NCBI GenBank assembly: GCA_030704615.1
Contig: CM060734.1
Location: 22,072,001 to 22,136,000, forward strand
DNA length: 64,000 nt
Source: Takakia lepidozioides
Lineage: Eukaryota; Plantae; Bryophyta
Reading direction: 5' to 3'
Positions within the stretch are counted from its first letter, which is position 1; each line of letters opens with the position of its first letter. Shown here in pieces: positions 1 through 64,000 of this stretch. The notes under the pieces are model-generated. The model did no database searches. It was not told where the DNA came from and was given only the letters and a program-made list of their open reading frames with translations. A program made the position numbers and the translations under genes.

Positions 1-313
1 GTCATCCTCAATTTGCCAAGTGTTGTCAGCGTGTGGGAAGTCCTGCCATTTGCATAGGTAATATGTGTCAAGGCAGGTAGCACCGAATGAGTCTATAGAA
101 GTCTGGGTTTTAATACCCAGTATTGCTTCAATGACATAGGCATTTGGGTTGTCAGAGTTATTGTGGGAAGAGGGTGAAGAGTGGGGAGAGTGCGGTGTGG
201 CAGCTGGGGAAAATGAGTGGTGGGTGCATGTCGTTGGGATAGAAAGGCTGGGGGAAAGGGGTGATGGAAGTTGGTCCACGGGTTGTGGCAGGGTAACAGA
301 ATCATAGGAAGAT

Positions 314-352
<39 letters not shown>

Positions 353-1420
353 AGATCTGACCTGAACTCCGGGAGTAGGTCTTCATGTGGGCTGTGTGGG
401 AACAGTCGGCAAGGAAGATCACAGTCCAGGGTGCATGACACAAATGGGATAGCAGAATAAGGTACGGAGATAGTGGAGAAATCGGCAGGTTTTAATAGTG
501 GCTCTAGAGTATTTCAGAGTAATTCACCAGGGGTGATAAACTTGATACCAGTGACAGTGGTAAGTTGGGTGAGGTTAGTGATGTGCCGTTCTTTAAAGTA
601 GGTGAGGATGGTTGTTTTCTGACGGGCGTGGGTGGCTTCGAATTGAGAACGGAATGGGCTAGAAGACCAGGAAATTTCTAGTGGAGAGACTTTGTTAGGA
701 TATCCTGGCAGATCAGTTTGAAGGCTGATACGCATTTGTCGGAGAATAAGCAGGGATCGTGCAGTTGGGGAGTGGCGGCAAGATTGTGGATGGAGAGTAG
801 GGAGAGAGTGAAGCCCATTAAATTTTGAGGCTAGGTGCTTGATGAGTCCACGGTAGGTGAACCCTAATCGACCAGGGTCGCTAAGGGCTTCTAGTAGTTG
901 AGTACCCAGGGTGCGGGCATAGGAGGTGATGAGGGGGCTAGAACCTATACCATAGCTTGGGTAAGGGCATTTGGGGTGCTGGTAGGAAGACCATAGATCC
1001 GTTTGGTAAGTTGGATAATATGTTTGTCAAGCATGCGGATGTCTGGAAGGAGAAATGGTGGAAGGGAGAATGGAGCAACGTGGAATGCATATTGGACTTG
1101 TGGTTTAAGTACCGATTGGGTGATCGCTAATTTAGGTCTAATGGGTAGAGGGGCTTTGAGGAGTGCCAAACTCTTGTTAGTTAGTTTGGTAAGTGTAGTA
1201 GCTTTTTTAACCTGCCAGTTGAGTGATGGGACGAGTTGTATGCCTAAGTATGTATAAGGTTCGTCAGGTCCCAAGAAAGGGAAAGGGCTATGCTGATATG
1301 GATGTAGTTTTGCAGTGGGAATCAATCGCGGCCCGGGTGAGCTTGCTGCGGTGGGTAGCTGCTGTGACGGCGCATTTGTGGATACTGAGTTCCATGCCTG
1401 ACTAGAGATTAAAGCGAGAT
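1..1420 (-). mobile_element. Dualen/RandI-type LINE fragment: end of RT, thumb, linker, chromodomain; runs off the window edge
   Basis: Minus-strand translation gives SGMELSIHKCAVT (RT motif 6) near 1400, EPYTYLGIQL (ORF 945-1325) and, at 1-138, YVIEAILGIK...TYYLCKWQDFPHADNTWQIEDD. Same C/A-rich composition as the other LINE pieces; stops and frameshifts present. Confidence 0.8.
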
Positions 1421-3200
1421 AATTAGGGATGGGGAGGTAGGCGGTGGGTTATTAATGGGTAGATCATGCACCAGCAGGATGTCGGGGCATAATCTGGCAG
1501 AACAGGTGTATGGGGGACGCGAACAAGTACATGGAAGTAGCCATGGTGGAACAATGTGATCTGGGGGTTTGCCTTGATAGGTGCCTGCATTGACGAGTGA
1601 GAACTAGCGAGTTTCAGAGCGCTGCATGAGGAGTTTGTGGATGTGCCAAACCGCTTGGTTGTGACGGGTTATATGACCGTGGATGACTGGATGGGTGCAT
1701 TGGCTAAGTATATGTGGCCATGTGTCCCGGACCTGGTGAGTGTGTAAGCATAGCGGGCAGTATGTTGATGGGAAGAGGCGTGGCCAGAAGACGTGCTTTC
1801 GTTGGTGGCCCATATATTGTGCGTAACGAAATTTAAGTGTTTGTCTAATTTGAGCATCAGTTGCAGCTTTGGAGTGCTGGAAATAGTTGGAGAGTTTATG
1901 GTGGAGTATAGTGGATAGTGCCCATTTTTTAATATGAATTTTGGTGTGGCTCATGGATGCCATTGCTTGTTGAGTGGCCTCCTTAGTGAGGATGGTGAGG
2001 AGATTGCGTATAGGCTTAGGGTCAGGGGGGTTTGGTACTGGGTGGATCAGCCATAATGGGTGGGTATGCGCAATGTGGATAGGATCATTAGTGGGGTCAA
2101 CGATGGGTTTGAGAGCACCAGATTGGGCGAGGAGGTCAGCCACCTGGTTACCAGCAATACTGGTATGTGAGTGGACTTTTAGAAAATGGATGGGTTGGCC
2201 CATGTTTATGGCTAGGTTGGCTATGGCAGAGATGAGATTGTGGTCTGGATGGTGGTGATGTGAGGAAGGACAGGCGCGGTGGTTACGAATGAGGAATAGC
2301 GATGTAAGACTGTCCGTGAAGAGATAGTAGGGAGGGAGAAATGAGGGTAGCTGAGAGATAGCAACGTAGATGGCTATAAGCTCAGCGTGGAGTATGGTGG
2401 CCGGGCCAGGGAGCCTGGCGGCTGTGCCCTGTTCCGAGGCAACGTGATAAACGCCATATCCGGCGTTGGATCCTGATTGGGAGCCATAAGTATAATGTGA
2501 GGGGCGCGGGGGGTATTTGAGGGGCATAGGTTTGGTGATATGGCAGGGGGGTATCGGGTGAAGGTGATGGGGGCAGGAGGGGGGGGGGGCGGGTGGTGCT
2601 TTAAGCCAGGTATTGCTCGGTTGATCCTGGAAAGTTGGACTAGTTGTGGGGTTAGTACGTGGAGCTGTGAGGGAAGGGGGTATGGTGTAGGTTGGCTGTG
2701 ACCTTGAAGCCGCGAGTACGCGTGAGTGTATTGCCTAGGTGATCATGTAGTGTTTGTGGAATGGAAGGGGATGATGCATGTTGGACATGTAGAAGAAGAG
2801 TGAGGGTGGCTTCGTCATGTTTGAGATATTTGGGGAAGGGTGGGTTTCTAGAGTAGAGAGGTTGGTCAGGTTCGATGGAGGCTAGAAGTGTGGTGCCTGA
2901 TGGGAATTGGAGAAGGGGGTGGGGGTTGTCCGACGACCTCTGGTGGGTAAGTATGAGGATAGTAATTGAGTGTGGGAAGGTTCCGCGAAGCGAGCCCACT
3001 GCGGAGCTTCCTGGGTATATAGTCCGCGGGGGGTGGGCCAACCCCTGGCCGGACCATGTGTGCTGGGTTGCGGAGCCAGAGGCCCCGAAGATGCAATCTC
3101 TAGGGTGTTGTTAGTGATGTCAATTAGGATGTTGGCAGCGGGCGAGATACATATCGATTGTCCTGGGTTTGGGTTTGGGAGATGTGTTGTTGATGTTTCT
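1421..3200 (-). mobile_element. Dualen/RandI-type LINE 3' fragment: methyltransferase-like region, RNase H, CCHC knuckle, restriction-like endonuclease
   Basis: ORF 1604-2527 has RNase H motifs (HAELIAI, FTDSLTS, KVHSHTSIAGNQVADLLA), then CPLC..PHILSQC and RHNQAV. Reading past the stop gives VPPWLLPCTC..ARLCPDILLV, the PD motif of an RLE. Confidence 0.8.
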
Positions 3201-3806
3201 GTGTGAGGTTGCGGGTGTTAGTACATGGGGTTATTTTTTCCCCTCAATAAAATTTTAAGTGGCCTATACCTTTTTCTTTTTCTTTTTTAAATGATGAAGA
3301 AAAAAGATAGAGAACACATTGCGATGATACTGAGAACTCCCAAAGAAAAGACGACAGGCTGAGCTCGTCAGCCGGAGAAGTAATCAAAGAGGGGCAAAGC
3401 GACGGTGGACTGATTTTGTGGCGACTCCCCAATCGAGGAACACTATACTTGCTTATTGCTTACTCAACAGTTTGAGGAATCCAAAACAGATAGGCCCCAT
3501 CTCAACAATTTAATCATCCACAATGTACCAAGCTCTTTTTCACAAAACTGCATAAAAACTGAATGTGCAGCCTGAGAAAGGCTCAGATCCATGAAACCTG
3601 AGTGCCGTGGAGAAGGTGAGCTACCACCTCAAAAAACTTTCAGAGTTTTCCACGGTAGAATCACATTCCAAAAGAAAATTCGTATGAAATAGTCATTAGT
3701 AAACAAAATTGAGGCACATTATATCATAGTAACCTGCCTTATGGCCTCTTAACTCACGTAAAAACTGCATTGTAGACCGTGTGAAAAGAAAACTACCTGC
3801 CTATCT

Positions 3807-3911
3807 GCCCGTAATCTGAGATTACGGGCCCCAGCCCATGGGCTCCACGGCGCAACAGGACAAGCGGGATTTTATGCTATTTAAACACCAAAACTACACT
3901 CACTAGGGTTT
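3807..3911 (+). promoter_or_regulatory. Promoter of the B3 gene: site II-like AGCCCA/TGGGCT, TATA-like TATTTAAA, telo-box
   Basis: AGCCCATGGGCT at ~3833-3844, TATTTAAA at ~3878 and TAGGGTTT at 3904-3911, about 200 bp upstream of the ATG. Site II plus telo-box is a known plant promoter module. Confidence 0.55.
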
Positions 3912-4106
3912 TGCGTTCCTCTCACGCATCAGCTGGTTTGTCTGTGTGTGCCTATCTTTGCATCGGTACTGTGCTTAACGGCGTGAGCAATAACAGACTT
4001 ACTACTTGATTCTACTCTTGTGTAAATGCGCAAGGAGGTCAAGAAGGAACAACATGGCTGATAGTTCAAGCTACCTCATAGTCTTGCACAGCAGAGCTTC
4101 TCGAGA

Positions 4107-5402
4107 ATGGGACCAAATGCAAATTCGTCATCATATGAGGACGTTCGCCGGAAGAGAATCGAAGAAAACAAGAAACGTATGCTAGAGCTTGGCCTCAAGG
4201 AACCGTCCAAGAGCTCGACCAAGTCATCCTGTCCATCCAGCGCAACAGTTGTGCGGTCATGTAAGAAAAGATGCCTCTCCCTTCAGGAGCTAGGCATGGA
4301 GCAGAGGCGGTCTTCTCGAGTGGCTGCCAAGCCAGTTGTTGATTACAAAGACCATTTTGAGATTGGGCTGCGGGCAAAGTGTGGGTCCAGGGGAGACATA
4401 CAAAGTCTCCCTCGCCGGTACTTCTCTGATAAGGCTCGCATGGCAGCGATTGAAGCTGCTGAAGAAATCACCAAAGGCTTAGATAATCCGTCCATTGTGA
4501 AGCCAATGTTACACTCCCACACAGCGAGTGGGTTTTGGCTCGGGCTGCCAGCCGCTTTCTGCAAGGTGCACCTGCCATTACAAGATGACCGAATTATGCT
4601 GCAGGATGAGCAAGATAAGGAATGGGAGACGATCTATCTAGCGAAAAAGGTGGGACTGAGTGGGGGATGGCGAGGCTTCTCGCTGGACCATAACTTGGTA
4701 AATGGAGACGCATGCGTGTTTGAGCTCGTTTCTAGGACTAGATTCAAGATCCACATTGTAAGGGCCTCTAAGCAGGACCCGGCATCCCAGGATGCAGATG
4801 AAGCACCGACGGAAGGGGAAACATTGACGGCAGAGATGAAAGAGACGAAACGTCCCACTAAGAAGTCAACTGCATCGTATCCAGCCAGAGAGAAAGTGGA
4901 AAAGAGCTCAAGCGGGAAAAAATCAATGACGCCTGTATCCAGGAAACTTCGTAAAACAATCAAAGAGGAGATGAACCAAGAAGATGCAGCTGTTCTTGAT
5001 GTGGTTCGGTGCAAGAGAGTCAAACAAGGTGCCAGAGAGGACACAGAATTGAAGGTCGTTGAGGCAGCATGGTCTGGCAAACGCAAGAGACAAGTCAAAG
5101 AGGAGGAGGTTGTGGTTTTCGAGCACAGTGATGAGGAAGGTTCACTGCCTACTCAGAAGGTCAAGACAAAAGGAGAAAAGACTCACAGCAAGAAAAGCGA
5201 GGTCGCTGACGTAAATGAGGTGATTGAACTAGAATCTAACCTTGAAGATGAGGACGACGTTTGGCAGTCACCAGCAGCACTTCAAAGGGTTAAACAGACC
5301 AGGGTTCTTGCCGGACATCACGGAGGGTCAGTACACCGTCAGGGGGAGAAAGCAAACCATCAGGAAGGGTTTCTGAACCATCGGAGAAGACCGGTAAACT
5401 AG
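4107..5402 (+). CDS. B3 DNA-binding domain protein (REM-type, At3g19184/At5g42700-like), 431 aa, intronless
   Basis: N-terminal YEDVRRKRIEENKKRMLELGL and RRSSRVA motifs; B3 core VKPMLHSHTASGFWLGLPAAFCKVHLP...GLSGGWRGFSLDHNLVNGDACVFEL; charged C-terminal tail whose exact end is less certain. Confidence 0.9.
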   Translation: MGPNANSSSYEDVRRKRIEENKKRMLELGLKEPSKSSTKSSCPSSATVVRSCKKRCLSLQELGMEQRRSSRVAAKPVVDYKDHFEIGLRAKCGSRGDIQSLPRRYFSDKARMAAIEAAEEITKGLDNPSIVKPMLHSHTASGFWLGLPAAFCKVHLPLQDDRIMLQDEQDKEWETIYLAKKVGLSGGWRGFSLDHNLVNGDACVFELVSRTRFKIHIVRASKQDPASQDADEAPTEGETLTAEMKETKRPTKKSTASYPAREKVEKSSSGKKSMTPVSRKLRKTIKEEMNQEDAAVLDVVRCKRVKQGAREDTELKVVEAAWSGKRKRQVKEEEVVVFEHSDEEGSLPTQKVKTKGEKTHSKKSEVADVNEVIELESNLEDEDDVWQSPAALQRVKQTRVLAGHHGGSVHRQGEKANHQEGFLNHRRRPVN

Positions 5403-6282
5403 CACGTAGGATCAGTAACTCATCAGGGAGGACCAGTAAGCCAGCTGCAAAATGGCTTGGTGTGAGGCAAGCTAGAAGGTCCCGTTTGCTAGGAAATATT
5501 CCAGTGAGGAACTGACTGTAGCAAAAATGTGCATCCGAAGTAGAAGTGAAGGTGAGTAGATTGACGAATGGATCAGGAATCCAAGGACCAGCTCTCAACA
5601 TTGTGAGTTGATCACGTGTAGTTTTGCGGGGAGAGGGCAAAACCTGTGCCCAGATCGCTCTGGTATGGATCAGATCTTTATGCAATTCAACGTTCGTATC
5701 AAAGCGAATCATTATGTGGTAAGGATTAGCAAAGAGAGAGAGGGAGAGAGAGTTCCTAGCAGAACCTTAGAACACTACCTGCATATGTGTTGGTGAGATT
5801 CTCTTTAAGTCCATCTTTTTATTTACCTCCAGCCCCTCAATATTGCAATGCCAAAAAGCAACTGCAGGAGAAAGGCCTCTCGTTCTTGGCCATTGCAGTA
5901 TGACCCAATCCCCTTATAGTAACTTTGCTTTCTAGATTTTTTGGATGTTACTTACGTGTTTCACCCTTTGCTGTGATGTGTAAGTTGTCATTATATACAG
6001 CGGGCTGAACCACACTATCACCATCTCACATATTGTCACTGGCTTGGGAGGGCTGGTTTCAGAACTTGCCAGATAGACCAAAACCAATCAAGGAGGACAC
6101 AGTTATAGACTACCTCCGTTAGTGGGTAAAGTCTCTCTAGCTGGGTCAATGGTCAGGTGATTTGCTTGTTCGATATGCATTCGTGTCCAACAACCTGTTT
6201 GTTTGTTTCTTTCTTCTCGCTCTTGCCACATGAGACAACTGCATTTGTTTTCTAGTACCTCTAAAGTGTCAGGACAGACATG

Positions 6283-6358
6283 ACACAGCAGATTGATGTT
6301 TGTGTGAAGAGATTTCAGCAGATTGATGTTCGTGTGAAGAGATTTCTAGAGGATATCT
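6283..6358 (+). repeat. Micro-fragment of the 53.7-56.6 kb LINE family with a 30-bp tandem duplication
   Basis: CAGCAGATTGATGTT(T/C)GTGTGAAGAGATTT x2 followed by CTAGAGGATATCT matches ~56439-56484 (ACACAGCAGATTGATGCTTGTGTGAAGGGATTTCTAGAGGATATCT). Confidence 0.75.
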
Positions 6359-6515
6359 GCCAAACTTGAACAGAGAGGGAAAAAAAGCAAAATGTTAATC
6401 CGGCCAGACAGAATCTAGATAAAATCTGCTTTAAATAAAGACAAAATAAATGATGAACGCCGGAACAAATATGCATTAAATAAAAATAATCAAGCTTTTC
6501 TATGAAACCATGACA

Positions 6516-7250
6516 TTAACCCTTAAACGATGAGCAGTTCTTTGGTGGGCCACCCCAAAAAACGGATATACCTAGGGCATATCTCCCTGGCCCCAAACAT
6601 CCAGGGAAATGAACCTTACAACTTTCATCCTACCTACTGCATCTTCCTACCTGCAAAATTTCAGAGTGTTTGACCGTTCCAATTGCTATATTATAACATT
6701 TTTGTACTGTTGTTTTTTCAAATCCATCCTATTTCACCTTGCATTTTCTCCTTTGATCAAGGATTTGCCCAGTGTTTTTGATTTTTCCTGGTGAAATGCC
6801 CTCCACATTCTGAATGCAGGGCACCTAAAGGACACTCGCACAAAATTTCTGGTCCAAATTCCAAGTTTGGGAGGGGGTCGGGTTTGTATGTGAAAACAGG
6901 GGGGATAAATGGAGCCAAAAGTACTCTACAAACTGGAAACACCCAGGAGAAGGGGAATTTCACAATGGAATCAAAATTCCAGCGGTAGAAAGGTGGAGTG
7001 CCCCACTGCCCACAAGCCTGTCAAAATTTGGCATGAAAATTCCAAAACCCAAAGTCAAGATTTTCATTTAGGTGAAATTTCCGGTGAAGTCCTACTCAGG
7101 CATTCAGTGGCCGGACTGGCTATACGTTTCCGGTGGGATTTCTGTGCCACGTAGCCCACAACCCCGCGAGGTGAAGGGCTTCCCTGGAAGAAAAAATCGT
7201 AGCACCCGGCGCACCTTTCCAAGACCCTGTAACATTCACGGGCGCCAACT
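6516..7250. mobile_element. Possible orphan end of a piggyBac-like non-autonomous element
   Basis: TTAA|CCCTTAA at 6516, the same terminus as the element at 46485. No partner TIR found; right boundary approximate. Confidence 0.3.
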
Positions 7251-7570
7251 GCCATGAACCAACAACCTTCACATGAACAGTGCATGCAGGTCCCACCCTT
7301 TACCACAAAATGCAGAGAAGAATGCCCAAGAACTGTGGGGGGATTGAACCCCCAAATCAAGGTGGTATAGTACCGCGTAGTATAGGGATAGGAGGGGTGG
7401 ATCCGTAGTATGAGCTAGAGTATTCAGTGGTACTGTCAGTATATATGTTACCAATGAGTTGGATAGAGTCTGACAGATAACCTAGGTCAGTCATGATTGC
7501 AAGAAGTCAGTCATGATCTAAGGAGCCGAATGCATTCTTAAAATCAATATACGGTCTAGTGTAAAGTCGT

Positions 7571-9920
7571 CTAGGTAGTGCTTGACTTTACACATACAAT
7601 TTTGGTTGTGATGGTTTGGGTGCAAACAGTTAGTGGTAGTGGGCGTGTAGGAGGTGCTTGGATCCAAATTTCATTCCTGATGTCCATAGGGTTAGTTAAT
7701 AAATGTCCATGCCGATGTTTGAGGCAATCGATAGGTGGATTTAGTGCAGGGTTGAAGATGGCTTTATGGCTTTTTTGGGTGGTCATGTAGTAGTTGGCTA
7801 AAGGAGGCAACAAATTTTTTGTGATTGTCCGAGGCTTTTTGTTTAAGAATGATAGTATACGTTTGGCATCTAGCCAGGTGGACTCAGGAGAGGATGATAA
7901 GTTGGTATCAGAGAGGGTATGGAAGAGTTGAAGCGTGAGAAGAGATGCCATTGGGTGGAAGTGGTTGTAGAAGCCAACAATGTTGCGTTGAGATATAGGG
8001 GAAAGGATCCTGGGTGGGGGGGGGGGGGGGGTGGAAGTAGGGACTGGTGGGATCGGTCTAGTGGAGATGAGAGATGGAGGGAGGGAAATGGATACCGGGT
8101 AGTGGTCAGAGTTGCATAAGCTGTCAATGTGGATGTGGCTTCTAAGATACGTAGGGATGGTGTCACGTGTATGGAGGTAGAATCCGTCGATAAGGCTTAA
8201 GGATAAGTAATTGAGGCCTCCTTGTCGTGAGTAGTGGTAATCAGATGAAATGTATGAGAATCGGTGTTGTTGATGAACTTAGCCCATACATGATCGATTG
8301 GGGATGGGGGTTTTGGGAGACCATTGAATGTGTGTCCAAGTAGAGCTATGTACTGGTTGAAGTCGCCAGCCAGTATATAGTGGTAGTTTTGCTGTTCGGG
8401 GTGGGAGACAGTGGAGGAGATAGTTTGTAGTATGTCTAGTATCAGTGCTAGATCTTCAATATGGGATGGCATATACAAGTAGATTAGTGTAATGGGGGTG
8501 AGTGCGGGTAGTGGGAGTTGTATAATTTGAAGGTGGGAGCGGAGGGGAATAGATACGGATATTTCAAGTGTGGTATTAGGAAAGTGGTGTGTTTTGAGGA
8601 TACCGAGTGCTACGCCACCTCGGGCTGGGGTGTATGGAGCAGAGCGACGTCTAAGGCATTGTGGTGCAGTCACGGGTGTACCGTACAGGAAATAGTATGT
8701 GGGCAGGAGTTTGTTAATGTATGAGCTGTTGGAATTATTGGTATGCAGTTTAGTTTCTTGGAGAAGAATAATGTGGGGGGGCGTAGAGTCTGTAAGGAGG
8801 TGGAGCAGACTTTGGATACTGGAGGCTAGAGAGCCCACGTTCCAGGTAGTGATGGTGAGAGTGTGGGGGCAGAGGCCAGAGTGAGTAGAGGGGGGATTGG
8901 GCGTAGGGACTGGTGTGGGGGATTGGGGTTGGGTTGTGGGAGGTACGGGTTGAGATAACATATGGGCTGGCAGTGGTCGGGAGACTAGAGTGGGAGTGAC
9001 AGATTTAAGGGTGGCAGAAAGAACTTCTTCAGAGAGGAAGGGGAATTTGGTGGTTATGTTCAGGTAGTCTTGGTTCGTGTTGGTGAGGGTAGCGAGATGG
9101 TCTCCTAGTTTCTTGTGTAGAGCACCGGGCTGTGCTTGTAACAGATTGAGCGATATGTGAAGGTCTGTTAGGCATTGGGAGGGGCCAGGTAGTTACTTGG
9201 GTGTGAGGGTAGAGTTTGTAACTTTTGCAAGATAGATGTGAGTAGGGAGTCTAATTGTGTGATCAGATAGTCTTCACATACGCTAGGAAGTGGGGAGATG
9301 GCGACAATGAGGGAGAAGAGAAGATGTTGGGCTGGGTGGGTGCTGTGTTTGAGAGCAAACATGGAGAGTGTTGGGTAAGGGTGCGGAGAAAGGCCAAAGG
9401 TAGGTATAGAGTGTCTGACAGTGTATTTGGGAATTTGGTTGTTAGTGGGTAGTGTGGGTAGGAAGGGGGCGAAGTGATCAAATAGGTGTCGGTAGGTATG
9501 CATAAGAGATAAACTGCTTGGGTAAAAGTAGAGGGCGTATTGATCTTGTGAGTCAGCGGGTAGCTGATTGACGATGTCATTAATAGGGGAGGGCCCTGGG
9601 TTGGGGTGGATGTCTCCGCATCTGAGCAGGTTGAGTGTGATATATAACTCTCGGTACATGGTGTCTGGCGAAGGGGGGTGGTGAAGGCGATGTTTGGAGG
9701 TTAGGTGGAGGTAGGAGTAGCGTCCATGAGGGCAATGGGGTGCGGGGTAGGCTCTGTGAGTAGATCATAGAATGGCTGGGGAGGATGTGAATATGTGGGT
9801 TGTGGTTTATTTATGGGATGTAAATTGGCCTGGGGGGTGAGGGTGGAACTAGTGGGTGAGGAGTTGTGATTTGTGTTTAATTGTAGGTGAGGTGGTATAA
9901 GGTAGTAACATGTATGCATT
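7571..9920 (-). mobile_element. 5' part of an APE-bearing LINE (probably the Dualen family): 2A-like motif, APE endonuclease, linker; degenerate
   Basis: ORF 9168-9659 contains LLRCGDIHPNPGP. ORF 8197-8961 has APE motifs ITTWNVGS, ILLQETKL, GGVALGI, LYMPS and LAGDFN. ORF 7571-7951 resembles the pre-RT linker. Confidence 0.8.
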
Positions 9921-11735
9921 TAGTTAGTGTGGCTTACACAGGAGGTGCACTGAGGAGATAATGGTACCATTGGATTAGCAATACAACAACCAGGGCCTCA
10001 TATGAATTACAAATTTTTTTATGCAAGTGGCCATTTCATACGAATTATCAAAGTCTTGAATACACATTTGCCTATGTGTGTGCAGTAGACCCAACCAAAG
10101 CACACCCAAAATATATCTAATGCAAAGCCTACAACTGCCTCACATGCACAAGTGCTGCATCTAAAAGCGTGTCCTCCTTAAGCCATTCATAACTTCGTGA
10201 GCACTTGCCCATGACTTGGCAACCATTCTATAGTGGTATTCAATGCATCAAAAGTCAAACCATTGATGGTCTTAAAACTGACCACCAACAAAATCAAGTC
10301 TACCCAAAGAGATTTGCCAATGTGTGCAACGGCGGGCCTCAAAACTAACCACTCCAAATCAACTCTGACCAAAGACATTCTCAAAGCTGAATACCTTCCA
10401 AATCCACTTTGACAAAAAAGATTCACAAAAGACATGAACGCGGGTCCCGGGCACCAGGGCCTTGAAACAACCCCTTAAGTAGATCCATGGTCGTCTTGCT
10501 GCATGCAGGTGAGATCACTTAGAACCTTAAGTTCATATTACGTGGTTGCAGTGGGATTCTTGTCACGGCAGGGGGACGTAGTGGGCAGACCACAAGGTGG
10601 GCAGTGTCCTCGCCACGGGCCTTGGCTCGACGCCGCTCCATGGCGATGCGTTGATTGTACCTGCATATGGGTGGAGCATTGCCGCAGTAAGGCGCCAGGT
10701 ACCCGTTAGGGGAATGGGGTGATTGTTTTTTTATTGCAGAATGCAGACGATCACCTGCCGCTACACACGCCTTGGTGCTCCAAATCGCATCGAAAGCCTT
10801 CTTTTGGGCTCGCTCTTGCTGTCGGAATCGCTTCTGGGCTGCCGCCTCTTCCCGCTCAGCAACTCGTTTCATCTTGGCAGCCATTTGCTCTTCTTTCTTC
10901 CGTTCACGTGCTTGGGTAGCTATTTCTTTGAGCCTGGTCTTCTGTTCTAGTGCAGCTAAGTAGGTGTCTGAAGTCATCATAATAGATTTACTATAATCTA
11001 TGATTGGTTCATTTTCATTTCTGATCTGCCTCTGTGTGCTTGCAGGTGCTTCTGGGAGAACACGGAACCGGGAGATGGTAGATGGACGTCCACCTGACGT
11101 CGGTGATGGCACCACAGGTACTCCTTCGGTCGTATCCACCTGACCTGACTCCTCCACGCTACCGCCTTGAATCGGCTGTTCCTGTTCATTGTCACTGGAT
11201 TCTATTTCGACGAAGTAGTGGTGATGGTCTTCCCGTGTCTCAGGTATAATATTGCCCAAGATCTCCTCGACGTGCAATTCAACTAACCCGTGTTCAACCT
11301 CCTCTGCTGGATTGTTGTCTTGGACTGTGGCATGTCACTCTACTGCAGCTTGTGGTGGTGTTGGCATGGTCTGCTCCTGTCATTCGGGCTGCGTGAATGC
11401 ATTGCTAGGGCCCATCTTTTCTTCCATCGCATGTGAATTAAGGGGCCAAATTCATGTGGATTAGAACCCCTTGGCTATGTTCTGACGTGTGAGTGCAGTC
11501 TTCAAGGCCAGGCTGACCCACTGAGCCAAGTCCTCCTTCTGGGCCCCTTTCCTTTGTTGAGCCGTGCTCCAAACGTCCCTGTACTTTCTGAATGCAGTTT
11601 TAAAAGGCTTGAACACAGCCACATCAAGGGGCTGCAATGCATGTGAAGTGTGAGAGGGAAGGGTGATCAGATCCAAACCTGATGATCTAGCTTGTCTAAC
11701 CACATCTATAGTGACATATGAATTATGACCATCAA

Positions 11736-12004
11736 TGTCGCGCACCTCACTTCGGTAAGCTCCCCTTCAAGTCATAGTTACTCGCTCCGATACGCGCGCC
11801 TGACTCCCCAACCTGGCGCCCGCCGGGCCAATGGCGCTTCGGAGCTTCGGTGCTCACCGGACATAACGGTCCCCCCTTCGCTTCCCACTAAACCCTCCAC
11901 CCTGCTTCAGCCCCCCGTTTACCTATCGCTTGCCGCTTGCCCCCACCACAAGGGCACCCCTCATGTGTCCGACCCCCCCTGCCCTAAGGCAAAGGGCCGC
12001 GACA
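11736..12004 (-). repeat. 3' LTR (269 bp, ~460-bp internal deletion)
   Basis: Matches 17185-17344 and then 17815-17915; adjacent purine tract at 12005-12016 (rc GGTAGGGGTGTG). Confidence 0.85.
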
Positions 12005-15000
12005 CACACCCCTACCAACAGGGAGTCGTTGTCCTCATCGACTTGTCATTTTGTAGAAAGAACATCCAAGTTGTGGCGTCCCACCTCAAGGAGTTTGTTT
12101 CCGCACCATGGGTCCCATGGCAAAGAACCAAACCCCCACACTTGATCTCACCTCCACTAGCTAGTTCGGCATGACTTCCTCCAAGTGTCCCGGCCAAGGG
12201 TGGAGCCTCTCCAGCTCCTCCAGTGCACTCTTCTTGGCCTAATTCAAGGCCAAGGAACGATCCTCCCGAGGATCGCTCGAATCGTTACTGGCAACAACAT
12301 TGCTGCGACCGCTCATGATGCCGCTTTTGGCATCACCTTGAGCAAGGGTTTCCTGGAACCCTCTTGACTAGGAAGAGATAACCTTGACACCAACCGCGTG
12401 CGCCCCAATCATTACAATTGGGTCCGCCTTGAATGAATGCTGGCCTGAGGTACGGGAACACGCCGAGCCGCACTACGACTTCGTCCCGAGGCTACACGAT
12501 TATGTACGTGAACGGAAACACGTGGCTTCCGTGTTAGCCCGGCACTACAAGGCAACCCCCTCGGTAGCGCAGTTATAGTAGTTAGTTATAGTAGACGCGC
12601 ACGCGCAAGGTGCCGCCATAAGCACGTGAACACCCAAAGAAGGCGCAGTTTCCTGCCCCCTCGGATGGGGGTCACCCGATTCGGCCACTGATTTCGGCAT
12701 CTACGCAAACACTACGATGGAACCCAATTTACCTCTCCCACTTTTATAAGCTAGCATGACATTCTACACACTAGCCAACCATCACCATGCATCACCATTC
12801 CAACCAAAATAGGACGCACAACATTTGGAACCCATTTCCTTTATAACAAATTTTGTACATACAATTTTTTTGTAATGTATCGGATTCCTCAGCTAGCTAA
12901 GCCGGGGCATGGCTAAGAGCATTTCCTCCCCACGCTTCCAAGGTTGATGTCCCCAATCAACGTTTCTTCCGCTTTTGAGGTCGCCCCTTCGAAAGCTGCA
13001 ACCGCCTCGGATTGCGTTTCCATTTCTGGGGCAACCCGCACCCAAGAGGCTCCACATGTGATAGCCCTTCAATTGTGACGAAATACTCCGTTTCTCGGTT
13101 CTTGAACCTCCTCGACTTAAGTATTGCCTCCACTCGTACTCAGGTTCATTTTCATGATCCAACAGCATAGGTGGCGGACGGACGCAACACTTGATGCCGA
13201 TTCGGACACGCTTCATCTTTGAAGTAAGGCTTCAAAAGGGAGACATGGAATATTGGGTGCACCTTGCTGTTTGCCGGGCAGTCGTAGGTCGGAAGGCGGG
13301 CTTCATCTTCAGCCGAGTCCCCATATTCTTCCCAAAGTGCCATCCCAAATCATTTACTCGTAAACTTTGGATCGCGGTCCGAGCACAATATCCTTCGGCG
13401 GGACTCCATGATGCTTTAAGAGGGGGGGGCGAAGTAACGTCAAAAGTAAAGTCGTCCTGTCTCCTGCGCCGTTGCGTCTCCTTGGTGGGGATGAAATGGC
13501 CCATTTTATAACCTATCCCCCAACCAACATGATTGCATCGAATCTTTTTGACAGCGGCATAGCGTCATGAAATCCATCGAAACGCTTTCCAAGTTCCCCT
13601 TGGAATCGGCAAGGGTTGTAACAGCCCCGTTTGCTTTTTGTACTTGCTCCGATTTGTTGGCATGTGGTGCATGTCTTGACATACTCCTCTGCCTTCTCCC
13701 TCAGTTTGGGCCAGAAATACTATTTCTTCAAGAGGTGCCCAGTGCGCTTGCTTGGTCAGCGTGGCCCGCAGGCAGGGCTATCAGCATTCTCTCAAGAGAC
13801 TATCTCTGATCCTCCCTTCGGCAGTAAGAGACGCTTTGCTTATACCGGAGGCAGTCCATTTTGACAAGTGAAAGGCGATTTATTTATTCCCCACCCCCTC
13901 AAGTCCTGCATCACGGACTTCGCCAGCTCATCCTTCCGGCAAGCCTTCCGGATCTTCCTTGGGAGCGTCGTCTTGCCCTTGTACACCAACACGAGCTGCT
14001 GCTTTCTACCAGTAAGCATCGGCCACCACGTTGTCTCGTCCCGGTTTATACTGGATATCCACGTCGAACACCGCCAAAGTATCTTGCCACCTAAGTTGTT
14101 TTGGGGACAACTTGGCTGCGTGGCAAAATACTTCACCGTGACATGTCCGTCGTGAACACCTTCACTGGGTTGGAACCAACATCTAGTGGCGCCCAAAGCT
14201 CAAGACAGTGCACCCACCGCCTTCATCTATTTCTCGTGCGTCGGCCACCGTCGCTCCACTTCATTTAGGTTCTTACTTTCGTAAGCCACTGACTGGACGT
14301 CCATCTTGCATCAGTACACCCCCAATCGCGAAGTCCGACGCAATCTGTGTGTATCTCGAACGGACGATCGAACTCCGGGATTTTCAAGACAGGAGCTTCC
14401 GCCATCGCTGCTTCAATTCAGCAAAAGCTTGGCCACAAAAGGTATTCCATGCCCAGACTTTAGATTTACACAGAAGGTCTGACAGCGGCCCCGCAATCTT
14501 GGCGAAATTTCTCACATACTTCCAGTAATAGGAGGGAGTCCTAGGAAGGATCGCACTCCCGGGACCGAAGTCGGAGGCTCCCAGTCCAAGATCGCCCTCA
14601 CCTTTCTGTCATCCATTTTGACCCCATCCTGTGTAATCACATGCCCCAAGAAGCAACTCCACTTTTGTGACCCGAAGGAATTCGCACTTGAAGCTTTGGC
14701 ATACAGCTTCCCTTCCCGCAATTTTGGAACACCCCTTTTCAGGTGCGCCAGGTGCCTCCTCTTGTTTTCGAGTACACCAAGATGTCGTCGATGTACACGA
14801 TCACAAAGTCATCCAACCACTCCTGGAAAAGGCGTGTTCATCAGCGTGCTAAATGTCGCTGGTGCATTGGTGAGCCCAAAAGGCATCACCAAGAATCATA
14901 TGAACCATACCTTGTCCTGCACCGCGGTCTTCTCCTCATCTCTTCGGCCACCGAATTTGGTGATAGCCGGAGCGCAAGTCGATCCGCTGAAATACTTCGC

Positions 15001-17170
15001 TTTTGCAACCGATCGAAGAAGGTCGTTGATCCTTGGCAAAGGGTACGGTTTTTTATAGTCACCTTATTCAGAGCCCTGTAATCGACACACATCCGCGCAG
15101 CGTCCCATCCTTCTTGTCTGCAAATAGCAACGGGGCTCCGTAAGGTGACTTACTCGGCCGGAGTGTTACCCCTTTGACATTAGATCTTTTGAGCTGAGTC
15201 TTCAGCTCGACCAACTCCCTGTGGCTCAACCAGTAGGGGCGCCTTGGCAGGCGGTTCCTGAGATCCCGGTATCACCTCAATCTTGTGGTAACTCCTCTTC
15301 AGAGTGTGGCAAGCCGCAGTTGGCAAGCCGCATGGCAAATCCTCCGGCATCACATCCTGGTATTTCTCCAAAATCCCCTTGATCCAATCTGGGCTCGGCT
15401 CTCCGTCGCCTTCTCCCTTGACTTCTCTAAGGTAGAGCCAAAAACTGGGGCTCGTGTGCCTCCTCCCGGCCCACTCCTTTGCTGACATAAGGTTTATTCG
15501 CCCTCCCACGGGTTTGGGCTGTTTCCGAAACTCGTAAGACCTCGCCCCACATTCCAACATGGGAGCGTGACTACCCTCTTGGGAGCGTGACTACCCTCTT
15601 GCGGCCATCTATGACCGCTCCGGATTTGCTCAAAAAGGTCATCCCAAAATGAGATCCACTCCATCGATCTCGCAGACGGTGAAGTTCTCACGTCCCTCCC
15701 AACTCCCCAGTTGAAGAGGAACATTGAACGCCAATTTCGTCGCCAATTGCGGTTCTCTTTGGCAGAACGCACCCTCAATAGAGGCCCCTACGTCAGTCGT
15801 CGGGAGTCCAGCTTTTGTGCCGTTGCCGGTGTCATGAAGGAGTGCGACGCTCCTGTGTCCACCAACAATGACACGTTAGTTCCGGATATTATCCCATCCA
15901 CGAACAATAAGTGACTCCCTTTACGCAATGCGCCAGTTTCCTGATACAACTCACAAGAATATTTGCCTACCTTGCAAGTCCTGGCGACCACCGCTTCCAC
16001 CAAGCGACTGATGGTATCTTCCGACAGCTCCGTGGTTGCCCGAGTCATGTTCAATTGTCGGGGTTTCGTGCACTTCTTGGCCATGTGCCCGGGCTCTCCG
16101 CAATTGAAACACACTCCATCAAAGGCCGCCTTCTGTCCGCCATAAGCCGCTCCACCCGCTTTTCCTTTCGAAGCACCAGGTGCCGCCTTGACGTGTGAAG
16201 CCCTCCCTTCGATTTCCACGTGCCATTGTCGCCGCGTGGCCAATCCCACTTCTTTCCCGTCGGAAGGAGTCACCTTCCCGCCGGGTCTTCTTGTGGTTCA
16301 GCTCCGTACGGCCTTGTCTTTCACCCTAGAGACATCTGAGAAACATTCGGCCCTCTCAATTGCCTCGTTCAAAGTCTTAGATGGCTTCTCCTCCAACTTC
16401 CGCCTGGCCCATGGGGTCAGTCCCGCCACAAAGTTGAAGACCATTTCCGGTTCTGCCATGTCCGCGACTTCGAGCAAAAGCACATTGAAAGCCTGGAAAT
16501 ATCCCCGAATGTCGTCTGTTTGCTTCAAATTCCTCATCTTGTCCCGGGCAAGCCAGGACGCGTTGAGGGGCACAAACTGTCTCTTCATCAATTCCTTGAA
16601 CCCACTCCAGTTCAAGGTTTCCGGGCTTGGACCTCGGTCGTGAAGGCGTTTCTGCCACCATTGTTGAGCATAGCCCCTCAAATAGGTGGGAGCCACTTCC
16701 ACCCGATCCTCGTCACTCAATTTGGCCGCCCGGAAGTACTACTCTAGCTCCAAGAGCCAGGTGTTGAGTGCCTTCTGATTTTGGACGCCCTCGAAGGTGC
16801 CGGGTTCCTTAGGCTTCACCTTAAACTTTGCCTTAGGGGAAGTGGCATTAGCCGCCCTCAACACGTCTTTCAGCGTCCCGCCAAACTGCGCCAACAACCC
16901 TTCCCAAAAGGCTGCCGGCATAGGAGGCATCTGTTGGTCGGTCGGAGCTCTCACGGATTCCTCGGGCTCCGACTCCTTGGATTCCTCCCGCTCTTGGGCG
17001 GCCTTGTTTTCAGAAACCTGCGTCGCTTCCTCAAATGGCCACTTCGGTGACACGTCGCCTCCGTCGGGCTCACCAGGATCATCAACTTTTGGGCTGTTCC
17101 GCTTTCGCTTTGGCTTGCCCGACCCCATGATGAGGCCAATCCCAAGGACGATCGCGTACGTGAACTCTAA

Positions 17171-17182
17171 GCTCTGATACCA
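17171..17182 (-). promoter_or_regulatory. Primer-binding site for tRNA-iMet
   Basis: GCTCTGATACCA, reverse complement TGGTATCAGAGC, 2 nt inside the 5' LTR. Confidence 0.9.
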
Positions 17183-17184
17183 AG

Positions 17185-17915
17185 TGTCGCGCACCTCACT
17201 TCGGTAAGCTCCCCTTCAAGTCATAGTTACTCGCTCCGATGCGCGCGCCCTGACTCCCAACTTGGCCGCCCGGGCCAACTTGGAGCTTCGGCTGCTCACC
17301 GGGACATAACGGTCCCCCCTTCGCTTCCCACTAAACCCTCCACCTATTTGGGCCTAGGAGAATTCCCTTTGGTAGATGGCAGTCCGGAACAGCTCCCCAC
17401 TCTTTGGTCGCTTTCCGGCTCGCTCGCTTACTCACTAGTTTTTGGTCACCAACGGGCTTGCACCGTTCTCGGGGTCACTACTCCCCTTATATATACTTCT
17501 GTAGCTGTCCGCGGGGGTTTCACAACCAGCCATGCCATTTTATGGCGAACCACACGAAAACCCTCGACTCCCGGTGATGAGTCGCGGTGAGTCTTGGCCC
17601 ACTCACCACGGCCCCTATGGACCGTGATGAGTCCCAAGACTCCCCACGACTCCCACCATGAGGTCTCCGCCCCCATGGTGAGTCCTATGCCACCCCCACT
17701 AAGTCCCGCTAAGCTACCACCACCCCTTGTGGAGCCACCCCCACCGCAACCCGGTGTGCGGGGCTCCACCTAGTGAGCGCCTCCGCCTCCTTGAGTGCCT
17801 TGGGCACTCAAGGGTGCTTCAGCCCCCCGTGCCTATCGCTGCCGCTGCCCCCACCACAGGGGCAGCCCCTCATGTGTCCCGACCCCCCCTGCCCTCAAGG
17901 CAAAGGGCCGCGACA
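17185..17915 (-). repeat. 5' LTR (731 bp) of the chromovirus
   Basis: TG...CA ends; both ends match 11736-12004; followed on the minus strand by the PBS. Confidence 0.9.
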
Positions 17916-19133
17916 ATCAAGGATCAATAATGTCGATTTGTCACACTGACCTCATTGCCCATGGCCTTTGCTGATTCCAGGGAATGAGAAATCCACTTGC
18001 TAAATAGTATGCCAGTCATCCAAGCTTTCTTTTGCATTGCCATTGTTGCTCCTGACTCGCACCTTGCAATGTAGTTCCTACTGAAGTGTTTTCCCTTGAA
18101 TATATAAAAATTGGGTATGTGACCACCTGCTACATTCATGCAGGTTAGTACGCTGAGCCACTCTCGTTGGTCTGGTGTAATGGAATGTACAGCTTTTGTT
18201 CCAGTTTTGGCAAGCACCACAGCTCCACCATTCCGTCCAGCTTGGCAGCCCGATTTATCACAGTTCCAGATCCTGCAAGCATCATAGTTAAACTTGGTAT
18301 AGATCAACTCTAGGTTGGTGTAGAAAGATTGAACGTTTTGAGGGCAAAGCCCTCTAGCCCTCCCAGTCTCCAGCCCTTGAGCCACCCTCAAGCTCAAATG
18401 TGGATGTCTCTTCCTGAACCATTTGACCCAACCCCAGCCCGGGATTCCTTGCTTGAATGGTGTCAATCGCTCTTGGGTTATTTCGGCAACCTTCAACCGT
18501 AACTGCGTGAGTGTAAGGGGATGTCCGATCTCCTGCATTCGTTCTATGTATTTCACCAGCTCGGCTTCTTCAGCAGCATCTAACGTGCCCTTGGTACCCC
18601 TCCGCCGTGTTGTTGTCACACCATATACATGATTTCGCAAACTAGATGCAGGTATTCCAAAAGACTTAGCGGTTGTGACCTCTCCTGGCGACCTTGACTT
18701 CTTTCAGAACAAGCGTGTGTAACTGGTGAAGACTCCACAATACCCTCACCCCCAGCAGATCCCTTGCCCTTGCCCTCAGACTCCGAGGAGGACTGCGCCT
18801 GTTCGGCGGAAACCTTTGAACGCAGCAGTCTGATAAGGTTGAAGGATTTCTCAGCAGAGGCTCTTGCTGAGACCATACGACCAGGGTGCGTTACTTCCAA
18901 CACCCTACAGTTCGATTCCTGATGGATCAAAAATTAACCAGTTAGTAACTTTCAGTAACTGGGCAGTCCCAACAGAAAGATGTTAATTGTCAAAGGAGGA
19001 CGGGAGGCCTCCCGTCGAAGGACGACGGGAGATCACCCGTCGAACGATGTAATTTATTTAGAATAAATCGGAACTTCCGACATCTCATACTTTCAACCCA
19101 TCATAATTTCAAGCATTAACCGAGCAAACACAT

Positions 19134-19790
19134 TTCAGGCTTGTGCTTGGCCAGAATTACATGAAGGCCACACAAGATTTTAGATTACATCGCCAGTGTG
19201 TAATATAAAGACTTGTGTGACCCTCTGTCTATTTGGCTGCACCTAGAAATGTCCCGTAATGAATGTTACTAATCACTTGGGTTGTTTCTAATCAAATAGG
19301 ATATTCAATGGACCTCTGCCTACTCACACTTTCCGCCCATCATCGTAAGCAAGAACTATTCAGGCTTGTGCATGCCAAGAATTACATGAAGGCCACATAA
19401 GATTTTAGATTACATCGCCAGAGTGTAACATAAAGACTTGTGTGACCCTCTGTAACTATTTGGCTGCAACCCAAAATGTCCCATAATGAATGTTACTAAT
19501 CAAATGGGTATCAGTAGGAATCGGCAATGTATGAAGGGAGGTGTCCCGTCAAAGGACTTAAACAAAAATTCAATATAATTTGGAACAACATCCTTATAAA
19601 CTATTCCATCTCACATATGTACGTACATACATACTTCCATCTCACACATTAAACCCATCATTTGAAGCAATAACAGAGGACTCATTTTCAGAGACTTAGA
19701 ATGTCCATGCCCACAAATTGATCCACAAGATCTTAGATAACATCGCCATTGTGTTAAATAAAGTCTTGTGTATCACATTGTAGGAATGTG
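19134..19790. repeat. Two near-identical and one diverged ~225-bp direct repeats
   Basis: TTCAGGCTTGTG...GAATTACATGAAGGCCACA.AAGATTTTAGATTACATCGCCAG...AAAGACTTGTGTGACCCTCTGT at ~19134 and ~19359; diverged copy near 19690-19780. Confidence 0.8.
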
Positions 19791-20380
19791 CATGCACTCA
19801 GCATGAATTTAGATAATCATGTGGGTACTTCCTCGCCGGATAAGACTCAAATAAGTATAGTGAAATGGAGGACGGGAGGTCTCCCGTCAATGGAAGAACG
19901 GAATATCTCCGTCAATGAAATTCTGCCAGCACTCACATTTGACCCATCATCAATTAATTAATCTAGGAATTACTCCAAGTTTCTGGCTTGCCTGGGTCAT
20001 TGGCAGGATCCGACCACATGTCGAGATAATTAGGGACACCGCTCAAGTGTTTTCCCTCCATGAGCACATATTTTGTGTACCTACGAACTCGCAAACCCAA
20101 TGCAATTCCCAACATGTCAATTCACAAAACATGAGAATGTGATGATCGCCGGCGACCATCACAGTCCTTACAGAGAGTGATTGCTCATGGGAATTCTACT
20201 ACCTCACAAGTACTACCCTGAAGAAGGTCTAAATATGATGATCGCCGCCGATCATCATATTTTCTTGAAGATTTCAGTTTCAATCGGGGAAATGTAGGAC
20301 TCAAACACAAAAGCAAAACGATGCAATTCACATTTCTGGGCGAAATGAAGATTTCTATGCAAAAGCACACAACAGTTTGA

Positions 20381-21160
20381 GTGATGATCGGTGCCGATCA
20401 TCACTTCCTTCCAGCCCTAAGATCACGTTTTGATGGACAACTAACTTTGCAATGGGGGAAAGATGCAGGACTCAAACACGAAAGCAAACAATGTGAACCA
20501 CATTTCTAGCCAAAATGAAAAATACTCTACAAAATCTTGAAGCACTGTAAGTGATGATCGGTGCCGATCATCACTTCTTTGCAGGAACAAGACTGACTGC
20601 GAAAAATAAAAATAAATAAAAATAAAAATGACCTCGTTGCCGATCTGCAAAATCTTGAAGCACAATAAGTGATAATCGGTGCCGATCATCACTTCTTTGC
20701 AGGAACAAGACTGAAGGCGGTAAAAATAGAAATAAAAATAAAAAACCTGACCTCGTTGCCGATCTGCAAAATCTTGAAGCACCGGAAGTGATGATCGGTA
20801 CCGATCATCACTTCTTTGCAGGAACAAGACTGATTGCAGAGGAAAAAAAAAAAAAAAAAAAAAAAAAACTGACCTCTTTGCCGATCTGCAAAATCTTGAA
20901 GCACTGGAAGCGATGATCGGTGCCGATCATCACTTCTTTGCAGGAACAAGACTGACTGCGGGGGGGGGGGAAAAAAAAAAAAAAAAAAAACTGACCTCTT
21001 TGCCGATCTGAAAAATCTTGAAGCACTGTAAGTGATGATCGGTGCTGATCATCACTTCTTTGCAGGAATAAGACTGATTGCTTAAAAATAAAAATAAAAA
21101 ACACTGACCTCGTTGCCGATCTGGAAAATCTTGAAGCACTATAAGTGATGATCGGTGCCG
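20381..21160. repeat. Tandem array (~113-122 bp period) of a 28-30-bp palindrome with A-rich variable spacers
   Basis: AAGTGATGATCGGT(G/A)CCGATCATCACTT at 20549, 20667, 20786, 20908, 21030 and 21143 (partial), plus 20381; perfect 30-bp palindrome at 20785-20814. Confidence 0.9.
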
Positions 21161-21308
21161 TCGAGCTTGTTTCCGCGGTTAAGGGTGCTCTTCCACGGAA
21201 ATACACTCTGCTTATTCCTGGGCGCGCGGTGACGTGGAGTGAGCCCGGTGACGTGGCGTGGGCGCAAGGTGACGTGGCATGAGCCCAGCTGCGCTCACGC
21301 GACCAGGC

Positions 21309-23866
21309 TCACGCCGAGGCATCCCTGCTATCAAGCGAACCTCGTGGAGTCTCTGCAAGCGATTTCACGGCTTGAATTAAATTTAGAAATTGAAGTGGTT
21401 GCTTCTGTTTTCCCGTCATTGGCTTCATTTTTGCGTCAAGGTAGGGGTTCCCGAGAGCATTCTTAAAGTGCACAAACTGGGCCTTGTTGATTTCGTACTT
21501 ATGTTTGATGGCGGTCCACTCCAACTTTGTGTATGGATGTCAGTTGTCCTTCGTCGGCTCCTTAAATCCAAAACCGACCATGATATCATCAATAATGTGC
21601 CTCCTCAACTTCTTACTTGCAATATCCTCTAGACTCAAAACATCGGGGTCAGACCCAGTGTATGGATGACGCATCGACACTTTGTTTTTGAGTAACATGT
21701 GGGCAACCTTCCAAATCTGGCTGTCGTCCAAACCCTGCAGTCGAGCAACGCTAGATCTTTCATGGGGATATTCCCTTTGGGGTCAATGAGCTCGCCCTTC
21801 TCCCATTTCATGAACACTCTTGTCCAGCAATTCCAGGTCCGATCAGAGGTGAACACAAGTGGCATTGCCTCTTTGTCGCTTTTCACATCCAGAATGGTTT
21901 GATCAGCTCCGACCATGAAATCCTGCACATACCAGCAAGTGTAGTTAACTACCACGGGAGGTCTCCCTTGCTAACTTTCACATTCAGCCAACACTTCCGG
22001 CTGACTTCCAGCTAACTCCAGCACTTCAAACACTTCCAGCTAACTTTCTACAAACACCTTCAACTGATGATTTAAACCAACCAAGAGGATGTTGACAATT
22101 GGTCACTCTTTCTGGAGTGTCTCATACTTTGTATTGCGGTGCTTCTCCATTTCCTCTTTCTGGTGACATTCTCGACCTAGAACAAAGTCAAACCTGTGTA
22201 CAGAAACACTTAAGTAACCAAGAGACAATCATATCATGAAGCATCATCCCCAACTTGAAATCTTGATGGTGCGTGGATCTCTTCCAGATCGAGAATGTCA
22301 CCAGATTGGAGAAAGAGAGAAGCACCGCAAAACAAAGCAGAACACATCCCAGATGACCTCAACGGGAGAGAAGTTGCTGGGACAACAAATGTGGTTGCTG
22401 GTGTGTGGGCGATGAAATTGGATTTCGATCGACTATAATGTAGACATCCATTGCATCGCTGCAGTGATAGAATGGAAAGAAAGGACGGGAGACCTCCAGT
22501 GGTCAGAATCACCTTCCATTGCTGAGTCTCAACCCGACGATGCTCATCATACTTCTGGGGCCGCTCCTTGTAATTGTAATATTTTCTGCAGTGACGGACC
22601 TTCTCATAGAAAGACGGTTCGTAAAGATTCTCCTTGTTGGGCTTGTTCAGAACCTTGGAGATAGTCACCAGTCGAAGCTCATCTGTCGAGTACACTATCT
22701 AAGTAGGCCATGTACGTAGCGATTTTATCATGACATCATTACTCAGTGCCGGATCCTCCAAGAGCTCCTGCAATCATTACAGTTCAGTTGATTAGCAGTA
22801 GAAGAGAGACAATCGAAAATGGACAGTGGACAAATACATGGTCAAATAGTAAGTAGAATTTCTCAAAGGTGAGTCAGCAAGGGAGACCTCCCCTGACCTG
22901 GGCTGCCATCAATGTATGTTGGCCTCCGATAATAAAATATGTCGCCTTCTGCTTTGAGTCAATTAGGTTGTACGCAACTAGCCTTGATTTAATCTCCAGC
23001 TTGTGCTTCTCACAAAGTGGTCGATAAACCATATGCTGCGGGGCCAGAAAACAGTGGTTGATGTCCACTTCCTGAACGTATTCAAATCCAAACGGGAATA
23101 TATCCTGGTATTGCTCGATGAGAGTCGTCTTGACCTTCTTCGCCTCATCCAGGTCGAAAATCTCGTCAGTCTTCAGGTGCCTCTTTTCTTGGCTATTCAC
23201 TATATCGATGGTCTTTCGTTGTTTTCTTCCCCCCTCTTCTTCGTCATCATCTCCATTTCCTTCTTTTGGCTTTCTAGTTTTTTTCGGTTTCTTCTTCGTG
23301 TCCTCCAACTACTTTTGCTCCGATTGGAGTCATTGTACCTCCAATTGTTGTCTCTCCTTAGCATTATTGTAGAGAATTCCGTCAAGGTACTCCCAGCTCT
23401 TGAGGATTTCCATCTCTAGGTCGTCTTCGACAACAGGGACCCTGAATCTCATCCGAATCGCAAATCCCATCAGATCACTACTCAGATTCATGGCATCCAC
23501 AGAGAACCCAAATACCTTCTCCCCTTTCCTGGCGTTCTCGCGGATGAACACAGCAAGGGTAACCCTGTTATCCCTCACGGAGTCCTCCGTTTCAATTCCC
23601 AACACATCACAACACAAAAGTGTTTTGTTTTCCGCACCGATCTGGTAACGGAAGATGGCTTTCTCTAGATTCGGGGAGTCAGCAACGTCGATACCCCAAT
23701 AGTCAATACTCCTCTTTAGCTCGTAAAAGCCATCATGCTTTATTGTGAATCCTTCAATGTGTGGATATATGAAGGAACCGGCCATTTCGGTGCTCATCAC
23801 TGCGACTGATTCCTTCGGAATCTCAGCACAATCAACAAAAGAACAACCCGCTAATATAAACACCAA
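21309..23866 (-). pseudogene. Spliced, degraded gene for a ParB/Srx-like domain protein
   Basis: ORF pieces 23330-23866, 22874-23308 (EVDINHCFLAPQHMVYRPL...TYFIIGGQHTLMAAQ, then a GT donor), ~22510-22720 (RTWPT*IVYSTDELRLVTISKVLN), 21635-21955, 21540-21731 and 21309-21524. IIGGQH resembles the ParB/Srx IIDGxHR motif. Confidence 0.55.
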
Positions 23867-24181
23867 ATAACAACCAACACAACGGTCTTTCCGAACCGTA
23901 TGGAGCTATATCTCAATTCAAGGACGGGAGATCTCCCGTGACAGCAATGAACAATACCACCAATAAGGATAATTCAAGTTCTCATAAACACAACACATAA
24001 ACAACAACATGGAGGTTTCAGAACTTCAATTAGTAGTTTATAAATCAAAACCCAGGGTGCTTCAAGTACCAAAGATGTACTTCAATACAGTGACGGGAGA
24101 CCTCCCGTGATCAGCTCACAAAACGCAACCCCACCTACACTTTCCAAACCCTAAACCTCTAGAAGCAACCCCACCTACCAT

Positions 24182-24889
24182 CTACGGTTTGCTAGAATCT
24201 ACATCAAGAAATTGCCCTATAGTCACACCACAATGCATTGGGCTATCTAGCCAGTTCTGATATGCACTGCGGATCTCTTCTCTCAGTTTCTCCTGCTTTG
24301 GATCCCTTCGAGGTGTCGCTGGAGAGTATCCAGGACTCCAAGAGTCGCTGTCCAAAACCCAATCAGGGAATATCTTGGAGATTTCGTCGGTTTCCATTGA
24401 GTTTGATGCCTGTGCACCCTGGGAATTTGATTCGGGAGTATACACATGTGCATCCAGGGTGTGCTCTTGTGGAGTGTACAGTCCTGGAGTGTATTCCGGT
24501 GAATCTGCTCGTATGTACACTGGGTGGACAACTGCTGGTATGTAAGTGTACTCTGCAGGGGTGTATACTGGTGAATCCGAAGGTACATATGAGTCCTCTA
24601 AAGGGGTGTATTCTGGTGAATCTGCTGGTATGTACACTGGGTGGACAGCTGCTAGTATGTAAGTGCCCTCTGAAGCAGTGTATACTGGTGAATCTGCTGG
24701 GACATAAGTGTCCTCTAAAGGGGTGTATTCTGGTGAATCTGCTGGTATGTACGAGTCCTCTGCAGGGGTGTATTCTGGTGAATGTGCTGGTATGTTCTCT
24801 GGGGCGACAACATTTACTTTGCTTCCACTGCAATGGCTTAGCTCGGATTCCTTGCCGTCCTCATCCACTAATTTCTGGATAGCGGACAT
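24182..24889 (-). CDS. Low-complexity protein with tandem (AD)SPEYTP/SPVYT repeats, 235 aa
   Basis: Open frame with about six SP(E/V)YT(P/A) units plus SPGYSPATP, encoded by 48-63-bp tandem DNA repeats at ~24470-24790. May be an exon of a longer transcript. Confidence 0.55.
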   Translation of the reverse strand: MSAIQKLVDEDGKESELSHCSGSKVNVVAPENIPAHSPEYTPAEDSYIPADSPEYTPLEDTYVPADSPVYTASEGTYILAAVHPVYIPADSPEYTPLEDSYVPSDSPVYTPAEYTYIPAVVHPVYIRADSPEYTPGLYTPQEHTLDAHVYTPESNSQGAQASNSMETDEISKIFPDWVLDSDSWSPGYSPATPRRDPKQEKLREEIRSAYQNWLDSPMHCGVTIGQFLDVDSSKP

Positions 24890-25599
24890 CAGCTCCTCAT
24901 CTTCTAGGTAATGACATCTTGGCCAACGCTTTGGCTGACATCCTGACCGACCCTCAGCGTGTGCAGTGCTGATTCCAGACTCCTTTTCAAATTGAAAATA
25001 ATAGGTCAGTGGAAGGGAAGTTACTTACTCTTTGGCGGATGACCTCATTCCCGGTCGACATTATATAACACTCTATTACGCTCTTGGATACTACGTCTTA
25101 AATATCACAGGAGGTCTCCCGTGACATTTACCTACCGCGACAATGCGTTTTATCACGGGAGACCTCCCCTAAGAAAATGCACAAGAGCGGTCCCATGACT
25201 AGCACGGGAGACTTCCCCTGACAAAATGCTTGGTTCACCTAATGCAATCCTAATGCAATCAGTTGTGGGAAGATACGAAAGTACATACCGTGAGCTTGAT
25301 CCTGCCATGGTGGTTGAAGAATAATCGCAGCAGCAATGCACCAATCAAATTACACCACGACACCAGCACGGGCTCGCCACCAGCTATCCTGATCGCCCTC
25401 CTGAACGACGACCGCACCACACAGCTAAAACTAACAAACAGAATCTTGAACACTACTAGACGCAACAAACAACAAATGCAGATCACCGACCCTCCCTTCA
25501 CTCCGTTCACTCCCTCTCAAGCTCTCAAAACTCGTGGCTCTAAGTTTCAGCAGGTTTCGCCGTCATGAAAGTGTGAGAGGGAGAATGAACCAGGGAGCC

Positions 25600-26700
25600 T
25601 CTCCTTTTATATCCAGGGAGGCAGATCCATGCAATACCTCGCCGTGGGTATGCGATGGTAGGCATGCCTGGTGCAAGTCCCAAGAACTGCCACGCGCCCG
25701 CCATGCGCGAGATCTAAGCGGCGGCTGCCGCATGAGCCAATTATTAGGGGAGGGCTCCCGTGAAACGGCGCCTGCCACGGCCCCCATTGGCGCGAGATTC
25801 AAACGGTGGCGGCCTGCCATGCGCCAACCATGCGCGAGATTCAAGCGGCGGCATGCGTAGGGCCCGCAAACGTGGCCAATCATATTTATTAGGGGAGGGC
25901 TCCCGTGAAACGGCGCCTGCCACGCGCTTGTCATGCGCGAGATTCAAGAGGCGGGTGCGTAGGGCCCGCAAACCTGGCCAATCATATTTATTAGGGGAGG
26001 ACTCCCGTGAAATGGCTCCTGCCACGTGCCCGCCATGCGCGAGATTCATGCGGCGGCGGGCGCAGGGCCCGCAAACCTAGAAAATCATAATTATTACGGG
26101 AGGGCTCCCGTGAAATGGCGCATTCAACTCATGAAAATGGAAGGTTCTATGCACTCCATCTGTAAATAGATGATCCAGATGCAACGATGCTTTTGAGCAT
26201 GCATGTGAAGGCATTTCCATAGTTAGTATTCCAGCACGTGGCGAGCAGGCAGGCTACGCATGTGCTGGAACGTCAGAGTACGAGACGCCGCCGGCCATAA
26301 TGCGGCGGCATCGGCATTAGTGAGTGCGGCGGCGGCGCTGCGGTACGCTACGACGAATCTTACCTTCCATGAATGCTGCGAGGGGAGAGCTCCCGAGGCC
26401 CGGCGCAGCGTCATCATGGTCATGCGACATCCATCGAATCCGACGGCTTGATTATATCTGGGATCTCCTTGGACGGTACCGATTATATTGATGTCGTTGT
26501 GCAGGTACATCATAGATGGTATCCATCCATGTGGCGGCCATGCATAAGTCGTACTGTCGGGTATGGGAGGCCCCCCGTCACAGTCATTATGGCAAGTAAT
26601 TAATGAAATGATCCCCCTTGCTGTACAAGCCTCATGTATGGGTGCGGTTGGCCTCATGCCCCAACATGCAAATGCGGGTCTATATAAGGGCAAGATCTTC
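25600..26700. promoter_or_regulatory. GC-rich putative bidirectional promoter with four ~100-145-bp tandem units
   Basis: Minus-facing TATA (TTTTATAT at ~25605) and plus-facing TATATAAG (~26680) flank repeats of GCGCGAGATTCAA...TTATTAGGGGAGGGCTCCCGTGAAA at ~25741, 25886, 25988 and 26091. Confidence 0.55.
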
Positions 26701-27338
26701 CCTCTCATTTCATTTAGTCTCGGCGAAGCCCAGCCGAAATGTGGAGTGCAGGTTCTGGATTGACTGAAGAGTGGTGGAAGGGTGGTGGAAGGGTGGTGGA
26801 AGGACGGAGAGTGGTGTTTCATCTCTGCATGTTTGTTAGTCATTCTCTATCAGTATTTTCCAGAAGAGTTACACACTAAACTCACGCAGTATCTGCTTTT
26901 TTAGGCTGGCACAACGAAGATGTGTTGTTCCATTAGACTTTCGCTTTGTTTTGTCGCTCTTTTCTGAATCTCGTTTATCTGTCTTCGTCTTCTCCAATTA
27001 TACCATTGAATATGATGGGAGATCTCCCGTCATCTTGAGCACATCCTTTCCAATTTGTCTGGAACTCTATTTTCTGTTTATCTTTTTCCGCCCATAGGAG
27101 ATCACAAAACGGGAGACCTCCCGTGATCCCTTAGTGTTATTAACATCTATGGTATGCATAAATTCTATCTTGCACAATCCAGAATTGTATTGTGGATTCT
27201 CACTTAAGGGTGAGGCAACTATAAGGGGAGATCTCCCGTCATCCTGCGGAGTGTTGCCGCATTTGATTTATTCATCTTTTCTACTTTTTTTGCTTCCCAT
27301 TTTTTACTCGAGGGCATAGCAGGGGAGATCTTCCGTGG

Positions 27339-30300
27339 TTGAAGATGGTTACCACCTGTGGACAGTTGTCTGTCGGAGAAGCCGTGAATTTAATCCAACT
27401 TGTCGGCTCTCAAGTTCCCAGAATTGTCGCTGAGGGTACATGTCTGAATACGTCTGGAGAGGGATTTTGTCATGGCAGACGTCTCTCTAGTAATTTAGTG
27501 AGCATCATGTTGAAAACCGTGATACATGGAATGGAGTCAATTAGCTTGCCGTATTCACATCTAGACGCGGAGACTCTTGGAGAAGCCCTGGGGACACCGA
27601 TTGTCTGGAAAGTTAGTGAAGTTGAGAAACTTGTGCTTGTCCGATGCTGGAGCGAGCACGAATGTTTTGGAGAATACAATACAGAAGGACAATACTGATG
27701 GTTGAAGGCGCAGGAACAAAAGTTTCACAAGAGACAACAAAAAAGAAGCGTGCCGAGTGTCAGAAAGGTGCACATCATATATTCGGAAGAGATACTTGGC
27801 GTAATTAGATGTGCAATCTTCTCAATGACGAGATGGACGTCATCGCTGAGGGACGGGTTGTGGCGTGTCTACCTGACGAAGTTATTCTCGGTGAAAACCT
27901 TGGGGAGGAGCATGTCGGTGTAATTGTTACAACTGTCTCTGGGTTAGCTCAGGATTTGCTAATGACCATTACGAAATGACTGCTTACACATACAAACTTC
28001 GAGACGGCCGAAAACTATCAGAGTTGCTCACAAAGTTTTATGAAGAGCACGAGTCAGACACGGAGGACGACCACCTCGAAGGAGTTAAGAAATCGCAGTA
28101 TAAAAGGGAGATGAGAACTCCAGGGGGAAGAAATTGATCCGACTCTTAAATTCGGAGTCAATTCAAGCAGTAAGCTCTGTGAGCTGTTGTGCTCGAAACT
28201 GTCGTCAACACTTCAGCTGGGAAAAAACTAAGGCTATCCGGAGTAAGTTCTTGGCATCTTCTTTTGATGCAAAGAGAGAGTTAGGGTTTGACATCCCATG
28301 ACGACTACACCGACTACCGGGTTATGGTCGTCATGCCTACCTTATAATGGAAGGAGTTGAGGTCTGTGAGAAGGCGTGGTGGACAATCCATGGGATCGGT
28401 AGGTCAACATACCATGGATGCAAGAGGAAGAGTAATGATGGATACATCTCGTCAATGCATGGAAACAGAGGAATGAAGAAACCCCGAGCAAAAACCCTGC
28501 AGGCCGAGGCGAATTTGTTATCGCTGATTTCCAGAAACAGTGACCTCATGCCTCATAAAATGAGAGGTATCGGAGAAGGAAGGCAAGATGTTCTGAAGTT
28601 GCTGCCGGTGGAGATGAATTGGAAAGAGCTTAACAGACTGTCCAATGAGGTTGGATACTGCTTTCCAACCCAATCCGATTCTGACTCTATAAATATTTTT
28701 CTACTTTCAAGGAGCGTATGTCACGGGAGACCTCCCGTAATCATTCTGCTAAGTGTGCTAATAGTCGATATCAAATCGTCAGCATAATAACTGACAGTCC
28801 ATTGATGGATCGTTCGGAGCGATTTTGTCCATCTATTTAAGAACGAAATTTTGTGTCTGTCGTTCTTTTTGCATCTATCAAATTTTCATATCTCTTGGAT
28901 GTAGATGTTGGAATATTCGATCTCAATTTCAATCTCCACGGGAGGTCTCCCGTACCTAATAGAATACCAACTCTATATATTGTTGACAATTGGATCAGGC
29001 GAACAAACGAATGGGTTTGAATGAATTGTCGAAGTCTGGAATTAGCAGAATTCGAACGAAACTTTTTGGGAATGTTGAGGTTCGGAAACCTGGTGGAAAA
29101 TTCGCGAAATGCATAGATTGTGAGATGTTCAAAGATCTTATCCAGAAGTCAATCAGTGGAACTGAGGAGCAGAGAAAGCACAAAAGGAAATTTGAGAGAC
29201 ATTTGAAGCATCAGGAGTCATGTCGCAGGCTTTATCATAGTTGGCGAAATGAATCAACGATGATGGGTGAGGAGTTTCTGTGTATTATACACGATAAGAT
29301 GGATCACTCAAAGACTGCGTTGCCCCGGCTCCTCGTAACAAACAAGATGACATCTGGTCTCGGTCAACTACCTATATCCCTAACAGGTATGGTGACTCAC
29401 GGCCATGGTGACGGTGCTTATGCTCAGTTCACGAACGAGTTCTGGCCAAGTGATCCTAACTTGACAATCAGCTCCTTGGCTCGTTGTCTTCGCGCTCTTG
29501 AGAAGCCCACATGCCGAGACTCAAGAGAAATTTTCGATCATCCAATGCAGAACTCATTTTTCGAAACTCTAATGAGGGGAAAGTCTCGATGTGAGAAAGC
29601 ACTGAAGCCTAGGGTATCCCAAGGCCCTGTTCGAGCCAAGCCATTACCCCGTCGACTATACCTGCAAATGGACAATTCTTCAAGAGAGAACAAAAATCGC
29701 TGGATGCTTGCTTTTTTTATCACTCTTGACGGCGAGAGGTGTTTTTGAAGAGATCCAGCTTGGATTCCTAATGGTTGGTCACACCCACGAGGATATTGAT
29801 GCATACTTTAGTTATCTGTCGAAGAAGTTGAAACATAAGAGCACATATATCCTTCCGGATCTCATGCGCCACTTTATAGACTCTCAAAACCTGTCATTTA
29901 TCCCTCAACTGATTCAGGAGGTCGCAAACTTCAAGAAGTTTGTGGATGGATACATTATTGATGGGAGCGATGCGCTAATCGGCACATCTGAAATGCACAT
30001 CTTCAAGTTCTATGTGGATTGTGACGGTGGGCCTGTAATGAAGTATAAGAAATCAGCAACCAACGCTGACTGGCTTTCGAAGCAGGTGCAATCAAAATGT
30101 GGAAGATTGCTGAGGACGGGAGGTCTCCCCTGCTACCCCAAGGGGTCCCGGAACCTGTTCCACTGCAGCCTATTTGGGGAATAAAGCCAGACGCCAGGGA
30201 AAAAAATGCCAATATTGTAAATGGCCTTTCGAAGTACCGCAAATTCTGGAGACTTGGGATGGATCTCGACAAGAACTACGAAAATATCATAAAGAACTAC

Positions 30301-30900
30301 GATGAGTATTGGAAGGATGTTCTTCTTGAACTTGCTAAGCCATTGCCTGAGCCAAAGGACAAGGTGGAGGAGGGGTTTTGGCCTTCGACTCTGTGGAAAG
30401 ATAACCATGACCGAGATGGGATTAGGGTTGAATGTGAGAGTCAAGAGGAGTCAGAGGAGGATGATCGCAACCAGCTGGATCCCTATTGTGGGCCAAAGAG
30501 TCAGAGACCTAAAGAGCCGCTGAACCCATTCAAAGATATTGAAATTGGAAATTTCGTACTTGTTCGACCACCAGACACAGAGACATATCCAGTTTGGATG
30601 GGTGTGGCAATCTCTGATGTTGTTTGTGACTGTTCAGATGAGAGATATCGGCAAGTCCTTCTGGAGTGGTGGAGACCTAAAGGTGCTGCAGCGGAGGATG
30701 TGGACAGGTATAGAAACTGCTGGGACAAAGCTTGGGAGTTCAATGAATCTGATCCACCAAAGTTGATACATACGAACAGTGTGGTGTGGACAATGCGACC
30801 TTGGAAGAACACCTCCAGCTCTAGACGTATTGGAAAGACCGAAGCAGTTAAAGCGAAAACAAATCTATATGCTGCGAACGATCAAAGTGAGTCTGTTTGA
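27339..30900 (+). pseudogene. Sola1-like/DUF7869-type DDE/D transposase gene, spliced, with stops and frameshifts
   Basis: CCARNC and GVEVCEKAWWTIHGIGRS; GT-AG intron 28650-28998 (phase 0); KCIDC, CIIHDKMD, LYLQMDNSSRENKN, FLMVGHTHEDIDAYFS; frameshifts near 29715 and 30085. N-terminal VAEG..HG..LPY..TLGEALG..IVW domain resembles CACTA TnpA-associated domains. Confidence 0.75.
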
Positions 30901-31140
30901 GCACAATGTACAGAGGTGCACGGGAGATCTCCCGTGCTAATTTGACGACAATATGTGTTAATGTTGATCTTAATGGTGATTGCCAAGATTTTGTGGGAGC
31001 TCCTGTCACAATCAGAAGTTGACCTTGAATTCTTTGTGTCGACCATTTGAAACTTTCAATTTCTGAACATCTATATCTCTAGCGATTTGAACCCTGACTG
31101 CCTGCATCTCAGTGAAAGTTTAGTTTTGGTTGATTGTATT

Positions 31141-31915
31141 TTACACACATAGCATGGGAGATCTCCCGTGCTACAGATTCTTGACTATTGCAGACTGACA
31201 TGATTAATATTCTCATTCACCATAGTGCTCGTTGAGTCCCAATTTGGTTCGTTATCTGATAAGGATATGTCGTGGTCCGAATATCGTATCTTCTTCCCTA
31301 GCGGAATGTACTTTTATGTGTCTATTTCAACGGTGGCCCCTTCTTGATCTGACTTTATAAACTGTATCCTCGCGATGTTGTTACTGATTTTCAGGTGTAA
31401 CACGGGAGGTCTCCCGTGGTATGTCACGTCATTTTTTAAATATTATTTACTGGATTTGTTTTTTATCTGCGGACAAATAGCTTTTGTTCTGATCTCCAAA
31501 ATTTTGAATGTTTGAATGGCCAGTGGATGTGAATGGTTGTACATTTTTTATTTGTTTCCATCTGACGGTTCCACGCATTTCGTATGTCGGAATGCCGATT
31601 TGGTGGTTGATGATTTTCTCCCTTACACACAGTGCTCGGGAGATGTCCCATGCTATAGTGACTTGACTATTTCTGATCATGATTATTATATTTTTCTTAG
31701 AGCTCATTGTCGAATATAGTAAGGATTCGCAAATATTTTCATTTTGTGAAGATGATGAGGATTTTGTCTGGTCCAAAACCTTCATATCTTCCATTGCGGA
31801 ATGTCGTTCACTACTCCGATTTTAACGGTGGCGCCTTATGACGCCGACGTTCTAAATTGTATTTTCGTGATTATGCTATTGATTTCAGTTGTAGCATGGG
31901 AGGTCTCCCCTTCTA
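31141..31915. repeat. Two diverged copies of a ~280-bp block, ~485-495 bp apart, each bounded by palindrome copies
   Basis: TTACACACA.(palindrome)...TGACTATT...GCGGAATGT...AACGGTGGC...(palindrome) at 31141-31418 and 31623-31912. Confidence 0.7.
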
Positions 31916-34900
31916 TGTCTCGACGTCTGTTCGGCATTTCCTGGATTCTTATTTGGTGTTTGGAGGGTGACAAATAACTGTTGTCTTGCCTTACAGTTTT
32001 AATTTCTGGATGACCAGTTCATGTGAATGTTTCTAGATCTTATGTTCTTTTGATTTGACGGCTCGACGCTTCTCGTATTGAGCACGGGAGATCTCCCCTG
32101 GTGGGGGGAGTCTCAAAGCACCTGCAGCAAGCTGACGTTGTACTTGAAATTGTATTTGACATGGTATTTGACCTTATATTTGTCGGTTCAATGCATTTCG
32201 TTTGTTAATTCTTGTCCTCAATGTGACAAAGATTTTTCTATCTCTTAATTTTCAATAATTCAAAAATATTATTCCAATGTTTCTATCAATAATTTTGCGT
32301 CACGACCCATTGTGGTTTTAAAGCTCTTACTTTGTTTCCTATATGATATTGACACGCATTTGTTACGTTTTCACGGGAAAGCTCCTCTCATCTTCTCTCA
32401 CCATTGTCATGTAGTAATCGAATGATTCGTTTCGCGTAAGATGCGAGAAACTACCTATCGAGTGCACGGGAGATCTCCCCTCCGTGAATATACTCACGAG
32501 CGATCAGATTCTCCTCAAATTCAACATAGATGTCTTGCTTGTCATTTATTTTGCAAAGGACGATGCTACTTTTCGGAGCAATCCGGGAAAATCCAAAATT
32601 GTAAGCTTTAATGCATTGTTAATACTGAATATAGTTTTTTTTAACATATTTATTAATTATTTACAATTATTTAACAAATGTCCAGATTTCATCCTTTTGT
32701 CCATATTTACTTAAAATGGTGTTATAGGGAGAGTGTGAAGGAGAGGGCTATTGTGCAAGAGGAAATCAAAAAGATGCTTGATGCTAGTGTGATTAAGCCT
32801 TCCATCTCTCCTTAGGCCAGTCCCATAGTCCTTGTAGGAAAGAAGGATGGAAGTACTCGCTTCTGTGTAGACTTCAGGCGCCTCAATACGGTCACCAATA
32901 AAGATGCATATCCCCTCCCCAAGATCAATGAAAGCCTTGACATGTTACATGGAGCCATTGTGTTCTATTCCTTAGACTTGGCCTCTGGTTTTTGGCAAGT
33001 GCCTCTGACTAAGGAAGCCAAAGAGAAAACCTCTTTTGTCTATAGGATGGGCAAGTACCAGTATGAGACTATGCCTTTTGGTTTGTGCAATGCAACTTTT
33101 ACCTTCCAGTGCCTAATGGATATTGTCCTTGGAAATTTGAGGTGGGAGTGCGCTTTGATATACATTGATGACATCAATGTGTATTCAGCCACTTTTGAAG
33201 CCCATCTTCTTGACTCACAACGTGTCTTCAACAGACTTAGAGTTGCAGGGTTAAAGGTCAAGCCTAAGAAATGTGAATTGTGCATGCCTGAGCTTCACTG
33301 AATCTTGGGTCATGTCCTATCCAAAGAAGGTCTTAAGCTTGATCGTGAGAAGCTTCGCTCTGTCTGGGAGTTTCCCATTCCCAAGGACAAACATTGTGTT
33401 AGAATCCTTCCTTGGCTTGGCTTCTTATTACCGGAGATTCATCAAACATTTTGCCATGATTGCTTTTGCTTTGACTAAGCTTCTGGCTAAAGATGTTCGC
33501 TTTGAATGGGGTACTTTCCAGCAAGTTGCCTTTGACAGGTTGAAGGTTGCTCTCACCACTGCTCCAGTCCTTATGTTTCCCAAATTTCACCTGCCTGCAA
33601 ACAGATGCTTCTGATGTTGCCATCTCTGCTATTTTGTGTCAAGTAGTTGATGGGAAGGAGCATGTCATTGCTTATGCCTCTAGGAAGCTCGACAAGCATG
33701 AAAAAAACGAAATTCTATCACTGATAAGGAGGGGCTAGCTCTGATCTTTGGTGTTAAACACTACAGGCAGTATTTGCATGGAAGCAAGTTTGTTGTTGAG
33801 ACTGATCATCTTCCCCTTAAGGCATTGCTTCAACCGCGTGAGTTGTATGGTAGACTGGCACGTTGGGCTATGTTCCTGCAGGAGTTTGACCTTGACATTG
33901 TCTACAAGAAGGGGAAGGATAACTCCAATGCAGATATGCTCTTACACGGGTTGACCCTCATGTAGGCAAGCCTATGGTGACTTTGGAGGACTTGGCTGCT
34001 CTTGATATATCATCTCCTAAAAGGCCCTGTTCTTAACCTTTTGTGTACTGATCAGCAGCCTCTTCTTTTACTCCTGGTAAGTTCCTCTGGGCTATGTCTG
34101 TGACAGAATCTGCATACACGAGACCATATGAACGCAGCCAGGGGGCAGGACACCAGGCAGTGCTCTATAGTTTCATCTTGACCTGCCTGTCAAATCGAAC
34201 AGAGGCCAAAGGAATCAAGAATGAACTGGAAAACCGACAAAATTCTATATTTAGCAATCTTCCATAAGAACCCTGAGACCTTCGCAGCCCTATCCTTTCT
34301 CCAGATATCTCTCCAAATGGACTTTCAATCTGCAGGGAGGGTAGGCAGATGCCTCCACTTAGAGTTCCATTTACTAGTAAAATTCAGAGGAGGCCTCAGG
34401 AGAGAATAAGCAAGCTTCACCGTAAACCCAAAAAAAAGGGATGTGTTTCTTATCCATCCAATGCCAATCTGCGAGGTCAAATTGCAACAACCGAAGAGGA
34501 GCAAATAGAAACCAGATGAAAGAATCGTCGTAATGCGCGAGGTTAACAGGGGGCATAGGATCACAAACACCAGAGATAACCGAAAATATCCTAATAGGAA
34601 ATAAATCGGATTCTTGATGTGAAGCGGGGCGGGGAGAGACCAAGGAGCCGTGCATAATAAACTTCAACCCGAATAGAGATTGAGAATCCCTGGAGATGGC
34701 ATAGAAGGCAAATAACGATCCACTGGCACCCCCTCCCAACCAAGTTGGGAGGGGCCTTTGATTGAACGGAAGGGAACATATAGAGATCCAGCGAGGGAGA
34801 ATGTTTGAAACGATGGTATCCCAGGCGTTTGCTTTTCTCTTCGATAGTGTTGCAGTAGCAATAGGCCTCGGGATGAACTTGATCCATCTAGCTTGGAGAT

Positions 34901-35793
34901 TGCATGGGGCTGGTCTAGCATTCTAGATGATCCAGGCTGAGTCCCTATATTGCTGGTGTGGGGTAGTGGATCTCATGTCTAAAGCCTTTGTGAGGGGCTG
35001 ATCTATCCTTCCTTGTTCCTTGTCTTTCCTTTTCAGCCTTGGTTCGGGTCTGGTGTATCTACTGTTAGCTGTACTCCGGTGTAGGTTTTGGCAGTGCTTT
35101 AAGGCCTGATTTGCTTTCCCATGAGCCGTTTCAAATGAGGCAAGGACCTAATACCTGGAGATAACATGAGGCACACACTCCATGTCATCCTTACTAAAGC
35201 CCATTGAACCTCGCTTATGTGTAGTGCAATCATGGATGATATGTTGCATGCAGCGATACTCCATCGATGTCTTCATGGACGTTCACCTGCAGGGCTCCCT
35301 AAGAAGTTGAGGAAGCAAGTGCTTTATAATGTGGATGCTCATCGTTATAAGGATGGCAGGTTGTACGAATTGGGCACTAAGGATGGGAGTCCTTGCTACT
35401 TGGAGGTACCACCATGGAGCCAGTTATATGCTTTGTTGGAATGCCTAATTTCATGCTTCTTTGTATGCAGGTCATCTTGGGGTCAAGAAGACTATAGCTC
35501 ACATACAAGAGGTGTACTACTGGAAGGGAATTCAAAAAGACGTGACTGCTTTCATTTCCAAGTGTGAGGCATGTCGATCTAACCTTGCACTTCCTCCGGT
35601 GGGGGTCACTTATAGATTGCAATCCTTGCCTGTGACGCATGCCTTTGCTCGAGTTGGTATCGACTTGGTAGGACCTCTTGCTCTCACGCCAAAGGGTCAT
35701 AGCTATCTTTGGGTAGCTACAGATTACTTGACTGAGTGGGTAGAAGTCCATCATATGGTTACCAATTATTCTGACTCGGTAGCACAACACTTC

Positions 35794-38700
35794 TGTCGTG
35801 CGCATATACATCGCTATACAACTACATCGCTGTCCAAACCACACAACAGATATATACACACAAGCCAGTCTGCCACAATCGCCCCCCCTAGCTGGTGGTT
35901 AGGTCCCTCTAACTCCAGATAGCTACAAGATGTAATAGCCACAGCCTCACTAAGTCCTCTATCACTGTCCCTATTGTACTCAAACTCTATAGATCAAGAG
36001 GCCGGGTACAAGAGTAGCCCCATCGTTAGTCGCCGTCTTGCAATCTATGAACTTGAGCCAGGAATCTCGTGTATTGGTCTCATAGAAGCTTGGCCTTGTG
36101 GTTCTTGTTAGCCTCCCATGGTTGTATCCACTCCCACTATCCAATGCAACGTGGACATAACCAATCTCCATCAGGAACCATCTCAAGAGGTGGTGTCAAG
36201 CATCCCATGTGCCAACCTCTTGAACGTCGATCACACACCAGCATGGTGATTGCCCCTCTGACAGACCCACACAACATGCACCTCAAACCTGTAGGTACCA
36301 CTGCCAAGTTTGGGTCAATCCTACCATCAATATTCGGAAGGTGACATGGCGCACAATTACACACATGGTCCTTCCAAGTCATGCCATCCCTACCCTCCAA
36401 GATTAGGACTCCTGAGGGCAACACCTCTCGAACCCTCAAGATAATGCGTCCTGCTGTCACATCCAGGGCCGTAGGAGCAGTCTGCTGCAGATAAACATAG
36501 TCATCAAAATTTAAACCTCCGAACCCCGAGTCGATAGCCCCCACCACGTATGGTGGCATACCAAGAGGTTGTTTTGGAGGAGGTCAACCGGTCGCCATCT
36601 GCGAGGCCAAAGGCTGTTGAGCTACTTGTTGCACAGAAAATAGCCATGCAGCACATCCTCTCACCGAATGGGGGACAACGCAGTCAGCTCTCCGAGGTGA
36701 ATTCGAAAATCTAATGGAGGCTGTTGGAGCTGTCGATTCTTCCTCCGTAAGACAGAATGTGCACAAACTGAAAGAGCAATTGGGGCGGGGGGATGACATG
36801 AAGAACATTCTGACTTTTAAGGGAAGCTGTGGGTATAATTTCATACATGGAAGTAGATTTCCAGATCAAGGCTCGACGGAGGATAGGTGCTTTCTGTTCA
36901 AAATGTCCACGGTCGGCAACGGGTCAGGTGTAGATTTGGTGGACATGTGTTGTGCAATGGCAAAGTTCTCGAAAGTCACGGGCATGACTTTCTTGAACAA
37001 CTCTGCGCGCCGATCACACGCACGTGCCCACATGTCCGGATCGTCAAGGTTGAGCATTGAGGCAAATCTAGCTCTCGGCCAGAGAGAAGAAAATATGGTG
37101 AGAACGAGGCAAGTGATGCTTGCTTGCTGAACCTGTAGCCCATGACTAACCAGGGTAGCTGAAGGTCCCAATCTCCCAAGTGTCCCTTCTGCAAGCCATA
37201 CTTGCGTAAACCCCTCTTAACCGTCTGCATAACTCTATCTGCCAAGCCATCGGCCTTAGGATGGTCCCGAGAAGTGGTGCGGTGGTTTATCAAGGCTTTG
37301 TTACACAACGTCTGAAACTACCCCAAGAACTCTCTGTGTTGGTCCGTGAGTACCTCAACTGGAGCACCGAATCGGCTAAGTACACGATCCAAAAATGCAT
37401 ATGCAGCTCCCTCACTAGCCTTATTAGGCAATGGAACCAACTCAATCCACTTGGAGAAGTGCTCCACCATCACCAACACATACTTGTTGTGGCGCATGGT
37501 CAGTGGCAACGGCCCTGCGAAGTCAAGACTCCACATGTAGCCCAATCCCATGATCGGAAAAAGATGCAATTGTGGTGTAGGGGCGTTGAATGAAGCACGC
37601 ACCCTATCACACACCTTGCACCTAGCTACTAATTGTTGCATCTCTGTATGCATACCACGCCACTAATACTGCCCCTGCAGTAAACTGTGAGTGCGTCGCA
37701 CCCCAAAATGCTCCAACTCCTCATGGGCATGCCTCACTAACCGTGCCCGCTGTGTTGGGTAGGCACAATCCTCACTCGACCATCCTCCTACACTCGGAGC
37801 AGGTGTGTCCCCTCCCACTTGAACATCTTGGCTCGTTGCAGGATCCGATCCATCTCCTTGGCAGTCACAACTGTGGCTGTTGTGTCTCCAGTGGGGAGAT
37901 AGTCCAACACAGCTGAATCCTCATGTATATCTCTGGCGCCACCTTGCTCATCACTTGCCTCAGGGTCCTCAGACACTTGGTCTATAACCATCTCTGTTGT
38001 CTAACTTGGCCTTCCGTTGCCAAGATAGAAGAAATGTAGATGCGTGTCATCCCGACACTATCTCCTCGTCCGTCTCATCATGCCACCAAGCTCCAGTATC
38101 ATCCTGCTGGCTCGTGCATGGATTGCGACTCAACCCATCCGCATCTCGATTGACTAGACCGGATCGATGCACCACCTGAAAGTCATACTCCTGGAGTATG
38201 AGTGCCCACCGTGCAAGCTTTCCTGTAAGCTTGTTTGACTCCATCAACCACTTGAGTGGCTGGTGATCCGTAGGTAGCACCTGAAGTGTGTCACGACCCA
38301 CACTGCAGCTAAGCATTGTCCCTCGTATGAGCTATACTTTGTCTTTGCAGCGTTATTCGAGCGGCTAGCATAAGCCACTACGAACTCTCTCCCCTCATCA
38401 TCCACCTGTGTAAGCACCGCTCCAAGCCCCAGCATGCTCCAATCCGTATGTAGCTGAAAAGGACGCCCCCTGATAGGTCGTCTCAAGATAGGTGTTGAGG
38501 TCAATCTCGCCTTGAGCTCCTGAAAAGCTCGTTCCTGCTCATCTTCCCACTGCCACTCCTGGTCCACCTTGGTTTGTTTGGTTAGAGCCTTTGCAATAGC
38601 ACTAAATCCCTTGACAAACCGTCGATAGTTTGCCAACCCCATGAAAGCTCAAACTCGGCTCACGTCCGTGGGGCGTGGAATCTGTGCAATGGCCTCTACC

Positions 38701-39208
38701 TTAGTCTGCTATACCCCCAATCCTCCAGGATATATCATGTGACCCAGATATTCAATCTGGTTGTGGAAAAACTGGCATTTCCTGGATGTAACTTCAATCC
38801 GTGCACCCTCAAGCGCTCAAATACCACCTGAAGGTGTCTCTCATGCTTCTCCACCGTGGCACTGAAGATGATAACATCATCTATATAACACCGAGTAAAC
38901 TCCACCCCTGCCAGAATCCCGTCCATGACTCTCTGGAACTCTGCATGAGCATTCTTCAGCCCGAATGGTAAGAATCGCCATTGATATAGACAATCCTTGC
39001 CGTGCTCATTGATCCCCCAGAATGCCATCTTCTGCTTGTCCGCCTCCTTGATCGGCAACTGGTGATATCCGGAACGCAAATCCAAAGTGCTAAAGACCTT
39101 GGCATGCCCAATGGCATCGAAGATCTCCTCCGGCGTTGGCATGGCATACCTGTCGGAAGTTTGGTCTGACGATTTACAGGTCGGTAATCCCCGCACATAC
39201 GTCTCTCC
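35794..39208 (-). mobile_element. Nested 5'-truncated Gypsy element with a PHD finger after the integrase
   Basis: RMCGDYRPVN, LDLRSGYHQ, YIDDV, LHTDWS, WSLDFAGPL, GLADRVMQT; ORF 36137-36559 ends CMLC...MLVCDRRSRGWHMGCLTPPLEMVPDGDWLCPRC; PPT near 35880 and a short TG..CA LTR remnant at 35794-35877. Confidence 0.85.
36510..36946 (+). mobile_element. Fragment of the MULE-like family seen at 60-64 kb, inside the Gypsy integrase tail
   Basis: YNFIHGSRFPDQGSTEDRCFLFKMSTVGNGSGVDLV aligns with YEFIQNSIFPGQGSSKVYLFKMSTVGEGSGVSIV in ORF 61135-61941. Confidence 0.8.
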
Positions 39209-40647
39209 ATCCGAAACTCCTTTTGAGTTGCTTTATGGTAGACATTGTATCTCTCCTTTGTATCATACTCCACTAATTTCTACTGATTCTGAGCCTGTGG
39301 ACTTGACTGATTTTGTGGAGAGGGTGCATGCTAGGCACATGGTCTCGGATAATGAGGCTAAGGCTAACATTGTTCTTGCTCAAGCAGTACAGGCTAGGAA
39401 TAACAAACGGGTTAAGTACTTAGATCACTTCCACGAGGGACAAACTGTGTGCCTACGTCTTCAACATGGACAACATGCATGTAAATCCAAGCTGAAGATT
39501 GACGGTCTTTATTTGTTGTACAAGTTGCTTCGTAGGAGACGTGCTTTGATTTTGCCGCAGGGACACAACACTGAAGCACATGAGGAGCCAGTGGCACTTA
39601 CAGATTTGATTAATTCGGAGCTGGTTTTTGACTTGACATGCATCAATGTTGAAGGGCGATCGGTGGTGCTCACTCCTCGTGGTGCAGGTGCTAGGGAGGC
39701 TTCGGTTTCATATGAGACTTCTCTTGGACTTAGTCAGTTTTTCATTTTCAGATTGTAGTATTCTTCCATAGTTGTTTTGTAGTCTAGTTTTAGACTTAGC
39801 ATGAAGTTCCAACTTGTCCACACGCGTAAGGTTTTTCTTTGCATGGGTTTTGTCCCATCGGTTTTCCCATGAAAGGTTTTTCACCCTGCGACGTTGGGGA
39901 ACTTCATGGCGGGGTAAACTCCTTATATTTTACCTCGCGGAGCTCGGATTTTTAAGGGGGGGGAAGCCTTCACATATGTGATGGCGCATGTTCTCCTGGC
40001 CTGACTTTCAGCTTATTCATTACTCTCTGACAGGTTCATCCCATGCCATTAGTATTTATATACAGCTTGACCTATACTTGTTTGAGGTTATCCTAGAGCT
40101 TTGTGGCTGCATCTGGACCCTTCATTGATCTACGGGCCAGATCTATTTGTAATCTAGGCACCCCGTGGCATGCTGCCACATGGGGTTATTGCCTCATCCT
40201 AGGCTTTGGGTATAAGCTTGTTCCTGTCCTCGAGTGAGGGCCCTTCTTCTCGTATGTACAACCTGGTTCTCAACGTGCTCTATGAGCTTTGGATGTGTGC
40301 ATGTTGGTTGTGCATATGCTGTACGTGGGATCCTCTACATGTTCATCTCTCTTCTCGTGCTGTAAAGCCAGCTCCTTCCGAGCTCTTACACCCTAGATTA
40401 ACGTGCCATTGTGAGGACGGGAGAATCTCATTCAAGCACAAAATAAGCCTTCACACTCTTACCCTACCCGCACAACATCAGTCATCGCGTTCAGTTTTTA
40501 AATGAAAATCACATGCAGATTTGGGAATGTGGAAGCTTAGCATGGAAGAATGGGTCACAATGACCCGTGTTGATGAACAACACAAATAGTCCAATGTTTA
40601 AATGTATATCGGAGCAGCTCTACAAAGTGACCTAAGAAGTTGCCCTG

Positions 40648-43600
40648 CTAACTCTCCTTTCTATTGTTTGATTTGTCTTTGGTGTGAATGGTGCTGCTGG
40701 TGCGCTTGCAATGACCTTTTCTTCTCCATTTGAGAAGGATCTGGTAGGAGAGCCCACTGAAGACCATGACCACACCCAACCACTGCTGAAGAGACAGAGA
40801 ATTTCCTTTCCAGATGGAAGATACAAGAATGCTGGCGAACTTGCGTGTGGTGGTTATGGTCGTATTTGTCAGCGCCCCAAACCGGCTGATGGTGAGAAAA
40901 ATGAAGTTTTGCCCAACGGCCCCACATAAACAGAAGAGGAAAATGTCAACTGCCGCCTCTGGATGTGCATGGCAAAACTGAAGGGCTGCCCACCCACCTC
41001 CACTTGGCCACCCAAACATGAAGAGAGTCATGTAAATGGAACCCCACAAGTTCATGCCCATCATGATGTGCCATGCATTAGTCTTTGGGTACCTGTCACC
41101 CACCGAACTGAATGAGCAAACTGACATATGAACAGTAACTGAAAAAAAAGATTCAAGGGACCATATCCAAGGGCGAACAAGTCTCTACGAAGGCTGTCAT
41201 TCCAACAAATTTGAGCTCAAGAGACTGTTGTTTGGAAACCTTCGAGAGACCTAATACATGAAGCAAGCCCTCCAACAATTGACGGTCAATCCTGAAGGAC
41301 CAGAAGGAGGAGAACGGGGAGAGATGTTGGATCAGAGCCCTTGATCCATTCCCTTTTTTCATTACAACGACAAACAGACAAAGAAAGAAAAGAAAGAGAG
41401 CCTACTTATGAGTGATGGAATCTTGAGTAGCATTAGTGAATCCGTCCAACGCTAGGTTTGCCATACACAATGTGTAACCAAGAGGTGCATTAGGACTGGC
41501 AAGTTTGTTCACAAGCTTTGCTTGGGTCTGCAGCCCCCCCACACAACCAGAACTAAGCCATCAGAAAGGGTGATTCAAAATTTCCACAGAATCTGGACAT
41601 AAGGAAAAACAAAAGTCTTGGTAGACCTCTCCAGGCTACTACCTCCTGTTCTTACATGAACACTCAAAAGTGCCCACCTATCACACCCACCGCGGTATGA
41701 GTGCTTCATATTGTTTGCCCAACCTGACAGCCCCTAGGTACCTACTTTACAAGACATGCCCACCCTTCATTCAGGGGAACCATTCAGCAAACGATACGAC
41801 ATAGGCAAGGAGCCAATCATAGGCAAGTGAGAAAGTACATAGCATCTCATTCTAGTAAACTAAATGCAACCCCATTTCATCCCAGAAAGGAGCTGTCCAG
41901 TTGCGGTAGGGCAATTACCATTTTAATACTTCATCACTTGTGAAAAATTGTGCAATGCTCATACTCAATCGAACCAAGGCAACGTATGCTAGACACTTTG
42001 GAAGTCAAGACTGATGCTTGCCTTGAAGAGAGCAAAAACAGAGACCCCACCAGCCACCAGAAAAGTGGATAGGTATTCCTTTATTGTATAGTGGACTCCA
42101 TACACAAGGGCTCCCATCAGCATTACTGTCATTCCCACCCACAGGAACTACATACAATCAGCACAGTTCCCGAATAACTCCAATGCTCAACAGCAAGCCA
42201 CTGATTGCCATGTCCGAAATTCACCATTGTTCTGCAGACAGATAGTAGCTATTTTAAACTAGAGAGTGAATCTTTCTTGCTCTTTCTCTTGCCCTCCCTC
42301 TGCTACAGAACTCTAGGCCTTTTTGGTCAAGTCACCAGTGTCCAAGCAAGCAATCCGCAGCACGGCTGCCTGGTCACTCTAGAGATACTGTCCGATGACA
42401 TGAGCTGTATGGCGTGTTGTCATGTGGGGTGACAATTGTGGCTGGCCATAATACTGAGATGCAGAGAGGCAGTACAGGTCGCCATCATGTCCTTGAGCCC
42501 TAAAAATGCTTGTTGCTTACACAAGATTCTGCGAAGTAAGAGGCAATACCTGGAATCATTTTGGAAGACTTAGCCAGCACCTGTTGATTTCCAGTTCAAT
42601 ATATGTCAAACTATGAACACCTGTAACCACTTGAACGTAGTATACCAGTCAAGTAGTTTAATTTTCAAGTGCAATTATACATTAACCCTCACAAGACCCT
42701 GTCCATCCTTTAGGTGCTTCTATAGAGACTTCAAGATTATTTCATTCCAAAGCTGACATGTTTTGTTGCCTCCGCATTAGGGTGGGACTCTAGATACAAT
42801 AATAATAATCAGTGAGCAACTCAAATACCTGAGCAGGATAGCTGATGTACTTCAGTGCTACAATGCCACATGCTGGCCCAATGGCATTTGAAATACTAGC
42901 ACTCCAATAGGCCGCTATTGGAGCCTGTGTACCTTTCTTATTAGGCCACAGCTGGAGCACTGCTCAAACGTAAAAAAACAGAGACACAGTTATGATCAGA
43001 GCAGCCCTTACTCTCCCCTCCCAGCAGTGGCAGTGGTCTGGGTGTTCTTAGTCCCATAAGCTCTTGGAGCTTCTCATATACATGATAAGTTTCTGTTTTT
43101 ATATTTCTCTTTACCGACTGAGTCCTAGAGGCCCTTTGACCTTGATGTCTGCTTGTGTGCGTCTCTCCTTTTTCTAGAGCAAGTAGAGTCTGATAAGTGT
43201 ATTTGTCTGAGACAATTTGCAGACTTGAATACTCAGTGTTGAGCCAAATAAATTCAACAAAAAATATGACAACAATGACACCCAAGGATAGAGGTCTAAC
43301 TTCAGAGTCAAAAGGTGCTGTCATTTCCACTGGGGTGGGCAAGGAAGCTTACTGATAAAAGACCAAATGAAGCAGACAGTGCTTTGAGCCAGGTTGAGAA
43401 ATGCAAGATGTTCAAATCGGTGTTGATTTCCATAACGTTTTGTGGATCTGTGACAAAAACAGGCAAATAACAAGAAACCTTCAGAATGTGAGAAGTCCAA
43501 ATGTTGATTTCCATATCAGTTTGTGGATCCGGGGGAGAAACAGGCAAATAGTTTCTTGCGCATTTTCAAACACTCTGCTTCTTGTCCTCTCGCTCAGAAA

Positions 43601-44225
43601 TACCAATTTTAGATGTGTATCCGAGGTGCCTATCTGAGGCAAACTATTAACTGCAGACAGGAACGATCTCCAGGCGATGCTTTCGTATTGGCGTCGGTAA
43701 GAAATCATTCTTCCTTATGCTGCCATTAAAGTTCGTCACTTAATAGAATTATTCAAAGTTCCAAGGCCGGGTCTGGAGAATAACCAACCACTGGCTAGCT
43801 CAAGCAGATAGCATCACTGAGAAGGCTCAACCATAAATTGCAATATATATTTGCAGTATGTACACGAAGCGAGATGTACTCTGTTCCATGTGGACGTTAG
43901 CCATGATAAACATTCAGGGATAGTCCCATAGAGACACTATTTTTCCTGGTTCCAATCGTGGCAATTCACATCAGAAGAATGGAAAACCGAGAAGCGAAAT
44001 CATGGAAGTGCTGGTGCCTACACTCGACAATCCGTTCAGATGGTATTCGTGCGGATCTAAGGAGCTGGCATCGACATCAGATTGAGACGTTTGCAGAAGG
44101 GGGGAGAGAGAAGAAGGCAATTGTACTCACACATTTTCTTGGAGGACCCCCTGTGTGATATATGCAGCATAGATGGCCACCACACAGAAACAGAACATGA
44201 ACGCCCGACCACCCTTGCTTTCCAT
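40648..44225 (-). CDS. UTR3: UDP-galactose/UDP-glucose transporter (SLC35B1; UTR1/UTR3 type), 7 exons, 340 aa
   Basis: Exons 44131-44225, 43353-43447, 42829-42959, 42550-42580, 42022-42125, 41406-41527 and 40648-41092 join in frame (1023 nt). Motifs YITQGVLQE, RFEHLAFLNLAQ, ALKYISYPAQVLAKSSKMIPVM, DGFTNATQD, GQNFIFLTISRFG, ITTTRKF. Intron 5 has a GC donor. Confidence 0.95.
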
Positions 44226-45150
44226 CGTTAAACCCCGACACAACCTCAAGTTCTGACGTTCACAGAAAGCACGATAGAAGGCTCATCTCCTGGTTTTGCA
44301 GCTTACATCTCATCAGCAACAAAGACCTTCGAGTGGCATGACAATATCTTCCCAACCTCTTCTTAAAAGTTGTTCTCTGTGCTATCACAAAGATCTCCCA
44401 CCTCTGCCGATATGGCTGCAGGCCGGCACTGGATGTGGGTTCTGTGCATCCTGTATTACAGGCTCATTTGAATGATGAATTAGTGTTGATGAAGCTCAGT
44501 TCAGGACCCCCTTGGTGACTGGATGTGGGTTCTGTGTTATACTGGAGAAAGAGAATGAATCACTTTATGAGGGAGAAAGTAGAGAGAGGCCGTTGTGACC
44601 GGGGGTATTAAGAGAATGAATCACTTTATGAGAGAAGTAGAGAGAGAGGCCATTGTGACAAAGGGTATTTTTGTTTGAGCATAAGACACTCTATGAGATC
44701 ACTACAGTGTGTTCAAAGTACTCAGTGCCACCCACCTGACTGGGTTTATCTACAGAGTCCAACTTTCGGTTTCTTCAATGCATCCTTCTTCCTCAGGTTG
44801 TAGAGGCACAGACTGCTGTGCAATGGAGGCTGCTCTCCGCCTTCAAACTGCACCGATCTTGCACTCTTCCTCCGCTCCCTTTCTCTCCTCTCCATCTCTC
44901 GTCTTCCTGCGCTGCTACGCTGAACACAGGACGGGAGGAGGGAGGGCCAATGGCGCCGTGACAGCGCAGCATGCCACGCAAATGCCCCCTTCGCATTGGT
45001 CCCTTGTCTCCCTCGTATTTCACGTAATTTCTTTTCTTTTCCCGCTTCGACGACAAACAGGTTTATCTTCCATCCCGACGCATAAATAAATCGTTCGTCG
45101 GACTTTGTTAGGTTCACAGAAAAAAACAATTGTTTCCGGTTGTGCTAGAC

Positions 45151-46080
45151 TATGGATGAAATTCATCCGTGAGAACCTTTTGAGATTCGGGCTGCCCCTT
45201 CTCACCCATCTACCTACTAGAGAACGGGCTGCGTTGGCCGACTCTGCCCTGTGCGCGGCCATAGGGCTCGCCCGTATGGATGAAATTCATCCGTAGGAAC
45301 CTTTTGAGATTCGGGCTGCCCCTTCTCACCCTGACGGTCTCGCCCAAAGGCCGCTTATGGGTGACAATGTGGACCTGGTGGTTGCTCTGGGCGTCCTCTG
45401 TGCGTAATCGGCCATCCCTGCCGATTCTGCCTGCCGAATTGGCAGTACACCCTGGGTGGCCGATTCGGCCTTAGAGTTAGGCTCAGAAAGTGGCAGAATA
45501 CGCCACACCTGCTTTTAACTTTCACAGCAGCCGTCTGTTTCAAGGGGCTCACCCACTTTGATCAAAAGGCGACCCCATGGAAAAGAAGACACACAACCCC
45601 TCATACGCAGGGTTTATAGGCAATCGATATGGGATAATGGAACCTCAATCATATTGCACCAGGTGGCGACGAGAATACGCCACAACCTGCTTTTAACGCC
45701 AGTGAACAGGCCGCGTTGGCCGACTCTGCCCAGTCCACAACCCGCCCCATAACCCTTTGAGGCTCGCTCTGTTTATATCCTCTCCGGGGCTCTGAACCTG
45801 GGAGGCCGTACGGGGCGGAACCCGCATTCACCCGTAGTTTGGTTGGGTCTCAGACTGCGGACTAGGGTGGGAGAGGAGCCCCTGCTACCGGATATAGCAG
45901 GAGCCAGGACCTACCGAGCCGCCGGCGAGGTGTCATGGCGACCTGCTATATCCGATAGCAAGGGCTCCTCTCGAGCGCTACTGGATATAACCGGTTTTTA
46001 GGGCAGCGAGCCAGTCAGTTTACCCTTTTATGTACCTACCACCACCGGATATAGCAGGGAGCCAGGACCTACCGAGCCGT
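45151..46080. repeat. Cluster of short direct and inverted repeats, probable non-autonomous element relic
   Basis: ~58-bp direct repeat at 45151 and 45274; 31-bp inverted repeat at 45871-45901 and 45942-45972 (2 mismatches); CCGGATATAGCAGG..AGCCAGGACCTACCGAGCCG repeated at ~45888 and ~46045. Confidence 0.6.
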
Positions 46081-46263
46081 GTAGGTAGTTAAAATGTAGT
46101 AGGTCGTAGAATACCATATATAGCATCCCTCCTCAAATCCAATAGAAACACGCCACATCAGCAAGTCTGCTCTAAATATCGGTTATGGACTAGCCCTGCA
46201 ACTCAGGGAAAAACGCGAGCATTCTGGCAGCCGGCACATGATATCCGGATTTATTCTCATGTC

Positions 46264-49200
46264 ATTTTTATTTTATTTAATTTAATAAAAGGGAAACACC
46301 TGGGAGCAACAGCTCACAAATCAGGCCCCTTAATAGTGAGAGGAGAAAATAACCTATTTCATTTATGCGCCATGGAGACGAACGAGTGGGACACAGCCCA
46401 CGGAAGGGGGAGAAGACAATACCACACCCGTCAAGTAGCAAGATTTCACCCCAGAATCATCTGGGTGGCACTCAGTGCACTTAACCCTTAAGTGCCCAAG
46501 CTCATTTTCACCCTTTGGTGGAAAAACTTGACCCTGGCCCACAAAAACTTTTTTATCTTGAGATTTTCTGTGTCCATGTAAAACTGACTGTTAGAATTAC
46601 TTCCCACCCCACCTCCTGCCACAAAAAGTTTCATTAAAATCGAACAGCCAGATGTGCAGATTATAAAGTGTAGAGTGGAGATAAAAACAACTCTCCTCTA
46701 AGAAATAGGTGCCAAAAAAAGCAGTTTTTTAGCCAATACCCGGGCAGTTTTTAAAAAAAAAATTACAGTCTCAAGAATGTTGTTCTAGACCTGATAACAC
46801 ACATCCTAAGAAGTTTTCAATTTTTTCTGAAATGTTCTCAAGTGAGCTCCTTTGTAGTGACAAAGGCGGGGGGGGGGGGGGGTCAAATTATACCATTTTC
46901 TTTGGGCAGACCAAAATCTCTCTTCCAAATATTCTACAAAAAATTTCAGCCATTCAATTCCTAATCCCTCCGGTTGAAGTGTCAAGGGCATCCATGTGAG
47001 GTCCCCAAATGTTTTTGAGACCAATCAGTAACTGTCATCGCATCTTTAGGTTCCCTGCCCAAGACTTCAAATGGCACACCTATGCTATAGCCTGCAGGCC
47101 TAGGATACTTGGAACCATAGCCCACAAGGGTAGAGGGTTTGGGAGCTCCTCTCGCTACCCGGCCCCTACTTTCTTAGGGGCCCACTCCACCCTCAACCCT
47201 ATGAAACCCATGCCCCAGGTTCGGCCCACCCCTCATAATGAGGGGTTTTGGACTTTGCCACCCCACATATGTATGGCCTACCCCTAACCGGAAATACATC
47301 CCGGATTTTTTACTTTACCGGGATGTTTCCAAACAGTTTTGAATGTCAAACTGTAGGAACCCCTGAATTTGTCCAAGTCCCTTATGTACTTGTGTGCTTG
47401 AAGCCCCTTGAATTTGTTCTAAGTCCTTTGTGTGTCTGAAGCTCATTGAATCAGTTTACAAGTCCTTTGTGTGCTTGGAGCTCCTTGCATTGTTCTAAGT
47501 TCTTTGTGTGTTTTCAAGCCTGTGTGATACATCTTGAAATTGTCTAAGTCATGCAAAGCTGCGAAGGGAAGTATACATCAATTCAAGGAGTTCTTGAATT
47601 TGTTCATGATACATACATATGAACACTAGTTCAGCCAGGTGCTGAACTTAGTGATACATGTTTTTTGCAACCAGTCCTACACATCCCCCTACCATAACCC
47701 AGACTCGAGTGGGGATTGAACCCACACAAAAACTGCCTATCGCAGCCGACCCCCCCCCGCCCCCTACCATCCCACAGCCCCCCTCTCCCCCTCCCTCGAT
47801 GGGGTTGATCTTCACACTGGGATTGAACCATGCAGAACCTGTACACAAGCAGAAAAGAAAGCTTGGCATTAGCACCCAAAAAAATGCCATGGAAGCATCA
47901 TGCAAACCACAAGGTCAGTTTGCTGGAAACCCAAGGAAACCAGACAACATCAAGTACCTTAGCAAACAAGATGTAAACCTTATGAAAAGATAAGTGCAAT
48001 CTGAATGAGCAAAGCACATGAAATACAAGGTCAGTTAGGGCTTTGATTTTAGTTTTTTTCGGGCTGTTTCATTGCTGGAGGCAGGAGGTTCATGATGGGG
48101 CTGCAAACACCTCATTACTAAGCAAAGGCGGCCCAGTAGGGCATCACCATGAATGCACAGCCTGCAGCCCGCCCTGCCAGCCCCAAGTGGAAGCACGAGC
48201 ACAAAATACACATGGCGAATGAAGCACCAGAGCGAATAAGGAAACTCTAGGAACCAAAATAGATAAAACATAGACCAAAATAGGTGAAACATGATCGCCA
48301 CAAAGGAAAAGAAGAAGGTTGGCTAGGTTTAGTGGCTCCCAATAAACACAACATACAGTGCAGGCTGGAGACAGGGCTGGAGCCACCCATAAATCGATGG
48401 CCAAATGAAATGAGCAGGCCACTTAGGCTCTCAGGAAGAAGTCTCACCAAGGTTGAATCGCACCATGCTTGAATCGCACGTCAGAAATGTTACCAAGAAA
48501 TCGATAAAACTCCATTTGCAGACAGGCCAACGTGCCAAGAACCATGACACGAAATCGATGCGTGCTTGAAATGTCACCCCAAATCGACTGAACCCTCAAG
48601 CTGGACAAATGCCATCGTGCCAGCAACCATGCAAAGGACACAAAATGCCAAATGACCAAAAATCGCATGAAGTAACCATGGATCCAACCATCGATGGCCA
48701 ACATTGATGAGCAGGTCAGGCATGTTACCTAATAATCGATAGAACTTCAGCCCGCAAAAAGACCAACGTGCCAGGAACCATGACAACGTGAATGGAAATT
48801 CGCAGGTCAGTTTAGTTCCACAATCGTGAATGTCACCCCAAATCGAGAGAACCCTCAGGCTGGACAAAGGCAAACATGCCAGACACCATGGAAACCTGGG
48901 CCACCCACAAAATCACGCCATAGGTGCTTCTCTCATGCTCGAGCAAAATCGATGGCCAAAAAACCGTGATGAAGTAACCATGATCCCACAAATTGATGGG
49001 CAATGAAATGAGCAGGTCAGTTAGGGTTTTCAGGAAAGAATGTCACCCCAAACTAACAGAACAGAACGCCAAACAAACGCATTGGGTGATTCTCTCATGC
49101 ATCGTGCCACAAACATCCATACACCCCAAATGAAAGATTCCAAGCACTGTGCGCGAAAATGAATGCCACCGGCTGCATCGCCGCCATGCAATCCTCATGG

Positions 49201-49782
49201 GTGGGCTCCATTAGCACCAACACCCTACAAATTCAATACACACCCTGCAAACAGCTGGGCCCGCGCATGGGAGAGACCTCTCGAGCCTTGAGCTTGCCGC
49301 CCTCGCCGCAAAGCTCCATCCAGTCCGCCAGCCACGGGCCCGAGGCGATGGCCGAAGCTGCCATCGTCGTCGATTCCAGGTTAGGGAATAGGCCTGGAAA
49401 TTCCAGACCTGCGTCTGCCGCCCTGCCCTTGCCGGGCATTCAAGGGGTTTGGGGAAGTGTGCCGCCCCATATTTTCTGGGGTATATTTCTTTCACCCTAA
49501 CTTGACCCAGGTTGCCATGTCAGCAACTTGGGCAGGTTTGGGGGCCAAAATGGCCTCAAAAAGCTGAGTTGGCCCCCTTCCCATTGGTCCAGACCCGTAC
49601 CCCTTCAAGCATTAACCAATTGGCCAATGCCGTATGAAGGGGGACCGATTTTCTATCGATTGAGCCCAAAAAAGGCCCAATCAGCCTTAACCACAAGAAG
49701 TTATGGTTGGTTAATCAAACCCAAGCGACCCAAAATGGGTCGCTTGGGCACTTAAGGGTTAACCAACTGAGCTACTGACTGT
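46264..49782 (-). mobile_element. tRNA-derived SINE-like element split by the piggyBac-like insertion (46264-46484 and 49763-49782)
   Basis: Removing the insertion gives GTCAGTAGCTCAGTTGGTTAAGTGCACTGAGTGCCACCCAGATGATTCTGGGGTGAAATCTTGCTACTTGAC: an A-box, a degenerate B-box and an A-rich tail at 46264-46290. Confidence 0.6.
46485..49758. mobile_element. Non-autonomous piggyBac-like DNA transposon (3274 bp)
   Basis: Perfect 17-bp TIR CCCTTAAGTGCCCAAGC / GCTTGGGCACTTAAGGG; TTAA at 46481-46484 and 49759-49762; internal direct repeats at ~48380-49050; no transposase ORF. Confidence 0.85.
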
Positions 49783-50269
49783 TGGTGTCATTTGTCATTT
49801 CATGCTCCTTGGCCAACTAGGGCTTCGCGTTGCTTCGCACTACGTTCAATTTGCACAAGAAGGGCGGGGTCATCCGCAGGCTGTTACATACACACATCCC
49901 GTGTTTCATTATTTCGCGCAAGAAGAATGACGGAGTGTTGCCGAAGCTATCATTGTTTGATGCAGATTAAATATTCTTTTGTTTGAACTATAGGACATAT
50001 TTACTACCATAGATGCCCAATGATGTGTTCAATGTGACTTTTATGACAAAATTCCAGTGACGACAAAGTCCGAACTGGTTTTAGCAAAGGGGGAGAATGG
50101 GCTCTCTTTCTCTATGCTCTCTTTCTCTCCTCGTAGTTCGTTTAGGCGCCAATTTCCGAGCTATATATGTCAAATCCGCGCACTTGCATCATATGCGCTG
50201 CAGGTGTGTGGAATGGAGGGTTTGGGGATGTGCGAGCAAATGATGCTGAAAGATGTGAAGGCGGACAGG

Positions 50270-51553
50270 GCCAGGAACAAGTTTTTGAAGACACTAAGGT
50301 AGGCTCTTTGAGATATTTAGGGTGCTGACATCCACTACAGCATTTGGTTTGGGGTGAAATCCTGTACATGTGAGTAACTATCACGGCTGATGATGGGTTG
50401 CACCAGTCGGCAATTGATGGGTTCAATGTTTGCATATTTGCATATGGGCAAACCGGATCGGGCAAAGCCTTCACAATCTATGGGACAGACAGTGATCCGG
50501 GGCTCACACCCCGGGCTATTCGGGGAGCTTTTCAACTGCGTGAAGCGAGATTCCAACAAATATTCATTTGCTTTGAATGTAAGGCTCTATGGTTTGTTCT
50601 GATATTGCGGGTTGATAGGTTTCTTCTTGGGTCCGTTGCCCTTGCTGTATATCGTTGTTTGTCCGGACTGAACTCTCCTTCGACTGCATCAGGAAGTCCA
50701 GTGCAGCCAAAAATGAACAGACAGATGATTATTGTAATGAGCAATACACTTGTGTTCACTGTAATTTCTGATATTTTGGTGAAGAAAGAGACCTGAAGAA
50801 CTTCTGATCAGTTTTTACGTCATAACGTACCATTTCATTTCACGCAAACTTGAGATCAAGAAGGACACTAGGTGCTCTTTCCTTGGCAAGTACCAGAAAA
50901 GTTGCCTTTGCTGCCTCTGCACTACAGTTTGGTGTCATTATGTGCAGTGCCTTGGGGAATGGTGTTCTTGGGGCTTTTTGTCGTCTGGCTGAAAAGGAGA
51001 GAGGGGTTGAATTGCTTGAGCTGTTTGGGCAAAGGGCAGGTGCTTAGGGATTAATGGCTGTGTATCTGTTGAAGGCCTTAGTTGGTGTCAGATGGCAGCA
51101 AAAGTTCAGACTTGTATGTATTTTTTCAATGTTATTGATGTTGAGAACTCTCCTCTGCATTTTATGACTACTGAGTGACTGGATATAGTTCTCTTACACA
51201 ATGTTAAAGAGATCTGAAGGATTATACTGTATCTCTTAGGTGACATACTGGGTTCTGTGCCTGATTTGTAGGTAGATTTTCAAATGGGGCAGAGATCAAA
51301 ACAGGTGAAGGGCTTAAAGTTCTCTTGCATCTTACTTGCAATTTGGACATGGCAGGGCATGGTGGTGGTGGAGAATGCAACTGTGCTGCCGGTTGCATCA
51401 CTGGAAGAGCTGGAAGCCATTTTATTCAAGGGCCTGTAGAAGCGGCATACCTGTGGCACTCAAATGAATGAAGAGAGTTCACGGTCACACCTCATATTGT
51501 CAATTATTGTTGAGAGCACCAACCTGCAGGATCAAGTCCTTGTGAAGGGCAAG
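50270..51553 (+). pseudogene. KCBP: Kinesin-like calmodulin-binding protein (kinesin-14) motor-domain exon fragments
   Basis: QEQVFEDTK then GT donor; [34 protein letters not shown] with a frameshift into KRDSNKYSF; GMVVVENAT...GL*KRHTCGTQMNEESSRSHLILSIIVESTNLQ with an in-frame stop. Flanking exons absent. Confidence 0.85.
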
Positions 51554-52267
51554 GTCTGTTTCCACAGATGTCTGGTCTGTTTTGGTTGCTTAAATGAACA
51601 ACCTGCTGTATTTGAAATTTTCCTATGGTTGAAGATGGAGATGGACAGAGGTGTGAGGCTGTGTGAAACTTGTGCTGGTAAGGGCCAGCATTGGCAAACG
51701 CTTGAGAGTAAACACGTGACTCCACTTCGACACTTTTCCACTATGGTAGTGAGAGAGGGGTGAAGAAAGGTTGGGTGTTCAGTCTAGACAGAACATCCAG
51801 AAAGCTCCCAAGATGATGAATGATGGCTTCCCAATGGACCCTTGAGCCACGCAGGCCTCAGAGAAGGTTGGTACCAGTTCCTATTGCAAAAAAGTTTCTC
51901 TCACTGGGTTCACTTGTTCCCATGCTTCTATCATGTACCGCAGTTGGGAAGTAAGGGTGAAGTAGTGGGCGTGGATTCTAAAAATAAGTTTGTGGTGGTG
52001 ACTGCGGCCATTTGATTGTCCTCAGCCCTGAGATAGACCCCAAGGTAATTCAAATGGTCAGATATGCTGTTGCCTGTGACAGATCTGCAAATATTTTTCA
52101 TATTTCTCACCAGGGCAGGTCTCCCCCAGTGAAGAGCCTTAATTCCACCTTGAGATTCCTGTGTGTTTTCCGTTGATCATAGCCACTTCCGTGAATGAAA
52201 GAGAGACAGGCTGCTTTGCAAGCAGTTGATGTATATTTGAAGTAAACACTGCAAAATTGTCTTTCAG

Positions 52268-52793
52268 TGTGCAGAATTGGGTGGAGGACTTGCGTTTTAA
52301 GCAGCTTGATCTTAACTATGCAGGTATCACTGATGCTATGGTAGGCATTGTGCTACCTTCTCTCCTGCTTCCCAGATCTATGTGAACAGACATAGATGCC
52401 CAATTTACCTTTGTTAATTTCTACATAGACTGGCTCATGTCATGATATTTGGTAAGAAAAATCCATCCTGTTAATAGAATGATCGCAATCTGAATGGCTG
52501 TCTTATGGTAGACTGGAGTCTGAAGTTGCCTAAAGAAAGGTGGTATGTGAATGTTATCTAGCTTTTCTAATCCATTAGCAAAGTTTGAATCTTAGAAACA
52601 GAGTTGTAGCTCATGTTTGCCTTCATGTCAGGTACATTCAGGGTTCTATATGGCATATCACAATACCACATTGCGCGGACGCATAGTTACCTCTGTTCAA
52701 GCTATACAACAGGAAACGGTGGGCCTCAGAATTATGGTTACAGGACACTCAATGGGAGGGGCCATGGCATCCTTTTGCGCACTCGATTTTGCT
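52268..52793 (+). pseudogene. Class-3 lipase fragment, two exons (52268-52340, 52632-52793)
   Basis: VQNWVEDLRFKQLDLNYAGITDAM joins VHSGFYMAYHNTTLR...VTGHSMGGAMASFCALD (GxSxG) across a GT-AG intron; no upstream or downstream lipase exons recognised. Confidence 0.8.
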
Positions 52794-53730
52794 GTACGTT
52801 TTCTCACTGATACGAGATTAGTACCAGATATTTCTGCATGCAGCTGGGCCCACTTGCAGCTTCATGCAATAAGATTTTACAAAGGACATTCAATCCTCCG
52901 TGCTTGCATGTTTGACTGCTGTCGGTTGCCTCATCAACCTCGCAGCACCAGTTCGAGTGGGCACAATTCCCTAAGACAGTTCCTCGAACATCGCATAGAC
53001 AAGGAATCCCAGATAGTTCAGAAGAAGGGCCTATCACTAGAAATAGTTAGTCAGTTAGTTAGTTTGTGAGTAGAAAAAATGAAGGCCAGGTTCTGCTTTA
53101 GCGGGGAAGCCAGTTTGGGTCCCTCCACTGATTTTAAACACTTTTCTGGGGTCGTATCTGACATGTCAACCATTGGACAGATTATGGAGGGGTGGCAATC
53201 GTCGAGAGCGGGAGGGCGGAGCTCCGCTCTCCCGCCGCCAGCCTTAGCTATTTCATGTAACCGCAACTAATCCTTTAGGGTTCTGCCAAATTTTTAACAC
53301 ATGTGTCTCTGTTTCCTCATTGTGTTAGTGATGCCGCTAGTTTAACCTCCTCTTCAATCTTAGCTTCGCTTGCCGCCATGGCACGGACCATTGCTCGTGC
53401 TCGCCCCACTGCTGCACTGCCGCCTCACCGTTCGGATCTCCTCTATCTGTCTAGAAAGCACAACCTTCTTCCCAGGCTCCGTTTAAGCTACTTTATCATA
53501 GTTTTCATTTGGTTCCAAATTGTTGATTTTTCACTGTCTGCTCACTACAGGGATACCACCAGCTCGCCATGTCTTAGTACCAAATCAAGCTTGTGACCAT
53601 TTTCTCTTGCATATAAAGTTACGCTCTGTAATGCAGACATATTCCCAGTTCCTACTACCTTGTAGTACCTGCGCTCTCATGACTGTGCCATCCAAAGCTT
53701 GCTTCATGCCTCACTCTATCATTATAAATT

Positions 53731-56630
53731 TTGTTCCCCCAGTGTGCCAATGTGTTGATCGACAGAACTGATATTGGTACCTCTGACCACTTCCTGGTTT
53801 GGACTGAGATCAAAAGGTGTTTTCCCACCACCAAGAGATCTGTGAAACGTTCGATTCGGAAGTGGCGCATAGAAAAATTCCACGATGAGGAGGTCAAGGC
53901 TGAGTACGTCCAGGCCTTGCAAGAGGCTCTCCCTCATTTTGTCCAATCGCTCCAAGAACTTCAGTCACGCTCTGTTAACGCAAGAAATGAAGTCAAAAGA
54001 GCAGTGGACTCTTGGGAGAGTTTCGTTTCCTCCGTGGCTGACAAGATCATTGGGAGGAAACTAATTGTCTGCGGTAGAGCAGTTAATTGGTGGACTAATG
54101 AGATTAAACTCAAGATAGCTGAGAGACGAGCCCTCTATAAAGAGTGCTGCAATTTGGAAACCAACAGAGAATTGTGGGCGAGGTACTACCAGCTCCGTAA
54201 AGATATCAATCAGCTTGTTAAGTCTCAGAAGAAATTATACTGGGACAAGTTATACAGTGAAATAAACTCAAACCACCATGGTGGTAATGACAAGAAATTC
54301 TGGTTGGCCCTTCAACGTTTGTACAAGCCGAAAAACGGTCAGAAAGTACAAGTGCTGAAGACTACTAAAGGTGCAGTGGTGACTTCATCGGTTGACATTG
54401 TCAAAACCTTTGAAACTCACTACAGTATCCTTGGCAGAACTTCTAGGTCTAACAGTGAGGGGTCTTCTGCTGAATGGAGGGACACAGTTGGAAAAACTGT
54501 TCCTATGATTCAAAACAGCCCTGATGAATTGGAGTATATTTCAATGGCTTATAATGCTCCCATTAGTTTTTCTGAGATTGTGGAAGCAATTGAACATTTA
54601 AATGGATATAAAGCTGGTGGACCTGATGGTATTGTCAACGAGCTTATCAAGCACGGTGACGATCCCATGATAGAGGCCCTAGTTCTCCTCTTTAACCTTA
54701 TCTGGAAGACTGAAATGATCCCCTTTTGCGGGCGACAGGGGGTCATTGTCAATCTATACAAGAAGGGTGACAGAGAAAAACCGGGGAACTACCGTGGCAT
54801 CACGCTCCTCAATGCTGTTGGCAAGACATTCTGCAGAGTTATAAGTACTCGTCTCGAGGTTGATCTGGAGTCTAGAGGTTGTTTCCACGAAGGCCAAGCT
54901 GGCTTTCGGCGAAACAGGGGCTGTGTGGATCATATCTTCACTCTAAGCCAGATTATCCAGGGAAGGAAAAAAGAAGGGAAACCCACTTATGTCTTTTTCC
55001 TGGATGTCAAAAAGGCTTATGACACAGTGTGGAGAGATGGCCTATGGTTCTGCCTCTGGTCTTGTGGGATCAAGGGAAAGATGTGGAGAGTTGTCCACAA
55101 CTTATGCTCACACCAAAAGCTGTGTCACTTTTAACGGACAGAAGTCCAACTTCTTTGACATAGACCAAGGTGTAGCTCAAGGATGTACTCTCTCCCCTCT
55201 GCTCTTCAATGTTTTCATCAATCAACTCCTCGAGGATGTGGAAAGTGAGGGATTTGGGTTAAGGGTGGGTGATACCACCATACCAGCCCTTATGTTTGCG
55301 GATGACTTCGCAGGCATAGGGGAGACTCCAACCAATCTCCAGGAGTTGATTGATTGCGCGAAGAGATACTTTGATCTTTGGGGGCTAGAGGCTAATGTCA
55401 GCAAATGTGCAGTGGTAGCATTCAACGACAGAGGAGAGGGAGGGAGTGATCTTAAGTGGCAGTGGGGTAGCCAAGAGATCCCGGTCCTCCCTTCCTACAC
55501 TTACCTGGGCGTTGAGTTCTCCTCCAATTGTAATTGGGATGCACATATCCGGAAAGTTGTTCAAACTGGCAAGGGCAAAGCTCTGGGGCTCACTAAATTT
55601 TCCACTGCAGAGGGGTCAACTCTGAGGTTAAGAAAACCATGCTTTGTCGCGTTATTAGACCTGCCTTGGAGTACGGATCTGCTATATGGGTTGATAACTC
55701 CAACCAGGCTAAGTCTCTAGAATCCATTCAAGTGGGGTGCTTAAGGAGTGTATGTCAGCATGCTCCAAAACAGCCAATGTGGCTGTTCGGGGTGAGTTTG
55801 GCATTCCGTCCTTAAGCTCCCGACGAGATGAATTCAAGGTCAGATGGTGGGGTCAGCTGCAACATATGCCCAAGACCAGATATCCTAAGTTAATCGACTC
55901 TATATCTTGGAAACAGGACCGCCCTGTCAAACAGGCTAAGTCCTGGCAGAAGAGAGTAGAAGAGATCCTCAAGGACCTGGACCTGGATCCGCAAGTCTTG
56001 ACCCTGCTGGATAAATCTGACTTAGAGGCTGTAGTGTCCTCAGCCATGTCTGTTGCCATGAGATTGTCTGATGAAAATGAAGTTAGGCAGAAAACTTCCC
56101 TGTTTCCAGTCTGTGACATGGGGGAGGACATCTTGGATGACCTCAAGGGTCTACCCACTCTCGGCACTAGACTGAAATTTAAACTCAGGGCAGGAAGCCT
56201 ACCTTTGAACAGCAAACAGAAGCAGAGAGGAAAGGGAGAGTGCAATTGCCCGTTGTGTGGGCAATCTGAAGACAGTATTCATTTTCTGATACACTGTCCG
56301 GGGTTCTCTCACCAAAGAGACGCTCTCTTCAAATCTATTAAGGGAATTGTGCCTGTACCCCTGTTTACCAACTTTGAAAGTCTCGAGGCTGAGCCAAAAG
56401 CCCAGGCCCTCCTGAGGCCTAGTTTTTGGGCAAATCACACACAGCAGATTGATGCTTGTGTGAAGGGATTTCTAGAGGATATCTTGAAAACCCGGATTAA
56501 TTCTTTATATGGAGGTAAGTCTTACTACCAACGTCAGCCCCTGACAGAGGTAGGTTCTGTCCCTTTTGTTCCCGCTCAAACTGGGCGCGGGGTCAATGGC
56601 CACAAGGCTACGGCAAACAACGTCTTATGA
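53731..56630 (+). mobile_element. 5'-truncated LINE (RTE-X/CR1-like): end of APE, RT, CCHC knuckle; two frameshifts
   Basis: TSDHFLVW, KAGGPDGI, NYRGITLL, QAGFR, FLDVKKAYDTV, GVAQGCTLSPLLF, MFADD, YTYLG, CPLCGQSEDSIHFLIHC. Clade assignment tentative. Confidence 0.9.
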
Positions 56631-57666
56631 GTACAATCTATCATTACAGCTATGTCCAAATTTACTAACTTGTACCTTCAACACTGCACACTGTTTTTGA
56701 CAGCTCGTTCCAATTCTCTTGACAACATCTCTACTGAATTCACTACTGGGATCACTACTGAGCTCACTACTCACATATTACATTGGTGTGATACCCACTG
56801 TGCCCTCACTTCCTATGTTCTCAGAGCCATTATCATTTGCTCCCTGACAGCCATCACATTCCCACTTCTCCCAGCTGCCTTCCCATAAATATTACACTCC
56901 TGAAAATACTGCCACCAACTAGGCCTTATACAGAGCTGCCCATGTTTACTCATAACACTGATTCAATGCTGGTCACTTTTCTCTCTGCTCAATCTATCAT
57001 TGAAAATACCCCAAGTGCTCCTCTACCAAATAACACAATTCCCAGAGATAATCTCTCGGGGCCTGCTTCTACAAAATTACTAACATGCTTGGTGGAGGCT
57101 GCAGATATTCCTATACAGGCTACCTTTAAGGCGAAACCTCAACCATGTCAGTTGCAAGTCAGTAAGCAATACTTCCAGTACACCAGTCCTCAGGTGTGCC
57201 TTAAGTATAACCGTCACAATACCGATAGCTGCTGTTGGTGGTGGTTGGGGTCTTACGCATTTAACTCTGCTAGCAAGCTGTCTCCAATCCTAGTACTTAC
57301 AGCTGACTCAGATTTCCTCCCATACTATATGTCTTATACATACTATGTCTTATACAGGTAACCACCTCGTCTCATCTACATATTTCTTGCTCGAATCGCC
57401 TTCGTGTACACCCCATGACTCCTCATCTATGTTGTGGGTTCTTGAATTCCCTACATATCCGCTGCTTATCAAGCCTGATGCTTTTAACTACTCTCGATTG
57501 GAAAGGTCTCATGCTACCTCACTTTACTGCTCTAACCCCCACAGTGCTCTTCTATGCTATTTCTCGAATGATTGCCACTCAATACACTACCACTTTCTTT
57601 TACAAACATCAAGAATTTTTGACTTCCGGAAGTGAGTCCGAAGTTCATACCTTCGGAGCTACTGGC

Positions 57667-57836
57667 TACCTTGGGAAAATGTTACCTTGGGAAAATGCGA
57701 CGTTGGGAAAATTGTTACCTTGGAAAAATGCTACCTTGGGAAAATGTTACCTTGGGAAAATGCTACCTTGGGAAAATGTTACCTTGGAAAATATTACCTT
57801 GGGAAAATGTTACCTTGGGAAAAGGAAAATGCTACC
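57667..57836. repeat. 16-bp minisatellite (ACCTTGGGAAAATG(T/C)T), about 10 copies
   Basis: Directly visible tandem repeat. Confidence 0.9.
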
Positions 57837-57924
57837 TCACTTTACTGCTATCCACATCATTTACTATCACTCATGGATTTACTCATTTACTATCACGCCT
57901 TACATTACCACTCTCTTTTATAAG

Positions 57925-58057
57925 CTCTTTCAAGTGATTGTCATCCATCACTCTCCAGCTCTCTTTCAAGTGAATATCATCCATCACTCTCCAGCTCTTT
58001 TTCAAGTGCTTATCATCCATCACTCTCCAGCTCTCTTTCAAGTGATTACCATCCATC
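57925..58057. repeat. 36-bp minisatellite, about 3.7 copies
   Basis: CTCTTTCAAGTGA.T.TCATCCATCACTCTCCAGCT in tandem. Confidence 0.85.
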
Positions 58058-58986
58058 CCGCACTCACCAAAGGACCAAAGATAGAAGGCGCAACGAACCT
58101 TCAACAAATAAAATCAACTCCTACACTCATACACCCCTAACATGCAACTGTCATGTCATTCATCTATCGATGCATTCATCCACGTCCCTGCCCAGAGTCA
58201 TCCATCCATGCTACTCGTCTACTCACCTTATAGCCCCCAAACAAAAAACCATAAGCCCCACTCGCACTATGATTATATCTTCAGATATAATTTTCACTGC
58301 TCATAGCTCGATGCTACCCTCAAAACAGTTCTACATCACTTATACTTTGGCCCTCCTGATCTGGAACAAATTTAACAGTGCTCATAGTTTGATTCTAATT
58401 TCTTGCAAATTATGCAATGCTCTTACTCTCCTTCCCAATACTGCTCAATACACATTAATCCTAGGTAGTCACCATCTTCAAATATTCACCCCCAAATTTC
58501 ATAATACTCACACCACCACTCTACCCATAACCCCCAGCTTCATATTAATTTCTACCTCTCTTCGATACTATGCTGCACCCATAACTTTTACGTACAACAC
58601 TCAACTTATTTATAGCCTACATAACATTCATAACCCAACCCCACCGTTTTATTTATATACCATGGACACCATACCAAGCACTCCCTTAAAGACCTCCTAT
58701 TTGGCTCCCATTCCCACACCAAATGTACATTACCCTTACCACCGACCCATGAGATTGACCCTACCCCCTACCACATGCATGGTGGGACGGTCGTCCCAGC
58801 ATGGCTCCCACCTGTGGTCTTCACCCCCTCACAAATATTACAATACTTCCATTGGGCTCTCCACGCCACACCATACACTCCCCTCTTTCATCTACCATTA
58901 CATCAACCCCCTCACTTCTTGCACACTATATATATATTCCCCCTCCCCACCGCCCCCCCCCCCCCCCCCCCCCCCCCCCGGCGGAC

Positions 58987-59432
58987 AACTGAGTACGTCA
59001 ACGCACTCAATTTCTTCATGATCGACGGTGTTGTGCGGGTCTGGATTTTCACCTTGGGTACCCGGCGGGTAAGGTGGGGGAAAAAAAAACAAAAAAACAA
59101 AAACTTTTTTTTCTTGTTTTTTTTTTTTTTCTCCCCCGCGCAGAACTGAGTGCGTCAACGCACTCAATTTCTTCATGATCATGATTTCAGGATGATCATC
59201 GACAACAGTGTTGTGCGGGTCCGGATTTTCACCCCGAGTACCCGGCGGGTTGGGGAAGGGGGGCAATGGGAAAAAAAAACAAAAAAAAAATCTTGTTTTT
59301 TTATTTGTTCCCACCCCCCGCGGAGAACTGAGTGTGTCAACACACTCAATTTCTTCATGATCATGTTTTCAGGATGATCATCGACGACAGTGTTGTGTGG
59401 GTCCGGATTTTCACCTTGGGTACCCGGCGGGT
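58987..59432. repeat. Three-unit array of hairpin-containing repeats with homopolymer spacers
   Basis: AACTGAGTGCGTCAACGCACTCAATTTCTTCATGATC...GGATTTTCACC..G.GTACCCGGCGGGT at 58987, 59144 and 59326. Confidence 0.85.
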
Positions 59433-60446
59433 TAGGGTTAGCGTTTTTTTTATTGGCGATTTTTCGCCATTTGGCCACCTGAAAATCCCCTTGGCGAATG
59501 AAACAAAGGGAAAAAAATGTCCAAATAAGGCAGTTTTCGCCAAAAACTGGGGGTCTCAAAAAGGTCCTCGCTTGTGGACCCACGGGGGCAACACAAATGT
59601 AGCCATGGCGGGCCCCATATAGGATGATCTGACGGGCCAGATGAGGAGTGGGTATGATTGTGGGGAGTGGGTATGATTGTGGGGCCTCCTCCGTTTCCCA
59701 TCCCAAGGAGATGCTCGTCGCCGGTCTTGCGAGAACTATACACCTCATTTGCACCAATTAGCCTATGGTTTTCACATAGAATAGAAAGAGTTCCATTCGT
59801 CCTATGGTTTTTAACTATTTCTGTACTTCACCTTCTATTGCTCATCAACATCCATTTGATTCGCAAAATATGGCAAGGGTGGAAATACATGTAGCCTACC
59901 AATTCGAGGAAAATTACCTAGAGTGGGGCAATTGCACTAGCCTACATCCAATATATATAGCCACTCCTACTCCTTTTCAAAATCCCTAAAAAAAACCCTG
60001 GTTAGGGTCCAGGTTACCTATCCGGATCCGGACCCGTGCCATCACCAAAAACTCGGACCCTTTGGACCTAGATGGGGGGTTCGGGTCCGGTTCCGGGTTC
60101 ATTTAGGGGTCTTCCGGTTTACTGCTCTCCAGGGTTGTTGCCGACTTTCCATAATGGATGGTTTCATGTCATGTTCAGGGTTTGTTTTTCATCCAAATAC
60201 AACACGGCTTCTTGTGGCTTCTTGTCTTAGAAAACAGTTTTTCTGGTTGGTGTCTCTCATTGTGGCTGTCTACGAAGTTTGGTGTATGTCATTCCTACAT
60301 CCTTTGCATGCATCGACCGCAATCTTTGGGTCAGTGCTACCCTTATTGACCTCAGTTTGTTTGGGGTGGATCCCCTTTCGAAAGTTACGGGCTATCGGTT
60401 CGGGGATTCCGTTGTGAATCGCAACTCTCGGTCAGTGTAGGAAAAC

Positions 60447-63400
60447 ATGTCCAGGGAGCGAGATAGACTCATTCGATTTCATTCCAATGTAGGTAGTCTT
60501 CCACTGACTGCCACTGCAGATGACGATGGGTTTGCAGTTGTTCATGAGGATGAGCTGGTTACAGTGTTCCCGCTGGAATTGGGTTCTCTGCTTGTTAAAA
60601 AAGAGGTGTATGACGAGGATGAGAATTTGGATTCTGGGCACTTGGAGAAACCATTGGTTGGCGAGTGTGGAAGGAAGTGGAGAGTCCTTCCAGGCACATA
60701 CCGGGTCCTTGGAAAAGAGAGAAGACAATCAGCAGGATCAGTAGTTACCCCTGGCACTACAACATCGGTCGTGCAGCAGAATGACACAGTTCATGTGAAA
60801 CAAGAGGTGAGCACATCCACTACATTCGTGACTCTTTCAGACTCATCCTCGGAGGATGTTTCTGAGATTCCTCCGCTAGTGCAGACTCCATTCTTGGATG
60901 ATGACAAATTGCAGGAGATAACGAGTGTCATTCCGAAATTAAAAGCCCTCGCAGGGGTGCTTGGGTACAATAGCGAGCTGCGTTTTGTTGATTGGGAGTC
61001 CCTTCGTGTGCAGCGGGCTCAATACGTGCCAGCAGAGTTTGATGGGGACATCTTGTTTGAGCTCAACCCTCCCACATCTTCCAGTGGACTAGCTGGGCTC
61101 TGCAGGGCATGGACAAGAAACATGACGGACACCCTTGGTGCGGGACAAAAACGTCGAACATCCACAACGAAATTGGATTGAAATTTCGAAGGTCGGTTTG
61201 CGCTGGGCATTGCAAGTGCGTGAATATTCTTGCCCTCGCCTGAGAAACAGCGCTAAACCAAACGAAAGTGAGTGGGAAGGTGTGCCCTTGAATCCTTTCA
61301 CCCCAGGGCTTGCCCCTCCCAAGACCAATACTTTTGTGTGCAGGTTCTGCAAACTTTCCCCATCCTGTGTTTTTGTGTGTCACGCTCGTATGTACCAGGT
61401 GGCACACCGATGCAAGACAATGATTCGTGCCTGCATTCATATGGGTACACACGAGCATCATGTGTCCAAAGGAAGTTGCAGGGATAGCGTGGACATCGCT
61501 AGAAATTTGCTGAAGCAGGAGTTCCACAATGCCCCTTGTGCAACACCTTCTGCTATAGCGCTTGCAGCTAGTAAGGCATTCCTGGAAAAACACATATTCG
61601 GTGAAGGGGATGCGACACAACCAATGCTGGATGCAAATTCGCTTGATGCAGTGATGGACCTTTTTTCCGTGTTGAGCTCTCCCAATATTCAAAACCAAGT
61701 GAATGCACTCAGAATGGGCACAGGCACTGCTGAATTCATAGACAACATTATGGACCTCAAACGGAGGAGTCGCTATGAATTCATTCAAAACAGTATCTTC
61801 CCTGGCCAGGGCTCGTCCAAGGTGTATTTGTTCAAGATGTCCACAGTGGGCGAAGGCAGTGGTGTGAGCATTGTCCGCCAAATGCAACCTGGAGGAGATT
61901 TGGCAAAATATTGGTTAATGTTTGATCACGCAAACGGGTGAAGGGTTGGACAACCATGGCGTGCCATGTGTACGATCCAGCGTACCAGCATGTGATCTCC
62001 ATAGCAATTTGTGATATGCAGTCGGAGGACACTGAGTCCCAGATGCTCATGTGGAATTCGCTCCTGGCCGTCATGCAGCGCAATGGAATACAGAACACAA
62101 ATTTGCGGGCTTCATGGCTGATAGTGCACAGGCAAATTTCAATGCAGTGCGGCGCGTGTTTGGTTCGGGGGATCCTAAGGTCCCAATGGAAAATAGGGAA
62201 CGCACATGCCTATTCCATTGGAGTCAATCTCTGGCACATCATACAAAGCGTTGTATTCGCCCTGACCTTCAATTGGAGCACAGAAGGCTCTGCCTCAAGT
62301 ACAAAAATGTCACCTCAATGGGAGAAGCTGAGAGCACTTACCAAGCAATCCGGGCTTGGTGGTTCTTCTCTGGTGCTGCTACTGGTATCCACCTGAAGGA
62401 GTTGGAGGACTGGTTGGTTTTCTGGCACTTCAGGTACAGACAGTGGGGAGCTTCATGACGACGGTAAGCCTCTTCAATCCAGAAACACAAATTTCACTTT
62501 GCATCGTGCCTGTTCATTTGGGGTTGTTGGATTGTCACTTGCAGAACCTCTTCCATTTCTTTACGTTCCTCACATTTTCATGCAATGCCTCCTGCAGGAC
62601 ATGTCCTTGGAGGACTTGGCTGACATGCCATCCTGTAATTTGGCGGAAACTGTTCACAACGCCTGGATGCAGCAATCTACCAAAGCGGTCCCGAGAGGGA
62701 ACTGTCCTAGCAGCAGCAGATGTAGGACGTTACTTGTATGTGGCCACTGCTGATGACATGGTGTGGGCACTTACACAACAAACCAGGTACCGCAATTTTT
62801 TGATGGGACGGGGTGGAGGCAAGGGCCCCTGATACGACTTTGTTGATGCTAAGGGCTGCGAGTAGGTCCGGAGACCATCGAAGATGGCCAGAGCTCTGAA
62901 CAGGTGCACTGAAGGCTCCCCTTTGCAATCCAGGCTCCCCCATTTGGAAGGCGAGGAAAGATTTGGATCATGCGAAAAGAAATTGAACACTCCTCCAGGG
63001 TCGGACGGAGATTCCCATCGGCCGGACAGGGTCAATTTCTATGTACCAAAGGTGTCTCCAGTGCAGACTAAGTCGTGTGCCCGCCCCTTCCCAGGTGGGT
63101 CCTCCTCCAGTGGAGCAGGTGCAGATCATGCAAGCACAGCAGCAAGAATCCCATTGGAGGAGGTGGTGGCCATGGTGCATGAATCTGATTGCATTGATAG
63201 TGAGTGGCATATAGAACGCACACCCCACCAGGATCTAGAGTGGCTTGCATGGCAATTCGGACCCCCTCTTTCAAGAAATGCAATCAAAAAATATGCAAAG
63301 GCTCTAGGGGGACTCTAGCTCCAACATTCACAGGGTTGTTCCGACCTTATCATAGTGGGGAGTCAAAGGACCACAAGTTCTGGTTCTGCCGAGACGATAT

Positions 63401-64000
63401 GGCACGATGTGTCAAGGGAACAGTTCGTTCTTCGGTGATAATGAAGCCCCCTCCCCCCGCAATTGGCCTGTGAAACTTGGGACGTCGCGTCATCAACCGA
63501 GATAAGCATGCTGGAGGAGGGAGGGTTCTGTCTTGCACGGTCAGGGGTGGTGCCCTCATGCACTGTCAGCACAGATGTGCCACATGCTCCGGCAATGCCT
63601 CCACTCGGTGCCGACTCCCACCCAAACAAAAGAGATAGAAAAACAGTGCGCCGTGTCGCTTCGGGTGCAGATCATGAATGCAAGATGGAATCGGCTAGAA
63701 TTTTGCAGGCTCAGGTGACTCGTATCACCGAAGTCCCTGCCCCGGGGTATGGACGGAATTACACAGTGTTGTCTATTGGCTCAGTTCTTCATGGCAAAGA
63801 ATAGCAGGTTACCGTGGGGAATTTCCCTACGTGCACTTGTCTGGATTTTGTAACGATGCGTGAGGGTGCTCGGCATGAGAGGGAAGTGGGTCCCTGCAAG
63901 CATCAATATTACATATACCTTGTAATTATGTGTTGCGACGGTAAGAGAGACCAATTCATTCACCAAGCCACACTAGGCTACGGAGAAACCTTCTACAGCG
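60447..64000 (+). mobile_element. MULE/Mutator-like transposase gene with C-terminal SWIM finger, frameshifted; runs off the window
   Basis: WLMFDH...WTTMACHVYD, GFMADSAQANFNAVRRVFG...RTCLFHW (D...D, CxxH), CNLAETVHNAW, and FPTCTCLDF...WVPCKH near 63820-63905. Confidence 0.8.

Follow-up and report, generated by a model that had tools for sequence, protein, structure and literature searches.

In Ectocarpus, the 21.5 kb element Sola1-1_Ec32 has a gene on the opposite strand that encodes a ParB-like domain plus a DNA methyltransferase, and the ParB-like product is proposed to bind and modify its own element (PMC12477816, Genome Biol 2025). PAG3, a ParB-like accessory protein of Plavaka transposons in Bostrychia and other red algae, has been proposed to bind the inverted-repeat arrays of its own transposon (10.1101/2025.02.11.637652; Curr Biol 2025). 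Reports of eukaryotic transposons with ParB-like accessory genes have hitherto come from algae, as a hypothesis only, and with these two publications of 2025 the claim of a first-pass annotation that the locus described here is a candidate new system falls. In Arabidopsis, the accessory protein VANC21 of VANDAL21 is believed to recognise short motifs that are dispersed over the non-coding regions of its family; VANC motifs differ between related families and are not palindromes. The TnpA protein of En/Spm, a CACTA element, binds 12-bp subterminal repeats, with roles in end synapsis and promoter control.

The window, the 64-kb stretch of DNA analysed as a whole, contains at positions 18937..32725 (~13.8 kb) one dead copy of a high-copy, cut-and-paste land plant transposon with divergent genes and a DUF7869 transposase, a type that we take to be Sola1. 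Both genes are pseudogenes with in-frame stops, and the transposase also has frameshifts. In a single DNA run of organism A the family is represented by 608 contig pieces (80-99% identity), and the element is absent from the RNA runs searched. Sola1 has been reported from the moss Physcomitrella (PMC9033089). Imperfect inverted terminal repeats of ~45 bp are present in the foreign relative L004. The right end of the window copy (32677..32725, plus strand), whose complementary strand has two TGGACA motifs, aligns locally with the right termini of L004 and of L005, a second foreign copy, and homology between these two ends sharply at this point. The right boundary is set by this homology; the left boundary is weak, with a probable terminus at 18937..18985 (plus strand, AACCAG...TGGGCA) that is loosely similar to the reverse-complemented right end and starts just past the end of a pogo-like ORF. 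The element is flanked by a pogo/Tc5 fragment (left) and a Ty3/gypsy RT fragment (right). The hallmark of Sola1, according to PMC3845634 (citing Bao 2009), is a 4-bp AWWT target-site duplication. The flanks are AATT/AAAT (left) and ATAG (right) in the window, and GTAT/AGTA versus AATT/ATTA in L004, with no clean duplication in either, the copies being old and nested.

The spliced plus-strand transposase recognised in the first-pass annotation is confirmed, with its diagnostic peptides, QMDNSSRENKN and GHTHEDID, located in ORFs that match Pfam DUF7869 (PF25273). These ORFs, 28990-29748 and 29708-30184, match with E values of 2.5e-16 and 4.3e-25 and scores of 60.3 and 88.9 bits, above the gathering cut-off of 26 bits. 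Homologous transposases (n = 130) have 36-57% identity, and PF25273 is present in all close homologues. An exon at 28104..28649 (plus strand), with 42-47% identity to L004, L005 and L006 by tblastn, encodes a Cys-rich motif and an HTH-like segment and is interrupted by an in-frame stop (28299-28301). It is followed by a phase 0 GT..AG intron (28650..28998, plus strand), and then by the region that encodes the DDE (DUF7869) domain and C-terminus (28999..30897, plus strand), delimited by Pfam and by the uninterrupted reading frame of L006, relative to which there are frameshifts near 29.7 and 30.08 kb.

The divergent genes claimed on the minus strand are also present, with the peptides quoted for them located at 22877-23308 and from 22698. 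The first exon of the ParB-like gene (22898..23796, minus strand; family HMM E 6.6e-36) encodes an N-terminal domain, a basic linker and the first half of a ParB/Srx-like domain (IIGGQHT). It has in-frame stops at 23332-23330 and 23311-23309, positions at which other copies from the same organism have CGA and CAG. The second half of the domain is encoded at 22513..22767 (minus strand, splice sites read from the sequence), with an in-frame TAG at 22701-22699, and the family HMM matches again at 22698-22237 (E 3.9e-12). One or more putative downstream exons (21543..21970, minus strand; FMKWEKGELID..., with a frame change) are suggested by a likeness, judged by eye, to the L007 exon 10936-11154 that comes after the ParB-like exons of L007; BLAST found no similarity and Pfam no match for this segment. 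A Y-x-P-rich ORF (24185..24889, minus strand) with 7/8-residue repeats (ADSPEYTP...) encoded by tandem DNA repeats D4/D14 is reminiscent of the Pol II CTD and has no Pfam match. In relatives, the extra cargo consists of NIF/FCP1-like genes.

The fold of the ParB-like protein was modelled on an intact homologue, P0165 (pLDDT 65.6, core 75-89). VIA-align comparison of this model with 48,161 chains placed KorB (Z 4.0), SerK (3.9) and Arabidopsis Srx (3.7) at the top, with SbnI, SspE, PadC, human Srx, BrxU and pNOB8 ParB also among the top 16 rows, and the top matches all cover model residues ~10-105. An Atlas search was led by ParB_N, GmrSD_N (DUF262) and DUF1015 clusters (TM 0.61 by a ParB_N row). 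Three structure searches were headed by ParB/Srx proteins, with weak scores (Z <= 4.0), and Foldseek alone gave no significant match for the model. A predicted ParB/Srx-type fold is supported for this protein family, with low scores. There is no ParB-clan sequence match in Pfam, NCBIfam, PADLOC or PDB, the sole trace being a DUF1015 hit to P0165 that covers its GQH motif (E 0.043). In the alignment, the family motif is I-I-[D/G]-G-Q-H-[S/T]-I-x-A-A-K, and the arginines at the ParB positions (GxxRxxA, CTP pocket) are absent. No HTH_ParB domain and no C-terminal dimerisation domain (ParB_C) was detected by Pfam in any exon of the window copy, L002, L007, L010 or L022, although a divergent HTH may have escaped detection, and the element has no ATPase gene that could provide a ParA partner. 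Annotation of the gene as ParB/Srx-like stands for the fold but finds no counterpart in sequence profiles, arginines or HTH.

In a sister lineage, L022/L002, the ParB-like protein continues into a region with DPPW...D-I-F-G-N-G, the motif order of beta-class N6/N4 methylases. This region has no Pfam match, and an Atlas feature search listed N6_N4_Mtase plus ParB_N clusters (0.82-0.83). The first-pass annotation had proposed looking for a C-terminal HTH or methylase in the window protein; no homologue of the methylase-like region was found in the window, L007, L010 or L015. Since the sister lineage fuses a methylase-like domain to it, the ParB-like protein probably acts on the chromatin or DNA of the element.

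The window element resembles Sola1-1_Ec32 in being a large DNA transposon, here of presumed Sola1 type, with an accessory gene opposite the transposase, a ParB-like domain first, and, in the sister lineage, a methylase-like continuation. It differs in being from a land plant, in having no methylase domain detectable in the window copy or in moss-type copies, and in its cargo: the window copy has an ORF of CTD-like repeats, its relatives NIF/FCP1-like genes. In the available text of the Sola1-1_Ec32 description, dispersed palindromes throughout the element are not mentioned (PMC12477816). PAG3 shares a weakly detectable ParB-like N-terminal domain and adjoining inverted-repeat arrays, but is fused to a 2OG oxygenase and belongs to an element with a Plavaka/CACTA transposase. 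Bacterial ParB-parS, KorB and Noc have the N-terminal ParB/Srx fold and multi-copy 16-bp palindromic sites, whereas here Q-H-S/T replaces the GxxRxxA arginine motif, HTH_ParB, the C-terminal dimerisation domain and a ParA partner were not found, and the setting is a eukaryotic nuclear transposon.

A 16-bp palindrome, reported in the first-pass annotation as spread over this span and nearly absent elsewhere, has precisely that distribution. There are 33 sites that conform to ACGGGAG-NN-CTCCCGT (<=3 mismatches), all within 19000-32481, versus one match, with 3 mismatches, in the other 50 kb of the window (54780). The core CGGGAGNNCTCCCG (<=1 mismatch) has 25 matches, at 19001-32480, and zero elsewhere in the 64 kb, with 0.09 expected by chance from shuffles, and the density of the half-site ACGGGAG is 66x higher within the span than beyond. 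Each palindrome (16-18 bp) has two such half-sites flanking a free central dinucleotide (AT 10, GT 8, AC 7, GG 3, GC 2, AG 2, GA 1). Non-coding DNA holds 32 of the 33 sites, the exception (30116) being in transposase coding sequence. Four are located in the left subterminal region (19000..19887), inside 225-330-bp direct repeats, 13 in the central region between the divergent genes (24890..27266), including a ~102-bp tandem array (25687-26128), and eight in the right subterminal region (30898..32676), spaced 93-289 bp apart with 6 of the 7 gaps 188-289 bp. The transposase intron has palindromes at 28723 and 28938. A ~120-bp tandem array (20127..21214; families D1, D3) has nine copies of a second, longer palindrome, TGATGATCGG-YR-CCGATCATCA. 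At 22880 and 25213, where the window sites are degenerate, other copies have the consensus base and, together with the concentration of sites inside the element, this bears out the claim that the palindrome belongs to it.

As in VANDAL21/VANC21, an element-encoded accessory protein is accompanied by family-specific motifs dispersed in non-coding DNA, but there is no sequence or fold relation and the sites here are palindromic. As in En/Spm, a large plant DNA transposon has many short-motif copies at both ends, but the superfamily differs and the 12-bp En/Spm units are found only near the ends, whereas these are true palindromes that are also internal. The PAG3 repeats form tandem arrays beside the gene, whereas here ~33 sites extend over the ends, the intergenic region and introns.

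In a second genome, L010 (a foreign contig) has a ParB-like gene, a NIF-like gene and a DUF7869 transposase together, so that the linkage of the two genes proposed from the window holds elsewhere. L004 spans 8.2 kb, has inverted terminal repeats and encodes the transposase alone; a search with the family HMM detected no ParB-like gene in L004/L005. Palindromes differ between lineages, with GTATCGGCGG-N-CCGCCGATAC (21 bp, 13-19 sites) in L004/L005, TATYGGGAGATCTCCCRATA in L006, TTGGTGGCCACCAA-type and TAGTGGCCACTA-type palindromes in L007 and L015, and tandem copies of a 20-bp palindrome in L002. The transposase intron position is common to L004, L005 and L006, where each holds the palindrome of its own lineage, and four lineages altogether have a local palindrome within this intron. 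The HTH-like exon of the transposase, like the TGGACA motifs of the terminal repeats, is kept between lineages with different palindromes, and a conserved DNA-binding domain is therefore a better match for the terminal repeats than for the palindromes.

Our best explanation, which remains tentative, is that the palindromes may be sites through which a dimeric protein of this DUF7869 (presumed Sola1-type) transposon recognises its own element. The plus strand contributes a spliced DDE transposase and the minus strand an accessory module, in which a CTD-like repeat ORF precedes a multi-exon protein with a predicted ParB/Srx fold. Arrayed at either end of the element, in the stretch between its divergent genes and in introns, the sites would label the DNA as the element's own when a transposition complex assembles, and may also serve in control of its divergent promoters. 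Protein binding at the palindromes, and the identity of the binder, we infer. The transposase, probably through its variable N-terminal region, is a plausible candidate slightly ahead of the others, as L004 carries a transposase only and yet has palindromes; the ParB-like protein, and equally something other than these two proteins, are doubtful candidates. Counting against this explanation are the palindrome arrays beside the ParB-like genes of L007, L015 and L002, the HTH-like exon kept between lineages whose palindromes differ, the absence of the element from the RNA runs searched, and the conservation of sites between L004 and L005, both decayed, which at 66% is below that of their flanks (76%).

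Those palindrome arrays are in contigs that have no transposase within 5-10 kb, and they lie directly upstream of the ParB-like gene in L007 and in L015, and downstream of it in L002. They are in keeping with the ParB/Srx-like protein itself loading at the palindromes in the manner of ParB-parS, and coating or bridging the element so as to counter silencing, bring the ends into synapsis or modify its own DNA. The fold neighbours (KorB, SerK, plant and human sulfiredoxin, SbnI, PadC, pNOB8 ParB) also favour such loading, as do palindromes that follow two splice donors of the ParB-like gene at distances of 3 and 12 nt, and the L022/L002 extension, N6/N4 DNA methylases being the usual ParB partner in bacterial and phage fusions. 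The same proposal has been published for the algal elements. For the window element we consider it unlikely. Palindromes can exist without a ParB-like gene in cis, because the transposase-only 8-kb relatives carry 13-19 sites; L010, with ParB-like gene and transposase, has no detectable repeated palindrome; and the ParB/Srx domain is not the part of ParB that reads sequence, with no HTH or other DNA-binding domain detected, the GxxRxxA arginines absent and fold scores low (Z <= 4.0, pLDDT 65.6). The first-pass proposal that an element protein coats its own DNA through these sites thus retains the ParB fold and the gene linkage, but is weakened by transposase-only relatives that keep the sites and by the lack of an HTH. 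More improbable still is that this land plant family runs a true eukaryotic ParB-parS-like system, in which the ParB/Srx-fold protein loads at its own palindromes, spreads or bridges and, with CTD-like and FCP1-like cargo, recruits or retunes RNA polymerase II and escapes silencing, protein and site co-evolving in each lineage.

There is little likelihood that the palindromes are nucleic-acid structures or host-factor sites, such as intronic RNA or ssDNA hairpins or decoys or targets of silencing or splicing. As ssDNA, the sites form 6-8-bp hairpins (-5.5 to -9.7 kcal/mol) and the second palindrome a 12-bp hairpin (-11.7 kcal/mol), several sites are intronic or just behind splice donors, and each has two CpGs; but the stems are short, any palindrome would fold so, the sites have no Rfam match, and a host factor does not account for palindromes that differ from one transposon lineage to the next yet share a similar architecture. 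Least probable is that functionless palindromes spread inside the element by internal duplication of repeat units, as, although many are within direct or tandem repeats (D5, D7, D11; ~102-bp and ~240-bp periodicities) and show no extra conservation between L004 and L005, the 16-18-bp core is kept while the flanks of most sites are unrelated, other copies have the consensus base at the two sites degenerate in the window, and palindromes of similar architecture recur in all lineages examined, four of which have one in the shared transposase intron.

The locus described here places such a module in a land plant, where it belongs to a multi-copy family and comes with clearly defined candidate binding sites. 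As each lineage has its own palindrome, two recombinant proteins and a 16-bp oligonucleotide would allow a direct test of which element protein reads the sites, and why. Should the sites govern expression or silencing of the element, this would be a second VANC-type mechanism in plants, independent of VANC.

The core CGGGAGNNCTCCCG occurs 25 times in the 64-kb window with no more than one mismatch, and all of these occurrences lie between 19001 and 32480; dinucleotide-preserving shuffles give a chance expectation of 0.09. With up to three mismatches allowed, the 16-mer ACGGGAG-NN-CTCCCGT has 33 sites within the span; the rest of the window holds a single poor match, at 54780. The density of the half-site ACGGGAG within the span exceeds that in the rest of the window 66-fold. 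The first-pass annotation, which described a 16-bp palindrome spread over this region and nearly absent elsewhere, is borne out: the palindrome is genuine and a feature of the 19000-32481 span. It reaches 18 bp at most sites (C/G-ACGGGAG..CTCCCGT-G/C) and varies freely at the central dinucleotide (AT 10, GT 8, AC 7, GG 3, GC 2, AG 2, GA 1). Four sites are in the left subterminal repeats, and three are in or adjoining introns and downstream exons of the ParB-like gene on the minus strand, where two follow splice donors at distances of 3 and 12 nt. A further two lie upstream of the ParB-like gene, before the CTD-like ORF is reached, and 13 lie in the intergenic stretch that separates the divergent genes. 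One (27321) falls in ORF pieces upstream of the transposase, two are in the transposase intron, one (30116) is in transposase coding sequence, and the right subterminal region holds eight at intervals of 93-289 bp (188-289 bp for six of the seven gaps). The element also has a longer palindrome, TGATGATCGG-YR-CCGATCATCA (22-24 bp), in nine copies, one per unit of a ~120-bp tandem array (20127-21214); in its ATCGG..CCGAT core it is similar to the palindrome found in the lineage of two foreign transposase relatives, L004 and L005. A scan for the 18-bp palindrome, limited to metagenome contigs, returned 55 loci, none homologous to the transposase or ParB-like gene. These loci are GC-rich overall, 48 have a single site at two mismatches or fewer, and the matches are chance. 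Three metagenome contigs (L051, L062 and L066; GC 56%), of which L066 is 9060 bp, have 5-12 dispersed copies of their own ~36-bp palindrome sharing the core CGGGAGGCCTCCCG. As they have neither ParB-like nor DUF7869 homology, they probably represent an unrelated repeat family; there is one weak PhyH/2OG-oxygenase match (E 0.001) among their ORFs.

The L004 and L005 transposases have 48% protein identity to the window transposase, and the likeness between these two loci stops sharply at the right end. In L004, a ~45-bp imperfect inverted repeat that matches this right end is located 8.2 kb to the left. Window sequence ending at about 32725 aligns to the L004/L005 terminus, the alignment taking in two TGGACA motifs of the complementary strand, and is followed directly by a plus-strand Ty3/gypsy reverse-transcriptase fragment (32727 onward). 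Judged from weak similarity, the left end is probably at 18937, just past a minus-strand pogo/Tc5 transposase fragment (17924-18930; HTH_Tnp_Tc5, DDE_1). With these unrelated flanks, the element sits in a region of nested repeats. An AWWT target-site duplication is a hallmark of Sola1 (PMC3845634) and, as no clean 4-bp (AWWT) duplication is readable at the element ends, Sola1 membership is putative, with the DUF7869 match behind it. The moss Physcomitrella is listed with Sola1 (PMC9033089).

Pfam DUF7869 matches the plus-strand ORFs 28990-29748 (E 2.5e-16) and 29708-30184 (E 4.3e-25), and the plus-strand intron at 28650-28998 (GT..AG, phase 0), with a Cys-rich, HTH-like exon on one side and the DDE exons on the other, is common to three foreign relatives, in agreement with the spliced transposase originally read from the sequence. 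The minus-strand ParB-like gene starts at about 23796. Its ~150-residue N-terminal domain is joined through a basic linker to the domain that bears the motif (YFIIGGQHTLMAAQ); an intron (22897-22768) then precedes the exon 22767-22513, and one or more additional exons follow near 21970-21543. The last exon encodes FMKWEKGELID, which by eye resembles LLKWENGNILD in the exon that follows the ParB-like exons of the foreign locus L007, a similarity not picked up by BLAST. Just upstream of the ParB-like gene, the minus-strand ORF 24185-24889 is Y-x-P-rich and has tandem 7/8-residue repeats (YTPLEDS / YVPADSPE ...) that loosely resemble RNA polymerase II CTD heptads; it has no Pfam match and no homologue in the foreign loci examined.

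The window copy is dead, as there are three in-frame stops in the ParB-like gene (23332-23330, 23311-23309 and 22701-22699) and one stop (28299-28301) plus frameshifts near 29.7 and 30.08 kb in the transposase. Alignment of contigs of DNA runs to 21600-27599 identified 608 contig pieces with 80-99% identity, and the family is multi-copy in the same organism. Other copies have a plus-strand G at 23332 and 23311, so that their codons are CGA and CAG in place of the TGA and TAG of the window, and these two stops are therefore C-to-T decay private to the window copy. The consensus palindrome base is present in other copies at 22880 and 25213. CGA or CAG codons altered by C-to-T substitution account for most of the nonsense codons checked, the pattern expected of methylated, decaying transposon copies. 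The stop in the foreign locus L002 (3251-3253) aligns with an Arg in homologues and that in L022 (1305-1307) with a Gln, and every ParB-like gene copy examined at the DNA level has at least one in-frame stop. Contigs of sequencing runs X1 and X5 join 24150 to 26019, 22896 to 25150 and 23898 to 25510, which suggests internal-deletion derivatives without the CTD-like ORF or with only part of the ParB-like gene. The element is absent from every run recorded as RNA.

Single ParB-like exons have no Pfam match, and a word-indexed search with exon 22877-23308 had no matches, with exhaustive phmmer returning only five weak fragment matches. A profile built from these five identified 64 proteins, the majority of them fragments that come from plant-associated metagenomes; five proteins (P0146, P0152, P0165, P0166 and P0173) span the whole domain, and the family HMM matches both window exons (E 6.6e-36 and 3.9e-12). 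Pfam, NCBIfam, PADLOC and, with family profiles, the PDB were blank for the family, the sole sequence trace being DUF1015 over the motif (E 0.043). The window exons were searched singly rather than as a joined, spliced protein, so the evidence for the fold comes from the intact homologue P0165. A first structure model, from a 6-sequence alignment, was unusable (pLDDT 38.8). The AlphaFold model of P0165 from a 24-row alignment has a pLDDT of 65.6 (core 75-89). Foldseek of this model against the PDB returned nothing significant, with Noc, ParB and SbnI among the weak rows. VIA-align against 48,161 representative chains ranked ParB/Srx-fold proteins at the top, led by KorB (Z 4.0), the serine kinase SerK (3.9) and Arabidopsis sulfiredoxin (3.7), with SbnI, SspE, PadC, human sulfiredoxin, BrxU and pNOB8 ParB also among the top proteins; the ParB/Srx matches all cover model residues ~10-105. 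The ESM Atlas fold search led to ParB_N, GmrSD_N/DUF262 and DUF1015 clusters, with a TM-score of 0.61 normalised by an 89-residue ParB_N protein. Each structural score is weak, but three libraries converge on one superfamily, which is not chance, and the modelled family very probably has a ParB/Srx-type fold. The predicted protein is nevertheless not a canonical ParB. The family motif is I-I-[D/G]-G-Q-H-[S/T], the arginines of GxxRxxA are missing, and searches for an HTH, a dimerisation domain and a ParA partner of the ParB-like gene found none. The ParB/Srx-like identity proposed at first pass is thus upheld by fold and not by sequence profile, and the C-terminal HTH considered there was not found. 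For the methylase also considered there, a sister lineage has a candidate region (L022 1464-2876, L002 3548-4879): the ParB-like gene extends by 470 residues, in which DPPW precedes D-I-F-G-N-G, as the motifs are ordered in N6/N4 DNA methylases of the beta class. Pfam is blank on this region, an Atlas feature search gave N6_N4_Mtase and ParB_N clusters at only 0.82-0.83, and no counterpart is detectable in the window or in moss-type loci.

A 16-kb peat-moss metagenome contig (L010) combines the ParB-like gene with a DUF7869 transposase and a NIF/FCP1-like gene (PF03031, above threshold), whereas L004, L005 and a further transposase relative, L006, carry the transposase but no ParB-like gene. 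In L002 and the L014-L019 locus, a NIF-like gene follows the ParB-like gene, and there is no transposase within reach of these ParB-like genes. The proposed pairing therefore recurs, but not always. The NIF/FCP1-like phosphatase genes (PF03031) located after the ParB-like gene in three foreign loci are at 9417-10310 and ~10414-10674 in L010, 8178-9267 and 10952-11236 in L002, and 16173-16676 in L015. Where readable, their N-terminal motif is D-L-N-G or D-L-E-R instead of DxDxT, so that another residue seems to stand in for the second catalytic Asp. With tblastn, no FCP1/NIF-like gene was found in the window copy.

Related lineages each carry their own dispersed palindrome, similar in build: GTATCGGCGG-N-CCGCCGATAC at 13-19 sites in L004/L005, TATYGGGAGATCTCCCRATA in L006, ACTTGGTGGCCACCAAGT and CCTAATGGCCATTAGG in L007, ATTTGGTGGCCACCAAAT and GATCTAGTGGCCACTAGATC in L015, and a 20-bp palindrome, in tandem, in L002. 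The local palindrome is present in the homologous transposase intron in all four lineages where this is visible. Such lineage-specific palindromes, shared intron included, fit co-evolution of the sites with a dimeric binding protein that the element encodes. The L004 and L005 palindromes are no better conserved than their flanks, and no constraint is therefore claimed from this pair. The transposase is the slightly favoured candidate binder, as L004, a complete 8.2-kb element, is full of palindromes and the transposase is its sole gene; however, the HTH-like exon and the terminal-repeat TGGACA motifs are conserved across lineages whose palindromes differ. The ParB-like protein, to which the palindromes were first assigned, is a doubtful reader: palindrome arrays directly adjoin ParB-like genes that have no nearby transposase, but L004 has palindromes and no ParB-like gene, and in ParB itself, sequence is read by a part other than the ParB/Srx domain. 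Some other binder is about as likely as the ParB-like protein.

The first-pass annotation presented the element as a candidate new system, but ParB-like accessory genes in transposons have already been published for algae. PMC12477816 (Genome Biol 2025) describes Sola1-1_Ec32 of Ectocarpus, a 21.5 kb element encoding, on the opposite strand, a 1104-residue protein with a ParB-like domain and an N4/N6 DNA methyltransferase. It proposes that such accessory proteins form a class whose members bind the transposon encoding them and modify it, and cites green and red algal cases. In Bostrychia, Plavaka PAG3 combines a ParB-like domain with a 2OG oxygenase, its gene is adjoined by tandem arrays of inverted repeats, and the same inference was drawn (10.1101/2025.02.11.637652). 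With both described, the kind is already known. The ParB-like domain of the Sola1-1_Ec32 protein is fused to a methyltransferase, whereas the window lineage is apparently without a catalytic fusion partner. This apparent absence, the land-plant host, the CTD-like and FCP1-like cargo and the lineage-specific, element-wide palindromes, ParB-less relatives included, appear to be new relative to the literature consulted. The original observation is confirmed and its interpretation supported in part. We commit only to the inference that the palindromes are candidate binding sites for an element protein, binding that would serve self-recognition of the element.
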